Below the pieces are notes generated by a model. That model had not been told where the DNA came from. It did not search any database and worked only from the letters and a program-made list of their open reading frames with translations. Below are positions 1 to 64,000 of a DNA stretch of 64,000 nucleotides, piece after piece. Each line of letters starts with the position of its first letter. The stretch's first letter is position 1. Origin of the DNA: Bacteroidales bacterium (GTDB lineage Bacteria > Bacteroidota > Bacteroidia > Bacteroidales > UBA12077). The translations under genes and the position numbers were made by a program. The stretch covers positions 13,828-77,827 of the forward strand of contig JBFXEQ010000012.1 of NCBI GenBank assembly GCA_050179935.1. The letters run 5' to 3'.

Positions 1-1
1 T

Positions 2-250
2 GCAATTCGTTTATATGCCGATGCTGCAAATGCAAAAACCAAACTTGAGAATGGTTTCGACCTAACTGATTATGACGAACGTACGTTGCATTTTGCCAAA
101 GATTATTCAGAAAAACTTTTAGCTATTGATGTTAATATTGAAGTTGATACCATGCTTTCAACAAGCTGGAACCTGTTTAATAAGCATTTTAAACCTGCTG
201 AAGTTGGTATTAAGCAAGAGTTTGTAGATAAATATTGGCCAAAAAATTAG
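2..250 (+). CDS. ntpB: V-type (A/V) ATP synthase subunit B, C-terminal fragment; the 5' end lies outside the window
   Basis: Open frame from the window edge to TAG at 248-250. The tail ...DERTLHFAKDY...DTMLSTSWNLFNKHFKPAEV resembles the C-terminus of V-type B subunits as I recall it from Enterococcus hirae NtpB. Position upstream of D-I-K fits the usual A-B-D-I-K order. Confidence 0.7.
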   Translation, partial: AIRLYADAANAKTKLENGFDLTDYDERTLHFAKDYSEKLLAIDVNIEVDTMLSTSWNLFNKHFKPAEVGIKQEFVDKYWPKN

Positions 251-269
251 TTAAACAGAAAATAGTTTA

Positions 270-296
270 GAGTTATAAGTTTTGTGTTTGGAGTTT
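270..296. repeat. Left arm of an imperfect inverted repeat flanking the four-helix-bundle ORF
   Basis: GAGTTATAAGTTTTGTGTTTGGAGTTT pairs with 709-735. The 10-bp perfect core is 279-288 with 717-726. By hand count, 19 Watson-Crick plus 3 G:U of 27 positions pair. Confidence 0.6.
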
Positions 297-303
297 ATAA
301 ATT

Positions 304-738
304 ATGGCTACCATAGAAAAATTTGAGGATTTAATAGGTTGGCAAAAGGCAAGGCAGTTTGCTCATGAAGTTTATGAGTTAACATGTTTGGAAAAATTCT
401 CGCGCGATTTTTCTTTAATTGATCAAATTAGAAGATCTAGTGGCTCTGTTATGGATAATATTGCTGAAGGATTTGAAAGAGGAGGGAACAAGGAATTTGT
501 TCAATTTCTATTTATTGCAAAAAGCTCATTAGCAGAAACAAGATCTCAGCTTTATCGCGCATATGACAGAAAATATATAATTATAGATCAATTAAACAAA
601 AAAATTGTTGAAGCAAATGAATTATCTAATATAATTGGAGGGCTAATAAATTATCTTTTGAAATCTGATGTTAAAGGTAGAAAATTTAATAATAAAACAG
701 AGAACTCAAAACTTGGAACACAAAACCCTGAACTTTAA
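304..738 (+). CDS. Four-helix-bundle protein (23S rRNA intervening-sequence protein / Avd-like family)
   Basis: 144-aa ORF. The N-terminal signature FEDLIGWQKARQFAHEVYELT...RRSSGSVMDNIAEGFERG...FLFIAKSSLAETRSQL is typical of this family. It is inserted between ntpB and ntpD. Confidence 0.8.
   Translation: MATIEKFEDLIGWQKARQFAHEVYELTCLEKFSRDFSLIDQIRRSSGSVMDNIAEGFERGGNKEFVQFLFIAKSSLAETRSQLYRAYDRKYIIIDQLNKKIVEANELSNIIGGLINYLLKSDVKGRKFNNKTENSKLGTQNPEL
709..735. repeat. Right arm of the inverted repeat flanking the four-helix-bundle ORF
   Basis: AAACTTGGAACACAAAACCCTGAACTT is complementary to 270-296. It lies inside the last codons of the ORF. Confidence 0.6.
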
Positions 739-744
739 TAAGAT

Positions 745-1344
745 ATGGCGATAAAATTTCAATATAATAAAACAGCATTACAACAGCTCAATAAGCAATT
801 AAAAATACGGTTGCGAGCCCTACCTACCCTGCAAAGTAAAGAAGCTGCTTTGCGTATGGAAGTTAAGAGAGCAAAAGATCAGTCGGAAGATTTACTTCGC
901 CGGTTGAATGCTAAAATGAACGAGTACGAAGCTATGGTTCAGTTATGGGGTGAGTTTGATACTAATTTAGTTGCAGTAAAGGATGTTCAGATGTCATCTA
1001 AAAAAATTGCCGGGGTCAAAATTCCAATATTTGATAATGTTTTATTTGAAATTAAAGAATTCAGCCTTTTTAATAAACCGAGTTGGTTTCTTAATGGAAT
1101 TCAAATAATTGAATCACTGGTTAAAATTTCTTTGGAAAGTGAGTTCTTTTTGCAGAAAATGCAATTACTCGATTATGCCCGAAGAAAAACTACTCAAAAA
1201 GTAAACTTGTACGAAAAGGTTCAAATTCCGGGATATGAAGAGGCAATTTCGAAGATTAAACGTTTCCTCGAAGACGAAGAAAATCTTTCAAAATCTTCTC
1301 AAAAAATTGTAAAAACAAGACAACAACAAAGGGAGGTAGCATAA
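745..1344 (+). CDS. ntpD: V-type ATP synthase subunit D
   Basis: 199-aa coiled-coil protein (LRALPTLQSKEAALRMEV... and C-terminal RRKTTQKVNLYEKVQIP) in the D position of the operon. Its stop overlaps the next start (TAATG). Confidence 0.8.
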   Translation: MAIKFQYNKTALQQLNKQLKIRLRALPTLQSKEAALRMEVKRAKDQSEDLLRRLNAKMNEYEAMVQLWGEFDTNLVAVKDVQMSSKKIAGVKIPIFDNVLFEIKEFSLFNKPSWFLNGIQIIESLVKISLESEFFLQKMQLLDYARRKTTQKVNLYEKVQIPGYEEAISKIKRFLEDEENLSKSSQKIVKTRQQQREVA

Positions 1345-3128
1345 TGATTTCTCCAATGATTAAATATTCATTCCTGATTTATCATAAAGAATATCTTCAA
1401 TTTCTTGAAGAGCTTCAGAATTTAGGAATGCTTCATATTATTCAAAAAACAAAGGAAGTAAACGAACAGATTAAACAATCTCTGAACGAGATTAGAGAAC
1501 TGAATAAAACCATTAAATTTCTTGAAAAAAGAAATGTAACCGAAAACCCTGTAGATTATACTGTTGATGGCTATGCTATTTTAGAAAAGATAAAAAGACA
1601 TATAGAAGAAATTACTCTGATTGAATTGGAACAAGAAGAGTTAAAAAAAGATATTAAAAAAACAACTCCATTCGGCGATTTTTCTAATGAAACAAAAGAA
1701 AAATTTGAAAAAGTAAATATTCAATTTAAATTTTATTCCTGTAACGAAAAGAAATTTAAAGAAGAATGGAAAAACAACTATTTTCTCGAAATAATAAATC
1801 AAGTAAAAGGGTCTCTGTACTTTGTTGTTCTTCAGAAAGATAATGAACAGATTGAAATTGATGCAGAAGAAATAAAACTACCCAAAGAAACATTAACAGT
1901 ACTAAAAGATAAATATACTGCAAATAATCAACGGGTAGAGGAATTAAATAAAGCGTTGGATGAAATATCAATTAATTACAAACAAGTATTATTAAAAACC
2001 AAAAAAGAAATTCAGGTAAAAACTGATTATAATCTGGCTATTAATCAAACCGAAAAACAAGCAGAAGAAAAAGTATTGTTGATCGAGGGATGGATTCCTG
2101 AGGAAAAGAAAGAAGAACTTGAATTATTCCTTCAGAACCAAACGGTGGTTTATGTATCTGCTAAACCAACGAGCGACGATAAAGTACCAATCTTATTAAA
2201 AAACGGAAAGTTTGCAAAGCTATTTGAACCAATAGGGAAACTCTTTGCATTACCTAACTATGTAGAACTTGATTTAACTGTTTTTTTTGCTCCTTTTTTC
2301 ATGTTGTTTTTTGGTTTATGTGTTGGCGATTCAGGTTATGGCCTTGTTTTGCTTGTAGGTACTTTATTGTACCGAAGAAATGCAAAGCCTGATTTAAAAC
2401 CAATACTCACATTGGCAGCATGGCTGGGAGGCGCAACTGTTATATTGGGCATGTTAACAGGTACTGTTTTTGGATTTAGTCTTGGTGAATTAGCTTTATT
2501 TAGTTCATACAAAAAATACTTCCTTCAACCCATTGTGATGTTTTATTTGGCCATTGCGATTGGTTTGGTTCAGATTCTTTTTGGAATGGGATTAAAAGCA
2601 GCAAATCAAATAAAACAAAGAGGTTTTAAATACGGACTATCAACAATAGGTTGGATAATACTTATTTTAACATTAGCACTTTTTGTGGGAGGAGAAAAAG
2701 CCGGATTAAATTTAACAGGACTATCAATAGTAAAAATAATATTATATGTATTAAGTTTTGGATTAATATTTTTATTTAATAATCCGGATAAAAACATATT
2801 TGCAAATCTGGGACTGGGTATTTATGAATCATACAATATGGTAACAGGAATATTTGGCGATATGCTTTCGTATATTCGTTTATTTGCTTTAGGAATTTCA
2901 AGTTCAATACTTGGTCTTGTATTTAATCAGATTTCAATTCCATTTTTATCAATTAAATATTGGGGCTGGATACCATTTATTTTATTGCTTTTAATAGGAC
3001 ATGGATTGAATATTTTTCTTTCATGTTTAAGCGGGATTGTTCACCCAATGCGTTTAACGTTTGTTGAATTTTATAAAAACGCCGGTTTTAATGGCGGAGG
3101 AAAAGAATATAAACCATTTTCAAAATAA
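1344..3128 (+). CDS. ntpI: V-type ATP synthase subunit I (a-type stator/ion channel subunit)
   Basis: 594 aa with a soluble coiled-coil N-terminal half and a polytopic C-terminal half. Contains the conserved ...YIRLFALGISS... arginine segment. Position is between D and K. Confidence 0.85.
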   Translation: MISPMIKYSFLIYHKEYLQFLEELQNLGMLHIIQKTKEVNEQIKQSLNEIRELNKTIKFLEKRNVTENPVDYTVDGYAILEKIKRHIEEITLIELEQEELKKDIKKTTPFGDFSNETKEKFEKVNIQFKFYSCNEKKFKEEWKNNYFLEIINQVKGSLYFVVLQKDNEQIEIDAEEIKLPKETLTVLKDKYTANNQRVEELNKALDEISINYKQVLLKTKKEIQVKTDYNLAINQTEKQAEEKVLLIEGWIPEEKKEELELFLQNQTVVYVSAKPTSDDKVPILLKNGKFAKLFEPIGKLFALPNYVELDLTVFFAPFFMLFFGLCVGDSGYGLVLLVGTLLYRRNAKPDLKPILTLAAWLGGATVILGMLTGTVFGFSLGELALFSSYKKYFLQPIVMFYLAIAIGLVQILFGMGLKAANQIKQRGFKYGLSTIGWIILILTLALFVGGEKAGLNLTGLSIVKIILYVLSFGLIFLFNNPDKNIFANLGLGIYESYNMVTGIFGDMLSYIRLFALGISSSILGLVFNQISIPFLSIKYWGWIPFILLLLIGHGLNIFLSCLSGIVHPMRLTFVEFYKNAGFNGGGKEYKPFSK

Positions 3129-3149
3129 ATATAATTTAAAGGAGAATAA

Positions 3150-3623
<474 letters not shown>

Positions 3624-3653
3624 AAAGAAACAACTAATGAGATTTTACGTATG

Positions 3654-3700
3654 ATATGGCAATGCTTTTAATTAAAAGCATTGTCATATTTTTATTTGTT
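3654..3700 (+). terminator. Intrinsic terminator after the ntp operon
   Basis: An 18-bp near-perfect palindrome, ATATGGCAATGCTTTTAA/TTAAAAGCATTGTCATAT (one G:U), followed by a T-rich run. Confidence 0.75.
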
Positions 3701-3728
3701 TTAAATATCATATTTTCTTATTAATAGT

Positions 3729-3736
3729 TAAATTTG
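3729..3736 (+). promoter_or_regulatory. Candidate Bacteroidota -7 box (TAnnTTTG) for the atp operon
   Basis: TAAATTTG lies 21 nt upstream of the atpB ATG. No clean -33 element was seen. Confidence 0.35.
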
Positions 3737-3756
3737 TATTTCCCAAAAGCGATATT

Positions 3757-4854
3757 ATGATAAGAAGCTGGCTGAAAATATTTCCTGTATTGCTTCTGCT
3801 ATTAGTTATTTGCAATAATACTATTGCTAGTGATAAGCATTTTCCGACAGATTCACTTGTAGATGAATCTGCTGAATCTAAAAAATTAGATGTTGGAGCT
3901 TTTATATTCGATCATATTCTCGATCAATATGGTTGGCATTTATTTACTTATCACCATAAACATATTTCGATTCCTTTACCAGTAATTTTATATAGCAATA
4001 ATCAGGGATGGGTTGTTTTTTTATCATCAAAACTCAGTCATGGCCACTCATTTAAAAATTTCAAAATTGATCTAACTGGTAATTATAAAGGGAAAATTAT
4101 TGAAGTTGATAAAAATGGTTCTTTTATTGAAAGACCATTTGATTTATCTGTAACAAAGAATGTTTTAGCAATTATTATTAGCTCAATTATACTAGCCGTA
4201 CTGTTTATGTCGGTTGCTAAAACCTATAAACGCAGAACCGATATGCCACCAAAAGGGCTTCAGTCACTGCTTGAACCAGTAATTTTGTTTGTTCGTGATG
4301 ATATTGCAAAATCATCCATAAATGAAAAAAATTACGAACGATTTACGCCTTTTCTTTTAACGATTTTCTTTTTTATCCTGTTAAATAATTTGATGGGATT
4401 AATCCCTATTTTTCCAGGAGGAGCAAATGTAACAGGTAATATTACGGTTACACTGGTTCTGGCGTTGTTCACCTTTACGATAACCACAATCACTGGGAAT
4501 AAAGTATATTGGAAACATATTTTTAATGCACCTGGTGTCCCTTGGTGGTTAAAAGCACCACTTCCTCTTATTCCATTTATTGAGCTCGCAGGCATGCTGA
4601 CAAAACCCTTTGTTTTAATGATTCGTCTTTTTGCAAATATTTCTGCAGGGCATATTATTGTTCTTGGATTTTTTAGTTTGATTTTTATTTTTGGAAATAT
4701 AAACACAATTGCAGGATTTGCTGTTTCACCAGTCTCTGTTTTGTTTACAATATTTATGTCAGTATTAGAGCTTTTAGTAGCATTTATTCAAGCATATGTA
4801 TTTACTTTTTTATCAGCTTTATATTTTGGTATGGCAACCGAAGAACATCATTAA
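3757..4854 (+). CDS. atpB: F0F1 ATP synthase subunit a, with the long N-terminal extension typical of Bacteroidota
   Basis: 365 aa. The C-terminal half carries the conserved LMIRLFANISAGHI arginine helix. It is the first gene of the atpBEFHAG order. Confidence 0.9.
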   Translation: MIRSWLKIFPVLLLLLVICNNTIASDKHFPTDSLVDESAESKKLDVGAFIFDHILDQYGWHLFTYHHKHISIPLPVILYSNNQGWVVFLSSKLSHGHSFKNFKIDLTGNYKGKIIEVDKNGSFIERPFDLSVTKNVLAIIISSIILAVLFMSVAKTYKRRTDMPPKGLQSLLEPVILFVRDDIAKSSINEKNYERFTPFLLTIFFFILLNNLMGLIPIFPGGANVTGNITVTLVLALFTFTITTITGNKVYWKHIFNAPGVPWWLKAPLPLIPFIELAGMLTKPFVLMIRLFANISAGHIIVLGFFSLIFIFGNINTIAGFAVSPVSVLFTIFMSVLELLVAFIQAYVFTFLSALYFGMATEEHH

Positions 4855-4884
4855 TTATTTTCAATTCACTTTAATATTTACATT

Positions 4885-5142
4885 ATGAGTACATTAGGTT
4901 TTATTTTATTAGTAATTGAAGGAGCAAGCTTAGCAAAAATGGGTGCAGGTTTTGCAGCAGCGATTGCAGCTTTGGCAGCAGGAATGGGTATTGGCAAAAT
5001 AGGTAGCTCTGCTATGGAATCTATTGCCAGACAGCCCGAGGCTGCCGGCGACATTCGCTCTAATATGATTGTGGCTGCTGCTCTTATCGAAGGAGTTGCA
5101 TTTTTTGCAATTGTAGTTTGTTTCCTTATTCTTTTTGTTTAA
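4885..5142 (+). CDS. atpE: F0F1 ATP synthase subunit c
   Basis: 85-aa hairpin proteolipid with an ARQPE loop and an ion-binding Glu in AALIEGVAFF. Confidence 0.9.
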   Translation: MSTLGFILLVIEGASLAKMGAGFAAAIAALAAGMGIGKIGSSAMESIARQPEAAGDIRSNMIVAAALIEGVAFFAIVVCFLILFV

Positions 5143-5205
5143 GGATAAACTTTACGGCTTTGCGGTTGGCGAGCTGTAAAGTTTTTAAAATTTAATTTCA
5201 GCACT

Positions 5206-5700
5206 ATGGAACTTATAAAACCTGACATTGGGCTATTAATATGGATGATAGTATCTTTTGGTACTGTTACCTTTTTGTTGGTTAAATATGCTTGGAAACC
5301 AATACTTAAAGCATTAAGGGAGCGTGAAAGTACTATAGAGAAGAGATTGCTGGCTGCTAAAAAAGCTAAAGACGAACTGGCAAAAATTGAATTTGGTAAT
5401 GAAAAAATTACTGCTTTAGCAAAAATTGAACGAGAAAATATTTTAAAGGAGGCTAAAGAAATAAAAAATAATATTATCGAGGAAGCCAAAAACGAAGCCA
5501 AACTTGAAGCCCGTAAAATTATCGAGGAAGCTCGTAAAAGTATTGAAAAAGAAAAGGTTGAGGCTATTAATGAAATAAAAAATCAAATAGCAGAGCTATC
5601 TGTAATAATCGCTCAAAAAATTCTTAAAAGTGAACTTGAGAATAAAGAAAAACAAAAACAACTCATTAACAAACTAATTGACGATATAGACTTAAATTGA
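5206..5700 (+). CDS. atpF: F0F1 ATP synthase subunit b
   Basis: 164 aa with a single N-terminal TM followed by a long K/E-rich helix. Operon position fits. Confidence 0.85.
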   Translation: MELIKPDIGLLIWMIVSFGTVTFLLVKYAWKPILKALRERESTIEKRLLAAKKAKDELAKIEFGNEKITALAKIERENILKEAKEIKNNIIEEAKNEAKLEARKIIEEARKSIEKEKVEAINEIKNQIAELSVIIAQKILKSELENKEKQKQLINKLIDDIDLN

Positions 5701-5715
5701 TCTGAAAAGCAGGGT

Positions 5716-6288
5716 ATGAATCAAAGCCAGATAGCCATTCGTTATGCCAAAGCGTTATTTTTTCTTGCTCAGGAGAAAAATAAGGTCGATATTATTTTTA
5801 AGGATGTTTTACTTTTAAATGATACTTTAATTAATTCCTCAGATCTAATTAAACTACTGGAGCATCCTGTAGTTAAACCTTCTCAAAAAATTCAAGCCTT
5901 AATTAACTTGTTTAAAGATGAGGTTGATCAAATTACACTTTCTTTTCTGCAATTAATTATTCAACATAAACGCGAAATTTATCTAAGGAGGATAGTTAGA
6001 AATTTTATTGATTTATATAAAAAGAATCAGCATATACAGTCAGTTTTATTGACATCTGCCTATAATCTGGAAAATGAAGAAAAAGACAAAATATCTGAGA
6101 CAATTGAAAGTAAGTTGAAATCAAAAATAGAGCTAAATATAAAGATTGATCCGGCAATTATCGGAGGAATTATATTACAGATCAACGACAAGGAACTCGA
6201 TATGAGTGTTTCACGGCAATTAAGCCGTGTTAAGAGCAACTTATTTGAATACGATTTAAGTACAAAGAAAAAAACTAAAATTAGTTAA
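5716..6288 (+). CDS. atpH: F0F1 ATP synthase subunit delta
   Basis: 190 aa. An OSCP-like start ([10 protein letters not shown]) and position between b and alpha. Confidence 0.8.
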
Positions 6289-6290
6289 TT

Positions 6291-7871
6291 ATGGCAGGAA
6301 TTAAGCCAGGTGAAGTTTCGAAAATATTAAAACTTCAACTCGAAGGATTTACCTCGAATGCAGAACTTGAAGAGATAGGAAGTGTTCTGCAAGTGGGTGA
6401 TGGTATTGCCCGTATTTATGGATTATCTTCTGTTCAATCAAATGAATTAATAGAGTTTGAGAATGGAGTAAGAGGAATAGTTCTTAACCTTGAAGAAGAT
6501 AATGTAGGAGCAGTAATTTTAGGATCATCGCAACAGATTAAGGAAGGTGATAAAGTAAGAAGAACGCGTAGAATAGCTTCTATTAAAGTTGGAGAAAGTT
6601 TGTTGGGTAGAGTAATTAATACTCTTGGCGAACCAATTGATGGAAAAGGATCTATAAATGGAGACTTATACGAGATGCCGCTCGAGAGAAAAGCTCCGGG
6701 AGTTATATTCAGACAACCAGTGAACCAGCCAATCCAAACCGGCATTAAACCTATAGATGCAATGATTCCTATTGGCAGAGGTCAGAGAGAGCTTATTATT
6801 GGCGATCGACAAACTGGGAAAACAGCTATTGCAATTGATACAATAATTAATCAACGCGAATTTTACGATAAAGGAGAACCTGTGTATTGCATCTATGTTG
6901 CAATTGGGCAGAAAGGTTCCACTGTGGCCAATATTGCTCAAATCCTCGAAAAACATGGAGCAATGGATTATACAGTAATTGTTTGTGCTACTGCATCCGA
7001 ATCAGCTGCACTGCAGTTTTATGCTCCGTTTGCAGGAACATGTATTGGTGAGTATTTTAGAGATACTGGTCGCGACGCTCTCATTATTTTTGATGATCTT
7101 TCTAAACAGGCTGTGGCATATCGCGAAGTATCTTTATTGCTCAGAAGACCACCAGGCAGAGAAGCATATCCGGGAGATATATTTTATTTACACTCCAGAC
7201 TGTTAGAAAGAGCTGCCCGTATAATTCAGTCTGATGAAATAGCTGCTAAAATGAACGACTTACCCGATTCCCTTGTAAAAAGAGTTAAGGGTGGTGGATC
7301 TTTAACCGCTTTACCAATTATCGAAACCCAGGCCGGTGATGTTTCTGCATATATTCCGACAAATGTTATTTCAATTACTGATGGCCAGATATTTCTTGAA
7401 TCTGATTTATTTAATTCGGGTATTCGTCCTGCTATAAATGTTGGTATTTCTGTATCACGTGTTGGGGGAAATGCGCAAATTAAATCAATGAAAAAAGTTG
7501 CAGGTACACTAAAACTTGATCAGGCACAGTATCGTGAACTTGAAGCGTTTTCGAAATTTGGTTCTGATCTGGATGACGCCACTATGGCTATTCTCGATAA
7601 AGGATCAAAGAATGTTGAAATTTTGAAACAAGGACAGTATTCACCTATGTCAGTCGAAAAGCAGATAGCTATAATTTACTGTGGAACCAAGGGATTATTA
7701 AAAGAGGTCCCTTTACCTAAAATCAAAGCGTTCGAATCAGAGTTTTTAGAACTCCTCGAACTAGAACATCAAAGCGTTTTAAATCAATTAAAAGAAGGAA
7801 TTATTAACGAAAGTATAACAGCCACAATTGAAAGTGTTGCGAGCATGTTAGTTACAAGATTTAAGATATAA
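6291..7871 (+). CDS. atpA: F0F1 ATP synthase subunit alpha
   Basis: 526 aa with Walker A GDRQTGKT and highly conserved alpha-subunit blocks ([27 protein letters not shown]). Confidence 0.97.
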
Positions 7872-7882
7872 TTGCTATCAGA

Positions 7883-8761
7883 ATGGGGAATTTAAAGGAA
7901 ATACGTTCACGAATAATATCGGTAAAATCTACCCGGCAAATTACCAGTGCCATGAAGATGGTTTCTGCTGCAAAGTTAAAGAAAGCACAGGATGCTGTGA
8001 TAAATCTTCGTCCGTATTCCGAAAAGTTGCATTTTATTCTTAAGGATATTTCTCAGTCAATTGAAGGATCGATTGAAAATATTTATAACAGAGATGAAAT
8101 ACCTGAAAAAATAGTAATTATAGCGATAACCTCAAATAAGGGTTTGTGCGGTGCATTTAATGCAAATGTAATTAAACAGGTTAATCAGTTACTCAATAAT
8201 GATTATGCAGGTGAATTTGCTCAAGGGAACGTGAAAATTATTTCGTTGGGTAAAAAGGGATCAGAGTACTTTCAGTCGAAAAAATACCCCGTTTTGCAAA
8301 CAAATAATCAACTATTAGATCAATTAAGCTATGGAAATGCACTTTCGCTAATCGAACAAATTTTAAACCTCTATTTATCGAAAAAAGCGGATAAGATAAT
8401 TTTGGTTTATAATCGATTTAAAAATGCAGGTGTACAAATCTTAACGACAAATACTTTTTTACCTATTGAGATTAAGAAAGATGAGTTTTCGGAAAGTCAT
8501 TTTGATTACATTTTTGAGCCTACAAAAGAGTATATTGTGCAGGAGCTTATACCTAAGTCGTTAAAGTTAAAACTGTACGAGGCCATGCTCGAATCTTTGG
8601 CTGCTGAGCACGGGGCTAGAATGACTGCCATGCATAAAGCTACCGATAATGCTTCTGAGATGATTAAAGATCTTCAGTTAAACTATAATAAAGCCCGACA
8701 AGCTTCAATCACTGGCGAAATACTCGAAATTGTAGGTGGAGCCGAAGCGTTAAAAAAATAA
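7883..8761 (+). CDS. atpG: F0F1 ATP synthase subunit gamma
   Basis: 292 aa. N-terminal IRSRIISVKSTRQITSAMKMVSAAKL and C-terminal ITGEILEIVGGAEAL are classic gamma termini. Confidence 0.93.
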   Translation: MGNLKEIRSRIISVKSTRQITSAMKMVSAAKLKKAQDAVINLRPYSEKLHFILKDISQSIEGSIENIYNRDEIPEKIVIIAITSNKGLCGAFNANVIKQVNQLLNNDYAGEFAQGNVKIISLGKKGSEYFQSKKYPVLQTNNQLLDQLSYGNALSLIEQILNLYLSKKADKIILVYNRFKNAGVQILTTNTFLPIEIKKDEFSESHFDYIFEPTKEYIVQELIPKSLKLKLYEAMLESLAAEHGARMTAMHKATDNASEMIKDLQLNYNKARQASITGEILEIVGGAEALKK

Positions 8762-8821
8762 AATTCCATAATAATAGTTGTCTTTAAAAGTATTATTTTC
8801 ACAAATAATACAATATATTTT

Positions 8822-9466
8822 ATGAGTCATCATATTCAAAAATTGATACGACTTGGTGAAAATCAACAATTGGATTTTAAACATTCTATAAGCGACTCAA
8901 AAAAAATTGCCCGATCGTTGGTTGCTTTTGCTAATACAGATGGTGGTACGTTGTTAGTAGGAGTGAAAGACAATGGTGCAATAGCCGGAGTTCACGACGA
9001 TGAAGAGTTTTATATGGTTCAGGCTGCAGCTCAGTTATATTGTAAACCCCAAATGAGTTTTGATTCGAAGATTTGGGAAATTAATGAAAAATCAGTACTT
9101 GAAATTACGATCGCTAAAAGTAACGATATTGTTTATTCAGCACCCAATAAAGAAGGAAAATGGATGGTATATGTGCGTGTTAATGATCAGAATTTTATTG
9201 CTAATAGTGTTCTTCTTAAGGTTTGGGAAAAGCGGAAAGCATTAAAAGGTGTTTTAGTGAGATATACTGATATAGAGAAGCTTTTATTTAATTATCTCCT
9301 AGAAAACGAAAAGATTACGTTTTCGAAGTTTAAAAAGCTTGCAAATATTTCAAAATATAAAGCTGAAAGAATACTGGTTAATTTAATTGTTCTTAATTTG
9401 CTTGAAATCAAATTTACCGAAAACCAGATATACTATAAGTTACCTCTTACGGATAAGTTGGTTTAA
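8822..9466 (+). CDS. AlbA_2 (Schlafen-like, putative DNA-binding) domain protein, short form
   Basis: 214 aa. ENQQLDFKHSI...IARSLVAFANTDGGTLLVGVKDNGAIAGV is the AlbA_2/AAA_4 signature. The C-terminal part looks like a winged helix. Confidence 0.65.
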   Translation: MSHHIQKLIRLGENQQLDFKHSISDSKKIARSLVAFANTDGGTLLVGVKDNGAIAGVHDDEEFYMVQAAAQLYCKPQMSFDSKIWEINEKSVLEITIAKSNDIVYSAPNKEGKWMVYVRVNDQNFIANSVLLKVWEKRKALKGVLVRYTDIEKLLFNYLLENEKITFSKFKKLANISKYKAERILVNLIVLNLLEIKFTENQIYYKLPLTDKLV

Positions 9467-9569
9467 TTTTTGTTACGATCTAAAAAAAAATTGTAAATGT
9501 TTTGTATTACTAATCATTTTTATATTTTTAAACCCACTATTAAAAAGTAACTAATAAAAACGCACAATT

Positions 9570-10550
9570 ATGAAATTGAAATTATTTTTTAAAACATTTA
9601 TTATTTTAGTGTTTTTAGTTGGAAGTGCAACATTTATAAAAGCCCAAGAGGTTAATGATGCATTAATGGCATTTAACAAAGGAATTGAATTATCACAAGC
9701 CGATAATTTTGATGAAGCAATAGCATCATTTAAAAGTGCAATCGAAATATTTAATCAGGTTGAACCAGCAAACGAAAACAAACCAAAAGCCGAAGAACAA
9801 GTATTGGTCGTATTGTACAAAAAAGCAAGTACTCAGCTCAAAGCAAAAAAGTACGATGATTGTCTATTATCATTTCAATCGTTGGTTGATCATTCGACCA
9901 CCTATAATAACGAGAAATATCTTAAAAGAGCAAATAGTACTATTCCAAAAGTATATTATGCTAAAGGGAAAGAACAATTTGACTTAAAGAAATATGATGA
10001 AGCATTGGTGCTTTTAAACAAATCAATTGAGCTTGATCCAAACTATGCTACAGCCTATATTCGTAAAGCCCAGGTTTATGATGAGACAAATAAAAGCCCC
10101 GAATTTAAAGAAACCATTGATAAAGCATTGGAAGTTTCAATTCAAAACAATGACACTAAATCAGAAGACATTGTTAAGCAATTGGCTGGCAATTTCTTTC
10201 TTAGAAATGGTGCCGAAGCTGTAAAAGCTAAGAAATATGATAATGCAATAAGTTATTTTAATGAATTATTAAATTACAAAGAAGGTGATTCTGAGATTTA
10301 TTATCAATTAGCTGCTGCTTATAACAAAGTATCAAAATGGGATGAGGCAATTGCTGCTGCAAACAAATCGATAGAGTTATTTACAGATCAGGATGCAAAT
10401 AAAAATGCAAGAATTTATTTTGAGTTAGGTAATTCTTATGTAGGAAAAACGGATAACGCTGCTGCATGCGATGCTTATAAAAAAGCAAACAAAGGAGATT
10501 ATGCGGCTCAGGCTAAATATCAAATCGAAACAGTTTTAAAATGTCAATAA
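9570..10550 (+). CDS. Secreted tetratricopeptide-repeat (TPR) protein
   Basis: 326 aa with a signal peptide (…ATFIKAQE) and repeated A-x-x-Y/F-x-x-A...P-N-x-A TPR-like units. Confidence 0.7.
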   Translation: MKLKLFFKTFIILVFLVGSATFIKAQEVNDALMAFNKGIELSQADNFDEAIASFKSAIEIFNQVEPANENKPKAEEQVLVVLYKKASTQLKAKKYDDCLLSFQSLVDHSTTYNNEKYLKRANSTIPKVYYAKGKEQFDLKKYDEALVLLNKSIELDPNYATAYIRKAQVYDETNKSPEFKETIDKALEVSIQNNDTKSEDIVKQLAGNFFLRNGAEAVKAKKYDNAISYFNELLNYKEGDSEIYYQLAAAYNKVSKWDEAIAAANKSIELFTDQDANKNARIYFELGNSYVGKTDNAAACDAYKKANKGDYAAQAKYQIETVLKCQ

Positions 10551-10570
10551 ATAACTTGGTAATTGAAATA

Positions 10571-10603
10571 AAAAAAGAGGCTTTCAAAAAGCCTCTTTTT
10601 TTG
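10571..10603. terminator. Bidirectional intrinsic terminator between convergent genes
   Basis: AAAAAAGAGGCTTTCAAAAAGCCTCTTTTTTT: a 7-bp or longer stem flanked by an A-run and a T-run. Confidence 0.75.
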
Positions 10604-10680
10604 TTTATACACTTCAACAAGCTTAGTGCGACATGTAGATTGTTAGATTGTTATTCATTTCACCTGCCGAACAGGCAACT
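10571..10680 (+). repeat. Copy A of a ~105-nt intergenic repeat (terminator hairpin plus ~75-nt tail)
   Basis: Hand alignment to the reverse complement of 54385-54487 gives an identical stem (AGAGGCT/AGCCTCT). The segment GTTTATACACTTCAACAAGCTTAGTGCGACAT matches GTATTCACATTTCGACAAGCTCATTGTGACAT at 24/32. Overall identity is roughly 70 percent. Confidence 0.65.
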
Positions 10681-10718
10681 TCTGTTATTTTAAGATAAAC
10701 TCATTTTAATGAGAATAA

Positions 10719-13028
10719 TTATTTTTTATGAAAGTCAGTTATGTTATTCGAAATCTTTAGAATCTTGTATATTTCACCCTCAGAGTTTCTAATAGGAGTA
10801 TATGTTTCGGCAAAAATAAACTGTTTACCTTTAATACTTATTTTAGTTGTTTCTTTTCGCACCTTTCCTGTTCTTAAATCCTTCCAGAATTTATCATAAT
10901 CGTCTTGTTGCTGTTCGGTAAATTCAATATTTCCAGAGTGATGTGTACCTAGAACTTCGTTTTTGTTCATTCCGATTAGCGAAAGGTAATTATCGTTTAC
11001 ATTTTGAATATATCCCTCGGTGTCGTATTCAATAACATAACTTGAAGTATTTAACGCTTCAATTAATCCTTCCATTTCAGCACTTTTACGGGCTGATTCT
11101 TCTTGTGTGGCTTGTAGTTCTTCCATGTTCTGACGTACCTCTTCTTCCTGAGCTGCCATTTCCTCTGCTTGCTGCTGCGATCTTTCAAGCAGTTCGGTAG
11201 TTCTGATACTAATTCGTACCGCAGATAATGTAGATGCAATACTTTCTGCTAATTTCTCAACAAATTCTATCTCATGCTTTTTAAAAACATTAAACGAGGC
11301 TAATTCGAGAACTCCAAGTACTGTTTCTTCTAATTTTAGGGGAACAATCAATAGGCAATTTGGATTCGCGCCACCAAGACCCGATGTTATTTCGATATAA
11401 TCCTGTGGCAGAGAGGTCATAAAAACAGTTTTTTTCTCAACCGCACATGTACCAACAAGTCCTTCGCCTAAATCGATGGTTTTTTGTAAAAATTTACGTC
11501 GGTCAAAAGCAAATGCAGAAAGCATCGATAAAAATACATGTTCCTTATCGTCGTCGTTTAAAATAAATACACCCCCTTGATTTGCATTGAGATAATTAAC
11601 TAGGTTCATAATTATTTCAGTAGCAAGGGTTTCAAGATTATCGTTGTTTTGTCTTAGAATGTCAGCAAATTTTGCAAGTCCTTCGTTTGCCCATTGACGA
11701 TTGTTATCTTCCATTTTTCTCTTTTCTTCCTCTTCACGGGCTTTTACAAGACTATTTCTCATCTCAATCAGCGATTTTCCAAGTACATCGTCATCGCTCA
11801 ATAATACAAATTCGTGATTTAAATTTCCTTGTCCAATATTGTTGGCAAAATCAACTTTATTATTCAATCCTTCGATTGATTTATTTAGGGCTAAGGCCAT
11901 TTCCTCAATTTCATCTCCCGAGGAGATTTCAATTCGCATTTTTTCATCAATATGCCCTTTGGCAACAAGGTTTAAGAGTTTTGTAATTTTGGTTATTGGA
12001 TTAGTAATATTTCTTCCGATAAAATATATTACAATAATCATTATGAGTATTCCTGCAATACCAACAAGAATAGATATTCTAAAGCTTCTATTGGCTTTTG
12101 TCATTATTTCGGCTACAGGCACTGCAACAGCTATTGACCATGGGTTTATGGTATGTTTTACCAGAATGGGTGCATAGGAATAATACGTTGGAACACCATT
12201 AGCATCATTGCTTATATAGTTAAAACTCTCGCCTTTTGTAATCTTTTCTGAAACCTTAAACTGCTTCTCGTCTTGTGGAAATACTTCTTCGAATTTTTGG
12301 TTGAGCAAATCAGTTTGGTGATGACCTGCAATTACCGATTTATTTGAAAGCAAAAAGGCATAACTACCATTAAATGGTTTGATGCTTTCAATTATTTTTT
12401 GAAACTCCTCTAAGGTTATATCTATTGCAACTACACCAGCAAATTGATTGTTTACAAGCATTGGTGATCTTAAGCTAAACATAAGATAGGATGCTGTTTT
12501 ATCGGCTGTAACAATATCGAAATAAGGCTCAGCAACAGATGGCACTAATAAAGATTTGGTTATAGTGTATAATGGAGGATCACCTGTCATACTTCTATAT
12601 TCTATGCTGTTTTTAATAGCTCCATTATCTCTCCAGTATGTATGGCAAATTCGTCCATAGGGTTTGTCATAGTTTTTATCAATAAAACCAAGCTCCCAGC
12701 TATCCCAAAGACCATAAATATGTGGATTATTTTTGAAAACATTAAAATAGATTTTATGCACTAAATCCTGCCACTCATCTTTCGGAAACTCTTTATAAAG
12801 ATAAAATGCATCGGTTAGTGTTTTAACAACCATCATATCGGCATCGAGCTGTGCTTTTATTTGTTTAGCGGCTTCCTGAACATGGGTGTTGGTTAGTTCT
12901 GTTGCATCGTTGTAAGCAATTTTACGAGCATTTAAACTGATATAACCAACAGCTATAATGTAAATTATGATAGTTGATGAGATAATAAACAGTTGTATCT
13001 TTTGTTGTATTTTAAGTTTGAGCTTCAT
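10719..13028 (-). CDS. Membrane sensor protein: TM, dCache-like periplasmic domain, TM, HAMP, GAF, Q/E-rich coiled coil, C-terminal PAS; no recognisable output domain
   Basis: 769 aa. TM helices lie near residues 10-32 and 315-337. A HAMP-like segment follows (NITNPITKITKLLNLVAKGHID...GDEIEEMALALN). The GAF-like region includes NANQGGVFILNDDD...GLVGTCAVEKKTVFMT. The PAS resembles MCP-associated PAS domains (HHSG...FWKDLRTGK...). It is the third of three tandem paralogs. Confidence 0.8.
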   Translation of the reverse strand: MKLKLKIQQKIQLFIISSTIIIYIIAVGYISLNARKIAYNDATELTNTHVQEAAKQIKAQLDADMMVVKTLTDAFYLYKEFPKDEWQDLVHKIYFNVFKNNPHIYGLWDSWELGFIDKNYDKPYGRICHTYWRDNGAIKNSIEYRSMTGDPPLYTITKSLLVPSVAEPYFDIVTADKTASYLMFSLRSPMLVNNQFAGVVAIDITLEEFQKIIESIKPFNGSYAFLLSNKSVIAGHHQTDLLNQKFEEVFPQDEKQFKVSEKITKGESFNYISNDANGVPTYYSYAPILVKHTINPWSIAVAVPVAEIMTKANRSFRISILVGIAGILIMIIVIYFIGRNITNPITKITKLLNLVAKGHIDEKMRIEISSGDEIEEMALALNKSIEGLNNKVDFANNIGQGNLNHEFVLLSDDDVLGKSLIEMRNSLVKAREEEEKRKMEDNNRQWANEGLAKFADILRQNNDNLETLATEIIMNLVNYLNANQGGVFILNDDDKEHVFLSMLSAFAFDRRKFLQKTIDLGEGLVGTCAVEKKTVFMTSLPQDYIEITSGLGGANPNCLLIVPLKLEETVLGVLELASFNVFKKHEIEFVEKLAESIASTLSAVRISIRTTELLERSQQQAEEMAAQEEEVRQNMEELQATQEESARKSAEMEGLIEALNTSSYVIEYDTEGYIQNVNDNYLSLIGMNKNEVLGTHHSGNIEFTEQQQDDYDKFWKDLRTGKVRKETTKISIKGKQFIFAETYTPIRNSEGEIYKILKISNNITDFHKK

Positions 13029-13055
13029 AGCTTTTATAATTTACTTTTACGATTC

Positions 13056-15362
13056 TTATTTAAAATCAGATAACTCATGAGAAATCTTTAAGATTTTTGT
13101 AACAGATCCGTTTTCATCAAACAAAGGCGAATAGATTTCGAAAAAGTGATATGTCTTTCCGTTCACGGTGGCCCTCGTTCTTTCTTTACGCGTTTTTCCA
13201 AGTCTTAAATCGGTCCAGAATTTATTGTACTCCGTTTTTTGCTGATCATCAAACTCCATTTTATCAGCATGATGAACGCCAATAATATCCGACCTTTTCA
13301 TATTTAAGAGGTTCAGATAATTATCATTTGCTTTAGTAATATATCCATCTAAATCATATTCGATAACATAGCTCGATTGGTCGAGTGCATGAATTAAGCT
13401 TTCCATTTCGGCTCCTTTTCGGGCTGCTTCTTCTTGGGTAGCTTGCAGTTCTTCCATATTTTGACGCATCTCCTCTTCCTGAGCAGCCATTTCTTCTGAT
13501 TGCTGCTGGAATTTCTCTAAAAGCTCATTGGTTTTAATGTTTATTTGAACCGATGAAAGTGTAGATGCAATATTTTGTCCCACTTTTTCGACAAAATCAA
13601 TCTGGTAATCTTCAAATTTTTTAAAGGAGGCTATTTCGATAACTCCATAAATTTTGTCTTCCATATTCAATGGTACAATAAGCAATGAATCGGGATTTGC
13701 TCCTCCCAGCCCAGAGGTTATTGAAATATAATCCTGTGGAATATCCGTCATGTAAATTGTTTCTCTTTCGATCGCGCATGTTCCCACAATTCCATCTCCA
13801 AGCTCTATAGTACGCTCAACAAATTTCTTAGAATCGTATGCAAAAGCCGAAATTAAATTAAGAAACTGGTGGTTTTTATCGTCATCGTTTAGCAAAAACA
13901 ATCCTCCCTGATTAGCATTAAGATAATAAACCAAATTTTTAATAATCTCATTCGATAATTTTTCTAAATCATTATTATTCTGCCTTAAAATATCAGCAAA
14001 TTTGGCTAATCCTTCATTTGTCCATCTGCGTTTTTCATCCTCTGTTTTTCGTTTTTCCTCTTCAGCACGGGCCTGAGTTAAGCTATTACGCATATTTATA
14101 AGGGCGATCCCTAATTCATCTTCATCACTAACAAGTTTAAAGTCATGATCGAGGTTTCCAAGTCCAATCTGATTTGCAAAGTCGGTTTTTTTGTTAAGTT
14201 CTATTATCGAAGTATTTAATGCTTTCGACATTTCCTCTATTTCATCGCCTGTATTAATATTAAATGCCATTTTAACACTGGTTTTTCCTTTAGCAAGAAG
14301 GTTAAGAAACTCGGTTATCTTCTGAATCGGATCAGAAATATTTTTAGTTATAAAATAAATAATTAATCCTAGAATTATTATTCCGCAGATACCAACCAAA
14401 ATCGAAATCATAAAATTTCGATCGGCCATAGCCATAATAGAATTGGTTGGAACGGACAAACCAATATACCAGGGAGTATTTGTTCGTCCGATTTTAATGG
14501 GAGCAAATGCTACAAAATGGGTTGAGTTTGCTTCATCTTTTGCAATAATTGAAAACTGTTCATCTTTTTCAAATGCATTTAACAAATCGAATTTTTCACC
14601 AGTTTTTAAAGTAAATTCAGCTGGTTGATTTAATAATTCAGTTTTAGGATGTCCTGCATATTTAGCTTCCTGGCTTAATAAAAATGCATACGAGCCTTCA
14701 AACTGTTTAAGCTTGATTTTTTCCACCATATCCTGAAATTTTTCAAGGATTAGATCTACTCCAACCATTCCATGATATTGATTATCAACGATAATTGGTG
14801 ACACAAGGCTTGTCATCAATTTAGTGTCTTCAAGTTCCTCGGTATAAACATCAAAATAAATGGGTAGTACTAATTCTTTTGCATGTTGTTTTATGTAGGC
14901 ATATACAGCTGGATCGCCATCAAGGCTTCTGATATCCTGTTTAAAGTGCACTACGCCATTAATGCGTGAGTAAACATTTGCAACTCTCCCGGTTGGTTTA
15001 GTCCAATTTTCGTCAAATTTATTTAGCTCCCAACTATCCCAGAGCTTATAAAACTCTGAGTTATCGCGATAAACCTTGTCGTACATTTTGTTAAACAACG
15101 GATCCCAAGTTTGTCTTGGCATGGTATTATAAATAGAAAATGCTTTTGCAAGAGTTCTTACTGTTGCAAAATACTCATTCATGTCTGATTGAATCTGAAA
15201 TGCATATTTTTCAACGTATGTATTTACAATCTCTACTGAATCATTATAAGCTGCTTTTTTTGCGTTTACACTGATATAACCAATTGCTATAACATAAATA
15301 GCAACCGAAGCAGTTATCAGATATAATTGCATTTTGTTTCTTAAATTGAGCTTAATCTTCAT
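13056..15362 (-). CDS. Membrane sensor protein, Cache-HAMP-GAF-coiled coil-PAS, no output domain (paralog 2)
   Basis: 768 aa, colinear with 10719-13028 and 15437-17731. It starts 27 nt upstream of the next paralog. Confidence 0.8.
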   Translation of the reverse strand: MKIKLNLRNKMQLYLITASVAIYVIAIGYISVNAKKAAYNDSVEIVNTYVEKYAFQIQSDMNEYFATVRTLAKAFSIYNTMPRQTWDPLFNKMYDKVYRDNSEFYKLWDSWELNKFDENWTKPTGRVANVYSRINGVVHFKQDIRSLDGDPAVYAYIKQHAKELVLPIYFDVYTEELEDTKLMTSLVSPIIVDNQYHGMVGVDLILEKFQDMVEKIKLKQFEGSYAFLLSQEAKYAGHPKTELLNQPAEFTLKTGEKFDLLNAFEKDEQFSIIAKDEANSTHFVAFAPIKIGRTNTPWYIGLSVPTNSIMAMADRNFMISILVGICGIIILGLIIYFITKNISDPIQKITEFLNLLAKGKTSVKMAFNINTGDEIEEMSKALNTSIIELNKKTDFANQIGLGNLDHDFKLVSDEDELGIALINMRNSLTQARAEEEKRKTEDEKRRWTNEGLAKFADILRQNNNDLEKLSNEIIKNLVYYLNANQGGLFLLNDDDKNHQFLNLISAFAYDSKKFVERTIELGDGIVGTCAIERETIYMTDIPQDYISITSGLGGANPDSLLIVPLNMEDKIYGVIEIASFKKFEDYQIDFVEKVGQNIASTLSSVQINIKTNELLEKFQQQSEEMAAQEEEMRQNMEELQATQEEAARKGAEMESLIHALDQSSYVIEYDLDGYITKANDNYLNLLNMKRSDIIGVHHADKMEFDDQQKTEYNKFWTDLRLGKTRKERTRATVNGKTYHFFEIYSPLFDENGSVTKILKISHELSDFK

Positions 15363-15436
15363 ATCTTTTTGTTTTTTTCATTTTCTTATTACTTCAAAAA
15401 TCTGTTATGAAACAAATTAATCCAAAATCTTGCTAA

Positions 15437-17731
15437 CTAAAACAAAATCGGATCAATGGCTAATAAAATTATTTTTTCAATTTCATCATTTACGTAAACC
15501 GGACTAATTGATACAATAAATTCAACTAATTTTCCTGATTTTAATTTAAGTCTCATTTTTTCGTGATGCGCCGATCCTGAATTTACTGATGTCCAGATTT
15601 TATGGAAATTAGTTTTATCTTGCTCTGAAATAAAGGCTGTATTTTTTAATCCTTTAATTTCGTTAACAGAATATTCAAATTTTTGTAAAAACTGATTATT
15701 GGCTAACAAAATATCCCCACTAAACGAAAATTCTGCTTTTAAAAGAAAATGATCAATAGCATCCAACGTACCTTTAAATTCGGCTTCTCGCCGAGCTGAT
15801 TCTTCTTGAGTTGCCTGGAGTTCTTCCATGTTTTGTCTCATTTCTTCCTCTTGTGCAGCCATTTCTTCTGATTGTTGTTGCGACTGCTCTAAAAGCTGTG
15901 ATGTTCGGATATTTATTCTAACCGACTTAAGGGTAGATGCGATACTTTCTGCTACTTTCTCGACAAATTCGATTTCATGTTTCTTAAAATCATTAAAAGA
16001 AGCTAGTTCAATTACACCCAACATATCTTTTTCAATAAGCATAGGTACTAATAACAAGCTGGTGGGATTTGAGCCCCCAAGTCCACTAGTTATTTTTACA
16101 TAATCTTCGGGTATTTCGGTAAGATGAATTGTTTCTTTTTCAACAGCACAAGCACCAACTAATCCCTCTCCAAGTTGAACTTGTTTTTTAATATATTTTT
16201 TACGGTTATATGCAAATGAAGCCAAAAGCTCTAGCATTACATTACTTCGGTCCTGATCATTAATTATAAATATGCCGCCCTGATTTGCATTAAGATAATA
16301 AATCAGGTTTCTGATAATTTCGTTTGCTAAAAGGTCAAGGTTGTTGTTGTTCTGACGAAGTATTTCGGCAAATTTAGCCAGTCCTTCATTTGACCATCTG
16401 CGCTTTTCATCTTCATGATGTCGTTTTTCATCTTCTTCCTCTGCTCTTAAAAGGCTATTTCGCATTTCAATTAATGACCTTCCAAGCACATCATCTTCGC
16501 TTAAAAGAGTAAAATCGGCATTAAGATTACCAGCACCTATATGATTGGCAAATTCAACCTTTTTATTTAAACCTATTATCGACTCATTAAGAGCTTCTGC
16601 CATTTCTTCGATTTCATCCCCCGAATTTAATTTTACCGCCATTTTTTTATCAATATGTCCTTTTGATAATAGATTAAGAAGACTGGTAATTTTTACTAAT
16701 GGATTAGTAATGTTTTTACTAATGATAAATATAATTATAATTAATAAAATAAGACCGAAAACACCTACAATGGCTGAAATCAGAAAATTTTTATTGGCTT
16801 CGGCCATAATTACATTTACCGGAACCGAAATAGCAACAGACCAGGGAGTGCCAGTGTTCCCAATAGTAATTGGCGCAAAGGTTATATAATGATCTTTACC
16901 ATTTGAATCTTGGGTTATAAAATTAACTCTTTCACCCTTGGTTATTTTTTTATTAACCTCCTCAATTTTTTTCTCAGTTGGAAATAACTCTGCAAGAGTT
17001 ATGTTAAGAAATGCCTTATTAGGATGTCCAGCAATTATGCCTTTGTTAGAAACTAAAAAAGCATAACTACCTTCAAAAGGTTTTATTTCTTCTACCATTT
17101 TTTGAAAACGGTCAAGAGTAATATCAATTGCAACAATTCCAACGTATTTACCTCCATCAAGAATGGGAGAGTTAATAGTTGTCATTAAGAATTTTTCAGA
17201 TTTATTTTCTGCAAAAACATCTTCGTATGGTTCCCAAATGGATGGTAAAACATGCTTTTTAATTTCAGCATAAAGAACCGGATCTCCATCCATACTGCGG
17301 TATTCAATATTGTTTTTAATTGATCCTTTATCTCTCCAGTATATTACAACAAATCTTCCGGTTGGTTTTTTATAGGTTGGATCAAAAACCTTTAATTCCC
17401 AGCTATCCCAAATACTATACATAGAAGGTGTAGTTCGGAAAATTTCGCCATACATTGCCGAAACAAGCTTTTGCCATTTATCCATGGGAAATTCTTTATA
17501 AACAACAAATGCTTTAGAGAGAGTATTAACAATATTAAAGTCGGTTTCGAGTTCAACCTTGACTTTTCCGGCTGATTCAAGAACAATATTATTAGTAAGA
17601 TTAATAGCATTTTCGTAGGCCATTTTTCTGGCACTTAAACTAATATAGCCAATGGCTATAATGTAAATAAGAATGGAGGACGTAATAATGAATAGCTGGA
17701 TTTTTTGCTGGATTTTGAGCTTTATTTTCAT
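15437..17731 (-). CDS. Membrane sensor protein, Cache-HAMP-GAF-coiled coil-PAS, no output domain (paralog 1, divergent C-terminal PAS)
   Basis: 764 aa. Its N-terminus MKIKLKIQQKIQLFII is nearly identical to that of 10719-13028. The C-terminal ~110 aa diverge from the other two copies. Confidence 0.8.
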   Translation of the reverse strand: MKIKLKIQQKIQLFIITSSILIYIIAIGYISLSARKMAYENAINLTNNIVLESAGKVKVELETDFNIVNTLSKAFVVYKEFPMDKWQKLVSAMYGEIFRTTPSMYSIWDSWELKVFDPTYKKPTGRFVVIYWRDKGSIKNNIEYRSMDGDPVLYAEIKKHVLPSIWEPYEDVFAENKSEKFLMTTINSPILDGGKYVGIVAIDITLDRFQKMVEEIKPFEGSYAFLVSNKGIIAGHPNKAFLNITLAELFPTEKKIEEVNKKITKGERVNFITQDSNGKDHYITFAPITIGNTGTPWSVAISVPVNVIMAEANKNFLISAIVGVFGLILLIIIIFIISKNITNPLVKITSLLNLLSKGHIDKKMAVKLNSGDEIEEMAEALNESIIGLNKKVEFANHIGAGNLNADFTLLSEDDVLGRSLIEMRNSLLRAEEEDEKRHHEDEKRRWSNEGLAKFAEILRQNNNNLDLLANEIIRNLIYYLNANQGGIFIINDQDRSNVMLELLASFAYNRKKYIKKQVQLGEGLVGACAVEKETIHLTEIPEDYVKITSGLGGSNPTSLLLVPMLIEKDMLGVIELASFNDFKKHEIEFVEKVAESIASTLKSVRINIRTSQLLEQSQQQSEEMAAQEEEMRQNMEELQATQEESARREAEFKGTLDAIDHFLLKAEFSFSGDILLANNQFLQKFEYSVNEIKGLKNTAFISEQDKTNFHKIWTSVNSGSAHHEKMRLKLKSGKLVEFIVSISPVYVNDEIEKIILLAIDPILF

Positions 17732-17896
17732 AGCCGAAATCTTAGTTTAAGGGTCATCATTATGAAACATAGAAAAAGAACAGATACCCCATTTTAATTA
17801 AAAAAACTATTTCCTCTGTTTCCTTTATAAAAACCTCTAAACTTACATTTTTTTGTGAAAAAATCAAACTATTAACCCGCAATTGTTTTATAGAGA

Positions 17897-18616
17897 TTAA
17901 TAAATATGGGTTGAATAAGTTTTTAATTCTTTTGATAACTGTTTGGGATTATTGACAAAACGAGCCATTAACTCCCAAAATTTAGGGCCATGATTTTTTT
18001 CAATGGTATGGCATAATTCATGAATTATAATATAATCAACCAAATGATCTGGCAGTCGAATTAAATGAATGTTAAGATTGATATTGTTTTTACCAGAACA
18101 ACTGCCCCAATTGGTTTTATTGTTTTTTAAAAACAACTTATTGTATTTGAAACCATATTTGATTGAAAAAGTTTTTATCCTATCAGGCAAATATTCTTTT
18201 GCTTCAACCTTAATTGCCCAGAGCAGTGATTTTCGAATTAAATCCTGTATATTTTTTTGAGAAACAGAATGTTCTTTTGGATAATTTAGCTCAATTGTGG
18301 TTGGTGTTAATTGGGCAGTAAATTTTTCATTGTTGTGGCTTTTAATAAGCAGAATCCTTTTTCGGGTTTTAAAAACAGTTGTTTCTGAAAAAACGGTTGA
18401 ATTGGTTTCTAGTTTTTTTATTTTCGGCAAGTTTTTTTCTATCCATTCTCTTCTTAGCTCTACAATTCGTTGAGCCTCCCAATAGGACAAAAAAAGTGGC
18501 ATATTTACAGTTATCCCTTTTAAGGGACGAATAGAAATAGTAACAGCTTTTGATCGTTTGTTTTTTTTAAACCTCACCGGGCCAATTCCTTCAACCGGAA
18601 TAATCTTTTCTGTCAT
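17897..18616 (-). CDS. M48-family / YgjP-like (DUF45) zinc metallopeptidase
   Basis: 239 aa. HELCHTIEKNHGPKFWELM is the YgjP-type HExxH...FW motif. Its ATG overlaps the upstream kinase stop (ATGA at 18613-18616). Confidence 0.8.
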   Translation of the reverse strand: MTEKIIPVEGIGPVRFKKNKRSKAVTISIRPLKGITVNMPLFLSYWEAQRIVELRREWIEKNLPKIKKLETNSTVFSETTVFKTRKRILLIKSHNNEKFTAQLTPTTIELNYPKEHSVSQKNIQDLIRKSLLWAIKVEAKEYLPDRIKTFSIKYGFKYNKLFLKNNKTNWGSCSGKNNINLNIHLIRLPDHLVDYIIIHELCHTIEKNHGPKFWELMARFVNNPKQLSKELKTYSTHIY

Positions 18617-21468
18617 TCAGCGACTTTATTTTCAAATACTTCTGATATTTTTTTTAATAATAATCTAATTTCGATGGGTTTAATAAGATAATCATCATAA
18701 CCGAGATTGATTATTTCCTGGCGGTCGCTTTCCATGGCAAATGCGGTTTGTGCAATCACCGGTGTTTTAATGCCTTTGCTTTTAATTAATTTAAGAGCTT
18801 CATTACCATTAAGTACCGGCATTTGTATGTCCATTAAGATTAGATCATAATCGTTATTTTGTTCCAATAAGTCAATTGCCTCCTTACCATCTTTTGCCCA
18901 GTTTACAGTAACATTTGTTTTCTCAAGAACAGCTTCAAGAAATCTGAAGTTTGTTTCGGCATCTTCGGCAATAAGAATTTTTTTATTTTGCCAATTGCTG
19001 AACTGCAAATCCGACTGGTTATGCTCTTCATTCTTTATCTGATTTATTGGATGGTCTTGTGAAATTGAAAAATAAAACGTTGTTCCTATTCCGGTTTCTG
19101 ATTCGAACCACAATTTGCCACCCAGATTCTCGACAAGTTTTTTCGAAATAGATAAACCTAATCCTGTTCCTCCATATTTTCTGGTATCGGTTTCATCAGC
19201 CTGCCTGAAAGGCTTTACCACAGAATCCATTTTTTCCTTAGGAATACCAATACCGGTATCCTTAACATAACAAATAATGTTGGAATCCTGAGTATAATAT
19301 CCAAATTCGATTTTTCCTTTTTCGGTAAACTTCAATGCATTATCGAGCAAATGAGTAAAAATTTGTTTAAACCTTTTTGGATCGGTATTTACTATAAAAT
19401 CTTTATCTGGAACACCTTTTTTGGCAATAAAACGAAGACCTTTTATCTCTTTTGATTTTTTTAACGCTTCAAAACCAACCAACAAGTCGTCTATAATGGT
19501 GTTTATGTTGGTGTTAATTTTATTTATTGAAAGCTGCTCTGCCTCAAGTTTTGAAACATCAATTATATCATCGATAATGATTAACAGATTATTTGCACTT
19601 TTTTCAATAATATTAAGGTACTCATTTTTATCATTTTCTGATAAATTTGGATTTTTTACAAGTGTTGAAAATCCTATAATTGCATTCATTGGTGTTCTTA
19701 TTTCGTGTGACATGTTTGTCAGAAATGCGGTTTTTAATCTATCCGATTCTTCGGCTTTTAGTTTTGCTTCGTTAAGGTTTTGTTCTATAAGTTTTTGGTT
19801 GGTGATATCATGGTAAATTATGTAGGTTCCTAATTTACCCGTAGTATTCATTATTGGGGTAGCTAAGATAGAAACAAATATTTTTCTTCCGTCTTTGCAA
19901 ACCCTCATTGTTTCTAAAGAAACATTAGATCCTTTTTCGGTTCTTAATGCATTTTCTTTTGCTTCGGCTTTAAGTTCTTCCGGAACAATAAAATCATCAA
20001 CGTCCTTATGATGTATCTCTGATTTTGTAAAACCAAACAACCGTGTAAACTCTTTATTTACCCGAATAACATGATTGTTGTTTCCGACTAAAACTATTGC
20101 TTCGGGGGCACTTTCAAACAGACCTTCGAAATATAATTCTTCTTCCATTTTTAGCAACTGCGTTTTTTTCATTTCTCGGATCATGCCATTGGCTGAGCTG
20201 GCTAGAGATTTAAACTCAGAAAAATAAACCCTATTTTCATCAATTAAAATGAAATCGTGAGAAGCTTTTTTAAAAAAACGTAGAAACGAGTCTATGCTAC
20301 TTGTTGCTTTTTTTGAAATGTAAATCGAAAAAACAGTAAATGCAGAAAAAATAATTATCAAAACAATTAGTATAATTATAATATCGGTTTTGATTGATTT
20401 ATAAAGCAATTGCTTATGTTCCGACAGAGTGGTTTCAATCTCATCGGTATAAACACCAGCTCCAACCATCCATTGCCATTCGGGAATACCTTTTACGAAC
20501 GAAATTTTATTTGCAATAACAGAGGAGGTAAGTTTTCGCCACGAATAATAAATAAAATCCCCTTCGGGATTTTTTGCAGCATTTCTTTCCTCCTGAATTA
20601 CTTTTACCCCATTCGGATCTTCGAGCTCCCAAAGATTCCTATTATCTAAGATAAGATTTCCATCTGTAATTAATGCATCACCATCGTAAGTATTTATAAA
20701 AATGTATCCTTCTTTTTCAAACCTGATTTTTGAAACCCTATCTAGCACATTTCTTTGAACGTCTTTTGTAAAATCATAAATATACTCACCGGTACCAATA
20801 TACCAATTGAAAGGGGCAAATAGCTTTACGAAAGAGATTTTTTGATATGTATTGTCTGATAAACCTGGTTTTTTCCAATAACCATAGCAAAACCCTTCAT
20901 CATAAGTTTTCACAGTTAATATCTCATCGCGAATTACATAATTTCCCATATCATCTTGCAGGCTGATAAGGTTTTTTCCCTCATAATCTGTTTTAATGGG
21001 GAAAAGATATTCTATACCACTTAACGATCCAATAAAGTAATAACCCCGTTCGTTGTTAAACCGAATTGGTCTCAATGCATCTATTATAATTTTTTGAATT
21101 TCGCTTACTGACTTCTTGTTTATATTTTCGGAATAAATATTTTGTGCCATACTTATGGCTTCATTTGTGCGGTTACGTAATAAATCTTTTAGATTTTGTT
21201 CAGTATGTATTCGGTTGTAATTAATAAAGTCGATAGCATTTAATGTTTCTTTTTTTACTGATTGTTTTTTCTTTTCAATAAAATCTTGCTGAAGTTTAAC
21301 ACTTTCCTTTTTAAATGCAGTAAACTTTTGATAAATAGAAAAATATCCCAATAAAAGAAATAAAACAACAATTACAATATACGTTTCGACCACCAGTAAA
21401 TTAACCAGTTTACGATTTTTCCCTGACAGAGATGAAAAATACTTTAAAAACGAATTACTAATTTTCAT
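18613..21468 (-). CDS. Hybrid sensor histidine kinase / response regulator with periplasmic double-Cache domain and PAS
   Basis: 951 aa. The periplasmic region between two TMs has Cache motifs (ERGYYFIGS..., EGYIFINTYDGDAL...). It continues with PAS, HisKA (FLTNMSHEIRTPMNAI), HATPase (GGTGLGLSISKKLV) and REC (LILMDIQMPVLNG). Confidence 0.92.
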   Translation of the reverse strand: MKISNSFLKYFSSLSGKNRKLVNLLVVETYIVIVVLFLLLGYFSIYQKFTAFKKESVKLQQDFIEKKKQSVKKETLNAIDFINYNRIHTEQNLKDLLRNRTNEAISMAQNIYSENINKKSVSEIQKIIIDALRPIRFNNERGYYFIGSLSGIEYLFPIKTDYEGKNLISLQDDMGNYVIRDEILTVKTYDEGFCYGYWKKPGLSDNTYQKISFVKLFAPFNWYIGTGEYIYDFTKDVQRNVLDRVSKIRFEKEGYIFINTYDGDALITDGNLILDNRNLWELEDPNGVKVIQEERNAAKNPEGDFIYYSWRKLTSSVIANKISFVKGIPEWQWMVGAGVYTDEIETTLSEHKQLLYKSIKTDIIIILIVLIIIFSAFTVFSIYISKKATSSIDSFLRFFKKASHDFILIDENRVYFSEFKSLASSANGMIREMKKTQLLKMEEELYFEGLFESAPEAIVLVGNNNHVIRVNKEFTRLFGFTKSEIHHKDVDDFIVPEELKAEAKENALRTEKGSNVSLETMRVCKDGRKIFVSILATPIMNTTGKLGTYIIYHDITNQKLIEQNLNEAKLKAEESDRLKTAFLTNMSHEIRTPMNAIIGFSTLVKNPNLSENDKNEYLNIIEKSANNLLIIIDDIIDVSKLEAEQLSINKINTNINTIIDDLLVGFEALKKSKEIKGLRFIAKKGVPDKDFIVNTDPKRFKQIFTHLLDNALKFTEKGKIEFGYYTQDSNIICYVKDTGIGIPKEKMDSVVKPFRQADETDTRKYGGTGLGLSISKKLVENLGGKLWFESETGIGTTFYFSISQDHPINQIKNEEHNQSDLQFSNWQNKKILIAEDAETNFRFLEAVLEKTNVTVNWAKDGKEAIDLLEQNNDYDLILMDIQMPVLNGNEALKLIKSKGIKTPVIAQTAFAMESDRQEIINLGYDDYLIKPIEIRLLLKKISEVFENKVAE

Positions 21469-21649
21469 TCTTATTAATGTAAAAGACCAATTATAGGAAT
21501 ATTATTTTCCAAAAAAAAGTAATTTATTAATTAATACTCTTAATTATAACAAAATGGTTTTCTTAAATTTGACGTGTGATTTAAAATAATCTATTATTGT
21601 GTAAAATTATAAAATTGAAAGAACAAAGTAAATTTCTAATTCGATAATC

Positions 21650-22966
21650 ATGAAAAACAATAAATTGCTAAAATATCTTCTGATTGCTGCTGCTGTGTTA
21701 ATTGTATTTGCAGTTATTGGTAAAAAGGCGGGTTGGTTTGGAGGACAGGTACTTATTAAAGTAAGTACGAAAAAGCCAGAATACAGAACAATTAATGAAA
21801 TGGTAACTGCAAGCGGAAAGGTCCAGCCCGAAACAGAAGTTAAAATATCTCCTGATGTTTCTGGTGAGATTGTTGAGTTAAATATTGCAGAAGGAGACGA
21901 CGTTCAAAAGGGTGATTTATTGCTAAAAATTAAACCCGACATTTATCTGTCTGCAATTGACAGAACAAGAGCATCGGTAAACTCAACCAAGGCTAATTAT
22001 GCCAATTCGCAATCTATGTTAGAACAAGTACAAACAAAGTTCAATCAGATGCAAAGATCATTTGAGCGAAGTAAAATACTGTGGGAGCAAAAAACAATTT
22101 CCGAAGCAGATTATGAAACTGCATTATCTAATTTTGAAATCACTAAATCTGAACTCGAAGCTGCTAAAAAAGCAGTCGAAGCTTCGAAATATGCTGTTCA
22201 AAGTGCCGAGGCAACACTTAAAGAAGCCGAAGAAAATCTTAAAAAAACAACTATTTACTCTCCAATAACCGGAACAATTTCAAAACTTAATGTTGAAAAG
22301 GGTGAGCGAGTGGTAGGTACTATGCAAATGCCTGGTACAGAAATATTACGAATCGCTAACCTCGAGAGAATGGAAGTTAAAGTTGAGGTAAACGAAAATG
22401 ATATTATTAAAGTTAAATTAAACGATACTGCATTTGTTGAGATCGATGCTTATTTGGGAGATAAATTTACAGGAGTTGTTACACAAATAGCTAATTCGGC
22501 AAATGTTACTGGAATGTCTGTTGACCAGGTTACTAGCTTTGAGGTTAAAATTCTTTTGTTAAAAGATTCATATGAGCATTTAAAAAACAGAGGTAAACTG
22601 AATCCTTTTCGCCCTGGAATGTCAGCTTCAGTTGATATTCAGACTACAACAAAACATAATATTCTGTCTATTCCAATTCAGGCAGTTACAACAAGAGTAG
22701 ATTCTCTCGAAATAAAAGGTGCACTTGTATCAAAAACAGTTGATGATACTCCAAAAGAAATGGTGTTTGTAGTTATGGCTGACTCGGTAAAATTACAACC
22801 TGTAGTTACTGGAATTCAGGATAATAAATTTATTGAAATTGTTACTGGAGTTACTATTGATGATCAAATTGTTATAGCACCCTACAGTGCCATATCCCGA
22901 AAACTGAAAAACGGAACAAAGGTTTCTGTGGTGGCTGAGGACAAGTTATTTGAAGAAAAAGAATAA
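21650..22966 (+). CDS. Efflux transporter periplasmic adaptor subunit (HlyD/MacA-like membrane fusion protein)
   Basis: 438 aa with an N-terminal anchor, a lipoyl-like hairpin (ISPDVSGEIVELNIAEGDDVQKGDLLLKI), a long coiled coil and beta-barrel domains. Confidence 0.8.
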   Translation: MKNNKLLKYLLIAAAVLIVFAVIGKKAGWFGGQVLIKVSTKKPEYRTINEMVTASGKVQPETEVKISPDVSGEIVELNIAEGDDVQKGDLLLKIKPDIYLSAIDRTRASVNSTKANYANSQSMLEQVQTKFNQMQRSFERSKILWEQKTISEADYETALSNFEITKSELEAAKKAVEASKYAVQSAEATLKEAEENLKKTTIYSPITGTISKLNVEKGERVVGTMQMPGTEILRIANLERMEVKVEVNENDIIKVKLNDTAFVEIDAYLGDKFTGVVTQIANSANVTGMSVDQVTSFEVKILLLKDSYEHLKNRGKLNPFRPGMSASVDIQTTTKHNILSIPIQAVTTRVDSLEIKGALVSKTVDDTPKEMVFVVMADSVKLQPVVTGIQDNKFIEIVTGVTIDDQIVIAPYSAISRKLKNGTKVSVVAEDKLFEEKE

Positions 22967-23002
22967 TTTCCACATCTAAAAAAACAAATCAGAGCTTTTA
23001 TT

Positions 23003-23719
23003 ATGGCCTTAATTTTAAATATTGAGACATCAACCACTGTTTGTTCTGTTGCTCTGGCGAAAAACGGTATTGCAATTAGCAAAAGAGAAAACCATGACGA
23101 GAAATCGCATGCAAAAACTCTGACCATTTATATTGATGAAGTACTAAAGGAAGCAAAGGTTAATTATAATCAGCTCGATGCTATTGCCGTAAGTAAAGGC
23201 CCGGGATCATATACGGGTTTACGAATAGGAGTTTCTGTTGGCAAAGGATTATGCTATGCACTTAATAAACCATTAATAGCAGTTAATACTCTTCAATTAA
23301 TGTGTTTGGGATTAATAAACAAAGTTAACTCAGGAGAGGTTCCTATCGAAAATTTTAGCAGTTCCTACTTGCTGCCAATGATTGATGCTCGAAGAATGGA
23401 AGTTTATACTGCATTATATTCATCAGACGCTAAAGTTATTAAAGATGTTTCAGCCGAAATAATAACCCCTGAATCATATAAGGAAATATTAGATGTAAGT
23501 AAAATAGTGTGCTTTGGCAACGGGGCTTTTAAAGCCAGCGAAATAATCAAACATCCGAATTTTAAGTTTATTCCTGATATTTTTACTCTAGCCCAATATA
23601 TGACCGAAATATCAGAAGAATTCTATTTAATGAAGAAATTTGAGGATATTGCATATTTTGAGCCTTTCTATCTTAAGGATTTTGTTGCAACAGTTCCCAA
23701 AAAAAACATTTTTAATTAA
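23003..23719 (+). CDS. tsaB: tRNA threonylcarbamoyladenosine (t6A) biosynthesis protein TsaB
   Basis: 238 aa. Contains ILNIETSTTVCSVALA and VSKGPGSYTGLRIGVS, the TsaB/YeaZ signature. Confidence 0.88.
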   Translation: MALILNIETSTTVCSVALAKNGIAISKRENHDEKSHAKTLTIYIDEVLKEAKVNYNQLDAIAVSKGPGSYTGLRIGVSVGKGLCYALNKPLIAVNTLQLMCLGLINKVNSGEVPIENFSSSYLLPMIDARRMEVYTALYSSDAKVIKDVSAEIITPESYKEILDVSKIVCFGNGAFKASEIIKHPNFKFIPDIFTLAQYMTEISEEFYLMKKFEDIAYFEPFYLKDFVATVPKKNIFN

Positions 23720-23760
23720 AGTAGCATAAAAATTGTTTTATATTAACAAAAAGATAAAAC

Positions 23761-24540
23761 ATGAATAAATGCATAAAAATATTTTCAGCTTTAGTTCTGG
23801 TGAGCTTGCTTGCCAAACCCTTAGTAAGTCAAACTATTAGTAAAAGAAGTGCTTTTACATCAGGCGAAAGCTTAAAGTATGTAGCCTATTTTGGAATGTT
23901 AAATGCAGGTTCAGCAATGCTTGTTGTTAAAGACTCGGTATATCAAGGTAAAAAAGTTTTTCATGCAAAAGCACTGGCTCATACAATAGGAATAGCTGAG
24001 AGGCTTTACAAAGTTCGTGATATTTACGAAAGCATGTTCGATACAACTACCGGATTACCCTATTTTTCAATCCGAAACATAAAGGAGGGCGGATATAAAT
24101 ACTATAACGAAGTTCAGTTTTTTCATCTTCAAAAGAAAATTTTAAGTAAGCGTTCTGGTGAAAAAAACGTTCCAGAACTTACTCTTGATATGCTCTCAGC
24201 ATTTTATTATATGCGCAATGCAATGTTTAATAAAGTTAAAAAGGTTGGTGATACAGTGATTCTTGATACTTACTTTGCCGACGAACTGTTTCCTTTAAAA
24301 ATGAGATATGTTGGCGATGAAAAGGTGAAAACCAAACTTGGCAAGTTCAATGCCATGAAGTTTTCACCTGTAGTAGAACCTGGTAGAGTTTTCGATTCTG
24401 AAGATGATGTTACCATATGGATTTCGAAGGACAAAAATTATATTCCATTACAAATCAGAATAGATCTAATTATAGGCTCAATAAAATGCGATCTAATTGA
24501 ATATAAGGGATTAAAGCATAATCTGGCACAAATGAATTAA
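23761..24540 (+). CDS. DUF3108-like secreted protein
   Basis: 259 aa with a signal peptide. GESLKYVAYFGMLNAGSAMLVV is a typical DUF3108 opening. Confidence 0.55.
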   Translation: MNKCIKIFSALVLVSLLAKPLVSQTISKRSAFTSGESLKYVAYFGMLNAGSAMLVVKDSVYQGKKVFHAKALAHTIGIAERLYKVRDIYESMFDTTTGLPYFSIRNIKEGGYKYYNEVQFFHLQKKILSKRSGEKNVPELTLDMLSAFYYMRNAMFNKVKKVGDTVILDTYFADELFPLKMRYVGDEKVKTKLGKFNAMKFSPVVEPGRVFDSEDDVTIWISKDKNYIPLQIRIDLIIGSIKCDLIEYKGLKHNLAQMN

Positions 24541-24597
24541 AATTAAAATACACAAATATATTATTCATATATTTTTAGTTATTTTAATGATTTACAC

Positions 24598-24605
24598 TAT
24601 TTTTG
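24598..24605 (+). promoter_or_regulatory. Candidate -7 box (TAnnTTTG) for efp
   Basis: TATTTTTG lies 31 nt upstream of the ATG at 24636. It overlaps the TTG used by the ORF track as a start. Confidence 0.35.
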
Positions 24606-24635
24606 CAACCTAAAAATGTAAAATTTAATTTTTTT

Positions 24636-25202
24636 ATGGCAACAACTGCAGATTTTAAAAACGGACTGTGTCTTGAGTATAATAACGATTTATATGTAAT
24701 AGTTCAGTTTCAACATGTAAAGCCAGGAAAAGGAGCAGCCTTTGTTCGAACCAAATTAAAAAATTTAAAAACCGGAAAAGTAATTGAAAATACTTTTTCT
24801 GCTGGCGTAAAAATCAATGTTCAGCGTATTGAACGACGTCCATATCAGTTTCTTTATACCGATGATATGGGTTATCATTTTATGCATCTCGAAACATACG
24901 AACAAGTATCGTTTGAGAAAGAATTAATCAATGCACCAGAGTTATTAAAAGAAGGACAAAGTGTAGAAGCTGTTTACCATGCTGATACAGAAACCCCATT
25001 GTATTGCGAACTTCCTCCATTTGTTGATTTAGAAGTTACCTATACAGAACCAGGTCTTAAAGGTGATACCGCATCAAGTAACGCACTTAAACCAGCAACC
25101 CTTGAAACAGGAGCTACTGTTATGGTTCCATTGTTTATTGTTACAGGTGAAAAGATTAAGGTCGATACCAGAGATGGATCATATAGCGAAAGAGTAAAAT
25201 AA
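24636..25202 (+). CDS. efp: Translation elongation factor P
   Basis: 188 aa from the ATG at 24636 ([10 protein letters not shown]...). Loop [15 protein letters not shown] places Lys32 at the tip. The ORF-track TTG start at 24603 is unlikely. Confidence 0.95.
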
Positions 25203-25265
25203 TATTTTCATTTCTATTGTATTTTTTATATATTTAGTCAGAATACCCAAATACAATTCTGAAAT

Positions 25266-26504
25266 ATGGATATTTCAAGCAAAGCATCAATTAACAGATT
25301 AAAACTTTCGACATTTAAGTTGAATACTTTGCTTGCTGTTACCAAGGCTATAAACGCCAATCTTTCAACAGAAGATTTATTAAAGAGCTATGAGAAAATT
25401 CTTACCGATGATCTTAATATTGGTAAGATTCTTATTTTTAAGTTTGATAAATCATGGCATCTAATATTGAGTTCAGGATGCTCAAAAGAAATAATAGAAC
25501 AGATTAGTGTTGAGAAAGATTTAATTGAACACAAGGAAATATCTTTTATAACCTCTTCTCCAAATCCATCACTTCGTGTTTTTGATAATATTATTCCGGT
25601 ATTTAATAATAACTTACCAATTGCATTTGTTCTTATTGGTGATATTGAAGAGGAGAGCGAAGGTGTAAGTCCCACAATTAAACACCTACATTTTATTCAG
25701 ACTCTTTCAAATATTATAATTGTTGCTATAGAGAACATCCGATTGTACAAAGAATCGCTGCAACAGGAAGCATTAAGAAAAGAGTTGGAGTTAGCAAAAA
25801 AAATGCAGGCAATGTTAATTCCAGAGAATGATATTCTTCCACATAATGATAAAATATTTGTTTCAACTTTTTATCATCCGCACCAAGAAGTAGGAGGTGA
25901 TTATTATGATTTTTTAAAGCTTAGCGACGAGGAATTTGGATTTTGTATTGCTGATGTATCTGGTAAAGGAATATCCGCTGCGATATTAATGTCAAATTTC
26001 CAAGCCAACTTACGAGCTCTTTTTACCTCTGGTGCAACTCTTCCCGACGTGCTTCATAAACTTAATGAAAGAGTTATGGCGAGTGCAAAAGGAGAGAAGT
26101 TTATTACGTTGTTTATCGGTAAATACAGCTATAAAACCAATAAGCTTGAATATGTGAATGCGGGCCATAACCAACCCATTTTTTACAAAGTTAGAGATAA
26201 AGAACTTGTTTTTTTAAGCGAAGGTTGTGTTGGAATGGGTATGCTCGATGAAATTCCTGGCATATCGCAAGGATCTATAACTATAGATCAACGATCAAAG
26301 TTATTTTGTTATACCGATGGTCTTGTTGAACTTACTGATGAAGACGGAGTTAACTTTGGAACAGAAGAAGTTGAAAAGTGTGTAACCAATGACGATGAAA
26401 TAGATCAGAACATTAATCAAATTGTTAAAAGCCAAAAGATTTTAGAAGGCAGTATTTCTATTTTTGATGATATTTCAATAATTGGTATCGAGTTCTTTTC
26501 TTAG
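25266..26504 (+). CDS. GAF-domain PP2C-family (SpoIIE/RsbU-like) protein serine/threonine phosphatase
   Basis: 412 aa. The C-terminal half has PP2C/SpoIIE motifs (VGGDYYDF, CIADVSGKGISAAILMS, YVNAGHNQP, CYTDGLVE). The N-terminal half is GAF-like. Confidence 0.8.
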   Translation: MDISSKASINRLKLSTFKLNTLLAVTKAINANLSTEDLLKSYEKILTDDLNIGKILIFKFDKSWHLILSSGCSKEIIEQISVEKDLIEHKEISFITSSPNPSLRVFDNIIPVFNNNLPIAFVLIGDIEEESEGVSPTIKHLHFIQTLSNIIIVAIENIRLYKESLQQEALRKELELAKKMQAMLIPENDILPHNDKIFVSTFYHPHQEVGGDYYDFLKLSDEEFGFCIADVSGKGISAAILMSNFQANLRALFTSGATLPDVLHKLNERVMASAKGEKFITLFIGKYSYKTNKLEYVNAGHNQPIFYKVRDKELVFLSEGCVGMGMLDEIPGISQGSITIDQRSKLFCYTDGLVELTDEDGVNFGTEEVEKCVTNDDEIDQNINQIVKSQKILEGSISIFDDISIIGIEFFS

Positions 26505-26518
26505 TATCAAAAAAACAT

Positions 26519-26551
26519 AAAAAAAGGCCCTAAAATTCAGGGTCCTTTTTT
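26519..26551. terminator. Bidirectional intrinsic terminator
   Basis: AAAAAAGGCCCTAAAATTCAGGGTCCTTTTTT: a hairpin with one bulge and A/T runs on both sides, between convergent genes. Confidence 0.65.
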
Positions 26552-26571
26552 ATGTTTAGATAAATTTCTTA

Positions 26572-27546
26572 TTACCAATTCAATAACCATGCAAAAATAA
26601 GGGGAGCAACAATCGTTGCATCCGACTCAACAATAAACTTAGGCGTATTGATATCAAGCTTTCCCCAGGTAATTTTTTCGTTAGGGACTGCTCCCGAGTA
26701 GGATCCATAACTGGTTGTGGAATCTGAAATCTGGCAAAAATAACTCCAGAAAGGAATATTATGCATTTCCATATCTTGGTATAGCATTGGTACAACGCAA
26801 ATTGGAAAATCTCCTGATATTCCTCCTCCAATCTGGAAAAATCCAACACCCTTACCTCCGGAGTTTTTAATATACCAATCAGCCAGATAAGTCATGTACT
26901 CAATACCCGATTTCATGGTTGATGGTTTAAGATCTCCTTTTATACAATAGGATGCAAAAATATTACCCATAGTGCTGTCTTCCCAACCTGGAACAATAAT
27001 TGGTAGGTTTTTTTCTGCAGCAGCTATCATCCAGGAGTTTTTTCGGTCAATTTCGTAGTATTGTTCTAACACACCCGAAAGAATCATTTTGTACATGTAT
27101 TCATGTGGAAAATATCTTTCACCCTTATCATTTGCTTCTTTCCACAATTTGTAAATATGTTTCTGCAATCTGCGAAAAGCTTCTTCTTCTGGAATACATG
27201 TATCGGTTACTCTGTTTAGTCCTTTTTCGAGTAAATCCCACTCATCTTGAGGTGTTAGATCTCGGTAATGCGGAACTCTTTTATAATGCGAATGAGCGAC
27301 AAGATTCATTAAATCTTCTTCGAGGTTTGCACCTGTACATGAAATAATCTGAACCTTGTCCTGACGAATCATTTCTGCAAGGCTCTTTCCTAATTCAGCA
27401 GTACTCATCGCTCCAGCAAGTGTAATCATCATTTTTCCACCTTCAGCAAGATGTTTTTCATACCCTTTGGCGGCATCTTTTAAGGCGGCAGAATTAAAAT
27501 GTAAATAATGATCTTCGATAAACTGTGATATTGTATTTCTTTTCAT
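26572..27546 (-). CDS. Deoxyhypusine synthase-like protein (DHS family; possible homospermidine-synthase-type aminobutyl transferase)
   Basis: 324 aa. MITLAGAMSTAELGKSLAEMIRQDKVQIISCTGANLEEDL and the GG-rich NAD region match the DHS family. It is the last gene of a three-gene polyamine operon. Confidence 0.8.
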   Translation of the reverse strand: MKRNTISQFIEDHYLHFNSAALKDAAKGYEKHLAEGGKMMITLAGAMSTAELGKSLAEMIRQDKVQIISCTGANLEEDLMNLVAHSHYKRVPHYRDLTPQDEWDLLEKGLNRVTDTCIPEEEAFRRLQKHIYKLWKEANDKGERYFPHEYMYKMILSGVLEQYYEIDRKNSWMIAAAEKNLPIIVPGWEDSTMGNIFASYCIKGDLKPSTMKSGIEYMTYLADWYIKNSGGKGVGFFQIGGGISGDFPICVVPMLYQDMEMHNIPFWSYFCQISDSTTSYGSYSGAVPNEKITWGKLDINTPKFIVESDATIVAPLIFAWLLNW

Positions 27547-27554
27547 CTTTAATA

Positions 27555-28412
27555 TTATTTTAATGAATTCGATTTGTTAAAAATATAACTAAGAATTTTA
27601 TAATAAAGTTTAGCTGCCAGAAAATCGGGAGCTTTGTTCGATTTATTCGGGCAGAGTTCCATAATATCAAAACCAATAACATTTTTATTTTGCACCACCA
27701 ATTTAATAAAATCGACAACCTGAAACCAGTTCAATCCTCCAGGCTCAGGTGTTCCGGTCGAAGGCATAATAGATGAATCAAGAACATCCAGGTCAATAGT
27801 AATAAATACGGTGTCGGTAATTTTTGATAATGCATCCTTCATCCAGTCCTTATTAGCATGAATCTGATGTGAGAAAAAGCAGTTTTCTTTTTTCATGTAT
27901 TGCTTTTCTTCAACATCCATGCTTCGAATACCAATCTGAACCAGGTTTGTGGTATGCTGAGCTTCGTGTACAGCACATGCATGGTTACAGGCAGATTCTT
28001 CGTATTCTTTACGTAAATCAGCATGTGCATCAAATTGAAGAACAGTGATATTTTTAAATTTCTCTTTGAAAGCCCTGATAGAACCTATACTTATTGAATG
28101 CTCACCTCCAAAAAGGGTTACAAACTTCCCCTTGTTTAAATATTCTAATGTGGTTTTATGGACTGCATCAACCATCAATTCAGGAGTTCTGTTTTCGGTT
28201 ATGGGTTTAGCTAAAAAGACACCATTCTTATAAACTTCTGAATCTGTTTCAATATCGTACAACTCCATATTTGCCGACGCATCAAGAAAAGCTTCAGGGC
28301 CTTTGTCAGATCCTTTTACCCAAGTGCTGGTACCATCGTATGGCACAGGTATTAGAACAATTTTTGCTGTTTCGAGGATAGAGTATTCCTTTGGTATTCC
28401 TGCGTATGTCAT
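27555..28412 (-). CDS. speB: Agmatinase / ureohydrolase family protein
   Basis: 285 aa. Mn-binding motifs GGEHS, FDAHADL and ITIDLDVLD are present. It starts 19 nt downstream of the decarboxylase stop. Confidence 0.85.
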   Translation of the reverse strand: MTYAGIPKEYSILETAKIVLIPVPYDGTSTWVKGSDKGPEAFLDASANMELYDIETDSEVYKNGVFLAKPITENRTPELMVDAVHKTTLEYLNKGKFVTLFGGEHSISIGSIRAFKEKFKNITVLQFDAHADLRKEYEESACNHACAVHEAQHTTNLVQIGIRSMDVEEKQYMKKENCFFSHQIHANKDWMKDALSKITDTVFITIDLDVLDSSIMPSTGTPEPGGLNWFQVVDFIKLVVQNKNVIGFDIMELCPNKSNKAPDFLAAKLYYKILSYIFNKSNSLK

Positions 28413-28430
28413 TAAATAATAAACTAATAA

Positions 28431-29822
28431 TTAATAACCTAAAATCTGAAGCATATCTAAAGGAGTTTGTTCGTCAGAGAACAGCTCGTAGGTAAACTTC
28501 CCTTTTTTATCTTTGTCTATAATAATTTGTTTTGGAAAAGGAATCAGACAATGCTGAATACCTCCAAAACCAGCAAGAGAATCCTGATAAGCTCCAGTAT
28601 TAAAAAATCCAATATAGAGTGTTTCGCCTGAAGAAACTTTTGGAAGATAAATGGCGTTGCTGTGTTGCTCGGAGTTATAGTAATCATCACTGTCGCATGT
28701 TAGTCCACCTAAAAAAACACGCTCATAAGTATTGTTCCACTTGTTTACCGCTAACATAATAAATCGTTTATTTATTGCCCAACTATCGGGTAAAGTGGTC
28801 ATAAAGGAGCTGTCTATCATGTTCCAAACCTCACGATCATTTTGTTTTTTCTGACCAAGCACAGAATATATTAAACCGCCACTCTCGCCTACAGTAAATG
28901 ACCCAAATTCAGTAAAAATATTGGGTTCTTTTAAGTTATTGGCTTCGCAAAATAATTTTATCTGCGAAACGATTTCTTGTACCATGTACTCATAATCGTA
29001 CTCGAACGAAAGGTTGTTTTTTATTGGAAATCCTCCACCGATATTCAAAGAATCGAGCTCAGGACAAACCTTTTTAAGTTCACCATAAACATTCATACAT
29101 TTTCCAAGCTCACTCCAGTAATATGAATTATCCTTTATACCTGTATTAATGAAGAAATGGAGCATTTTAAGCTTGATGTTTGGATTTTCGCGGATTTTCT
29201 TTTTATAAAAAGGTACAATGTCTTTGTATCCAATACCAAGGCGCGAGGTATAAAACTCAAACTTAGGTTCCTCCTCAGAAGCAATCCGTATTCCTACCTG
29301 AAAAGGAACTTCGACTTTTTCTTCAAATTGATTTATTTCGTAAATATTGTCAATTACAGGTATCGTGTTTTTAAATCCATTATTTATTAATCGGGCAATA
29401 TTATCTATATAAGCTTCGCGTTTATAACCGTTACAAATAATGTACGTTGATTTATCGATTTTTTTATCCTCAAAAAGTTTTTCAACAATATTGATATCAA
29501 AAGCCGAAGACGTTTCGATATGAATATCATTTTTTAATGCTTCGTTCAAAACATGTTTAAAATGAGAGCTTTTTGTACAATAGCAATAAAAATAATCGCT
29601 TTTGTAATCGACTTTTTCCATGGCTGTAGCAAACCATTTTTTAGCTCTTTTTATTTGATTTGAGATCTGTGGTAAATAGGTAAATTTAAGTGGAGTTCCA
29701 TATTTTTCAATAATATCCATTAATGGAATCTTGTGGAAAAGGAGATTGTCATCATCCAACTCAAACTCTTTCTGAGGAAAGTCAAAAGTTTGTTCGATAA
29801 GATCTGCGTATTTAATTTTCAT
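28431..29822 (-). CDS. PLP-dependent (fold III, Orn/DAP/Arg decarboxylase family) arginine decarboxylase-like enzyme
   Basis: 463 aa. Contains a PLP-lysine context (YCYCTKSS), GGGFPI and the substrate motif GGLTCDSDD. Operon context with agmatinase suggests arginine as substrate. Confidence 0.7.
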   Translation of the reverse strand: MKIKYADLIEQTFDFPQKEFELDDDNLLFHKIPLMDIIEKYGTPLKFTYLPQISNQIKRAKKWFATAMEKVDYKSDYFYCYCTKSSHFKHVLNEALKNDIHIETSSAFDINIVEKLFEDKKIDKSTYIICNGYKREAYIDNIARLINNGFKNTIPVIDNIYEINQFEEKVEVPFQVGIRIASEEEPKFEFYTSRLGIGYKDIVPFYKKKIRENPNIKLKMLHFFINTGIKDNSYYWSELGKCMNVYGELKKVCPELDSLNIGGGFPIKNNLSFEYDYEYMVQEIVSQIKLFCEANNLKEPNIFTEFGSFTVGESGGLIYSVLGQKKQNDREVWNMIDSSFMTTLPDSWAINKRFIMLAVNKWNNTYERVFLGGLTCDSDDYYNSEQHSNAIYLPKVSSGETLYIGFFNTGAYQDSLAGFGGIQHCLIPFPKQIIIDKDKKGKFTYELFSDEQTPLDMLQILGY

Positions 29823-29933
29823 TCATAAAAGGGTATAATTGATTAATAATAAAGCGCAAAGTAAAGAAAAATTGTTTATAAAATTTGCAAAATTAAAATT
29901 AATAAAAAAAATCAATAATAGCCAGTTATATCA

Positions 29934-29960
29934 ACAAAAAAAGCCACAAACGTGGCTTTT
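29934..29960 (-). terminator. Intrinsic terminator after the SPOR gene
   Basis: On the minus strand: AAAAGCCACGTTTGTGGCTTTTTTTG. Confidence 0.7.
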
Positions 29961-29981
29961 GAGAGTTGTTTTTTTTAATTT

Positions 29982-31118
29982 CTAAAAATATAAAATCCAA
30001 GCTGTTAATCCTTTTTCGCGAGTTATGATTTTATATTCTGCCAGGGCTTGTGTTTTATCAGTAAACGAACTATAACTTACGGCATACATTCCATTACGTT
30101 CCCCAAGTCTTTCTGCAGGAAAACCTTTTTCTATCAATGATTTTTGATAGTTGTCGGCGTACTTCTGATTTTTAAAACTACCGGCAATAATGTAATATTT
30201 TTTCTGAATTTCTACAGATTTAATCGGCTCTTGAGTTGTTGAAGCATCAATTGCTTGTTCGGTATTTTCGGTAATTGGTGATTCGGGTTCTGTAACTTCT
30301 GTATTCTCGTTTATGTTTTTTTCAGTTACAATTTTTTCTATTTTGGTTTCTTGTTTTTTCTCTTTTTTAAGAATCTTATTAACGGTATCGAAGTTTAATA
30401 AAGCCCATATAAAAATTGCAGCGAGTGGTAATCCAATTGCAATTGACCAAACTAATCCTTTATTTACAGAAGATGCTTTTTTCACTGTAGTTTGTTCCTT
30501 TTCAGCTTTTGATGTTGAGAAGGGTGTTTTTATTTCGGGCATAATTGGTTTTTCTTCTGTTTTAATTGTTTGTTTTACCTCTTCTTTAATAATTAATTCT
30601 TCTTGTTTTATTTCAGGTGCTATTTCTTTTTCGGTTGATTTGGCTGATTTTGCCTTTGCTGTAACTTTTTTAACAGGTTCTTTACCAGTTTTTGTTGATG
30701 TTTTTTTGGTTTCTTTTTTTGTAGTTTCCTTTGGTTTTTCTGATTCAGTATCTTTTATACCTGATTCATTAACAATTGGTGTAAAAGCTACTTTACCTTG
30801 TTTATCCATTGTAAACTGGCCGAATTTCGGAATATCATAAACCGAATCATCGGTAAGTTTTAGTTTAATTTCTTCGATAAAATCTTTAATTTTAACCGAC
30901 GCCAGATCTTTTGTTATTCCTTCTTTCTTTATGATAAATCTTTCTAATAGCTCATCATTAAATTTTAAAAATGGGCTAAAATAAACATCGCTTAATTTTT
31001 CTTCAAGGTTATTCGAATCTTTTCCTTTTGATGTAGCTCTGACCAAAAATGCGCCGTAATTTGGAATTATAACACGGTTATTTGTTGCTAAAAGCTCTTG
31101 AATATAACTAGTTATCAT
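29982..31118 (-). CDS. HU-like N-terminal domain plus SPOR-domain protein (peptidoglycan-binding, membrane anchored)
   Basis: Likely ATG at 31118 (MITSYIQELLATNNRVIIPNYGAFLV); the ORF-track TTG start is at 31142. It has a K/E/T-rich linker, one TM and a C-terminal SPOR-like domain (YYIIAGSFKNQKYA...). Confidence 0.75.
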   Translation of the reverse strand: MITSYIQELLATNNRVIIPNYGAFLVRATSKGKDSNNLEEKLSDVYFSPFLKFNDELLERFIIKKEGITKDLASVKIKDFIEEIKLKLTDDSVYDIPKFGQFTMDKQGKVAFTPIVNESGIKDTESEKPKETTKKETKKTSTKTGKEPVKKVTAKAKSAKSTEKEIAPEIKQEELIIKEEVKQTIKTEEKPIMPEIKTPFSTSKAEKEQTTVKKASSVNKGLVWSIAIGLPLAAIFIWALLNFDTVNKILKKEKKQETKIEKIVTEKNINENTEVTEPESPITENTEQAIDASTTQEPIKSVEIQKKYYIIAGSFKNQKYADNYQKSLIEKGFPAERLGERNGMYAVSYSSFTDKTQALAEYKIITREKGLTAWILYF

Positions 31119-31227
31119 ATCAAAAAAATTTTGAGTTAACAAAATAATTGTATAAATGTAAGAAATTTATAATAAATATGATACAAAATAAATACTCCTG
31201 TTATAAAAATGGGTAGTTTCAGACACA

Positions 31228-34200
31228 TTAGTTTTGAGAAAAAGCCTGACTTATAGCATGAAGCAGGCTCTCTATTGTTATAGGCTTTGAAATGTAGTTG
31301 TCAAATCCAGCATCGCTACATTGCTTTTCTTCGTTATTATGAACATAAGCCGTTTGCCCTATAATTTTAAGGTTTTTATTGTGCTGTTTTATTATTCGTG
31401 CAGCTTCAAATCCATCCATTACAGGCATTTTAATATCCATCAAAACTAAGTCAATTTGGTCGTTTTGCATACACATTTCAACCGCCTGTTTTCCATCTTT
31501 TGCCCAAATAATTTTAGCTTTTGTAGGAATTAGTGCTTCTTCTATGAAAGTATAATTAATTGGCAGATCTTCGGCAACAAGTACAACTTTGTTTTGCCAG
31601 TTAAAATCAAAATCCTGAGTTTCGTCATCGTTGCTCTTTTCGAACTTGTGTTCGGCAGGTTCTAGTGGAAGTGTAAAGTAGATTGTTGTTCCCTGGTTTG
31701 GAGTTGACTGTGCCCATATTTCTCCGCCAAGATGCTGAATAATTTTTTTAGCTATCGTTAGTCCAATTCCCATGCCTCCATATTCGCGGGTAAATGATTC
31801 ATCGGCCTGTCGGAATAAATCGTAAATATGTTCAAATTTTTCGTGAGCAATTCCAATTCCTGAATCAATTACATAAAACTGAATCGTGTTTTTTTCGATA
31901 ATTGAATAACCAAACTCAACAAATCCTTTTGATGTAAATTTAACTGCATTTTCGATTAGGTTATTCAAAACTTGTCTAAGTCTTCTAACATCTGTCGAAA
32001 TGGTAAATCCTTTTCTTCTAACGCCTTTGTTAACTGACAATCTTATTTCTTTGTTTTCGTCTGCTTCAATTTTATTGTTAAATTCGGTATAAAGCTCTGT
32101 AATTAATTTGTTTACCTGACAATCGGATTTTTTTATTTCGAAACTTCCTGATTGTATTTTCGAAATATCGATTACATCATCAATTATTTTGAGGAGACTA
32201 AAGCCGTTTTCATTAATTAAGTTATTGAGTTTTACACGTTCCTCGAATGCCAGGTCTTCGTCTAATAAAAGATTTGAAAAGCCAATAATAGCATTCATTG
32301 GGGTTCTGATTTCGTGCGAAAGGTTCGATAAAAAGGCAGATTTAAGTCGATCGGCCTCTTCTGCTTTTTCTTTGGCCAGTATTAATTCTTTTTCGTTATG
32401 CTTGCGTTTAGTAATATCCTCAGAAATAAAAACAAAATGGGTAATTTCTCCTTTTTCGTTTTTAACCGGCGAAATAGATGCAAGCTCCCAATATTTTTCT
32501 CCGTTTTTCTTAATATTCTGAAACTCTCCCTGCCAATCTACTCCGGTTATAACGATATCCATTATATCTTGGTAAATGCTTTTTGATAATTCTTCGGATC
32601 TTAAAATACTTATTTCCTTGCCAATTACATCGTTGGTAGAATATCCTGTAATTTGTGTAAAGCTTTGATTAACAATCTCTATTTTGCCTTTTAAATTGGT
32701 AATAATAACGCATGTGGGCGAATGTTGAATAGCATTGGAAAGAATTTTAAGCTGTAGTTCGGTTTTCTTTTTATTAGTAATATCAACCATAACTCCACCA
32801 ATCTGCCATTGGTTATCAGCGTTTCTAAAACGAAACTTATGGGTTAAAAACGAATTTAGATTTCCTGAAAAATCGGGTAACTCTTCTTCTAAGGCTAAAA
32901 TTTCACCAGCAACAACTTTATGATCTTCTTTAATTATTCGGTTAGCATATTTCTCCGAAAATAATTCTTTAGGGAGCTTGCCAATGCTTTTATCAGATAA
33001 TACAGATCTTTTTACATATTTGTTTATGTAAAGCATTTTTCCGTTATCGTCTTTAATAAAAACACCAACAGGAATATTGTCCATAAACAAGGAGAACTGT
33101 TGTTCTGTTCTTTTTAAAGCTTCTTCAATCTCTAACCTTTTTGAAATATCTTTAAAATCTTCAATTATTCCTAAAACCTCACCTGTACTAGCTTTAAAAG
33201 CTACAGAAGTAATAATACCTGGGATTATTAAGCCAGAAGTGTTTTTTTTCTGAATATCCTGTTCAACTCTTTCTTCTCCGTTCATAATTCTTACAAGCGG
33301 ACATTCGGCTGTATGGCAAAATGGACCAGGGAAAACTTCATAACACTTTCTGCCTTCTGCATTTTCTTTACTTATACCCGACATCATGGTAAAGGTTCGA
33401 TTTACACGAAGTATGTTGAAGTTGGTATCAATTAACCTCATGCTATTGCCTGTAGTATTGAAAATTTGATTAAGCTCAGCGTTTGTTTTTATTATTTCTT
33501 TCGATTTTTCTTCCAGTCGCTTATCCAGGTTATCTTGCAGGTTAAACAACTTATGCAGTATAATATTAAACGAAAAATGCAGAATTAATGAAACAGCAAT
33601 TAAAATAAGGATAATTATTAGTAGCGATCTGTAAATAGTAACCTGAAACTGATTTTCGAGCTGGGTAATATCTTTGGCAAATACAATACCAACAAATCCT
33701 TCGGAATGGAATTGGTTTTGAACCTGAACCAAATTAGAAAAATAATATTTATCGTTAAACTTAAACCTTTCTTTTGTAAGCTTATTGTTCTGTATTGATA
33801 TTTTTGATAAAACAGGGCTGTTATAAAGTGTGTGAATTATTAAATCTTTATTTGAGTTTTGATTGGTTGAGTTTTCAAGAAAAAGAGGGGATACAATTTT
33901 TTTATCAAACACAGAAGCTATCTGAACATTAAATTTTTTAGCAATGCTTTCAGCCACTTCGTTTTCACGTAATCCAAACTCAATACAACCAAGGTATTTG
34001 CCATCATAAAACAAGGGTTCAACTATTTTATAATATAATTGAGAATTTAAATATTCAAATCCAGAAGCAGGTTTACTTGTTGCATTAACCTTTGCAACAA
34101 ATGAGCTTGGTGGAGCTGTTTCAACAGAAGCATTTGGACCAATATCCAGAAGTAGAACAGAGAGGTTATCGGGGCCATAAAAATTGATAATAAAATGGAA

Positions 34201-34515
34201 CGGATTTTCAGATTTTAGGACAGAATAGAGAGGTAGTGCTTTTCTGTAAAGTTCGTCAACGTTAATAGTCGCAAATTCTTTCCTTATTTCAGGATTATTA
34301 ACAAAAAATTTTATTTTTTCGCGATATAACGAATTTGTATTATAAAGGAGGTTTTTAATTTCAAGGCATACAATTTCATTATCCTTCTGTATTTGCCAAT
34401 CGCGATATTGTCTTTGATTTTGTATTCCTAGGTAAAAGTACACTGAGCACAAAATAAGCAAAACAGTAACTACAGCAAGAATGGTTTTAGTCTTTAATTT
34501 TTTCTCGAATTCCAT
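31228..34515 (-). CDS. Hybrid sensor histidine kinase / response regulator with periplasmic domain and multiple PAS domains
   Basis: 1095 aa. Two TMs bracket a ~270-aa domain. There are at least three PAS domains, then HisKA (FLSNLSHEIRTPMNAI), HATPase (GGMGIGLTIAKKII) and REC (LVLMDIKMPVMDG). Confidence 0.92.
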   Translation of the reverse strand: MEFEKKLKTKTILAVVTVLLILCSVYFYLGIQNQRQYRDWQIQKDNEIVCLEIKNLLYNTNSLYREKIKFFVNNPEIRKEFATINVDELYRKALPLYSVLKSENPFHFIINFYGPDNLSVLLLDIGPNASVETAPPSSFVAKVNATSKPASGFEYLNSQLYYKIVEPLFYDGKYLGCIEFGLRENEVAESIAKKFNVQIASVFDKKIVSPLFLENSTNQNSNKDLIIHTLYNSPVLSKISIQNNKLTKERFKFNDKYYFSNLVQVQNQFHSEGFVGIVFAKDITQLENQFQVTIYRSLLIIILILIAVSLILHFSFNIILHKLFNLQDNLDKRLEEKSKEIIKTNAELNQIFNTTGNSMRLIDTNFNILRVNRTFTMMSGISKENAEGRKCYEVFPGPFCHTAECPLVRIMNGEERVEQDIQKKNTSGLIIPGIITSVAFKASTGEVLGIIEDFKDISKRLEIEEALKRTEQQFSLFMDNIPVGVFIKDDNGKMLYINKYVKRSVLSDKSIGKLPKELFSEKYANRIIKEDHKVVAGEILALEEELPDFSGNLNSFLTHKFRFRNADNQWQIGGVMVDITNKKKTELQLKILSNAIQHSPTCVIITNLKGKIEIVNQSFTQITGYSTNDVIGKEISILRSEELSKSIYQDIMDIVITGVDWQGEFQNIKKNGEKYWELASISPVKNEKGEITHFVFISEDITKRKHNEKELILAKEKAEEADRLKSAFLSNLSHEIRTPMNAIIGFSNLLLDEDLAFEERVKLNNLINENGFSLLKIIDDVIDISKIQSGSFEIKKSDCQVNKLITELYTEFNNKIEADENKEIRLSVNKGVRRKGFTISTDVRRLRQVLNNLIENAVKFTSKGFVEFGYSIIEKNTIQFYVIDSGIGIAHEKFEHIYDLFRQADESFTREYGGMGIGLTIAKKIIQHLGGEIWAQSTPNQGTTIYFTLPLEPAEHKFEKSNDDETQDFDFNWQNKVVLVAEDLPINYTFIEEALIPTKAKIIWAKDGKQAVEMCMQNDQIDLVLMDIKMPVMDGFEAARIIKQHNKNLKIIGQTAYVHNNEEKQCSDAGFDNYISKPITIESLLHAISQAFSQN

Positions 34516-34874
34516 GAATTCTTTAAACTCCTTATATCAAAAAAACAACCCGCAAATAAAGTAAAAATTCTGAAACAAAAAAACTTACGGATTATAGGTT
34601 TGTAATCTTTTTATTAAAATAACCGTTAAATTTTATTTTTCGGATTGTTAATAAACTATCAAAGGATCAATAAAATAGATCGATTTCGATAGGCATTTAA
34701 AAATTGTTTAAAAGATTAAAAAATGTTTTGACAGGTGAAGGATTTTGCCAGAAAGGTTAAACAAAAACAGGCTGTACAATCTGTTTTATAATAATTACTT
34801 CAAGTTTTTATCTTTTATTTTTATTGAATAAAGTATAAATTGCGGGTACTTATTATACTAAATGGCTAGTTATT

Positions 34875-35960
34875 ATGAATAAGAGATTAGCGGTACTAAT
34901 TATTTTGCTGGCTATTTCAACAATGTTTTTAAAAGGGCAGGATTCACTAACGAATCCGATTAATTTTTCAATTAAACCTCAAGTTGGATTTATATTGCCA
35001 CATTCGAGTAAAATTGAACATTTAAGCAATACAAATCCTTTTGGTGTTGAAGCTGAAGTATCGTGGCTTAGGATTAAAGAAAAAAATTACCAGCAATGCA
35101 ATTGTTATTCGAAAGCAGGCTTTTCGTTCTTATATATCAATTTTGATAATCCACAAGTTGTTGGAAGCTCGTATAATTTTATCGGATTTGCAGAACCTTT
35201 TTTGTATCGATCCGAGTCTTTTTTTATCTCTGCACGAATGGGGGCAGGTATAACATTTCTCAACAAAATTTATAATGAAAAAACGAATCCGGAGAACCTC
35301 TTTTTTTCTACTAATCTTGCATTTATTGTTGATGTTGATCTGAATGCCTATTACAAATTACATGATAATTTTTTGCTATTAGCGTTTGCAAAATACAATC
35401 ACATTTCAAATGGTGGAATAAAGTCACCAAATTATGGAATGAATTTTCCGACCTTTGGAGTAGGAATTAATTACACTTATAAAGGAAAATTTGGTTTCCC
35501 TGAGGCAAAAAAACAAAAGTTCGATCCCGGATGGTTTTACGAAACAAATGTGTTTGGAACTGTTAAAAAAATTGAGAAAGACAGTCTTTATTCAGAAGCA
35601 ACAAATCTAATCATTGGTTTTTATGGTTTAGCCGGTAGAACGATTTCAAAGTTAAATGGAATAAGTGTAGGATTTGAATATATAAATGATGGTGCAGCAA
35701 AAGAAAAAATTGAACGAAGAAATCTGAACACCGATCATCAGCAAGTATCCTTTTTAATCGGACATCATTTGTTGCTAGGCCGTTTTGATTTTTCTCAACA
35801 CTGGGGAACATATATTTATGCTCCATATAAAATTAAAAACTTTTACCAGCGATATACATTAAGCTATTTAATTGCCAATCGGTTTAAAATAGGTGCTTCG
35901 CTTAAAGTACATGGCGACTGGGCCGATAGCTTCAATCTGTTATTGGGATATTCGTTTTAA
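34875..35960 (+). CDS. Acyloxyacyl hydrolase / PagL-like outer-membrane lipid A deacylase family protein with extra C-terminal barrel half
   Basis: 361 aa with a signal peptide. YNHISNGGIKSPNYGMN resembles the PagL His-x-Ser-Asn catalytic segment, and the sequence shows a beta-strand periodicity. Confidence 0.55.
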   Translation: MNKRLAVLIILLAISTMFLKGQDSLTNPINFSIKPQVGFILPHSSKIEHLSNTNPFGVEAEVSWLRIKEKNYQQCNCYSKAGFSFLYINFDNPQVVGSSYNFIGFAEPFLYRSESFFISARMGAGITFLNKIYNEKTNPENLFFSTNLAFIVDVDLNAYYKLHDNFLLLAFAKYNHISNGGIKSPNYGMNFPTFGVGINYTYKGKFGFPEAKKQKFDPGWFYETNVFGTVKKIEKDSLYSEATNLIIGFYGLAGRTISKLNGISVGFEYINDGAAKEKIERRNLNTDHQQVSFLIGHHLLLGRFDFSQHWGTYIYAPYKIKNFYQRYTLSYLIANRFKIGASLKVHGDWADSFNLLLGYSF

Positions 35961-36007
35961 AAGATCTGAGGATGCATTATCTTTGATCAAACTTAAAATT
36001 AATTTAA

Positions 36008-37345
36008 ATGATGGACTGGGATAAACTAATTTCTGCCAAACGATTAGGACAAGAAAAAATTGAAATTACAAAACCTGATGAAATAAGATCGCAGTTTCAA
36101 CGCGATTATGATCGTATAATATTTTCATCACCCTTTCGTCGATTACAAAACAAAACACAGGTTTTTCCGTTACCTGGGAGCATATTTGTTCATAATCGCC
36201 TTACACATAGCCTCGAAGTTGCAAGTGTTGGCAGATCAATCGCAAATCTGGTTGCAATGGAGCTTAAAAAAAGACCAGAAATTAAAAACAAAGAAATTTT
36301 CGATGAGTTTGGATCAATTGTATCGGCAGCATGTTTGGCTCACGATTTAGGCAATCCTCCCTTTGGTCATGCGGGCGAAGAAGCTATTTCAAGGTTCTTT
36401 TTATCGGGCAACGGACAGATGATAAAATCAAAAGTGTCTGAAAATGAATGGCTTGATCTTGTAAATTTTGAAGGGAATGCCAATGCATTGCGTTTATTGA
36501 CAAATCAATTTATTGGTAGACGAAGAGGCGGATTTGCTCTTACTTACTCAACTTTGGCTTCACTTGTAAAATATCCACATGGATCGAATGCCTTACAAAA
36601 AGGGAAAAGGAAATATGGTTATTTTCAATCTGAAAAAGAAACCTTTTATTTTATTGCAAAAGAATTAGGGTTATTAAAAACAAGTGAACATCCGGAAAGT
36701 TATGTTCGTCATCCTTTAGTATTTCTTGTTGAGGCGGCTGACGATATCTGTTACGAAATAATGGATATTGAAGATGCTCATAAACTCAAAATTCTTGATT
36801 CAGTGAAAACATTCGATCTTTTGCTTGGGTTTTTTGATAAATCAGAAGATTCGTTGTTTTACAAACAAAAGGAACATGTCTTTTCCGAAGTTACTGATCT
36901 AAATGAACAGGTTGCTTATTTAAGAGCTTCGGTTATAAACAAGCTTGTTAGAGAGACAGCAACTGTGTTTATCGAAAATCACGATAAAATTCTGAACGGG
37001 AATTATGATAAAAGTCTTGTAAATGGGCTGAGTGGAATAAGTTATGATGCATTCAATACATGCAAAAAACTGGCAAATAAGGTAATATATAATCACCCGT
37101 CGGTTGTAAAAATCGAATTGTCAGGATTTAATATACTCGGAACACTTTTGGACGAATTTATATCTGCTATAAATAATTCTGAAAGCAAATACTCAAAGAA
37201 AATACTTTCTGTTATTCCTTCACAATTTAATATCGAAGATGAGTGTTTTTATAAAAAAACAATGGCCGTCGTAGACTTTGTTTCTGGCATGACCGATCTG
37301 TATGCTGTTGATTTATATAAAGATATAAAAGGAATTAATTTATAA
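36008..37345 (+). CDS. dgt: dGTP triphosphohydrolase-like HD-domain protein
   Basis: 445 aa. Contains FQRDYDRIIFSSPFRRLQNKTQV, HNRLTHSLEV and HDLGNPPFGH. Confidence 0.9.
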   Translation: MMDWDKLISAKRLGQEKIEITKPDEIRSQFQRDYDRIIFSSPFRRLQNKTQVFPLPGSIFVHNRLTHSLEVASVGRSIANLVAMELKKRPEIKNKEIFDEFGSIVSAACLAHDLGNPPFGHAGEEAISRFFLSGNGQMIKSKVSENEWLDLVNFEGNANALRLLTNQFIGRRRGGFALTYSTLASLVKYPHGSNALQKGKRKYGYFQSEKETFYFIAKELGLLKTSEHPESYVRHPLVFLVEAADDICYEIMDIEDAHKLKILDSVKTFDLLLGFFDKSEDSLFYKQKEHVFSEVTDLNEQVAYLRASVINKLVRETATVFIENHDKILNGNYDKSLVNGLSGISYDAFNTCKKLANKVIYNHPSVVKIELSGFNILGTLLDEFISAINNSESKYSKKILSVIPSQFNIEDECFYKKTMAVVDFVSGMTDLYAVDLYKDIKGINL

Positions 37346-37412
37346 CAGATTTAAAAACCACTATTGGATTAAAGATTTTGTTTGTTTGGGATTTTAATTA
37401 ATATTTGATCTA

Positions 37413-38258
37413 CTAAATTGATCCACTAAAAGTATCATCTTGAGAAATATCACCTGTATTATAGCCCTTTCTAAACCAACTCATCCGTTGTTCTGAGGAG
37501 CCATGTGTAAAATCGTCGGGAACAACTCTCCCTCTGGTTTTTAGTTGAATAGCATCATCACCAACTGCGCCTGCAGCATTTAATGCTTCTTCCAAATCAC
37601 CTTGCTCCAATACGTTAAGCATGTTTTGTGCATAATGAGACCAGATTCCTGCAAAAAAATCTGCTTGCAATTCAAGTCTTACAGTTAATGCATTAGCTTG
37701 TGATTCACTCAGTTGTTGACGCTGCTCATGAACCTGTGGTAATATTCCTAAAAGTTGCTGAACATGATGTCCTACTTCGTGTGCAATAACATAAGCTACC
37801 GCAAAATCACCATAAACGCCAAATCGAGATTCGAGCAAATCGCAAAAGCTTAAATCGATATATATTTTTTCGTCAGCAGAGCAATAAAATGGGCCACTAG
37901 AGGCACTTGCGTATCCGCAAGCTGATTCGACCTGATCGCGAAACAGAACTAGCGAAGGGTTTCGATAAGTATATCCATTTTGTTCAAAGATTTTGCCCCA
38001 GATCTCTTCAGTGTCAGCTAAAACAACAGAAACAAATTGAGCCATTTCATCTTCTGCTGTGTTTGATTCATAAGGTATTGAGGTTTGTTCTTGTCCGTTT
38101 TGAAATTGCTGCAAAACTTCAGTTGGGTCTCCACCAAGGAACATCACAATTACTGCAATCACAATTCCGGCTAAACCTCCGCCAATAGTCACGTTTTTTG
38201 CCGACATTCCACGGCGGTCTTCAACATTTTCGCTTCCGCGTCTTCCTTTCCAAAGCAT
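37413..38258 (-). CDS. ypfJ: YpfJ-family neutral zinc metallopeptidase
   Basis: 281 aa. It has the characteristic start MLWKGRRGSENVEDRRG, one TM and HEVGHHVQ. Confidence 0.85.
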   Translation of the reverse strand: MLWKGRRGSENVEDRRGMSAKNVTIGGGLAGIVIAVIVMFLGGDPTEVLQQFQNGQEQTSIPYESNTAEDEMAQFVSVVLADTEEIWGKIFEQNGYTYRNPSLVLFRDQVESACGYASASSGPFYCSADEKIYIDLSFCDLLESRFGVYGDFAVAYVIAHEVGHHVQQLLGILPQVHEQRQQLSESQANALTVRLELQADFFAGIWSHYAQNMLNVLEQGDLEEALNAAGAVGDDAIQLKTRGRVVPDDFTHGSSEQRMSWFRKGYNTGDISQDDTFSGSI

Positions 38259-38322
38259 ATCATTAAGTTTTAATTACAATTCTGATAAAAACAAATTTAT
38301 GGATTTATTTTTGAGTGTGTTT

Positions 38323-38571
38323 TTATTCGTTCAAATTTCTTTGATACTCATTAACAATTTGTTTTGCTTTATCAAAATCACCTGCTGAAACAAAAATGGA
38401 AATCGGACCAGCTCCTCCGGGTGATGTCCATCAAGGATTTAGTGTTCCTAAAATTTCATCTTTAACAAATGGTTTAATATCTGCATTTTCAAGCAAGCTT
38501 TTAACCAATGCTGCCTGCCAGGCAGTTCCTTCAAATACTTCAATTGGATCATCATTGCTTTTCGATCTCAT
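38323..38571 (-). pseudogene. DUF2007-like small protein gene interrupted by an in-frame TGA
   Basis: Hand translation of the minus strand gives MRSKSNDDPIEVFEGTAWQAALVKSLLENADIKPFVKDEILGTLNP*WTSPGGAGPISIFVSAGDFDKAKQIVNEYQRNLNE*. The TGA is at 38431-38433. The two halves read as one continuous small domain. Confidence 0.55.
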
Positions 38572-38622
38572 AACGTTGCTTTTTATCAATAAATAATTCT
38601 TTGTTTATAAGTTTAATAATTT

Positions 38623-38648
38623 GAAAAGCCGGGGTTAACCGGCTTTTC
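38623..38648 (-). terminator. Hairpin, possible terminator after the T9SS-sorted protein gene
   Basis: GAAAAGCCGG-GGTTAA-CCGGCTTTTC forms a 10-bp stem. The U-tract is only partly present. Confidence 0.45.
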
Positions 38649-38674
38649 GTATAAAGTGTAAGGATAAGTTTTTT

Positions 38675-39685
38675 CTATTCTCCACTACGAATAATTGTTT
38701 TTGAAATATTTTCATCACCGATTTTAATGTTAATATAGAATATTCCTTGCTGGTTGCCAAGTTGTTCTGAAGTAATTGTTTCTGTGTAATTTCCTGCTGC
38801 CTGTTCTGATTTTTGTAGGGTGTTTAGTTTTCGTCCTGAGTTATCAAAAATGGTGATCTCTACAGGGCTTTTTTTCTGAACAAAATAATCTATCTTGAAG
38901 CTTTGGTTAAAAGGATTTGGATATAGGTTGGCTTTATTATTTTCAAGTTCTGTAATTTCCCCTTCAATAGTTTCATTTATTTTAACTTTTGAATAATAGG
39001 CAGTTCGTATTGTCGAATATCCATTCGCATTCTGACTTTGAATTATAGTCAATAAAGGATATCGAATATCTTTTGAATACCATTTGTATGATACAACCCC
39101 ACAGTTGCATTTAGAATCTTTGCCGTGTTCTTCTTTATAAGTTTTTATTCGAATTACATTGTTATAAGTTCCGGTTGGAATTATCAAAGTACCGTAGGCA
39201 TCAGCTTCAAGAGTGTATTTTCCTTCGATAGCTTGCTCAAAATTGGGCCCTGTTATTGTTCCTGAGAAATCACCCGAATAAACATCACCATATTCAAAAG
39301 GAAACACCATTTTTACAAAAGGCTTATCGTATTTGGTAATTGTATTATTTGTTACAGTTCCATATTGCTCCATAATATTCCCATTTGATTTAAAAAAGAA
39401 TTTAACACCAAACTCTTCGAGAACAGTATTTGCTTCCGGAATATCAAGAGATTTGCCCGTTTTAGCCACATCGTACATATAACTGGTAAGCTGTGAATTT
39501 GTTTCGATATTCGAGAAATCCCAGACTCGTGCTGCTCCACTTGGTCCTGCCTCAACGTTGTTTGTAATATTAAAATAATGTTCATCACCTATTTTAAGAA
39601 TATGCGAATCACTTTTCATTAAAAATTGTCCTCTTACTGCAAAAACAGTGCAGGTTAAAATAATAAAAATGTATATTTTTTTCAT
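38675..39685 (-). CDS. Secreted protein with T9SS type A C-terminal sorting domain
   Basis: 336 aa with a signal peptide. The C-terminal ~80 aa (NLYPNPFNQSFKIDYF...ITIFDNSGRKL...GIFYINIKIGD) match the T9SS CTD pattern. The N-terminal domain is unassigned. Confidence 0.75.
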   Translation of the reverse strand: MKKIYIFIILTCTVFAVRGQFLMKSDSHILKIGDEHYFNITNNVEAGPSGAARVWDFSNIETNSQLTSYMYDVAKTGKSLDIPEANTVLEEFGVKFFFKSNGNIMEQYGTVTNNTITKYDKPFVKMVFPFEYGDVYSGDFSGTITGPNFEQAIEGKYTLEADAYGTLIIPTGTYNNVIRIKTYKEEHGKDSKCNCGVVSYKWYSKDIRYPLLTIIQSQNANGYSTIRTAYYSKVKINETIEGEITELENNKANLYPNPFNQSFKIDYFVQKKSPVEITIFDNSGRKLNTLQKSEQAAGNYTETITSEQLGNQQGIFYINIKIGDENISKTIIRSGE

Positions 39686-39906
39686 GGTCGGTTAGTTTTA
39701 AATTTTTAAGATTGATAAATTACAAAAAAATTGGGGTGAAGGGAAATAATAATTAAAGAATTTTATTGCGGGAGGCCTGTATGTTAGTTAAAATAAAGTA
39801 AATAACCAATCTTTATAGGCATAACAGGCTGATTTTCTATTTGATAAGTATTTATACCTATTCTTTTTTACGATTTTTAACTGTTTACTTAGACGAGTAT
39901 TCAATC

Positions 39907-39914
39907 TACTTTTG
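39907..39914 (+). promoter_or_regulatory. Candidate -7 box (TAnnTTTG) for the hdr-like operon
   Basis: TACTTTTG lies 36 nt upstream of the ATG at 39950. Confidence 0.35.
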
Positions 39915-39949
39915 TAAGATTAGGAATATAACCATCTTACATATTTTTT

Positions 39950-40663
39950 ATGGAAAAACTCTACGATCTTCTTTTGCAGGATATTCGTTTTGAAGAAGGA
40001 TTAAATGCCTGTATGAATTGTGGTGTTTGTACAGCAATTTGCCCTGCTGCAGAGTTTTATAAATATGATCCGCGCGAAATAGTTGATACTGTTCAAACCA
40101 AAGATGAAACCAAAATCGAAGCTTTGTTAAAGGGAGAAACCATTTGGTACTGTGGCCAATGCATGTCTTGTAAAACAAGATGTCCGCGTGGTAATACTCC
40201 TGCAATGGTTATTATGGCTTTACGAACATTATCGCAAAAACTTGGATATTTTACCGATTCGGAAAAAGGTCGTCAGCAATTTGCCATAAAGAGAACTGTT
40301 GGCGAAAATATACTCAAGTATGGTTACTGCGTACCAACGTATGCTGTTACGCCCGAAATGCATCCTGAGCAAGGTCCCATTTGGAATTATATAAGCGAAA
40401 ATATTGAAGAAGTTATGGAACGTTTAGGTGCAAACCTAAGAAAACCAGGCCCTGGATCAATGCGAAAGATTCATCAATCCAACTTGGATGAACTTGATAA
40501 AATTTTCGAAGTTTCTGGTGGATATAATATGTTTAAAGATATTGAGCAGTACTCAGAGAAAAAAGCAAATGAGATGGGGTTGGAATTTAAAAAAGAGGGT
40601 ACCGATAATGAGTATTTCAGGCATGTATATACATTTAACAGTGGAAATCATAGTAAAGAATAA
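39950..40663 (+). CDS. HdrC-like 4Fe-4S dicluster protein
   Basis: 237 aa. Two cluster motifs are present, CMNCGVCTAICP and CGQCMSCKTRCPRG, with the spacing of heterodisulfide reductase subunit C. Confidence 0.75.
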   Translation: MEKLYDLLLQDIRFEEGLNACMNCGVCTAICPAAEFYKYDPREIVDTVQTKDETKIEALLKGETIWYCGQCMSCKTRCPRGNTPAMVIMALRTLSQKLGYFTDSEKGRQQFAIKRTVGENILKYGYCVPTYAVTPEMHPEQGPIWNYISENIEEVMERLGANLRKPGPGSMRKIHQSNLDELDKIFEVSGGYNMFKDIEQYSEKKANEMGLEFKKEGTDNEYFRHVYTFNSGNHSKE

Positions 40664-40665
40664 TT

Positions 40666-41727
40666 ATGGACGCAACAAATAATATTTGGAAAAATTACCA
40701 GAAAGAGATTGCAGAAGATCATTACTATTATGTTCGCAGTTGCATTCGTCAGAGCTTTTTTCCGGCTTCTGAGGAGTTTTTTCTTAAAATTCTGAAAGAT
40801 GAACTGGGTAAGGATATTTTTGATGATCCGAACCATACCACTTGCACAGGTATTGGCTATCATGCTGATGTGGTGCCTTTTGAAACTATAATGACTGTTG
40901 TGGCCAGACATTTTGCCCTGATGAAAGAATCCGGATACAAAAACATTATTATTTCCTGTGTTACATCCTTTGGTATTTATACTGAAATTATAGAAACATG
41001 GAAACATTTTCCCGAAGTACTTGAAAAAACCCGTGAAAATCTTTATAAAGCCACAAAAAGAGAGTTTGATATTCCGCTTAACATGGCTCATTCAAGTGAT
41101 ATTATCTACAAATTCAGACACGAGATTGCTGACAAATTAAAATATAGACTGGTTAATCAAATAACAGGTAAGCCGCTAAAAATTGTAGAACATATTGGAT
41201 GTCATTACTCTAAAATGTTCCCAAAATATGGAGTTGGTGGGGCTGAGTTTCCTCAAGTATTAGCTGGAATGATTAATGCGTGGGGCGGAAATGTTATCGA
41301 TTATCCCGAGCGTCGCCATTGTTGTGGTTTTGGTTTTCGACAATATTTGGTTCAGGCAAATCGAGGCTATTCTGCAGCAAACTCTAAAAAGAAATTTGAA
41401 TCGATGGAGCCCTATAAACCAGATATGATTTTATGTAATTGCCCGGGATGTACTATGTTTATGGATAAATGGCAGTACACTATTTCAGAGATGGTAGCCA
41501 AAACCTATGGCGAAAACAATCAGGGAATTCCTGTTCTTACTTATGAAGAGCTTGCAGGATTAGTTTTAGGTTATAATCCATGGGATCTGGGATTGCAGTT
41601 TCATCAAATTCAGTCGGAGCCGTTACTTCAAAAAATGGGAATTGATTATTCTTCAAAAGATAAGTATAAAACAAGATCAGGAATTCAGATGCCTATGCCT
41701 GAATGTCCTGCAAATATTAGTTACTAA
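40666..41727 (+). CDS. HdrB-like CCG-domain protein
   Basis: 353 aa. Cysteine-rich CCG-type motifs (RRHCCGFGF, CNCPGCTMF) are present. It starts 2 nt after the HdrC-like stop. Confidence 0.75.
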   Translation: MDATNNIWKNYQKEIAEDHYYYVRSCIRQSFFPASEEFFLKILKDELGKDIFDDPNHTTCTGIGYHADVVPFETIMTVVARHFALMKESGYKNIIISCVTSFGIYTEIIETWKHFPEVLEKTRENLYKATKREFDIPLNMAHSSDIIYKFRHEIADKLKYRLVNQITGKPLKIVEHIGCHYSKMFPKYGVGGAEFPQVLAGMINAWGGNVIDYPERRHCCGFGFRQYLVQANRGYSAANSKKKFESMEPYKPDMILCNCPGCTMFMDKWQYTISEMVAKTYGENNQGIPVLTYEELAGLVLGYNPWDLGLQFHQIQSEPLLQKMGIDYSSKDKYKTRSGIQMPMPECPANISY

Positions 41728-41729
41728 TT

Positions 41730-42782
41730 ATGAATAAAAAAGTAGTTGTTATCGGTGGTGGAATTACCGGAATGGAAGCTTCAGTGCAGCTTTCTGCATT
41801 AGGTTATTCGGTTACAATTTTAGAAAAAGAAAGCCAGCTTGGTGGTCATTTAAAAGACTGGACTGTACTTTTCCCCAATCTCCGAAAAGGTCATGAGATT
41901 GTATCGTTTCTTGAACACGGACTCGAATTACAGGAAGTAAATGTTATTTACAACTCAAAAATTTCTGAAATAAAAAGGGTTAATAAACATTATGAAATTG
42001 CTCTCGAAAGCAGAAAATCAATCATAGCTGATGCCATTCTGGTAGCTACAGGGTTTGATTTATTTGATGCTCATCGCAAAGAAGAATTTGGATACGGTAT
42101 TTACGAAAATGTAATTACATCATACGATTTGGAAAAGCTATTTGCTCAAAAAGGAGAAATTAAAACTCCCTCAGGAATAAAGCCAAAGCGTATTGGATTC
42201 ATTCATTGTGTTGGATCACGCGATGAGAAAGTAAATAACCACTACTGCTCGAATGTGTGTTGTGTTACTGGAGTAAAGCAGGCGATGGAACTTAAGACAC
42301 TTATTCCGGATGCTGAAATTTTCAATTTTTACATGGATATGCGCATGTTCGATACACATTTTGAAGAATTGTATCTCGAATCACAAAAAAAATACGGAAT
42401 CAACTTTGTCCGAGGTCGTTTATCAGAGGCTAATGAAACTATTGATAAACGAATCGTAATTAAAGTTGAAGATACATTAACCAGCCGACCACTGAAAATG
42501 ACTGTTGATATGATAGTGCTCCTGGTTGGAATGGAACCATCGAAAGGAACCAAAGAAATTGCAAATCTTTTAAATCTTAAACTACGCGAAAGCGGATTTT
42601 TAAAGCCCGAAGATGATCATACCATGTCGAATGTATCGAATATGGCGGGGGTATTTTTTGCAGGAACATGCAGTGGTCCAATGTCTATTAAATATACATT
42701 TACCGATGCACGCGCCGCAGTTACAAAAATTAATTGTTTTTTAAAAGAATACGAATTACAAAATCGAATATTAGTAAACTAA
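41730..42782 (+). CDS. HdrA-like FAD-dependent oxidoreductase (short form, no ferredoxin domains)
   Basis: 350 aa with a dinucleotide fold (VVVIGGGITGMEAS...LEKESQLGGH) and the HdrA-type cysteine segment HCVGSRD...HYCSNVCC. Confidence 0.75.
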   Translation: MNKKVVVIGGGITGMEASVQLSALGYSVTILEKESQLGGHLKDWTVLFPNLRKGHEIVSFLEHGLELQEVNVIYNSKISEIKRVNKHYEIALESRKSIIADAILVATGFDLFDAHRKEEFGYGIYENVITSYDLEKLFAQKGEIKTPSGIKPKRIGFIHCVGSRDEKVNNHYCSNVCCVTGVKQAMELKTLIPDAEIFNFYMDMRMFDTHFEELYLESQKKYGINFVRGRLSEANETIDKRIVIKVEDTLTSRPLKMTVDMIVLLVGMEPSKGTKEIANLLNLKLRESGFLKPEDDHTMSNVSNMAGVFFAGTCSGPMSIKYTFTDARAAVTKINCFLKEYELQNRILVN

Positions 42783-42786
42783 ATAC

Positions 42787-43131
42787 ATGTCAAAATTTGG
42801 ATTTACAATAAATAAGCCCCGGGTAATTGATTACGATCTCGCCGATAAGCGCGTATTGAACTATGTACTTGCAAATGAACCCAGCTTTAATTTATGCATC
42901 TTTTGTGGTTCTTGCACATCAACCTGTTCGGCATGTAATTTTACGGATTTTAATATCCGGAAACTGAAAATGTTTATTCGTCGTGGTTTAGTTGAAGATA
43001 TTGGAGTCGAAGCGGAGAAATGCATGCTTTGTGGCAAATGTTTTCTGGTTTGTCCACGAGGAGTAAATAACCGCAATATTGTTTTAAAAGTACGCGAAGC
43101 ATTAACTAAAATCGAAAGCCATGAATTATAG
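42787..43131 (+). CDS. Small 2x[4Fe-4S]-type ferredoxin
   Basis: 114 aa with CIFCGSCTSTCSAC and CMLCGKCFLVCPRG. Confidence 0.7.
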   Translation: MSKFGFTINKPRVIDYDLADKRVLNYVLANEPSFNLCIFCGSCTSTCSACNFTDFNIRKLKMFIRRGLVEDIGVEAEKCMLCGKCFLVCPRGVNNRNIVLKVREALTKIESHEL

Positions 43132-44950
43132 TCATTTCGTTTTGCCATTTACTATTGGCTTAATAGCATTACTAGCATACATGCTGGTTCGGTTTGGTAT
43201 TTGGATCTATAAACTTGATAAAGAAGATAAGCAGCATATACGTAAAAATATTTTTTCGATAAAATCGCTGCAAGCAGTTAAAGAGATTTTTACAGAAAGT
43301 TTATTGCATCGCAATATTTTCAAAACCAATAAAGTACTTGGCTATATGCACATGAGCCTTGCTTTTGGCTGGTTATTATTAATTATTGGAGGCCATATTC
43401 AAACCTGGATTTATTACAATACGCTTTCAAATCCAGTTTATATACCAATATTTTTCGAATATTTTGTGCACAATAAAACAGGAATGCTGTTTGGTGAGGT
43501 ACTTACTTTTACAATGGATTTAATTCTGCTATTTATTCTTACCGGTGTTGCCCTAGCATATTTTAAGCGTTTTTATTCAAAAATGTTTGGGATGAAAAAA
43601 ACCACCTCGCTTAAATTAGGTGATAAATTTGCATTGGCATCATTATGGCTAATTTTCCCATTGCGTTTATTTGCCGAAAGCACAACTGCTTCGTTGCATG
43701 GTACAGGTGGTTTTTTAACACAAAATTTTGGTAACTGGATAGCCGGATTTATTCCTGCAACTGGCTTTGAACCTGTTTTTTGGTGGGCATATTCTATTTC
43801 TTTAGGAGTGTTCTTTTTATCACTTCCTTTTTCAAGATATATGCATATTCCTACAGAATTATTACTAATTACCTTGCGTAAATGGGGAGTAAAATCAAAA
43901 GAAACCTTCGATTCCTTTGCCGATGTTGAGTTACATTCTTGTTCGCGTTGTGGAATATGTATTGATCCCTGCCAGATGTCATCAACAGGAATTAGCAAAA
44001 AAACACCGGCCAGTTATTTTTTAAAATCAGTTCGTGACAAAGAAATTAACTCTTACGATGCCTTTAATTGTTTGATGTGTGGGAGGTGCGAAGATAAATG
44101 CCCGGTAGGTATTACAACCACAAATCAACGATTAGCGCAAAGAATAAATTTAGCCAATAAGAGGCAAGGTGATTTCTCTTATCTAAAGGAGATTAATCAT
44201 CAGGCAAAAACCGATGTGGTTTATTTTGCCGGATGTATGTCGCATCTTACTCCAGGTATAACGCGGTCAATGGTAAAAATCTTTTCAAAAGCGAAGGTTA
44301 ATTATTGGTTTATGGATGAAGATGGATCGGTTTGTTGTGGTCGTCCACAGAAGCTTGCCGGAAACTTAAAAGCCATGCAACAACTAATGGATTTTAATAA
44401 AAAACAAATTATAGACTCCGGTGCAAAAACACTTGTTACTTCTTGCCCTATTTGTTATAAAGTTTTTTCTGAGGATTATAAGCTGGGAATAGAAGTGTTG
44501 CATCATTCACAATATTTGAACAGGTTAGTTGAGCAGAAATTAATCCCTGTACAAGCAGACACTAAGAAAGTTGTTTATCACGATCCTTGTGAACTTGGAC
44601 GAGGTGCAGGAATTTACGATGAGCCGAGAAAACTATTAACCCATGTGGCAACACTTGTTTCAACAAAACACGAAAAACAGGATTCGTTGTGTTGTGGAGG
44701 CAGCCTTGGAAACCTCGAAATTGAAGCTACAAATCGTTCTTTAATTGCTAAAGATGTTGTTGACGAACTCACCAAACCAAATCCAGATATTATTGCAACG
44801 GCCTGCCCTTTATGCAAAAAAACATTTATTAAAGTTTCAAATGTTAAAGTTCTCGATATTGCTGAACTTATAGCTATATCTATACTGGAGAAGAACGAAA
44901 AATCTGACGAAAAGAAGAAAACTACTGTTTTGCAGGAAGAATTGGTTTAA
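43121..44950 (+). CDS. Fused membrane cytochrome-b-like (HdrE/DsrM/NarI-type) and HdrD/DsrK-like Fe-S CCG protein
   Basis: 609 aa. About 5 N-terminal TMs end in FSRYMHIP. Then come CSRCGICIDPC and CLMCGRCEDKCP, followed by two CCG domains (VCCGRP...SCPICYK and LCCGGSLG...ACPLCKK). It overlaps the previous gene by 11 nt. Confidence 0.75.
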   Translation: MNYSHFVLPFTIGLIALLAYMLVRFGIWIYKLDKEDKQHIRKNIFSIKSLQAVKEIFTESLLHRNIFKTNKVLGYMHMSLAFGWLLLIIGGHIQTWIYYNTLSNPVYIPIFFEYFVHNKTGMLFGEVLTFTMDLILLFILTGVALAYFKRFYSKMFGMKKTTSLKLGDKFALASLWLIFPLRLFAESTTASLHGTGGFLTQNFGNWIAGFIPATGFEPVFWWAYSISLGVFFLSLPFSRYMHIPTELLLITLRKWGVKSKETFDSFADVELHSCSRCGICIDPCQMSSTGISKKTPASYFLKSVRDKEINSYDAFNCLMCGRCEDKCPVGITTTNQRLAQRINLANKRQGDFSYLKEINHQAKTDVVYFAGCMSHLTPGITRSMVKIFSKAKVNYWFMDEDGSVCCGRPQKLAGNLKAMQQLMDFNKKQIIDSGAKTLVTSCPICYKVFSEDYKLGIEVLHHSQYLNRLVEQKLIPVQADTKKVVYHDPCELGRGAGIYDEPRKLLTHVATLVSTKHEKQDSLCCGGSLGNLEIEATNRSLIAKDVVDELTKPNPDIIATACPLCKKTFIKVSNVKVLDIAELIAISILEKNEKSDEKKKTTVLQEELV

Positions 44951-44970
44951 TACATAAAAAATTATAAAGT

Positions 44971-45003
44971 AAAAGACTGCTTTAAGAGAGCAGTCTTTTT
45001 TTA
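44971..45003 (+). terminator. Intrinsic terminator after the hdr-like operon
   Basis: AAAAGACTGCTTTAAGAGAGCAGTCTTTTTTT. Confidence 0.75.
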
Positions 45004-45061
45004 TTATTCATCAAAGAGAAAAACATCTTCGATTTTTGACTCAAATTTGTTACAACATTAT

Positions 45062-48049
45062 TTATTCAGTTACATTAAATGTTGCTTTAAATAAACCACT
45101 ATTTGCTTTAATTTTATCTTCACCTCCATAAACACAGATTGCATTTTGAGAAAGAATATCTTTTACCATTTTTTCCATTGCTCTAATATCTTCAGGAGTT
45201 GTAGTTAAAATGGCATTTCTTTCGTTTTTTAGTTGCTCATATGTCGTTTTTGTAAAATAATTATAAACGCCAATAGAGCCTCTTTGCGATGCGGTTGTTG
45301 GCTGATCCAAATCGGAGATAGTACCGATTATGAAACGTGTCATTTCGGTATTATTCGGATTAAAGGATTTTAAAAACTCTGGAGCGCCATCGAAGTTTTC
45401 AATTGTTTCTTTTAGGTTTGGATCACGATATGATTGGAAATAAGCAATACCAGATGTTGTAAATCGGCTTGATCCTCCATAGGCTCCACCCATAACCCTG
45501 ATTTTATTATGCAGGTAATCTCTTGATAAAACCTGGTTAAGTACACGTATTTTACCATTATACTGATAACCTAGTTTCTTATAATCATAACCTTTAATAA
45601 CATACTGAACCTTAGATGCAGTCGTTAAACCTTCGTTCTTTAATTCATATTTAAAATTCCAGTTCTGGTATTGTGGTTTGCCTGATTCAAGCGAAGAAAC
45701 AAATGAATTAAAATCTTTTGTATAAACAGCGTAGTTTTCTTTTGAACAGGTAATTGCAGCAATCAAATTTTCTTTGGTCATTAATAGCGCAATAACTTTG
45801 TTCAGATTATCACTAATTTCTTTTTGTTTTATCTCAAAATTCTTAGTTAAATCGGTAATAAACTGGTAGTACTCAATCCCGTTGGTAAGCTCGTTATACA
45901 TGCCCTGCTTACTAAAATAGGATTGCAATCGGTTAATGGCATACATGCTTCCGTTATTTTTTACGCTTGATTCAATTCTTGCTTGATATCTTACTAAAAC
46001 ATCTTTCACTCTTTCGGCATCATTTAAATTAGAGTTTTTTAGTATTTCTGATGTCAGGTCGAAAAGTTTTTTGCTTTTTCCAACTGTGGCTTTTGATGAG
46101 ATTACAAATTTGGGCTGCAATAAATCATCATTATAATTTTCTAAATAAGATGAAATATAAGTATTAAAACCGCCTGTATGTATGTTTAACTCATTGTCCA
46201 GATCGCCAAAAGAATAGGTTTTGGTATTTACTGATCCTAAAAGCTCTGACAATAATGATGCATAAGGAATTAAATCCTGAGGCAAAACGCGAAGATCAAA
46301 ATATAATGTTGAATAAAGAATATCGTTTGTAAAATCTTCATAATGCAGTACTGGTACATTTCCAATGTTTTTTTCTTTTACAGTAAAATATTCCACTTCT
46401 GGGCTAATGTCTTTAATTTCGAGCATAGGAATTGATGCTAAAGCCTCAGGAGAATCTCCTTCTTCCTGATATGCTTTCAACGCTTTAGTTTCTTCAACCA
46501 ATTTTTCAAGTTGTTCTTTGCTCAGGCTGGCTTTATACTCAGCCAGTTCTTTGGCTGTTTGGGCAGCAATCTCTTTTTCAAGTCCGGGTTGTGGTTTTAA
46601 AACCAGTAATAAAGTATGCGGATTTGATAATAAATTCTCTTTAATAATTTTTTCAAGCAGTCCGTTTTCAACTCCCTTTTTAACATTCGCCAGAGCCAGT
46701 TCAAATTCTAATCCCTTAAACGGATCATTGTCAAAGAAAACGGTTTTCTGTGTTTTCATCAGATACATCATCCCTTTCTGAGAGCTGTTGTTTTCTCTTA
46801 ATCCAAACTCCATACGATTAATAATACCTTCAATCATTTTCTTGTCAAAACCTTCTTCGGCAACCTTTTGCATGGTAGAATATACAATTTGATCGAATTT
46901 ATCACGGTCTTCAGTATTTGCATTCTGAACAGTTATTTGAAAAACATTTTGCAAAATATCGTTAACCGAAGCTCTAACGTCTTTTCCAATTTTGGCTTCC
47001 TGCAAAGCAATACGAATTGGGGCCGATTCGTGGTTTACTAATGCTTCACGCAAAATATTCAAAGCCATTACAAGTTCCTGATCGGTGTTTTTACCTGTAA
47101 CAATGCTTAAATTTAAAAAAGTATTATTTGTTGTTGAACTCCCTTCGGCTACAGCATAAGGTTTTTCGGCATATTTTTTTGCTTCGAATGGTTTTTGTAT
47201 CGGAATTTCAATTTTTTCACCTGTTTTTTCATATTTTGAAAGGTACTCTTCATTTATAAAGGTGAGTTCTTTATTTAAATCAGCATTTCCATAAAGTATA
47301 ATATAACTGTTTTCAGGATGATAATATTTTTTATGAAAAGCTTTGAAATAATCATAAGTTAATTTTGGAATTGCAGAAGGATATCCACCAGAAGAAACGC
47401 CATAAGTGTTGTCGGGGAAAAGGATTTTATAAGCCTGATAACTTAATTCGCGACCAGGACTTGAGAAAGCGCCTTTCATTTCATTATAAACAACGCCTTT
47501 ATATACAATATCTCCCTCAATATTATCGAGTTCGTAATGCCATCCTTCTTGTTTTAAAATCCTTGAGTCAGTATGTAAAACAGGATTAAAAACAGCATCA
47601 AGATATACATGCATTAAATTAAAATAATCCTTATCGTTCATGCTGGCTACTGGATAAGTTGTAAAGTCAGAACTTGTCATTGCATTCAGGAAAGTGTTTA
47701 ATGACCCTTTTATGAGTATATCAAAAGGACTTTTAACAGGGAAATTAGTGGATCCATTCAATACCGAATGCTCAAGAACATGAGGAGTACCATAGTCGGT
47801 TTCGGGTGTAGTTCTAAAAGTAATACCAAATAATTTATTATTGTCGTTATCAGCAACTTTCAATAAACGGGCACCTGATTTTTCGTGAACAAAATACAGG
47901 CAGTTTGTATTTATTTCTTTTACAAACCGTTGGTCAATGAGTTTAAACCCATGGTAGGTTTTTCCTTTTTCAAACTTGGTTTGAGCCTTTGCGGTCCAAG
48001 CCAATAAACAAACAACAAAAATTGTTACAAGGGTGATTGTTTTTTTCAT
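45062..48049 (-). CDS. Secreted M16-family (insulinase/PreP-like) zinc peptidase
   Basis: 995 aa with a signal peptide and an inverted zinc motif (HVLEHSVLNGS). Its length and four-domain layout resemble PreP-type M16C enzymes. Confidence 0.85.
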   Translation of the reverse strand: MKKTITLVTIFVVCLLAWTAKAQTKFEKGKTYHGFKLIDQRFVKEINTNCLYFVHEKSGARLLKVADNDNNKLFGITFRTTPETDYGTPHVLEHSVLNGSTNFPVKSPFDILIKGSLNTFLNAMTSSDFTTYPVASMNDKDYFNLMHVYLDAVFNPVLHTDSRILKQEGWHYELDNIEGDIVYKGVVYNEMKGAFSSPGRELSYQAYKILFPDNTYGVSSGGYPSAIPKLTYDYFKAFHKKYYHPENSYIILYGNADLNKELTFINEEYLSKYEKTGEKIEIPIQKPFEAKKYAEKPYAVAEGSSTTNNTFLNLSIVTGKNTDQELVMALNILREALVNHESAPIRIALQEAKIGKDVRASVNDILQNVFQITVQNANTEDRDKFDQIVYSTMQKVAEEGFDKKMIEGIINRMEFGLRENNSSQKGMMYLMKTQKTVFFDNDPFKGLEFELALANVKKGVENGLLEKIIKENLLSNPHTLLLVLKPQPGLEKEIAAQTAKELAEYKASLSKEQLEKLVEETKALKAYQEEGDSPEALASIPMLEIKDISPEVEYFTVKEKNIGNVPVLHYEDFTNDILYSTLYFDLRVLPQDLIPYASLLSELLGSVNTKTYSFGDLDNELNIHTGGFNTYISSYLENYNDDLLQPKFVISSKATVGKSKKLFDLTSEILKNSNLNDAERVKDVLVRYQARIESSVKNNGSMYAINRLQSYFSKQGMYNELTNGIEYYQFITDLTKNFEIKQKEISDNLNKVIALLMTKENLIAAITCSKENYAVYTKDFNSFVSSLESGKPQYQNWNFKYELKNEGLTTASKVQYVIKGYDYKKLGYQYNGKIRVLNQVLSRDYLHNKIRVMGGAYGGSSRFTTSGIAYFQSYRDPNLKETIENFDGAPEFLKSFNPNNTEMTRFIIGTISDLDQPTTASQRGSIGVYNYFTKTTYEQLKNERNAILTTTPEDIRAMEKMVKDILSQNAICVYGGEDKIKANSGLFKATFNVTE

Positions 48050-48075
48050 TTGCTAAGTGGTTTAAATTAGTAAGG

Positions 48076-49590
48076 TTATTTAATGTTATAAAAGTCAAGA
48101 TAAGCTTTAAGATCCAATTCTTTTCCGGTTCCTCTGATTAACCTGTTTTGCCAGGTATAGTATTCTCCATCTTTGTAAAAAGACTCAAGATAGGGGCCTA
48201 CGTTTTTATTAAATGCATATTCATCACCAAATTTTTCTTTTAGTGTTTGATGAACCTGACAAGCAATCATATCAGCTAATAAGTAGTTTTGCAAATACAA
48301 TGGATATGAAACATAAATGATATCATTTAGGCTTTGGGTTCTGATTTTTTCTGTTTCTATTAGCAAGTATTTCTTTGCTAACTCAGTTTGAATTTCTTCG
48401 TAAGGTTTTTCGGGATTTATGTACAACTCAATTTCTTTCATAAAATTTACAATGCTAAAACGAATATAAGCTGGCGCATAAGTATTCAATGTTTCGCGTT
48501 GGTTCTTGATTTCTTCATCTGTCATCTCTGCATATTTTTTTAGCCATTGAGGATTTCTGGTAAACCAGGCAGATGTTTCGGCCATTCCTTCAGAAAAAGC
48601 AGGAGTACTGTTTCCCGGAATCCATTCATAACCTTCCAGAACAGGATGACCTATTGAATTATACAGTCCGTGTAATCCATGTCCCATCTCATGCATCCAA
48701 ACAGAGATATCCATACCCAAAGTCATTACAGCTCTGAAGTCCATCGGAATATTTAACATAATGCCTTGTCCTCCAACTCCTGCAGGTAATTGCTTTTCTA
48801 CCAACTTAGCATTAAAATTGGTATAATTAATTCCAATATTTGAAAGCGATTCTTTTACCAGGTCAATATTATTATACGATTTTGAAATCTTTGGACTATT
48901 ATTACCATAGAACAAACCAATAAACTGATAAGCACCTCTCTGATCGAATTGTTTAATATTTCTTTCTTTTTTAGTTTGTTCAACAAGTGCTTTGTAAGGT
49001 TCGAGGGTAGCCTTATCAAGTTGTTCGACAAATTGTTTAAACCATTCGTATCCTAAGCCATTGTTTTCGAATGAAAGATGCACATAATTTTCATATCCAA
49101 GTTGTTGTGCTTTTTTATTTCGTAGATTTATCAGATTAATCATTTTTATCGATATACTATCGGCTGATGCGTTATTGCCATCTTTTACCTCAAGCATTTT
49201 TTCGAGTTCATTTCGTGCATTCATAATCTCAGCATCATATTCGACCTTTGCCGACAGCAAAGTATTATGCCAAATAGCCACTCTGCGTCGTAATATGGTA
49301 TCTGTAATTTCTGATCTTTTTGGATACCACTGATCAATATATTTATTTAGCGTATCGTTAGTTAGTAAAGCATAGTATTTGTTCTTTGGAGTTAATAAAT
49401 CGGCCTCACCCTCACCTGAATAAAAGTACCAATAAGCAGTACCTAGTTCAATAGAAATTTGCTCATATTCTGTTTCAATACGATTTAAGAATGTTTCCAA
49501 TTCATTGGTCTGTCCGCGACATGATAAGATAATAAGAAATAAAGGAGCTATAATAAATCTCCTTTTCAGGAAATGAAAAGTACGTTGCAT
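48076..49590 (-). CDS. Lipoprotein zinc metallopeptidase (HExxH gluzincin, M3/M2-like)
   Basis: 504 aa with a lipobox-like LILSC and the motif WMHEMGHGLHG. The exact family was not resolved by eye. Confidence 0.55.
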   Translation of the reverse strand: MQRTFHFLKRRFIIAPLFLIILSCRGQTNELETFLNRIETEYEQISIELGTAYWYFYSGEGEADLLTPKNKYYALLTNDTLNKYIDQWYPKRSEITDTILRRRVAIWHNTLLSAKVEYDAEIMNARNELEKMLEVKDGNNASADSISIKMINLINLRNKKAQQLGYENYVHLSFENNGLGYEWFKQFVEQLDKATLEPYKALVEQTKKERNIKQFDQRGAYQFIGLFYGNNSPKISKSYNNIDLVKESLSNIGINYTNFNAKLVEKQLPAGVGGQGIMLNIPMDFRAVMTLGMDISVWMHEMGHGLHGLYNSIGHPVLEGYEWIPGNSTPAFSEGMAETSAWFTRNPQWLKKYAEMTDEEIKNQRETLNTYAPAYIRFSIVNFMKEIELYINPEKPYEEIQTELAKKYLLIETEKIRTQSLNDIIYVSYPLYLQNYLLADMIACQVHQTLKEKFGDEYAFNKNVGPYLESFYKDGEYYTWQNRLIRGTGKELDLKAYLDFYNIK

Positions 49591-49659
49591 AAATAATGGA
49601 TTTTATTAATTGTTAGAAAATTAGAATTTTTCTATTTGACGTTTAATTCGGGTTTAAGT

Positions 49660-50013
49660 TTAAAAGGTTATCACCTTATCGCTTTCAAGGGTTAATTGTG
49701 TAAGTTCTTTCATGGTGCTTAACTGAGCTCCCTCAATCAATTGCAAATTATGTATCCCTCTGGCTTCGGCACATGAGGTACAAATTTTTATTGCGCCTTT
49801 TTTTTGAACAAATAGTTTGAGCATTCTCTCGATATTATAATAGCCATCGGGCGTTTTTTGGTTTGGCAGAGCACAGGTAACAGCATCTGCCATTAAGAAA
49901 ACTACAACTTCTGTCGTTTCAGAATCTTTTAAAATCTGATTTGCTAAGCGAAGTCCGTTAAATGCTTTTTCGGTTCCATAGGGAGCATCATTTATAATAA
50001 TTAAAGTTTTCAT
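49660..50013 (-). CDS. DsrE/DsrF-like family protein
   Basis: 117 aa from the ATG at 50013 (MKTLIIINDAPYGTEKAFNGLRLA...). It has a conserved Cys region, KICTSCAEARG. An alternative ATG lies at 50049. Confidence 0.7.
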   Translation of the reverse strand: MKTLIIINDAPYGTEKAFNGLRLANQILKDSETTEVVVFLMADAVTCALPNQKTPDGYYNIERMLKLFVQKKGAIKICTSCAEARGIHNLQLIEGAQLSTMKELTQLTLESDKVITF

Positions 50014-50129
50014 GTGACTGATTGATTGGTTATTAATTAAATTTATCATTACAAATGTGCAAAATTTATTACAGATAATTCGTTACTGATAAAACAAATT
50101 TGGTTAACTTGGAATTTTGTAATAAAAAG

Positions 50130-50771
50130 ATGAAACAGATTTTAACGTTTTTTATATTAGTTTTAACAGTTATCTTTTCGTCATGTCTTAATGACTTACC
50201 CGAAACTATTTCATCTGATGTTGAGATAAATACAGCACTTGCTTTTCCTATTGGTGAAACATCGCTTGAATTAAATGATATTAGCGGATTTGATGAAAGC
50301 CTCTTAGAGATAAATCCGTTAACAAACAAACCTTACTTGTTCGATTTTGAAAATATTCCATTAGATTATACAATCCCATTCGAAATCGGAGATATTTATG
50401 AGAGTGCCGAAGAAATTGTTCAGTTGATATTCAGATTGAACATGTATAATGGATTCCCATCTGAGGTTCGGGTACAACTTTATTTTTTAGATCAAAATGA
50501 ATTTCCAGTTGATTCTGTGTTTTCTGATGGTCCATTACATCTGAATGCCGCAACAGCTAATAATACAGGTGTAATTATAAGAAAAACGTATTCCAAAAAG
50601 GACATCCTATTTAATACCCAACGGATTGAAAACCTTCAATATGCCAATAAGATTAAGGTTTATGCAATATTTAGTACGGATGGCATTGATCCCGATTTGG
50701 TTGAACTTTACGATGAATACACAATAGATGTGCAAATAGGTGTAAAAGCAAATCTGAGGTTTAATCCTTAG
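50130..50771 (+). CDS. Hypothetical lipoprotein
   Basis: The ATG at 50130 gives MKQILTFFILVLTVIFSSC, a lipoprotein signal. No family was recognised. Confidence 0.55.
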   Translation: MKQILTFFILVLTVIFSSCLNDLPETISSDVEINTALAFPIGETSLELNDISGFDESLLEINPLTNKPYLFDFENIPLDYTIPFEIGDIYESAEEIVQLIFRLNMYNGFPSEVRVQLYFLDQNEFPVDSVFSDGPLHLNAATANNTGVIIRKTYSKKDILFNTQRIENLQYANKIKVYAIFSTDGIDPDLVELYDEYTIDVQIGVKANLRFNP

Positions 50772-50785
50772 AATTCAGATTTAAA

Positions 50786-52246
50786 ATGAAAAAGAGCCTT
50801 CGAATAATAATCCTTCTATTGTTATTGATTTCATTAACAACAAGCTTATTTTCACAACAAAATAATACATTCTACTTAATGCACAATGTTCCTCAGAGCA
50901 ATTTGCTTAATCCTGCTGTTCAGATTGATTGCAAATGGTTTATCGGAATACCTGCACTTACTTCGACACAATTAAATTACAGCAATACCGCTTTTTCTTT
51001 TAACGATATTCTTGGTGGTGGTAATATTGACATTAATTCATTGAATAACAATGTGCATAAAACTGATTTGCTCGCTTCAGAACTTCATCTCGATCTCATT
51101 TCTCTTGGGTATAAATACAATGAGTATTATATAACGTTTAATATTGCCGAAAAAGCTAATATAGCAGTTACTTATCCTGGTGATTTGATAGGGCTTGCGT
51201 GGCAGGGAAATGCTCAATTTATTGGCGAAACAGCAAATTTTAACAACCTGCGGACAAATACTTCTTATTATCGCGAATATGCAATTGGTGTTTCAAATGT
51301 TTTTGACCAGTACAGAACTTTTGGAATTCGTGCAAAACTGCTTTTCGGGAAGTTAAATATTTATTCAGGCAAATCAGAAATGAGCCTTTATACCAACCCA
51401 ACAACATACGATTTGCATCTCGAAGGAGATATAACACTAAATTCATCTTTACCTCTAACAGTAAATCAGAATGCTGATGGGACCATTTCGGGAATTACTG
51501 TAAACGAAATTGATTATATGGGTACTTTGTTTAATTCAGATAATAAAGGTTTTGCAGTCGATCTTGGAGGAATTTACAGATATGATGAATCTCTAACTTT
51601 ATCAGGAAGTATTCTCGATCTGGGATTTATTCGTTGGGAAACCACTCCAACAAATATCCATATGCAGGGATCTTTTGTTTATGAAGGTACAGGGTTAAAT
51701 AGCGATTTTGACTCAAACGGGTATATTTTAGATCTGCGGGATTCGCTGGTTAGCGCTTTTACACAAGATGTAACTCACAATACTTACTACTCTTGGCTAC
51801 CCTTGCAAATTTATTTTGGAGCAATGTACCAGTATTTACCAAAATTGGGAATAGGGGCTGTAAATCGAAATGTAATTTACCGGAATAAATTGCATTCATC
51901 GTTAACATTATCGGCAAATACAACCTTGTGGAACAAATTTTCAGCATCAGTTAGCTGGTCGTATTTAAACAACACCTACAAAAACATAGGGTTAGGACTT
52001 GCATGGCACAACCGAGGGTTGCAGATACATATGGTGAGCGATAACTTATTGGGTATTTTTAGACCATTGGATGCTCGTAATTTAAATTTACGATTTGGTT
52101 TTAGTGTTCTGCTTGGTTGTCCTAAAAACAGAAAAGATCCGACAAAAATTAATAAGTATTCAAACGGTGAGGAAAATGCAAATTGTTCGTGGCAGAAGAA
52201 AATACAAGACAAATATAAGAAGAAGAAAAAAGCATTAAATAAATAG
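50786..52246 (+). CDS. Hypothetical outer-membrane beta-barrel-like protein (possibly DUF5723-like) with Lys-rich tail
   Basis: 486 aa with a signal peptide and alternating beta-strand pattern. It resembles PorP/SprF-type barrels only loosely. It starts 15 nt after the lipoprotein gene. Confidence 0.5.
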   Translation: MKKSLRIIILLLLLISLTTSLFSQQNNTFYLMHNVPQSNLLNPAVQIDCKWFIGIPALTSTQLNYSNTAFSFNDILGGGNIDINSLNNNVHKTDLLASELHLDLISLGYKYNEYYITFNIAEKANIAVTYPGDLIGLAWQGNAQFIGETANFNNLRTNTSYYREYAIGVSNVFDQYRTFGIRAKLLFGKLNIYSGKSEMSLYTNPTTYDLHLEGDITLNSSLPLTVNQNADGTISGITVNEIDYMGTLFNSDNKGFAVDLGGIYRYDESLTLSGSILDLGFIRWETTPTNIHMQGSFVYEGTGLNSDFDSNGYILDLRDSLVSAFTQDVTHNTYYSWLPLQIYFGAMYQYLPKLGIGAVNRNVIYRNKLHSSLTLSANTTLWNKFSASVSWSYLNNTYKNIGLGLAWHNRGLQIHMVSDNLLGIFRPLDARNLNLRFGFSVLLGCPKNRKDPTKINKYSNGEENANCSWQKKIQDKYKKKKKALNK

Positions 52247-52319
52247 TCGGTCTGGAGGGAATCGAACCCTCGACCCCATGATTAAGAGTCACGTGCTCTG
52301 CCAACTGAGCTACAGACCG
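52247..52319 (-). tRNA. tRNA-Lys (anticodon CTT)
   Basis: Hand-folded cloverleaf. Acceptor CGGTCTG/CAGACCG, D-arm GCTC-AGTTGGCA-GAGC, anticodon arm CGTGA-CTCTTAA-TCATG and T-arm GAGGG-TTCGATT-CCCTC. No encoded CCA. Confidence 0.85.
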
Positions 52320-52540
52320 AAAAACGTATTCAAAAATAACAATTTCTTTGAGATTCCCATCAGTTTTGTAGGTATAATTAACAAATTTAAATCAGACAAA
52401 TTTATCTAATTTGCAGATGATATTTACTATTTCTTTTCTATCAATGTATTTACATATTGTTAATAGACCACTTCCTATTTGGTAACTTACTCTATTTGGA
52501 AACATGGCGTTTTTTATTATACTTGCTAAAAAATAACCAA

Positions 52541-52825
52541 ATGAAAGCTCCATTTACTTTTGGAAAAATAACATAGGATAAAGATCTTCCCAAAAGAATA
52601 AAAGAAACCGAGATAGTAAAGCAAAACTTTAAATCATTAAACAATAAAATTCTTGTTTTACCTCGCAGATGGTGTAAATCTTCGCTTGTAACCAAAGCAG
52701 CAGCATTGGTTTCAGAAGAAAATAAAAAAATTCACTTTTGCAGATCTTCCTAAATCGGATGAAATTGAAAATGAATACCTGGAATTGTGGGATCCACCAA
52801 TATATAACATAAAAAATTTTCCATA
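52541..52825 (+). pseudogene. Decayed remnant of an AAA/Arch_ATPase-type (DUF234-associated) ATP-binding protein gene
   Basis: The reading is MKAPFTFGKIT(TAG)DKDLPKRIKETEIVKQNFKSLNNKILVLPRRWCKSSLV.... PRRWCKSSL resembles the degenerate Walker A PRRxGKTSL of this family. There is an in-frame TAG at 52574-52576 and a frame change at an A7 run. The total length is far too short. Confidence 0.4.
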
Positions 52826-52859
52826 ACAAAAAAGGTCAGCTTGTATGCCGACCTTCTTG

Positions 52860-52933
52860 CTCCCCAGCTAGGACTTGAACCTAGGACCCCCTGATTAACA
52901 GTCAGGTGCTCTAACCAACTGAGCTACTGAGGA
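52860..52933 (-). tRNA. tRNA-Asn (anticodon GTT)
   Basis: Hand-folded cloverleaf. Acceptor TCCTCAG/CTGGGGA, D-arm GCTC-AGTTGGTTA-GAGC, anticodon arm CCTGA-CTGTTAA-TCAGG and T-arm CTAGG-TTCAAGT-CCTAG. Confidence 0.88.
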
Positions 52934-53118
52934 ATTTTATGCACCTAGTTGGTGTTTCGAGTGGCAAAAATAATTTCTTTTTACTATTTAACAAAACTTA
53001 TATCAAAAAAAATTAAATAATTTGTTTTTTTATGGTTGCTGCTTTATTCTTTCGCAGTGATATTCAATAAATCAACCTTAAATTTTTGGTAATTTATTAT
53101 TGACAATTTTTTTTATTG

Positions 53119-53126
53119 TATTTTTG
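53119..53126 (+). promoter_or_regulatory. Candidate -7 box (TAnnTTTG) for kbl
   Basis: TATTTTTG lies 25 nt upstream of the ATG at 53151. Confidence 0.35.
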
Positions 53127-53150
53127 AAAACAAAATTAAAAATTACTATT

Positions 53151-54341
53151 ATGTACGGTAAATTAAAAGATTTTCTTCAAAAAGAACTGGCTGATATAAA
53201 AGCTGCTGGATTATATAAAAATGAACGCGTTATTACCTCGCATCAAAAAGCAGAAATAACTATTAGTACGGGTGAAAAAGTATTAAACTTTTGCGCCAAT
53301 AACTACCTTGGATTATCTGATCATCCAAGATTGTTAGAAGCTGCTAAAAAAGGTGTAGAACAAAGAGGTTTCGGAATGTCGTCTGTTCGATTCATTTGTG
53401 GGACACAAGATATTCACAAAGAACTTGAGGCAAAAATTGCTGAATACTTTGGTACTGAAGATACCATTCTGTATGCTGCATGTTTCGATGCAAATGGAGG
53501 TATTTTCGAACCATTATTTGGTGAACAGGATGCCATCATATCCGATTCATTAAATCATGCCTCAATAATTGATGGGGTAAGACTTTCAAAGGCTCAGCGC
53601 TACAGATATCAGAATGCTGATATGGAAGATCTTGAAAACCAACTAAAATTAGCTCAAGCACAACGATTCAGAATAATTGTTACCGACGGTGTTTTCTCCA
53701 TGGATGGCAATGTTGCTCCAGTGGATAAAATTGTTGCCTTGGCCGAAAAATACGATGCGCTTGTTATGGTGGATGAATGCCATTCTGCTGGTGTAGTTGG
53801 CAAAACAGGACGTGGTGTTACCGAACAATTCAATGTTCGTGGGAAAGTTGATATTATTACCGGAACGCTTGGAAAAGCTTTTGGTGGAGCTATTGGTGGT
53901 TTTACAACCGGTCGAAAAGAAATAATTGAATTACTACGTCAGCGTTCGCGCCCTTATTTGTTTTCAAACTCAATTCCACCATCAGTTGTATATGCCGGTA
54001 TCGAAGTTTTTGATCTATTAAAAGAATCAAATGCTATACACGATAAGTTAATAAGCAACCGTGATTACTTTAAAGATAAAATGATTGCTGCCGGATTTGA
54101 TATCAAACCAACACAGTCTGCAATTCTGGCTGTAATGTTATATGATGCAAAACTTTCGCAGGATTTTGCAGCAAAATTACTAAAAGAAGGTATTTATGTT
54201 ATCGGATTCTATTTCCCTGTAGTACCTAAAGAACAAGCCCGAATAAGAGTTCAGGTTTCTGCTGGCCACGAAAAAGAACATCTTGACAAGGCTGTTGCTG
54301 CATTTATAAAAGTTGGTAAAGAGCTCGGGGTTTTAAAGTAA
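53151..54341 (+). CDS. kbl: Glycine C-acetyltransferase (2-amino-3-ketobutyrate CoA ligase)
   Basis: 396 aa from the ATG at 53151 (MYGKLKDFLQKEL...). Contains NYLGLS, DECHSAGVVG and the PLP lysine in GTLGKAFGG. Confidence 0.9.
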   Translation: MYGKLKDFLQKELADIKAAGLYKNERVITSHQKAEITISTGEKVLNFCANNYLGLSDHPRLLEAAKKGVEQRGFGMSSVRFICGTQDIHKELEAKIAEYFGTEDTILYAACFDANGGIFEPLFGEQDAIISDSLNHASIIDGVRLSKAQRYRYQNADMEDLENQLKLAQAQRFRIIVTDGVFSMDGNVAPVDKIVALAEKYDALVMVDECHSAGVVGKTGRGVTEQFNVRGKVDIITGTLGKAFGGAIGGFTTGRKEIIELLRQRSRPYLFSNSIPPSVVYAGIEVFDLLKESNAIHDKLISNRDYFKDKMIAAGFDIKPTQSAILAVMLYDAKLSQDFAAKLLKEGIYVIGFYFPVVPKEQARIRVQVSAGHEKEHLDKAVAAFIKVGKELGVLK

Positions 54342-54384
54342 TGAATTAAAAGAGATTGTGCCAAAAGCACGAAAGTTATCTATT

Positions 54385-54487
54385 TTTCGACAGGTTTAAG
54401 ATAACAACAACTTAATAATCAATATGTCACAATGAGCTTGTCGAAATGTGAATACAAAAAAGAGGCTGTTTACAGCCTCTTTTTTGT
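54385..54487 (-). repeat. Copy B (inverted orientation) of the ~105-nt intergenic repeat
   Basis: The reverse complement aligns to 10571-10680 (see copy A). It includes the terminator hairpin AAAAAAGAGGCTGTAAACAGCCTCTTTTTT. Confidence 0.65.
54456..54487. terminator. Bidirectional intrinsic terminator between kbl and the kinase gene
   Basis: AAAAAAGAGGCTGTTTACAGCCTCTTTTTTG. Confidence 0.75.
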
Positions 54488-54500
54488 GGATTATAGTAGA

Positions 54501-55142
54501 TTAAAATAATCCATGTATTTGTGCATCAATTTTATTAATTACATGGCTTAAATCTTCTTTGTTCTCCGAAAAATTAAGATTATCAACATCAATAATCAAC
54601 AATTTTCCCAAGTCATATCCTTCAATCCAGGCTTCGTATCGTTCGTTAAGTCTCTTAAGATAATCAAGGCGAATAGAATTCTCGTAATCACGGCCTCTTT
54701 TCTGTATTTGATTTACAAGGGTTGGAACGGAAGCTCTTAGATAAATCAATAAATCTGGTGGCTGAATAAGTGTTGTCATCGATTTAAACAGGGTAAAATA
54801 ATTGTCAAAATCGCGTGTTGACATTAAACCCATGGTATGCAAATTGGGAGCAAAGATAAACGCATCTTCGTAAATTGTGCGATCCTGAATAACTGTTTTT
54901 CCAGATTTGCGAATACTCAAAATCTGTCCAAGCCTGCTATTTAAAAAATAAATTTGCAGATTAAACGACCAGCGCTGCATATCTTCGTAAAAATCATTTA
55001 AATAGGGATTTACATCAACATCTTCATAATGGGCATCCCAATGATAATGTTTTGACAACAAACCGGTTAAGGTTGTTTTCCCCGAGCCAATATTTCCGGC
55101 AATGGCAATATGCATTGCTTCTGTTTTAATTGATTTTGACAT
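54501..55142 (-). CDS. Deoxynucleoside kinase
   Basis: 213 aa with a P-loop (IAGNIGSGKTTL), ERS-like (DRTIYED) and lid (RGRDYE) motifs of the dNK family. Confidence 0.85.
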   Translation of the reverse strand: MSKSIKTEAMHIAIAGNIGSGKTTLTGLLSKHYHWDAHYEDVDVNPYLNDFYEDMQRWSFNLQIYFLNSRLGQILSIRKSGKTVIQDRTIYEDAFIFAPNLHTMGLMSTRDFDNYFTLFKSMTTLIQPPDLLIYLRASVPTLVNQIQKRGRDYENSIRLDYLKRLNERYEAWIEGYDLGKLLIIDVDNLNFSENKEDLSHVINKIDAQIHGLF

Positions 55143-55154
55143 ATTGTAATATCT

Positions 55155-55394
55155 TTAACTGTTTCCGTTTTGATTAAATAGATTTGGCGTGTTTTCGAAT
55201 AATGTAGGATAATCTTCATCAAATTTTTTAAGTATCGATCCTATAATCATTTCGCGCATCATTTTTGACTTATTGGTAATTTTGTATTTCTTGCAATAAT
55301 GATTAATGGCTTGTATCTCTTTCTCATTAAACAAGATCGTTCTCTTAAATATTCGTTTTAGCTTTTTTACTTTTTCAGGTTTCCTTTTTTTCAC
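55155..55394 (-). CDS. Small basic hypothetical protein
   Basis: 79-aa ORF packed between two genes (12-nt and 21-nt gaps). It has a Lys-rich N-terminus. No family was recognised. Confidence 0.45.
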   Translation of the reverse strand: MKKRKPEKVKKLKRIFKRTILFNEKEIQAINHYCKKYKITNKSKMMREMIIGSILKKFDEDYPTLFENTPNLFNQNGNS

Positions 55395-55415
55395 TATAAA
55401 GTTAATTATTTGTGA

Positions 55416-56216
55416 TTAGTTATTTATGCTATAAATTGAAATTCTATCATCCAATAACAAAAAAACTTTTGACCCTTCAATTTTTACATTTTTTATTTTT
55501 TCTACAGGCATTTTGATGTTCTCTGATTCATAAGTTTGAGTATTATAAATAGTAAGCTCAATCCCATTAAAAAAAGAGATGTTGTTCCCAACTACCTGAA
55601 AATCTAGAAAATCTAATATAGGATAATTTTTCATGAAGGTTCCATAGTTATCAAACTGAAAAATGCCTTGCCCTGCTACTCCTAAATAAATGAAATCGTT
55701 TTTTTCGACTATTTGACAAGATTCTTGAGACGAACTTTCTATCAAATCAAATAAAATCGAGCTTTTGTGTGCTGTTTTTAGGTTGTTATCAATATATATA
55801 ATCTGCCCCAACTCCTTTTCGTAAATCCAGAAACCACCATTTGCAGCTGTTCCTACTGCAATAACATTATAATATCCAAGGTCGGATAGGTTTATTGCGC
55901 TTCGTAATTCGGCGAGTTCGCTGTTTAAAAATACAAGGGTATTAAACTCTTTATAAAAAATGATTATCCTAAATGGATCGGTTACATCAATTGAATGAAT
56001 TCCTCCCAACAGATTATTTGAATAACTCTGTATTGTATTTTGCAACGCCGAGAACCGGGTTAACGTAATGTTGTTTACTGTATAAATATTTCCCAGATGA
56101 TCGGTATTTATTAATTCTCCTTTTAGGGGTATGTCTTTAATCCATACCAGATCGACAGGTTTATAGTAATCCATTTGGATAGTGAAGATCAATATCGAAA
56201 TCCATGTTGTCCACAT
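55416..56216 (-). CDS. Hypothetical protein (beta-rich)
   Basis: 266-aa ORF starting 6 nt downstream of the GH3 gene stop. No family was recognised. Confidence 0.5.
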   Translation of the reverse strand: MWTTWISILIFTIQMDYYKPVDLVWIKDIPLKGELINTDHLGNIYTVNNITLTRFSALQNTIQSYSNNLLGGIHSIDVTDPFRIIIFYKEFNTLVFLNSELAELRSAINLSDLGYYNVIAVGTAANGGFWIYEKELGQIIYIDNNLKTAHKSSILFDLIESSSQESCQIVEKNDFIYLGVAGQGIFQFDNYGTFMKNYPILDFLDFQVVGNNISFFNGIELTIYNTQTYESENIKMPVEKIKNVKIEGSKVFLLLDDRISIYSINN

Positions 56217-56222
56217 ACTTGA

Positions 56223-57740
56223 TTAGATTCTATTATTTAGCTCTATAAGCTCGTCGATATATTGTCGGCTATTTGATAATCGCGGAACTTTGTTTTGCCC
56301 TCCAACTTTGCCTTTTTCTTTTAACCACTGGTAGAAAAGATTCTGTTTTGCTTTAACAACCGTAAGTTGCTCTAAAGTAATACTTTTATACCTTTTTGCT
56401 TCGTAGTCGGAGTTTACTTGTTGCAACGAAAGATCAAGTATTTTAACAAACTCATCAAAGTTAGATGGTTCGTGTTCAAACTCTATAAGCCATTGATGCG
56501 CTCCTTTTGTTTGCGCACCCATATATACCGGAGCAGCTGTATAATCTTTTATCATTGCTCCGGTTTTTTCACATGCCGATTTCAAGGCGTTTTCGGCATT
56601 ATCTATTATCACTTCTTCGCCAAATACATTTATAAAATGCTTGGTACGCCCGCTGATCTTTATTTTATGCGGATATTTAGAGGTAAAAATAACCGTATCG
56701 CCAATCATATATCTCCATAATCCTGAGTTTGTTGATATAACAATTGCGTAGTTTTTATTCAGCTCCACCTCGTCAATATGAAGGGCTATCGGATTTTCTT
56801 TTTCCAGTTCTTCGAAAGGGATAAATTCAAAGAAAATGCCATAATCGAGCATAAGTAGCATATCATCGCGGGTTGGATAATCCTGAATTGCAAAAAAACC
56901 TTCAGAAGCATTATATGTTTCCATGTAATTCATCTTATCCTTCGGAATAAGAATTTTAAACTGCTCGCGATAAGGCTGAAAACTAACCCCACCATGAGTA
57001 AATAGCTCGAGGTTAGGCCATATTTCGAGAATGTTTTTTGCACCTGTTTTTTGAAGTATGTATTTTAACAACACCAATGTCCATGACGGAACACCTGCTA
57101 TACTTGTAACATTCTCTTTTATGGTGGCTTCAGTAATCTTACTGAGTTTTTCTTCCCACTCACTCATCAGGGCTATTTCCTGACTTGGTGTTTTTATAAA
57201 ATGGGCCCAAAAGGGAAGGTTTTCTATCAATATTGCTGATAAATCACCATAGAACGATTCGTTATTTATTTTATTTATCTGATGACTGCCACCAAGAGTT
57301 AATCCCTTGCCCGAAAAAACTTCTGTTTCGGGATAATTAATTGTATAAAGAGCCAATACATCTTTGCCTCCTCTAAAATGACATTCTTCGAGCGACTCAG
57401 CGGAGACAGGTATAAATTTGCTTTTATCGCTGGTTGTACCCGATGATTTTGCAAACCACTTTATGTCTGTTGGCCAAAGCACATTTTGTTCACCTCGCAT
57501 TAGCCTATCAATATAGGGTTTAAGAGTATCATAAGTTTGAATAGGTACTCTTTCCTGAAATTGTTTAATACTTCGAATAGAATCAAAATGATACTTTTTA
57601 CCAAACTGGGTATTCTTAGCCTGATCAATTAGCTTGAATAGTACCTCTTGCTGGGCATCAAAGGGGAATTTTTTGAATAAATCAATCTGATATACTCTTT
57701 TAAAGTTTATCCAGGTAACTATGGAATTTATGATTTGCAT
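56223..57740 (-). CDS. GH3-family (auxin-responsive-promoter-like) acyl-adenylate-forming enzyme
   Basis: 505 aa. The N-terminus and blocks FAKSSGTTSDKSKFIP and YNASEGFFA match bacterial GH3 homologs. Confidence 0.8.
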   Translation of the reverse strand: MQIINSIVTWINFKRVYQIDLFKKFPFDAQQEVLFKLIDQAKNTQFGKKYHFDSIRSIKQFQERVPIQTYDTLKPYIDRLMRGEQNVLWPTDIKWFAKSSGTTSDKSKFIPVSAESLEECHFRGGKDVLALYTINYPETEVFSGKGLTLGGSHQINKINNESFYGDLSAILIENLPFWAHFIKTPSQEIALMSEWEEKLSKITEATIKENVTSIAGVPSWTLVLLKYILQKTGAKNILEIWPNLELFTHGGVSFQPYREQFKILIPKDKMNYMETYNASEGFFAIQDYPTRDDMLLMLDYGIFFEFIPFEELEKENPIALHIDEVELNKNYAIVISTNSGLWRYMIGDTVIFTSKYPHKIKISGRTKHFINVFGEEVIIDNAENALKSACEKTGAMIKDYTAAPVYMGAQTKGAHQWLIEFEHEPSNFDEFVKILDLSLQQVNSDYEAKRYKSITLEQLTVVKAKQNLFYQWLKEKGKVGGQNKVPRLSNSRQYIDELIELNNRI

Positions 57741-57774
57741 AACTCAATTTTAAATTTTTAAAGATCGATTCTTT

Positions 57775-57811
57775 AAAAATAACAAAACCAAATATAAAGA
57801 ATATTTGGTTT
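57775..57811 (-). terminator. Intrinsic terminator after the aminotransferase gene
   Basis: On the minus strand: AAACCAAATATTCTTTATATTTGGTTTTGTTATTTTT. Confidence 0.65.
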
Positions 57812-57843
57812 CTATTTCATTACAAATTTCAGAATTCAAAAAA

Positions 57844-58995
57844 TTAGCCAAGTGAATTAATTTTTTTAAGGCGCATACAAGCTTCTTTCATAATTTCCCT
57901 ATTACGATTAAAACACATTCCAACCATTTTATTATCAACAGAATCGTGATAAAAAACAGACAATGGGAAAAGAGCTACACCCACCTGATCAATAAGTCTT
58001 TTTGCAAATTCGGTATCTTTTTCGTCGCTTATAGCCTTATAATCAAGTAATTGATAAAATGTTCCCTTTGATGGAACAATTTCAAATTTTGAATTCATTA
58101 AGCAATCCAACACCATGTTTCTATTTTCTTCATACGGCTCTACAATGGCAGAGTAATCGATTGTTGTCTTCATATAATCAGCCAGAGCATATTGCAGTGG
58201 TGTATTTACCGAGTTTATCTGAAATATATTTGATTTACGAATCTGACTCATAAGTTTTTCAGGTGCTAATAGATACCCAATTTTCCAACCTGGAATATTC
58301 AGTGTTTTACCAAATGACGATATAATAATACTTCTTTCGGCTAACTGCTGATTTTCGGCAATGCTATGATGTTTTCTGGTATCGAAAACAATATGTTCGA
58401 ATGTTTCGTTACTAATTACCAGAATTTTTGTACCGTTTGTAATTTTTCGGAGCTGTGCAATATCTTCTTCTGTAAACACTGATCCTGTTGGGTTGTGAGG
58501 AGAATTTACAATTATCAGTTTGGTTCTGGTATTAATTATTTTTTGAACTTCTTCCCAATCAATATAATAATCGGGGCGTTTTAATTGTACAAAAACAGGA
58601 CGACCTCCACTATTAAGTATTGCAGGAACATAACTCGAATAGGCAGGTTCAAACAAAACAACCTCATCTCCTTCGCTAACAAATGTACTAATTGCAGTAA
58701 ACATAGCCTGTGTAGCACCTGCTGTTATTGTTATTTCTGTTGCAGGACTGTATTTAGCGTTGTAAAATGATTCAACTTTCTCAGAAATTGCCTCTCTCAG
58801 TTCTGGCAATCCATCGGTATGAGCATATTGATTATATCCTTTTCTAATGTATTTTTCAGCAAGTTTTGAAAGCTCTGCAGGACATGAAAAATCGGGTGAA
58901 ATTTGGGCTAGATTTAACACATCGCTATCCTGTACTAACTCTGCAATTAAAGTATGAATATCTTTCCCAACATTTAAAAACTTTGTTTTAATCAT
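57844..58995 (-). CDS. Class I/II PLP-dependent aminotransferase (YbdL/methionine aminotransferase-like)
   Basis: 383 aa. Contains NSPHNPTG and the PLP lysine in SSFGKTLNIPGWKIGY. Confidence 0.85.
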   Translation of the reverse strand: MIKTKFLNVGKDIHTLIAELVQDSDVLNLAQISPDFSCPAELSKLAEKYIRKGYNQYAHTDGLPELREAISEKVESFYNAKYSPATEITITAGATQAMFTAISTFVSEGDEVVLFEPAYSSYVPAILNSGGRPVFVQLKRPDYYIDWEEVQKIINTRTKLIIVNSPHNPTGSVFTEEDIAQLRKITNGTKILVISNETFEHIVFDTRKHHSIAENQQLAERSIIISSFGKTLNIPGWKIGYLLAPEKLMSQIRKSNIFQINSVNTPLQYALADYMKTTIDYSAIVEPYEENRNMVLDCLMNSKFEIVPSKGTFYQLLDYKAISDEKDTEFAKRLIDQVGVALFPLSVFYHDSVDNKMVGMCFNRNREIMKEACMRLKKINSLG

Positions 58996-59213
58996 TTCCT
59001 GTAATTTCGTTTTAGGAACGCAAAAGTATAAAATTATCCAAATTATAAAAGTTAATTCATTATTTGTTTGTTCACAAAATGGATGTATTTCTTATGGTAA
59101 AATAAGCGTTAATTCTTTTACAAATGTTATTCCGTTTTTTGATTTCTTTTATTTTTCAGGATCTTTTTTGGCCAATTTAAGATTATAGGCTATTAAGAGG
59201 GCAAGTATGTTGA

Positions 59214-59939
59214 TTAATGAAACACATCTCGCAAAACCACCAACGATTTAATATTTTTCAACCCATCGTTGTGCAGATAATAATATTCGACAATTTTTTC
59301 TAACAAATTAATTCGTTGATTATAAGAAAGCTTTATCTCTTGTTGCTGAATCCCCTGATATTGAATTAATTTTGAAAAGCAGTAACTTAACTCAGGATTT
59401 ATAAAATACGAATGCATGGGTTTTAACGCCACAAAATTTCCGTTTAGTAAATCGAAAAATGTTTCAGTTTCGGAATAGTTATTTGTTGGGTAAAAACCAA
59501 GGTATTTTGACAGTTGTAGTAAAAAATAAAGATGAAAATCAGGTATTCCATCTGTTTTAATATCTAACAACTGAATATTATGATACAAGAAATCAAACAA
59601 TCCTGCATTGGGTTCCTGTTCGCGAATAGTTTTATATAATATTTCAGCAATAAATAACGAAATGGAACTTTTTCGAATATCGTGAGGAATGGAGCTAAAT
59701 ACAAATGCATTTCGAACCTCTTTAATCGATTGCAAATCGCGGTTTGGCTTATTATACACCTCCATATCGAGTAAATAAAGTGGCTGTAAAACATTGGCCT
59801 TAATATTCGATTTTTTACCTCTGACCCCTTTAATTAAAAACGATTGTCTTCCGAATTTCTCAGTATAAATTGTGGCAATTACACTTGTTTCGGAGTATTT
59901 AATAAAATGTAAGACAATTCCTCGGGTTTTTTGGATCAT
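59214..59939 (-). CDS. recO: DNA repair protein RecO
   Basis: 241 aa from the ATG at 59939 (MIQKTRGIVLHFIKYSETS...), which is the typical RecO opening. The ORF-track TTG start at 59960 is less likely. Confidence 0.85.
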   Translation of the reverse strand: MIQKTRGIVLHFIKYSETSVIATIYTEKFGRQSFLIKGVRGKKSNIKANVLQPLYLLDMEVYNKPNRDLQSIKEVRNAFVFSSIPHDIRKSSISLFIAEILYKTIREQEPNAGLFDFLYHNIQLLDIKTDGIPDFHLYFLLQLSKYLGFYPTNNYSETETFFDLLNGNFVALKPMHSYFINPELSYCFSKLIQYQGIQQQEIKLSYNQRINLLEKIVEYYYLHNDGLKNIKSLVVLRDVFH

Positions 59940-60213
59940 ACCTAAATATTTCTCTGTCAAAATTATTCATTCTTTCTTTTAAATTGAAGATTCTTTAGAG
60001 AATTAATAAAAACTTGATTTATTGTTTTCGTTATGAAAAACTCAGCACAATCTATTTTTGAGTTAATTATATTTCATATAAAATACCATTGGCAGGTTAT
60101 AAAACGTTTATCAAAGAATTGACTATGCAATTTATAAATAGTAAATTTATATTTTATTAATCAACAACCTAATAATCAAATATTTTAAAGCATTAACCCA
60201 AAATTTAAGCCTT

Positions 60214-60657
60214 ATGAAAAAAGTTGTTATTATTACTGGAATTATTGGAGCAATTTTCATTGCTATTGGTGTTCTATTTAAAACTATGCATTGGCCTGGC
60301 GCTGCAATTGCTGTATTAATAGGAGCATTAGCTTTAGCAATTTATGCGTTAACCTATATGATTGAAAAACTAAAAACTGCGGGTAACGGTATAGAAAAAA
60401 CTTATATCGTTTTTTTTGGTATATCCGGAATTATTATGTGCATAGGATTTTTATTTAAAATCATGCATTGGCCTGGTGCGGGAGTTATGCTTTACACATT
60501 CTTTGTAACTTATACAATTCTTGTAATTTTAGCAATTATAAGAGCTTATAAAGAACCTGATAAAAATTTGCAATTTGCGTATATTAACAATCTGATTTTG
60601 CTTATCGGAGTTATGCTCATCTTGACATTTCCAACGATTATTAGATTGATTAATTAG
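60214..60657 (+). CDS. Small 4-TM membrane protein with duplicated LFKxMHWPGA hairpin motif
   Basis: 147 aa. GVLFKTMHWPGAA (residues ~20-32) and GFLFKIMHWPGAG (~79-91) each sit between two hydrophobic helices. Confidence 0.6.
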   Translation: MKKVVIITGIIGAIFIAIGVLFKTMHWPGAAIAVLIGALALAIYALTYMIEKLKTAGNGIEKTYIVFFGISGIIMCIGFLFKIMHWPGAGVMLYTFFVTYTILVILAIIRAYKEPDKNLQFAYINNLILLIGVMLILTFPTIIRLIN

Positions 60658-60685
60658 TCATCGTAAAAATTATAAAAGTTAAAGA

Positions 60686-60714
60686 AAAAGAAGGATTATC
60701 GATCCTTCTTTTTG
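60686..60714 (+). terminator. Intrinsic terminator between convergent genes
   Basis: AGAAGGAT-TATCG-ATCCTTCT followed by TTTTT. Confidence 0.7.
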
Positions 60715-60726
60715 GTTTAATAAACC

Positions 60727-63018
60727 TTACTTTATAAACAACAATTTGGTAATATGGGTTTTTGATCCATCGTCATTGGTACAAAAAACAAGATAAACTC
60801 CTGTACTAACATGTTGTCCCGAAAAGTTTTTGCCATTCCATGTTGCTTGTCCACCTTCGGCTGTGGTTTCGTAAACAATATTTCCGCTTATATCAGTAAT
60901 TTTAACGTTTACGTCCGATACTAATCCGCGAATGGTAATGTCTCCCTCAAAATCTTCGCGTACCGGATTTGGATAAACATAAACATCTTTAAATTCATCG
61001 GTTCCCATGGTTGCTGTTCCCTGATAAGACACCAATCCTTTTTCTGTAGCAAAGAATATTTCTCCACTTTCATTATCAATTCCAATATCAAAGATTCTGT
61101 TAGATAAAAGGGGGCTGTTTTCTTCAGTAAAATGATTTATTTCTTCTGTTCCGTTTTTTGAAACCAGATAAACACCAGAACTGCTGGTTCCGATCCATTT
61201 ACGGTTAGCTCCATCAACTTCAATTGATGTTATTACTTCGGTAGAAAGCAGATATTGGGTTATTTCGCCAGTAGTTAAAACAATTCGCTGGGCATAAAAA
61301 TTATCATTTTCGAAAACATTCTCGGGATTATAAAAAACAACAACTCCCTGATCGGTTCCAACCCAGATAACGCCATTCAGATCTTCGGTTATTGAGTAAA
61401 CATTGTTCGTAATTAATTTGCCATTTTCGTCGAGTAGGCTAATTTTTTTTACCCGGTCATCGTTAGTGTTATCAATAGTACTATTTTCGCTAAAAACAAG
61501 TAATCCCAGCCCATCTGGTAGAATAATCCATTTGTCGTTATTACGGGTTACTAAAATTTCGCCGGTACGAACATTACTAATAATATCGTCGAAATTAAAT
61601 CCTTTCCATTCGCCATTGGCTTTTTTTACTGAGATTAAATTAGTAACACCCGAATTAGTCATCCACAGGTTGTTGTCATTATCAAAATCCAATCCTCCTA
61701 TTCGGATATAGTTTTCGCCTGCAACAATTGATTGCAACGTACTATTTTCAGCATTAAATATTTGAACAGGTTCATTGTTGCTGTATTCAATTAATCCAAA
61801 ACCCCATGTGCCGGCATAATAATGGTTATTGTTTGTGGGATCTATTCTAACATATACTATATCAGATACATTGTAATTTATTTTTGTATTCCATTGCTGA
61901 TCGCTAAAAGAATGAACTGTACCGTTTTTAAATGCATTGTTTCCTGCCTGAGTTATACCTCCGCCAGCCACCAAAACTTTGCTATTCTGAATGTCAAACG
62001 AAAACGCATCGGATGAGTAAGGCGCATTTGGAATTATGAACTCAAAGTTATTTGTAGTTTTTTTAACCAGACCATTACCTAAATCGCTTATCCAGATTGT
62101 ATTGTCAGATGTAATCAACGCATCGGAGATATTGGGATTTGTATAATCCGAAGTACGAATTGAATCGATAAAATTAAGATTTTGATCATATACCGACATT
62201 CGTTTGTCGGCGATTACTATTAGCTTATTGTTGGTATAATTTATTTTATGAATTTCTGAGAATTCGTTTTTAAAAACACTCCATGCGTTTTCCGTTAATA
62301 CATAAATAACATCATTTATCAGATTGTTTGAATAGTTAACCATAATTCTGCCATTAACTAATTCTACTGAATTATATACACCTGAGTTATCGGGTAGCGA
62401 TACCTGTTGTATCCAGTTATTATAGTCAGCTAGGTTTGAAGAAATATAATCTCCAATATAAACCCCTGAGTTTGTTGCCGCATATAAGTATTGTCCGTCA
62501 AAAGCAAGCTGATTAATAGTTAATATAGATCCATTTTCGCCAATAAAATAAGTATCTTTAACCTCATGCTTGGGGATATTTAAAACTACAATTCCAAATC
62601 CACAGGATATAACTGCGTACTCATCAATAAAAATAACATTATTGATTCTTTTGCTTCCTAAAATTACTTTTCGTTTAATATCGGGTATGTTGACAATCTC
62701 TTTCCCTTGTATGAGATCGATATTTCCGTTTTCGTAACCAATAAATAGAACGTTATTATTAGATGAATAGGATAAGGCTGAAATACCAATATCCGACAAT
62801 CCATTAACTTTTGTAAGCTTCTCAATGCTTTTTGAGCTTTCGGAATAAATTAATACACCATAATCGGTTGCTGAGTATATCTTCCCTGGAGATTGGGTAA
62901 TATATTGCTGAAACGTAAATGGCAAATGATCACGCCATTGACCTATACCAATTTGAGAAAAGATTTGAGAAATTTGTAAAACGTTTAAAATAATTATAAG
63001 CAAAATCGTTTTCCGCAT
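60727..63018 (-). CDS. porZ: Double beta-propeller protein with T9SS C-terminal domain, PorZ-like
   Basis: 763 aa with a signal peptide. Repeated Reg_prop-like blades are present (…WIGT..G..). The opening is GIGQWRDHLPF and the C-terminal CTD reads VYPNPVREDF...TGVYLVFCT. The size and layout match PorZ as I recall it. Confidence 0.55.
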   Translation of the reverse strand: MRKTILLIIILNVLQISQIFSQIGIGQWRDHLPFTFQQYITQSPGKIYSATDYGVLIYSESSKSIEKLTKVNGLSDIGISALSYSSNNNVLFIGYENGNIDLIQGKEIVNIPDIKRKVILGSKRINNVIFIDEYAVISCGFGIVVLNIPKHEVKDTYFIGENGSILTINQLAFDGQYLYAATNSGVYIGDYISSNLADYNNWIQQVSLPDNSGVYNSVELVNGRIMVNYSNNLINDVIYVLTENAWSVFKNEFSEIHKINYTNNKLIVIADKRMSVYDQNLNFIDSIRTSDYTNPNISDALITSDNTIWISDLGNGLVKKTTNNFEFIIPNAPYSSDAFSFDIQNSKVLVAGGGITQAGNNAFKNGTVHSFSDQQWNTKINYNVSDIVYVRIDPTNNNHYYAGTWGFGLIEYSNNEPVQIFNAENSTLQSIVAGENYIRIGGLDFDNDNNLWMTNSGVTNLISVKKANGEWKGFNFDDIISNVRTGEILVTRNNDKWIILPDGLGLLVFSENSTIDNTNDDRVKKISLLDENGKLITNNVYSITEDLNGVIWVGTDQGVVVFYNPENVFENDNFYAQRIVLTTGEITQYLLSTEVITSIEVDGANRKWIGTSSSGVYLVSKNGTEEINHFTEENSPLLSNRIFDIGIDNESGEIFFATEKGLVSYQGTATMGTDEFKDVYVYPNPVREDFEGDITIRGLVSDVNVKITDISGNIVYETTAEGGQATWNGKNFSGQHVSTGVYLVFCTNDDGSKTHITKLLFIK

Positions 63019-63067
63019 AATTTTATCTTTACTACAAAACCTAAAATTCGTTTGTTTATTATGGCAA

Positions 63068-63649
63068 TTACCAACTAGTTTTTTTTATAAAATCGACTAA
63101 TTTCTTAATAGCCCTTGCTCTGTGACTTATTTTATTTTTATCATGAAGGCTCATTTCTGCAAATGATAAAGAAAATCCATCAGGCAAAAAAATTGGATCA
63201 TAGCCAAAACCAGAATCACCATGCCTTTCAGTAAGTATTGTTCCTTCAACAGTTCCTTCGAACTGAGTTTCGCAACCATTTATAATTAAAGAAATTACTG
63301 TTCTGAAACGGGCTTTTCTGGTGTTTATCCCTTTTAGTTCATTAAGTACTTTATCAATATTTGCCTGCGAATCTTTATTATCACCAGCATACCTGGCAGA
63401 TAATACTCCTGGTTTACCATTCAAAAAATCTATTTCCAATCCGGTATCGTCAGCAAAACAGTTTACTTTATATTTATTAAATATATGCCACGCTTTTTGT
63501 GAGGCATTTTCTTCTAATGTAAAATAGTCTTCAGGAATCTCTTCATCACAATGAATATCCATTAGAGACAATAATTTTATTTTCGATCCAAGTAAATGCT
63601 GAATCTCTTCAAGCTTATGACGGTTATTTGTGGCAAAAACTAATTCCAT
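63068..63649 (-). CDS. rdgB: Non-canonical purine NTP (dITP/XTP) pyrophosphatase
   Basis: 193 aa. Contains LVFATNNRHKLEE, DDTGLEIDFLNGKPGV and FGYDPIF. Confidence 0.92.
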   Translation of the reverse strand: MELVFATNNRHKLEEIQHLLGSKIKLLSLMDIHCDEEIPEDYFTLEENASQKAWHIFNKYKVNCFADDTGLEIDFLNGKPGVLSARYAGDNKDSQANIDKVLNELKGINTRKARFRTVISLIINGCETQFEGTVEGTILTERHGDSGFGYDPIFLPDGFSLSFAEMSLHDKNKISHRARAIKKLVDFIKKTSW

Positions 63650-63656
63650 AATTATT

Positions 63657-63687
63657 CAAAAAAAGTGGATGCCCAATGGTCATCCAC
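63657..63687 (-). terminator. Intrinsic terminator after the universal stress protein gene
   Basis: A GTGGATG/CATCCAC stem followed on the minus strand by T7. Confidence 0.65.
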
Positions 63688-63712
63688 ACAAGTAATTTTA
63701 TTTAATTTCAAA

Positions 63713-64000
63713 TTAATTAAATCCCATAAATTTGGTAAGATCTTCGCGTGGGTTAATTACCATAACAGGAATTTTGGCGCTATTTGCAATAATAAACTGC
63801 TCAGAAGCACCCAGAACATAGTCTGAAAAACCAATGTTTTTTGTAGAAACAATCAGAATTAGATCGGCATTTGAATCTTTTGCATAATCAATAGTTTCAA
63901 TTGCAAAATTCTTTTTTCCCTCAACTGTTGATATTTCGTAATTCATTCCTTTTTCTTCCATAAATTTTCGGGCGAAGGTAATATTTGCTTTAATTTTATT
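63713..64000 (-). CDS. Universal stress protein family, C-terminal part (frame stays open to the window edge)
   Basis: ...ADLILIVSTKN...GASEQFIIANSAKIPVMVI matches the USP C-terminal pattern. There is no stop between 63962 and 64000 in frame, so the real start is probably outside the window. Confidence 0.65.
   Translation of the reverse strand, partial: NKIKANITFARKFMEEKGMNYEISTVEGKKNFAIETIDYAKDSNADLILIVSTKNIGFSDYVLGASEQFIIANSAKIPVMVINPREDLTKFMGFN

Follow-up and report, generated by a model that had tools for sequence, protein, structure and literature searches.

Organisation of the Locus

The window analysed, a stretch of 64,000 nucleotides from an uncultured Bacteroidales bacterium, contains three paralogous genes located head-to-tail on the minus strand, which encode proteins of 769, 768 and 764 aa and are separated by gaps of 27 and 74 nt. 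The open reading frames agree exactly with the coordinates, sizes, gaps and tandem order given in an earlier sequence-only reading of this DNA. The array and its flanks contain the following features:

15437..17731, minus strand: S1, the first paralog (ORF, 764 aa), TM-dCache-TM-HAMP-GAF-QE helix-PAS, PAS type B
13056..15362, minus strand: S2, the second paralog (ORF, 768 aa), architecture as in S1, PAS type A
10719..13028, minus strand: S3, the third paralog (ORF, 769 aa), architecture as in S1, PAS type A
10570..10602, minus strand: intrinsic terminator closing the array, a 15-bp stem followed by a T-run
17897..18616, minus strand: YgjP-like HExxH metallo-hydrolase (PF01863, E = 1.3e-44)
18613..21468, minus strand: hybrid histidine kinase dCache_2-PAS-HisKA-HATPase_c-REC (Pfam), a candidate partner, variably present

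The region 17897–21468 had been described as a hybrid kinase with an M48 peptidase; the kinase was found, and the peptidase is YgjP-like (PF01863) and not strictly M48. The two genes overlap by 4 nt (ATGA, at the YgjP start). At the 3′ end, the array is followed by the terminator and a convergent TPR gene, the downstream gap being 168 nt; a kinase remnant was looked for in this gap, and none was found. The terminator and the convergent gene leave no space for a split-off output gene downstream of S3, which is thereby ruled out; from the short gaps, the sequence-only reading had likewise seen no room for a split-off module. The 165-nt gap before S1 contains only near-matches to Bacteroidota-type promoters, judged by eye. 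No Rfam match to a regulatory RNA was obtained at the locus at E ≤ 0.1, and PADLOC gave no relevant matches for a defence-island reading of YgjP/AlbA_2.

Domain Architecture of the Paralogs

Pfam searches revealed the same succession of domains in S1–S3, namely dCache_1 / MCP-like_PDC_1, HAMP, GAF_2 and a C-terminal PAS_9, the match to which ends 4–8 residues before the stop codon. The dCache_1 score is 65.3 bits for S1 (cut-off 45 bits) and lies under the cut-off for S2 and S3. The C-terminal domains are as follows:

10734..11042, minus strand: PAS of S3 (PAS_9, E = 1.6e-9, residues 663–765; five-stranded PAS fold in the model)
13068..13373, minus strand: PAS of S2 (PAS_9, E = 4.6e-7; 50% identity to the S3 PAS)
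15464..15721, minus strand: PAS of S1, divergent type B (PAS_9, E = 8.9e-8; 23–25% identity to the S2 and S3 PAS)

The AlphaFold 2 model of S3, calculated as a monomer (pLDDT 81.8, dropping to 54–64 across residues 620–660), contains an N-terminal helix (H7–80) and two β-rich dCache lobes, TM2/HAMP, a GAF domain (465–583), a helix (584–662) and a canonical PAS domain (664–767), with no unassigned globular region. The model and the Pfam results uphold the order TM, Cache, TM, HAMP, GAF, coil and PAS, followed by the stop, which had been read from the sequence. The hallmark of dCache_1 sensors, a pair of PDC lobes carried by a long N-terminal helix and enclosed by transmembrane segments, is indicated by the Pfam score of S1 and by the model of S3. 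Sequence matches to the dCache structures 9heh and 3lib were found at 1e-13, and a Foldseek comparison of the S3 model with dCache ligand-binding domains gave TM-scores of 0.76–0.81 (target-normalised; E = 1e-18 to 1e-13). TM1, the long stalk helix, two PDC lobes, TM2 and HAMP are shared with dCache_1 chemoreceptors and kinases (ligand-binding domains of PctA/B/C, PacA, PctD, TlpQ and McpU; Methanosarcina mazei HK1S), but S1–S3 have no MCP hairpin or kinase core, and their cytoplasmic part is GAF-helix-PAS. The identity to solved dCache domains, about 20%, is too low for a ligand to be deduced.

The sequence-only reading had also claimed that the proteins lack an output domain, and the domain searches bear this out. 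S1–S3 have no Pfam match at E ≤ 1 to HisKA, HATPase_c, GGDEF, EAL, MCPsignal, cyclase (guanylate/adenylate cyclase included), HTH, HD-GYP, SpoIIE or STAS; against NCBIfam, only partial front-end matches were obtained, with none to HisKA/HATPase_c at E ≤ 1. In the same run, the neighbouring kinase scored 1e-16 to 1e-26 for its kinase domains, whereas S1–S3 gave none, and the combination of a HisKA-type domain with HATPase_c that makes a sensor histidine kinase is absent from all three proteins. A cryptic output domain in the C-terminal ~110 aa was found neither at E ≤ 1 in Pfam/NCBIfam nor in the structure model. Membership among the MCPs was likewise rejected: there is no signalling hairpin (MCPsignal, PF00015), and the methylation consensus [ASTG][ASTG]xx[EQ][EQ]xx[ASTG][ASTG] has 0 matches in S1–S3, although the QE helix has EE pairs spaced by heptads. 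Family members carry the JGI name "methyl-accepting chemotaxis protein", which is unjustified on these profile matches, because MCPsignal is not matched and the NCBIfam MCP matches are confined to the TM2/HAMP region (residues about 295–392).

Conservation of the Family and Exchange of the Sensor Domain

Proteins of equal length and architecture are encoded, in 1–5 copies, at 68 loci in species-representative genomes of uncultured Bacteroidales, with ortholog identities of 45–98% and lengths of 764–783 aa. All of S1–S3 have the length, domain order and invariant QE motif of this orthogroup, which has no name; all its members come from uncultured organisms, and literature searches using keywords and the literal motif turned up no paper on either of the two. 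The dN/dS ratio is 0.01–0.07 in every domain, including PAS, at dS of about 0.6–0.7 (S1, 0.03–0.07 versus the L004 ortholog; S2, about 0.02). S1–S3 are intact, widely conserved genes under purifying selection, without enzymatic or DNA-binding output. A reading of the genes as what is left of truncated multi-PAS histidine kinases in decay, to which related modules that sometimes precede a kinase (P0190, P0260) might lead, has a negligible probability: the low dN/dS of all domains and the length kept across the 68 loci rule out a pseudogene or truncated kinase, and the stop codons are clean, followed at the end of the array by the terminator and a gap free of kinase remnants.

The copies had been described as mosaic, the outer ones being alike at the N-terminus and S2 and S3 alike in the PAS domain, and the identities confirm it. 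In the periplasmic domain, S1 and S3 are 54% identical versus 41% to S2; in PAS, S2 and S3 are 50% identical versus 23–25% to S1. One segment of S1 is of particular relevance:

16832..17611, minus strand: periplasmic dCache of S1, residues 41–300, a replaced sensor cassette (comparison with paralog p1 of locus L005 and NJ tree)

In comparison with L005 p1, residues 1–40 of S1 are 85–95% identical, residues 41–300 15–60% and residues 301–764 75–100%. The NJ tree places the periplasmic domain of S1 inside the clade of p3-type sensors and its PAS and cytoplasmic part in the p1 clade; the S1 PAS forms a separate orthologous clade. The periplasmic sensor domain of S1 has been swapped in, and the borders of the exchange coincide with its TM helices. 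What varies and can be exchanged in these proteins is the periplasmic sensor; the cytoplasmic transmitter is constant. A fourth paralog type, found in relatives, has no PAS; it keeps the QE motif, and the coil is merely extended.

The QE Heptad Helix and the Wider Superfamily

The most conserved element is a Glu/Gln heptad helix, QQQxEEMAAQEEEMRQNMEELQATQEE, which holds four EE[M/L/S] heptads:

15800..15880, minus strand: QE heptad motif of S1, QQQSEEMAAQEEEMRQNMEELQATQEE (translation; invariant in 49 family members)
13428..13508, minus strand: QE heptad motif of S2 (translation; invariant in 49 family members)
11097..11177, minus strand: QE heptad motif of S3 (translation; invariant in 49 family members; inside the continuous helix 584–662)

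The motif is 87–93% identical between the paralogs versus 54–55% overall, while identity at the third codon positions is only 47–67% and no DNA tract shared exactly between the copies exceeds 14–20 nt. The randomised third positions and the short tracts rule out recent gene conversion among S1–S3, and the conservation of the motif is therefore attributable to selection. In the S3 model, the GAF C-terminal helix, the QE segment and the PAS N-cap make a single continuous helix, the GAF-PAS linker portion of which (584–662) has heptad periodicity and polar core positions, as its sequence shows. The S-helix, as described by Anantharaman, Balaji and Aravind, is reportedly a continuous coiled coil of roughly 40 aa or more linking two signalling domains; by inspection, the QE motif does not seem to be the S-helix signature. 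That the QE helix is invariant might be due to a purely mechanical constraint and not be the mark of a docking site.

The GAF-QE helix-PAS module was found in 4,528 cluster representatives at E ≤ 1e-30. Among the best 150 of them, just two have a kinase core and none a receiver; all 22 relatives scanned with Pfam contain further PAS domains only, plus one hemerythrin. In long relatives, the QE motif repeats before successive PAS domains, and contig truncation is an unlikely cause of their lack of a kinase, the contigs being 8.6–86 kb long with genes called on both sides. To be kinase-less is thus the norm among the closest module relatives (148 of the best 150), contrary to the expectation of the sequence-only reading that a HAMP-GAF-coil unit normally precedes a kinase core; homologs are not always fused to kinases, and S1–S3 have no signs of decay. 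The relatives include Bacteroidota multi-PAS proteins known by database names only ("PAS domain S-box"/GAF), which share the module but mostly contain 2–10 PAS domains in 800–2,500 aa, whereas members of the S1–S3 family have a single PAS or lack it and, unlike those proteins, form tandem arrays whose dCache sensors can be exchanged. S1–S3 belong to a very large class of "input-only" receptors.

Genomic Neighbourhood and Alternative Explanations

The sequence-only reading suggested signalling in trans to the neighbouring kinase. In the stronger form, S1–S3 would be dedicated co-sensors of the dCache_2 hybrid kinase, modulating it through PAS or coiled-coil heteromerisation. The kinase, YgjP-like gene and array are linked in 21 of the 27 informative multi-copy loci, in an order kept down to about 45% protein identity; all genes lie on the same strand with short gaps, and the kinase carries a cytoplasmic PAS. 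All linked loci, however, represent one syntenic context, of which MFP, TsaB and ATP synthase are also part, and common descent may therefore be the reason for the linkage. Moreover, the arrays are intact where the kinase is absent (L016, L063, L071), disrupted (L005) or without REC (L030), and no kinase lies adjacent to the array in two two-copy loci or in any of the 16 informative single-copy loci. Single-copy members sit among housekeeping genes, and their varied neighbours (GGT, M16 peptidase, 2-oxoglutarate dehydrogenase, RRF/PyrH, TetR, FabH-like, LTXXQ, amidase and GNAT) include no shared candidate for a partner. The kinase has no QE coil, and its PAS is 24% identical to the sensor PAS, no better than that of an unrelated kinase in the window, so no specific PAS match was found; PAS heteromerisation cannot be the general output, since PAS-less paralogs exist. 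Signalling to this kinase is thus weakened as a proposal, the linkage being confined to one syntenic clade, and the dedicated co-sensor model is unlikely. Output-less accessory membrane proteins that convey a signal to a kinase in trans are known (UhpC for UhpB, YycH/YycI for WalK); the concept is alike, but there is no homology, and S1–S3 are not consistently linked to a kinase in genomes. The YgjP-like gene, which precedes multi-copy arrays in both window-type and OEP-flanked contexts, adjoins the array in 24 of the 27 informative multi-copy loci, including kinase-less and deeply diverged ones (32–39% YgjP identity). The sensors might accordingly control, or be processed by, this zinc hydrolase, the protease being the real output in a split BlaR1-like logic. 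But single-copy members, the two-copy arrays of L054 and L070 and the wider superfamily relatives have no YgjP-like gene, neither a substrate nor a regulator of a protease is encoded in the vicinity, and the synteny of the left flank (TsaB-MFP-OEP) points to a gene order that was inherited; together these make such a protease output highly improbable.

A bolder proposal concerns the coil. The QE helix, and not PAS, may be the real output, a docking or covalent-modification site for, e.g., orphan CheR/CheB-type enzymes or a shared effector; receptors built as sensor-HAMP-GAF-(QE helix-PAS)n and marked by this site would then constitute a signalling class that is independent of kinases and widespread in Bacteroidota, the arrays with their exchangeable dCache cassettes converging on one pathway. 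As a whole, this proposal is distinctly unlikely. Its particular version with CheR/CheB-type enzymes, in which MCP-like adaptation or signalling would proceed without CheA, is improbable, although there is something to be said for it: the motif has its four EE[M/L/S] heptads, and the only two kinase-bearing relatives among the best 150 carry the QE motif between PAS domains and are succeeded by REC-GAF-SpoIIE, CheR and a stand-alone CheB; no MCP, CheA or CheW was called in the stretches fetched there. Orphan CheR/CheB genes have been described beside multidomain kinases in the genomes of Bacteroidota and of other phyla (PMC5108060). Yet neither enzyme was found in cis, in the 64-kb window or at the 71 family loci, S1–S3 lack the MCP methylation consensus and an MCPsignal match, and the two CheR/CheB clusters share gene order and are probably one independent observation. 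SpoIIE-type phosphatases lie within 10 kb of some arrays, in inconsistent architectures and positions, and were rejected as candidates.

Discussion

On balance, the reading that is somewhat favoured is that S1–S3 are transmembrane receptors, functional as dimers and devoid of an output domain, which belong to a Bacteroidales family and, beyond it, to a much larger sensor-TM-HAMP-GAF-(QE helix-PAS)n superfamily; with interchangeable input, they would signal via the QE helix and the terminal PAS to a putative partner encoded elsewhere. The mechanism proposed here is drawn from anatomy and analogy. A small molecule would bind the periplasmic dCache domain, and the signal would pass via TM2 and HAMP to GAF, where a further, cytoplasmic input may join it; the QE coiled coil and the terminal PAS would then shift in register or packing, a bare coiled coil taking the place of the PAS end in the PAS-less paralog type of relatives. 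The partner protein, probably not encoded at a fixed neighbouring position, would read the state of the coil and PAS by protein–protein contact. Perhaps the array provides several ligand specificities that feed one shared downstream transmitter.

A similar arrangement is found in bacteriophytochromes with a PAS output, e.g., XccBphP, where PAS9 is the sole output module (PMC8612531) and which is among the Foldseek fold matches of the S3 model, and RpBphP1, whose binding partner is the repressor PpsR2 (PMC6899989). Like S1–S3, these proteins have a GAF sensory module, long helices and a C-terminal PAS with no enzymatic output; the phytochromes signal through a change in quaternary structure or partner binding. 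Unlike S1–S3, which are membrane chemoreceptor-like proteins without a PHY/bilin module, they are soluble and bilin-binding, with a PAS2-GAF-PHY core. The likeness is an analogy and not membership, since that core is absent from S1–S3.

Genome censuses list many "input-only" signalling proteins, and the S1–S3 locus is a clean case under strong selection. The relatives provide natural experiments, in which the kinase is present, absent or broken, PAS is present or absent, and the sensor domains are swapped, while the QE helix motif is nearly invariant and common to thousands of related proteins. Finding the partner, or the modification, by which the QE helix and PAS are read would assign a mechanism to a great many Bacteroidota receptors that lack annotation, and database names such as "methyl-accepting chemotaxis protein" would be corrected.

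Organization of the sensor genes and the missing output

The three sensor paralogs, numbered S1 to S3 in order of transcription, are separated by gaps of 27 and 74 nt; their positions, strand, sizes and spacing, as described in the sequence-only reading, were exactly reproduced.

Features of the array
15437-17731, minus strand, S1, ORF of 764 aa
13056-15362, minus strand, S2, ORF of 768 aa
10719-13028, minus strand, S3, ORF of 769 aa
10602-10570, terminator with a 15-bp stem, downstream of S3

Pfam searches assigned to each protein a partial dCache_1 or MCP-like PDC domain, HAMP, GAF_2 (E about 1e-12 to 1e-15) and a C-terminal PAS_9, which ends 4-8 residues short of the stop. No match to HisKA, HATPase_c, GGDEF/EAL, MCPsignal, cyclase, SpoIIE, STAS or HTH was found at E≤1, and NCBIfam gave only sub-threshold matches to kinase or chemoreceptor front ends. 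AlphaFold2 modelling of S3, using a 49-sequence family alignment (mean pLDDT 81.8), predicted the following architecture.

Predicted elements of S3 (residues)
7-304, long N-terminal helix and two PDC lobes
310-399, TM2 and HAMP helices
415-460, additional long helix
465-583, GAF domain
584-662, single unbroken helix
664-767, five-stranded PAS

The model leaves no globular region unassigned, so there is no cryptic output domain, and it agrees with the Pfam and NCBIfam searches on the proposed absence of an output domain. A split-off output gene downstream of S3 is ruled out by the terminator and the convergent TPR gene that follow. Tested for membership of the histidine kinase, MCP, c-di-GMP, cyclase and one-component classes, S1-S3 fall into none of them.

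Elsewhere in the window, a 763-aa ORF (60727-63018, minus strand) is sensor-sized but unrelated to S1-S3; its product is a PorZ-like type IX secretion component with an N-terminal beta-propeller and a Por secretion tail. A second hybrid histidine kinase (31228-34515, minus strand; dCache_3, several PAS, HisKA, HATPase_c and REC) has no adjacent response regulator identified.

Conservation and selection

A homology search gave 951 matches, the best 120 of which form two classes, namely proteins of 764-775 aa that share the sensors' Pfam architecture and proteins of 674-703 aa lacking the PAS domain; the named proteins among these 120 are all encoded in metagenome-assembled genomes (MAGs) of Bacteroidales or Marinilabiliales. 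The relatives are deposited as "GAF domain-containing" or "cache domain-containing" proteins and, at JGI, as "methyl-accepting chemotaxis protein". Scanning one genome per prokaryotic species yielded 203 related stretches; the best 80 gave 68 loci, all from MAGs or single-cell genomes, and the closest relative among them is a biofilm Bacteroidales MAG (97%). The labels of the 68 loci are Bacteroidales or Bacteroidota nearly throughout, with other labels on three short contigs. The latter (L038 and L050, labelled Thiohalospira sp., and L023, labelled Izemoplasmatales; 3.4-5.2 kb) carry family members 50-70% identical to Bacteroidales proteins despite the unrelated-phylum labels, which are probably binning errors and not signs of horizontal transfer.

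Compared with the closest ortholog set, L004 (dS about 0.4-1.1), every segment of S1-S3, PAS included, shows dN/dS of 0.01-0.07. These values rule out truncated remnants, leaving practically no probability to the notion that S1-S3 are decaying multi-PAS kinases. S1-S3 are intact, selected, membrane-anchored, multi-domain proteins without catalytic or DNA-binding output.

Exchange of sensor domains

The proposed mosaic relationship of the copies is borne out by segment identities and by comparisons across genomes.

Pairwise identity by segment (%)
Segment, S1-S2, S1-S3, S2-S3
Periplasmic, 41, 54, 41
TM2-HAMP, 58, 65, 61
GAF, 61, 65, 66
Coil, 76, 78, 80
PAS, 25, 23, 50

Across genomes, the PAS domains fall into three clean orthologous clades corresponding to array positions 1, 2 and 3, which the periplasmic domains do not track. 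Window S1 and the first copies (p1) of L004 and L006 have periplasmic domains that nest among the position-3 sensors; a different branch unites those of L005 p1 and L008 p1, and position-1 sensors of other genomes constitute a deep separate clade. Window S1 and L005 p1 are 85-95% identical over residues 1-40, 15-60% over residues 41-300 and 75-100% over residues 301-764; because identity drops in the middle segment only, S1 is a chimera with a replaced periplasmic cassette and breakpoints at the two TM helices. A similar, weaker pattern was seen in L008 p3. Sensors are exchanged on a constant transmitter, the input domain being variable.

The conserved helix between GAF and PAS

The most constrained element of the sensors is the Glu/Gln heptad (QE) helix. 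Its motif, QQQxEEMAAQEEEMRQNMEELQATQEE, comprises four heptads, each ending in EE[M/L/S], and lies within the continuous GAF-to-PAS helix of the S3 model. The motif core (residues 617-646) is 87-93% identical among S1-S3, versus 54-55% overall. Their third codon positions agree at only 47-67%, and the longest DNA tract that a pair of copies shares without mismatch measures 14-20 nt; purifying selection, and not gene conversion, therefore keeps the motif constant. Among 49 family members the motif is invariant or almost so; it is retained in the PAS-less paralogs and recurs in closely similar copies ahead of successive PAS domains in long relatives; within the window it is confined to S1-S3.

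A wider superfamily of output-less proteins

A search of 1.84 billion cluster representatives with the GAF-coil-PAS module (S3 residues 430-769) gave 19,059 matches at E≤1e-3, of which 4,528 reach E≤1e-30. Of the 150 best relatives, most measure 800-2,500 aa and carry the module near residues 400-770. The core and receiver regions of the two kinases in the window served as probes against all 150, and picked out a kinase core in only two (P0190 and P0260) and a receiver domain in none; the tail after the last detected PAS has a median of 40 aa. A Pfam scan of 22 of them, including those with the longest unexplained tails, revealed varied N-terminal sensors (dCache, Cache_3-Cache_2, PilJ) followed by HAMP, GAF and 2-10 PAS domains, and no catalytic output, with hemerythrin at the end of one. 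The contigs of the long relatives reach well past the genes. The output-less state is the rule among the closest module relatives, and the earlier expectation that a HAMP-GAF-coiled-coil unit is normally followed by a kinase does not hold for them.

P0259 (1,054 aa) has a PilJ-HAMP-GAF-PAS-hemerythrin architecture, so both the N-terminal sensor and the C-terminal end are exchangeable across the superfamily. At L075 (1370-11150), a tandem pair of giant GAF-PASxn proteins without output (1,561 and 1,512 aa) precedes a weak SpoIIAA-like (STAS) protein, a hint of a tie to partner-switching modules.

In P0190 and P0260 the QE motif lies between PAS domains, and both kinases are encoded in clusters where REC-GAF-SpoIIE, CheR and stand-alone CheB come after the kinase, in that order, and partner-switching genes of the SiaC and DUF6272 types lie close by.

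QE-bearing multi-PAS histidine kinase clusters
L072:7846-15783
L074:2454-11278

These clusters could suggest that the helix is modified or docked by CheR/CheB-type enzymes, and orphan CheR/CheB beside multidomain kinases is a previously noted genomic pattern (PMC5108060). However, neither CheR nor CheB occurs in the window or in the 71 family loci, the motif departs from the canonical MCP methylation consensus, and the two clusters, sharing their gene order, are probably one observation, which makes such a role quite improbable. No MCP, CheA or CheW was called in the fetched stretches of the two clusters.

Gene neighbourhoods and candidate partners

The ORFs of every locus were mapped onto window proteins, with unmatched neighbours identified by Pfam; four genomic contexts emerged. 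Context I, that of the window, comprises an MFP gene (minus), the hybrid kinase, a YgjP-like gene and 3-5 family copies, followed by TPR, AlbA_2 and ATP synthase genes (all minus). Many of these relatives have a fourth (sometimes fifth) paralog after the S3 position (e.g., L001:12341-14377 and L016:12340-14451), either full length or PAS-less; the PAS-less form (674-703 aa) has a longer terminal coiled coil. The window has three copies, only 168 nt (10551-10718) separating S3 from the TPR gene. Context II (L057, L063, L071) includes kinase-less arrays of at least two copies that follow the YgjP-like gene; an outer-membrane efflux gene occupies the kinase position, and RRF and PyrH come after the array. 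The five-copy arrays of L041 and L045 have the same downstream genes and begin at a contig end. In context III, one or two copies lie between GGT/M16 peptidase and 2-oxoglutarate dehydrogenase genes. The copies of context IV are single, about 780 aa long and flanked by TetR/FabH-like genes and by LTXXQ/amidase genes; they are often a second family locus in genomes also having context I.

In five loci (L013:13102-14493, L024:14299-15690, L030:14740-16131, L017 and L026), all with arrays ending in a PAS-less paralog, the gene directly 3' of the array, on the same strand, encodes a 463-aa protein that combines 4Fe-4S domains with the C-terminal domain of the [FeFe]-hydrogenase large subunit; this gene is absent from the window. 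In L029 an extra 658-aa ORF, weakly similar to the kinase at 25-30% identity, separates the YgjP-like gene (2113-2829) from the array.

Upstream content, loci with enough upstream sequence
Multi-copy, YgjP-like and kinase: 21
Multi-copy, YgjP-like only: 3
Multi-copy, kinase, no adjacent YgjP-like: 1
Multi-copy, neither: 2
Single-copy, neither: 16/16

Upstream of the window array, the stop codon of the dCache_2-PAS-HisKA-HATPase-REC hybrid kinase overlaps the start codon of the YgjP-like HExxH protein (PF01863) by 4 nt (ATGA, 18613-18616). The sequence-only reading proposed this kinase as the partner of S1-S3 in trans. Co-location stands, the kinase lying upstream with the YgjP-like gene in 21 multi-copy loci, but it is a property of one syntenic clade and dispensable there, as follows from the upstream counts and from three loci with intact arrays: the kinase is missing altogether in L016 (4408-4547), changes frame without about 30 residues inside HisKA in L005 (1591-4352) and lacks the receiver domain in L030 (1714-4131). 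The L005 disruption, in a locus with S2 and S3 copies that share about 90% identity with their window counterparts, could be an assembly error; the kinase split in L007 is a scaffold gap. Moreover, the closest module relatives are almost all kinase-less, the PAS domains of kinase and sensors are only generically similar, and none of the 16 single-copy loci with enough upstream sequence has an adjacent kinase. Partnership with this kinase is thus unlikely, and there is evidence that it is not obligatory. The YgjP-like gene is a steadier companion of the arrays, being present in three kinase-less multi-copy loci, yet is not universal to the family, as all 16 single-copy loci lack it; coupling of this hydrolase to the sensors seems very doubtful. 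No partner gene is universally linked to the family loci.

Proposed mode of action and significance

On balance, we lean towards a relay from ligand to QE helix and PAS, read by a partner encoded elsewhere. A ligand would bind the dCache domain, and the signal would pass through TM2 and HAMP to GAF. It would go on to shift the register of the QE coiled coil and the placing of the terminal PAS, or of the bare coil where the PAS is lacking, and the partner would read this state by protein contact. The front end is a standard dCache chemoreceptor or kinase sensor; the closest structural neighbours of the sensor domain are the chemoreceptor dCache ligand-binding domains of MkcA, PacA, PctD, TlpQ and McpU. 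Several of these bind amines, which, at about 20% identity to the solved domains, is only a hint that amines may be ligands of S1-S3. The back end works most like that of kinase-less phytochromes, which have a terminal PAS9 module driven by a sensory core that includes a GAF domain; examples are XccBphP (PMC8612531), which is among the fold matches, and RpBphP1, which binds the repressor PpsR2 (PMC6899989). The likeness is one of analogy, not membership.

The component domains are already known, and the proteins are in databases under generic names. New are a defined Bacteroidales family with tandem arrays, the cassette exchange of its sensor domain, its PAS-less sister form, an invariant QE helix common to a very large, almost entirely kinase-less superfamily, and the evidence against the neighbouring kinase as an obligatory partner. 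Input-only signalling proteins are a recognised yet unexplained category, and the S1-S3 family is a good entry point to how output-less receptors signal.

Follow-up and report, generated by a model that had tools for sequence, protein, structure and literature searches.

The window, by which we mean the whole 64-kb stretch of DNA that was analysed, carries five open reading frames on the + strand at positions 39950-44950. The first three encode an HdrC-like protein of 237 aa with two [4Fe-4S] motifs and a C-terminal arm (39950..40663), an HdrB-like protein of 353 aa of the 8-Cys type (40666..41727), and a short HdrA-like protein of 350 aa with an FAD-binding core and one [4Fe-4S] cluster (41730..42782). 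These are followed by the gene for a 114-aa ferredoxin with two [4Fe-4S] motifs, here called mini-HdrC (42787..43131), and by the gene for a 609-aa HdrF/EMO/HdrDE-type fusion of membrane, Fe-S and CCG domains (43121..44950). In the list of open reading frames the first four genes are spaced by 2, 2 and 4 nt, and mini-HdrC and the fusion gene then overlap by 11 nt, exactly as the initial annotation of this DNA had it. An intrinsic-terminator-like hairpin, with a 13-bp stem followed by a T-run (44971..44999), lies 21 nt past the stop codon of the fusion gene and scores on both strands.

About 100 nt 5' of the hdrC start codon is an operator-like palindrome, ATAAGTATTTATACCTAT (39844..39861, + strand), with the core GTAT-TT-ATAC at 39848-39857. 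It is the single match within the window, compared with 0.45 expected from shuffles. Of 65 upstream regions, 27 have a single copy of the strict core GTATWWATAC, in every case at a distance of 84-113 nt from the start codon; relative to the rest of 1.3 Mb, the core is enriched about 50-fold upstream of the operon. When a weight matrix for the palindrome is used, 29 of 64 upstream regions exceed the 99th percentile of controls, and the weaker loci have a related palindrome, ATAnGy-N6-rCnTAT, at the equivalent position. A candidate promoter box of the Bacteroidetes type, TACTTTTG (39907..39914, + strand), could also be read from the sequence. Its consensus TAnnTTTG, which we take to be the Bacteroidetes -7 element, is found 20-120 nt 5' of hdrC at 45 of 64 loci (raw count). 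We suspect that a dedicated regulator binds the positionally fixed palindromic operator and controls expression of the operon, and that the adjacent NarL-type two-component system probably fills this role in some genomes.

That the five genes form a genuine unit, and did not come together by chance, follows from the order C-B-A-Fd-fusion, which is kept at every sufficiently long locus among 80 fetched Bacteroidota genomes and recurs in Candidatus Altiarchaeales. The cassette therefore extends beyond Bacteroidota. All five genes are present in the Altiarchaeales at 41-47% identity; locus L083 retains the order with extra small genes in between, and the Altiarchaeales cluster has an additional classical 65-aa 2x[4Fe-4S] ferredoxin between hdrA and mini-HdrC. 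Relatives of the fusion protein occur in at least 585 species-level genomes. The operon, present in Altiarchaeales and in anaerobic Bacteroidales species numbering in the hundreds, combines familiar heterodisulfide-reductase parts in a new way. A related variant was also seen: in L085 a membrane domain is fused directly to HdrC, which again couples the CBA module to the membrane.

The HdrC-like protein matches Pfam Fer4_8 (E 6e-11) and the PDB HdrC chain 5ODC_C (E 3e-12), scores 95 bits with the NCBIfam HdrC model (under the cut-off of 350), and has eight Cys and C127 that are conserved in 66 homologs. In the PDB, mini-HdrC best matches the N-terminal half of HdrC chains (5ODC_C, E 5e-6), its eight Cys are invariant in 62 homologs, and it is 44% identical to its Altiarchaeales ortholog. 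Both are thus the 2x[4Fe-4S] proteins they were first taken for, the smaller one being a di-cluster protein of the HdrC type. The HdrA-like protein aligns over its full length with the 349-aa sHdrA structure 6TJR (E 2e-54) and has no N-terminal, inserted or C-terminal ferredoxin domain, in keeping with its earlier description as a short HdrA; alignments with methanogen HdrA pass over the inserted ferredoxin domain. The cysteines assigned to its [4Fe-4S] cluster (C160, C173, C177, C178) are conserved in homologs. Over residues 100-340 it is 49% identical to the Altiarchaeales protein, 41% to methanogen HdrA and 33% to sHdrA.

The HdrB-like protein has a degenerate N-terminal CCG motif (C26, T59-C60, C98...S101), with only three of five cysteines left. 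Pfam picks up the C-terminal CCG domain only, where the motif is complete (C179, C219, C220, C259, C262). Its cysteines, too, are conserved in homologs. This 8-Cys state, compared with the canonical count of 10, is common to sHdrB1 and the Altiarchaeales protein. In a neighbour-joining tree the HdrB clade (bootstrap 91/100) adjoins the sHdrB1 clade, an adjacency without solid bootstrap support. HdrB has the highest conservation of all subunits (median identity 69%), which fits the expectation for a catalytic site.

The fusion protein starts with a membrane domain of five transmembrane helices, as predicted by AlphaFold2 (a model of moderate quality, with a pLDDT of 72, and below 50 in the ferredoxin domain). 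Behind it come an HdrC-like domain, which carries two cubane motifs, and a non-cubane-cluster domain whose two CCG motifs are complete (10 Cys). This architecture is already known from HdrF/EMO/EtfD proteins, and M. smegmatis EtfD (9OJN) is the best PDB match both by sequence (E 2e-23) and by fold (top Foldseek match, E 6e-17). In these ETF:(methyl)menaquinone oxidoreductases, including the EMO of S. aciditrophicus (SaEMO), a single chain likewise combines five NarI-type helices, an HdrC-like di-cubane domain and a non-cubane-cluster domain. They also have the proximal pair of heme ligands in common, given that H77 and H242 are the counterparts of the SaEMO heme bP ligands H87 and H251. None of 76 homologs departs from H63, H77, H242, Y224 or the 18 Cys, so that proper alignment retains both the CCG cysteines and the proximal ligands.

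The helices, Fe-S motifs and CCG domains that the initial annotation assigned to the fusion all stand, but of the heme ligands only the proximal His pair is present. The distal ligand position, 18 residues before H242, is taken by an invariant Tyr in place of the His found in EMOs, including an EMO-like paralog in genome L001, and the membrane domain therefore probably binds one heme. The fusion is also about 100 residues shorter than SaEMO (706 aa), and it has all 10 non-cubane-cluster cysteines, whereas the distal cluster of EMO is variable. Like catalytic HdrB and HdrD, which have the same set, it may run its own disulfide chemistry and not act purely as a relay. Two potential disulfide-reducing CCG sites had been proposed for the operon; the one in the fusion has its full 10 Cys, but the site in HdrB is non-canonical.

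Gene content and domain matches bear out the proposal of a self-contained operon that unites a soluble HdrCBA-type module with a membrane HdrED-type fusion. Any other neighbouring gene is shared by at most 12 of the 80 neighbourhoods. Hydrogenase, formate dehydrogenase, Qmo/Apr/Dsr and LbpA/TusA partners, said to be missing, were not found in the window or in about 1.46 Mb of related loci, with the exception of one DsrE-family gene 4.7 kb downstream of the operon. That gene is syntenic only in a near-identical relative (L003), and its linkage is not conserved. The neighbourhoods examined have no linked etfAB or acyl-CoA dehydrogenase genes, and no apr or sat genes lie near the operon. By the tests applied, the operon belongs to none of the sHdr, methanogenic HdrABC, EMO, Qmo, DsrMK and Lut/Glp/Glc systems. 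All five subunits score under the cut-offs of the characterised families; all scores with the NCBIfam Hdr equivalog models are far under cut-off, and the qmoC model gives 44 bits compared with a cut-off of 300.

The sHdr clusters are among the closest known systems. Type II clusters (shdrC1B1AHB3-etfAB-emo) share with the operon the C1-B1-A order, a short HdrA that has FAD and a single cluster, an N-terminal CCG motif degenerate in the B1 manner, and a membrane EMO/HdrF-type Fe-S/CCG cytochrome b protein that is proposed to lead to menaquinone. Unlike these clusters, the operon lacks sHdrH, sHdrB3 and EtfAB (mini-HdrC would lead to the membrane protein instead), has no linked LbpA or sulfurtransferases, and encodes subunits only 26-33% identical to those of sHdr. 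Its hosts, anaerobic Bacteroidales and Altiarchaeales, also differ, and to our knowledge are not recognised as sulfur oxidisers. Type I clusters (shdrC1B1AHC2B2 with lbpA, as in Hyphomicrobium denitrificans; L086 is a canonical shdr locus) have the same two-arm plan, with C1B1 bearing a modified cluster site and a second arm made of a ferredoxin and a 10-Cys CCG module, around a similarly short HdrA. In contrast to type I, the operon has its second arm joined to a heme b membrane domain of five helices, its HdrB has 353 aa rather than the 466 aa of sHdrB1 and five rather than four cysteines in its C-terminal motif, and sHdrH, LbpA, TusA and DsrE3 are lacking.

We consider it very unlikely that the operon is a true member of the sHdr-LbpA pathway, oxidising sulfane sulfur to sulfite with a lipoate-binding protein and sulfurtransferases whose genes lie at other places in the genome. 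An order of C1-B1-short A and an 8-Cys motif of the HdrB1 type would suit this, as would the DsrE-family gene downstream in the window (syntenic in L003 only), and hdr genes of Bacteroidota isolates from the Black Sea have been read in this way, without tests (PMC11129491). However, published definitions demand sHdrH and C2B2, or B3 and etfAB, in one syntenic cluster, and the literature reports lbpA and sulfurtransferase genes as constant companions of shdr genes. LbpA, TusA, DsrE3, SoxT and sHdrH are absent from all 86 sequences (the window and related loci, 1.46 Mb in total), and the text of the sHdr survey makes no mention of Bacteroidota (PMC11094781).

Our preferred reading, held tentatively and at slightly under even probability, is that the five proteins form one membrane-bound complex in which a thiol or sulfane-sulfur compound serves as electron donor and menaquinone as acceptor. 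Translational coupling, one terminator and the constant order favour a single complex, the lack of a recurrent external redox partner favours one that is self-contained, and the blueprint common to sHdr-type clusters (C1-B1-short A, then a second C/B arm, as in the order C1-B1-A-C2-B2 of L089) points the same way. In this scenario, a dimer of the short HdrA would bear two arms, as modelled on the predicted AA'C1B1C2B2 architecture of sHdr. The first would consist of HdrC and the 8-Cys HdrB, taken as the catalytic site, and the second of mini-HdrC and the fusion. The modified non-cubane cluster pair of HdrB would draw electrons from the cytoplasmic substrate, and the HdrC cubanes would relay them to the FAD and [4Fe-4S] cluster of HdrA. 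From there they could pass through mini-HdrC into the fusion and its non-cubane and cubane clusters, in parallel with the way ETF-FAD feeds EMO. The single proximal heme b would then reduce menaquinone on the cytoplasmic side, and with such an exit no charge would be moved across the membrane.

A link to the menaquinone pool, as suggested in the initial annotation, is plausible. HdrF/EMO proteins are quinone-linked acceptors of soluble flavoproteins, and in type II sHdr clusters electrons are proposed to reach menaquinone via EtfAB and EMO (PMC11094781). With an EMO/HdrF-type protein encoded in the operon itself, the electron sink would have a published precedent. Against a single thiol-oxidising complex are the low identity to sHdr subunits, an HdrA slightly nearer to methanogen HdrA than to sHdrA, and the lack of a conserved substrate-carrier or sulfur-transfer gene near the operon in the 1.46 Mb. 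That the fusion with mini-HdrC and the HdrCBA module are two independent enzymes in one operon seems extremely unlikely. HdrF/EMO-type proteins do pair with other partners elsewhere, such as ETF or GlpAB, but the tight spacing, an order that is invariant across genomes at only 42-76% protein identity and holds in two domains of life, and the lack of a recognisable external electron partner near either module all argue against it.

The non-cubane clusters might instead be relays only, in which case the operon would encode an oxidoreductase, without thiol chemistry, between menaquinone and a protein redox partner such as ferredoxin, flavodoxin or another flavoprotein. CCG domains are also found in EMO, GlpC, GlcF and LutA, enzymes without a thiol substrate, which weighs against the thiol reading. 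In EMO the non-cubane clusters are non-catalytic and accept electrons from ETF-FAD, the distal-type motif of HdrB is degenerate as is the distal cluster of EMO, and the operon has no linked gene for a thiol carrier. We still regard a relay-only role as quite unlikely, given that a ferredoxin:quinone enzyme would seem to need a far shorter chain than one of roughly nine Fe-S clusters with a flavin and two non-cubane modules. The strong conservation of HdrB and a 10-Cys set in the fusion that is typical of catalytic Hdr, and not of EMOs, speak against it as well. In addition, L001 encodes its EMO-like paralog separately, beside the cassette, so the two are not redundant; identity between the paralog and the fusion is only 23%.

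Methanogenic HdrABC and HdrDE share protein folds and cofactor motifs with the operon, and HdrE plus HdrD correspond to the fusion, with its full 10-Cys set. Compared with these enzymes, the HdrA of the operon lacks three extra domains, HdrB has 8 Cys rather than 10, HdrD and HdrE are fused, MvhD, hydrogenase and formate dehydrogenase are missing, and the hosts are non-methanogens. QmoABC of sulfate reducers also resembles the operon, in that HdrA-like flavoproteins are attached to a quinol-interacting subunit that joins an HdrC-like ferredoxin to an HdrE-like cytochrome b. Qmo differs in having both QmoA and QmoB where the operon has one HdrA, in the absence of CCG modules, and in the domain order of the membrane subunit.

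Electron bifurcation by the HdrA-like flavoprotein is only a possibility. As a three-partner bifurcating or confurcating enzyme, it would couple at the HdrA FAD a mid-potential thiol/disulfide couple at HdrB, high-potential menaquinone via the fusion, and low-potential ferredoxin via mini-HdrC. Thiol oxidation could then yield reduced ferredoxin or, in the opposite direction, menaquinol and reduced ferredoxin could together drive disulfide reduction. The 41% identity to the methanogen HdrA core, the two separate electron arms leaving the flavoprotein, the Qmo precedent, and the extra 65-aa ferredoxin of the Altiarchaeales, which would suit ferredoxin as a substrate, are consistent with such an enzyme. 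In methanogenic HdrABC, bifurcation takes place at the HdrA subunit (PMC6019823). We nonetheless think bifurcation fairly unlikely, because bifurcating HdrA has ferredoxin domains as its low-potential exit and the short HdrA has none of them, and the overlap of mini-HdrC with the fusion gene suggests that it belongs to the quinone arm and is not a third exit. In addition, there is no soluble ferredoxin gene in the Bacteroidota cassettes. As for the substrate, locus L038 has a gene for a cysteine-dioxygenase-type cupin between hdrB and hdrA, a weak hint of a thiol.

The five genes of the Hdr-like cassette (39950-44950, plus strand) form one transcription unit, as judged from their spacing, the signals at either end and the orientation of their neighbours. 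The gaps of 2, 2 and 4 nt and the final 11-nt overlap reported in the initial annotation agree exactly with the ORF coordinates. A terminator-like hairpin with a 13-bp stem and a T-run lies 3' of the last stop codon (44971-44999), and a candidate Bacteroidetes-type -7 box, TACTTTTG (consensus TAnnTTTG), is located at 39907-39914. The neighbours on both sides, a gene for a T9SS-sorted protein upstream and one for an M16 peptidase downstream, run in the opposite direction.

The first gene (39950-40663, +) encodes a 237-aa HdrC-like protein with two 4Fe-4S motifs and a C-terminal arm, and the second (40666-41727, +) a 353-aa protein that is HdrB-like by its domain matches. The third (41730-42782, +) encodes a short, 350-aa HdrA that corresponds to the HdrA core: its alignment with the 349-aa sHdrA of structure 6TJR is full-length, and its matches to methanogen HdrA bypass the inserted ferredoxin domain of the latter. 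Conserved C160, C173, C177 and C178 would fit a single [4Fe-4S] cluster in this subunit. The 114-aa product of the fourth gene (42787-43131, +) matches HdrC chains in their N-terminal half, which holds the two clusters, but has no C-terminal arm, so we refer to it as a mini-HdrC. The fifth gene (43121-44950, +) encodes a 609-aa three-part fusion with five predicted transmembrane helices (AF2 model, pLDDT 72), two cubane motifs and two complete CCG motifs. Current annotations call the cassette proteins only '(Fe-S)-binding protein' or 'heterodisulfide reductase subunit'.

The best PDB match of the fusion is 9OJN, the EtfD/EMO of M. smegmatis (sequence E 2e-23, fold E 6e-17). Like EMO, EtfD and HdrF, it combines five NarI-like transmembrane helices with HdrC-like and non-cubane domains in a single chain. 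A three-domain build of this kind is known from EMO and from a model of HdrDE (bioRxiv 10.64898/2026.08.18.745454), and the D. autotrophicum genome paper, which gave it the name 'HdrF', reports it in clusters with glpAB or etfAB (PMC2702500). All 76 homologs compared, the archaeal protein among them, keep H63, H77, H242, Y224 and the 18 cysteines of the fusion, and the membrane part contains no further conserved His. In the S. aciditrophicus EMO, H87 and H251 are the proximal heme ligands, and H233, 18 residues before H251, binds the distal heme unit. Based on spacing and on alignment with an EMO-like paralog from another cassette-bearing locus (L001), rather than on direct alignment with the S. 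aciditrophicus protein, H77 and H242 are the putative proximal pair. The paralog motif WWGH...SKHFH aligns with WWAY...SRYMH in the fusion, and the position equivalent to H233 is His in the paralog and the invariant Tyr224 in the fusion. The fusion probably binds one heme only, the proximal one, as the M. smegmatis enzyme does, and quinone exchange would then proceed without charge separation.

The distal non-cubane cluster is noncanonical in both characterised EMOs (S. aciditrophicus and M. smegmatis), whereas the cassette fusion retains all ten cysteines typical of catalytic Hdr proteins. Linkage to etfAB or glpAB, as known for EMO and HdrF, is not a feature of the 80 cassette neighbourhoods; etfAB lay near the cassette in one locus only, on the opposite strand and together with acyl-CoA dehydrogenase genes. 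We rejected an identity as EMO proper, given the lack of etfAB linkage, the full 10-Cys set, the missing distal His and the existence of a separate EMO-like paralog (23% identity) in L001. That paralog (L001:807-2990, 727 aa) has a degenerate first CCG motif and retains the distal heme His. In the same locus, the opposite strand carries a cluster encoding EtfAB, acyl-CoA dehydrogenase, thiolase, 3HCDH and ECH downstream of the cassette (L001:11977-21605). The two cubane motifs and 10-Cys CCG domains of the fusion (18 Cys, in 76/76 homologs) are also an HdrD-like trait. However, HdrDE has a separate di-heme HdrE and uses methanophenazine and CoM-S-S-CoB as substrates, whereas the cassette protein is one fused chain with the proximal His pair only.

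For each of the five subunits, all NCBIfam scores stay below the curated cut-offs. For methanogenic HdrABC, the models score 209-263 bits for HdrA (cut-offs 1100-1400), 137 bits for HdrB (cut-off 450) and 95 bits for HdrC (cut-off 350). In the methanogenic complex, HdrA is long and has ferredoxin domains at both termini and as an insertion, and HdrB has ten cluster cysteines; the cassette HdrA is 350 aa long with one cluster motif, and its HdrB has eight cysteines. In agreement with the initial annotation, neither an MvhD/hydrogenase nor a formate dehydrogenase partner of the HdrABC type was found in the window or the fetched loci, and the same is true of Qmo, Apr and Dsr genes. QmoABC was rejected on the weak qmoC score (44 bits, cut-off 300), the presence of one HdrA only and the lack of apr genes nearby, and DsrMK(JOP) on the weak DsrK score (60 bits, cut-off 400) and the lack of dsr genes in the window or loci. 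The Fe-S subunits of lactate, glycolate and glycerol-3-phosphate dehydrogenases score far below cut-off (GlpC 70 against 278 bits, GlcF 36 against 333, LdhH 82 against 800, LutB 18 against 445), and GlpA/B, GlcD/E and LutA/C are not adjacent. We therefore rejected these families, so that the LutABC or GlpC assignment named in the initial annotation as a refuting outcome did not arise.

The gene plan resembles that of the sulfur-oxidising sHdr system, for which we used a canonical type I locus fetched via the 6TJR sequence (L086) as a reference; its order is DsrE-C1-B1-A-H-C2-B2-LbpA, with TusA and SoxT nearby. The hdrC1-hdrB1-hdrA order and a short HdrA (FAD, one [4Fe-4S], about 340-350 aa) are common to sHdr and the cassette. 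The cassette HdrB keeps three of five cysteines in its N-terminal CCG motif (C26, T59-C60, C98...S101), the derived C-(S/T)C-C..S state of sHdrB1, and its C-terminal motif is complete, with five cysteines where sHdrB1 has four. Unlike this HdrB, classical HdrB and sHdrB2 have the full set of ten. Identities of the window proteins to the corresponding sHdr subunits are 30% (C1), 26% (B1) and 29% (A), and the window HdrA core is 41% identical to methanogen HdrA compared with 33% to sHdrA. In a neighbour-joining tree, HdrB from Bacteroidota, Altiarchaeales and a variant locus (L085) form one clade (bootstrap 91/100), which lies beside a clade containing sHdrB1. That wider grouping of HdrB with sHdrB1 was without support. 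The HMM comparison proposed in the initial annotation assigned no subunit to a characterised family among those tested. A relative in the neighbouring HdrB clade (L089) has the plan C1-B1-short A-C2-B2, which suggests that a short HdrA with two C/B arms is the blueprint common to both; the second arm in the window cassette is the mini-HdrC together with the membrane-fused C/B module.

Published definitions place sHdrH after hdrA, followed by hdrC2-hdrB2 in type I systems or by hdrB3, etfAB and emo in type II systems, each in one syntenic cluster (PMC11094781), and by these definitions the cassette is not an sHdr system. No tblastn match to sHdrH, LbpA, TusA, DsrE3 or SoxT was obtained in the window and 85 loci (1.46 Mb). 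This bears out the original statement that no lipoate-binding protein or TusA is encoded near the operon, and on the same grounds we rejected canonical sHdr. That the cassette belongs to a true sHdr-LbpA system with accessories encoded elsewhere, which the shared C1-B1-A order would accommodate, is very unlikely given this blank search. A 129-aa DsrE/DsrF-family gene (49660-50049, -; PF02635, E 1e-23; TusD model 44 bits, below cut-off) 4.7 kb downstream was rejected as a sulfur link, as it is syntenic in the near-identical relative L003 only. This gene opens a minus-strand run with M3-like and M16 peptidase genes.

At least 585 genomes contain a relative of the fusion protein in a pattern scan of one genome per species. 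The best 80 are nearly all labelled Bacteroidota and include Bacteroidales, Prolixibacteraceae, Salinivirgaceae, Rikenellaceae, Odoribacter, Mariniphaga and Sunxiuqinia, with one named isolate, Gaoshiqia hydrogeniformans Z1-71. Bacteroidota MAGs whose record titles point to rumen, gut, digester, aquifer and sediment samples are among the 80 fetched loci. Compared with the window proteins, median identities are 63% (C), 69% (B), 49% (A), 51% (Fd) and 50% (fusion). An exhaustive HdrB search of 1.84 billion representatives returned just 729 matches, the nearest beyond Bacteroidota being from Candidatus Altiarchaeales, and a plasmid search returned only distant actinobacterial and Bacillota EtfD-like genes.

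The neighbourhood survey called for in the initial annotation found the C-B-A-Fd-fusion order in every sufficiently long locus among the 80 fetched. Clustering of all flanking ORFs placed nothing else in more than 12 of the 80 loci, and no recurrent functional partner emerged save a NarL-type two-component system in about 12. Small recurrent neighbours (DUF3795, DUF3788, a Cys-rich 137-aa protein and a lipoprotein) are uninformative, and in two rumen Salinivirgaceae MAGs (L062 and L071) hdrA and the ferredoxin gene are separated by a gene for an unrelated InlB-repeat protein. In our view, the five proteins probably assemble into a single quinone-linked complex. The alternative, in which two unrelated enzymes share an operon, seems extremely unlikely.

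The archaeal cassette (Candidatus Altiarchaeales WOR_SM1_SCG, MCBE01000066; L083:4393-15685) is on a contig from a record labelled as a single-cell genome, and contains all five orthologs at 41-47% identity over their full length. Its order is C-B, then C-(NifX-like)-B-A-(65-aa ferredoxin)-Fd-fusion; the hdrC-hdrB pair is duplicated, the NifX-like (Nitro_FeMo-Co) gene lies between hdrC and hdrB, and a gene for a classical 65-aa 2x[4Fe-4S] ferredoxin follows hdrA. Two nitrogenase-component-1-type (NifD/K-like) genes adjoin this cassette on the opposite strand. In the L085 variant (L085:1-4875), a membrane domain precedes HdrC in one chain (411 aa, cut by the contig end), and the genes after it encode a 371-aa HdrB, a short HdrA-like protein of 357 aa and a Pyr_redox_2 protein of 401 aa; the proteins are rich in arginine and alanine, and no fusion protein is encoded separately.

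A ferredoxin-coupled bifurcating or confurcating enzyme, slightly favoured by the additional ferredoxin gene of the archaeal cassette, is in our estimation unlikely. A particular form of such coupling, a quinone-dependent bifurcating Hdr in which the FAD of the short HdrA would split the electron pair of a cytoplasmic thiol-type donor, with one electron passed to menaquinone (via the heme b fusion) and one to a low-potential ferredoxin, is distinctly unlikely. If true, fermentative Bacteroidales and autotrophic Altiarchaeales would gain, in two domains, an unrecognised route to reduced ferredoxin or, in reverse, to its use.

We favour instead a route proposed by analogy. Type II sHdr has been proposed to pass electrons through EtfAB and EMO to menaquinone (PMC11094781), and the non-cubane clusters of EMO are fed by ETF-FAD (bioRxiv 10.64898/2026.08.18.745454). 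In the cassette complex, a substrate would be oxidised at the modified HdrB site, electrons would travel via HdrC to the FAD of HdrA and then via the mini-HdrC into the clusters of the fusion, and menaquinone would be reached by way of the proximal heme b. Within this scheme, both the class of substrate (a thiol or sulfane sulfur) and the direction of flow are presumptive, and we hold the scheme tentatively, as the best overall explanation but with a little less than an even chance of being right. One Bacteroidales MAG encodes a 187-aa cysteine-dioxygenase-type cupin (PF05995, E 2e-10) between hdrB and hdrA (L038:7992-8555), a single case that weakly hints at a thiol substrate. A pure electron relay with no thiol chemistry is quite unlikely in our estimation.

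The cassette is preceded by a conserved palindrome. The strict core GTATWWATAC occurs once in each of 27 of 65 loci, always 84-113 nt upstream of the hdrC start codon, where it is about 50-fold enriched, and a related palindrome, ATAnGy-N6-rCnTAT, is found at the matching position in most of the others. The window copy (39844-39861) is the single match in 64 kb, and no Rfam family was detected in the leader. The sole recurrent neighbour, a HisKA_3 sensor kinase with a GerE-type response regulator, is encoded directly upstream of the cassette on the matching strand (L005-L007, L012, L013, L022, L023, L032, L033, L036, L037 and L064). The strict motif is present in 8 of these 12 loci, and on that basis the response regulator is likely to bind the palindrome in genomes with the adjacent system. 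Such a conserved operator offers a direct handle on the inducing signal and the regulon. The kinase (about 315 aa) has an N-terminal hydrophobic region resembling three transmembrane segments and no evident extracytoplasmic domain, the response regulator has a GerE-type HTH, and both genes precede the cassette and the operator. The window itself contains no ortholog of this two-component system.

Our literature searches found no experimental study of the cassette, and for Bacteroidota only one passing mention, of a 'complete heterodisulfide reductase system' in Black Sea isolates for which sulfide detoxification was guessed (PMC11129491). PMC6085437, an HdrA-evolution preprint and a paper on Sporomusa HdrCBA treat other systems. 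The parts are all of known kinds; their combination, cross-domain conservation, the distal Tyr and the operator are not described in the literature found. The cassette joins two active lines of research, one on sHdr sulfur oxidation, in which the electron acceptor is still debated, and one on HdrF/EMO/EtfD quinone modules, for which structures appeared only in 2025-2026, by hard-wiring an Hdr-type catalytic module to a quinone module with no ETF between. If our reading is right, it would represent a third architecture of sHdr-like enzymes, and in anaerobic Bacteroidales the menaquinone pool would have an unrecognised thiol- or sulfur-linked input or output.

Elsewhere in the window, the end of a V-type ATPase operon (subunits D, I and K; 745-3623) leads straight into genes for an F-type ATP synthase (a, c, b, delta, alpha and gamma; 3757-8761), so that both rotary ATPase gene sets are adjacent. 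Three tandem paralogs of 764-769 aa, 49-56% identical, occupy 10719-17731 (-); dCache, HAMP, GAF and PAS domains, but no output domain, were recognised in the one scanned, and two hybrid sensor kinases are encoded nearby (18613-21468 and 31228-34515). A polyamine set at 26572-29822 (-) comprises deoxyhypusine-synthase-like, agmatinase and arginine-decarboxylase-related (below the speA cut-off) genes. A gene of the 23S rRNA intervening-sequence protein family (PF05635) is located at 304-738, and members of the same family are scattered among the metabolic genes of L001, within its etfAB cluster.
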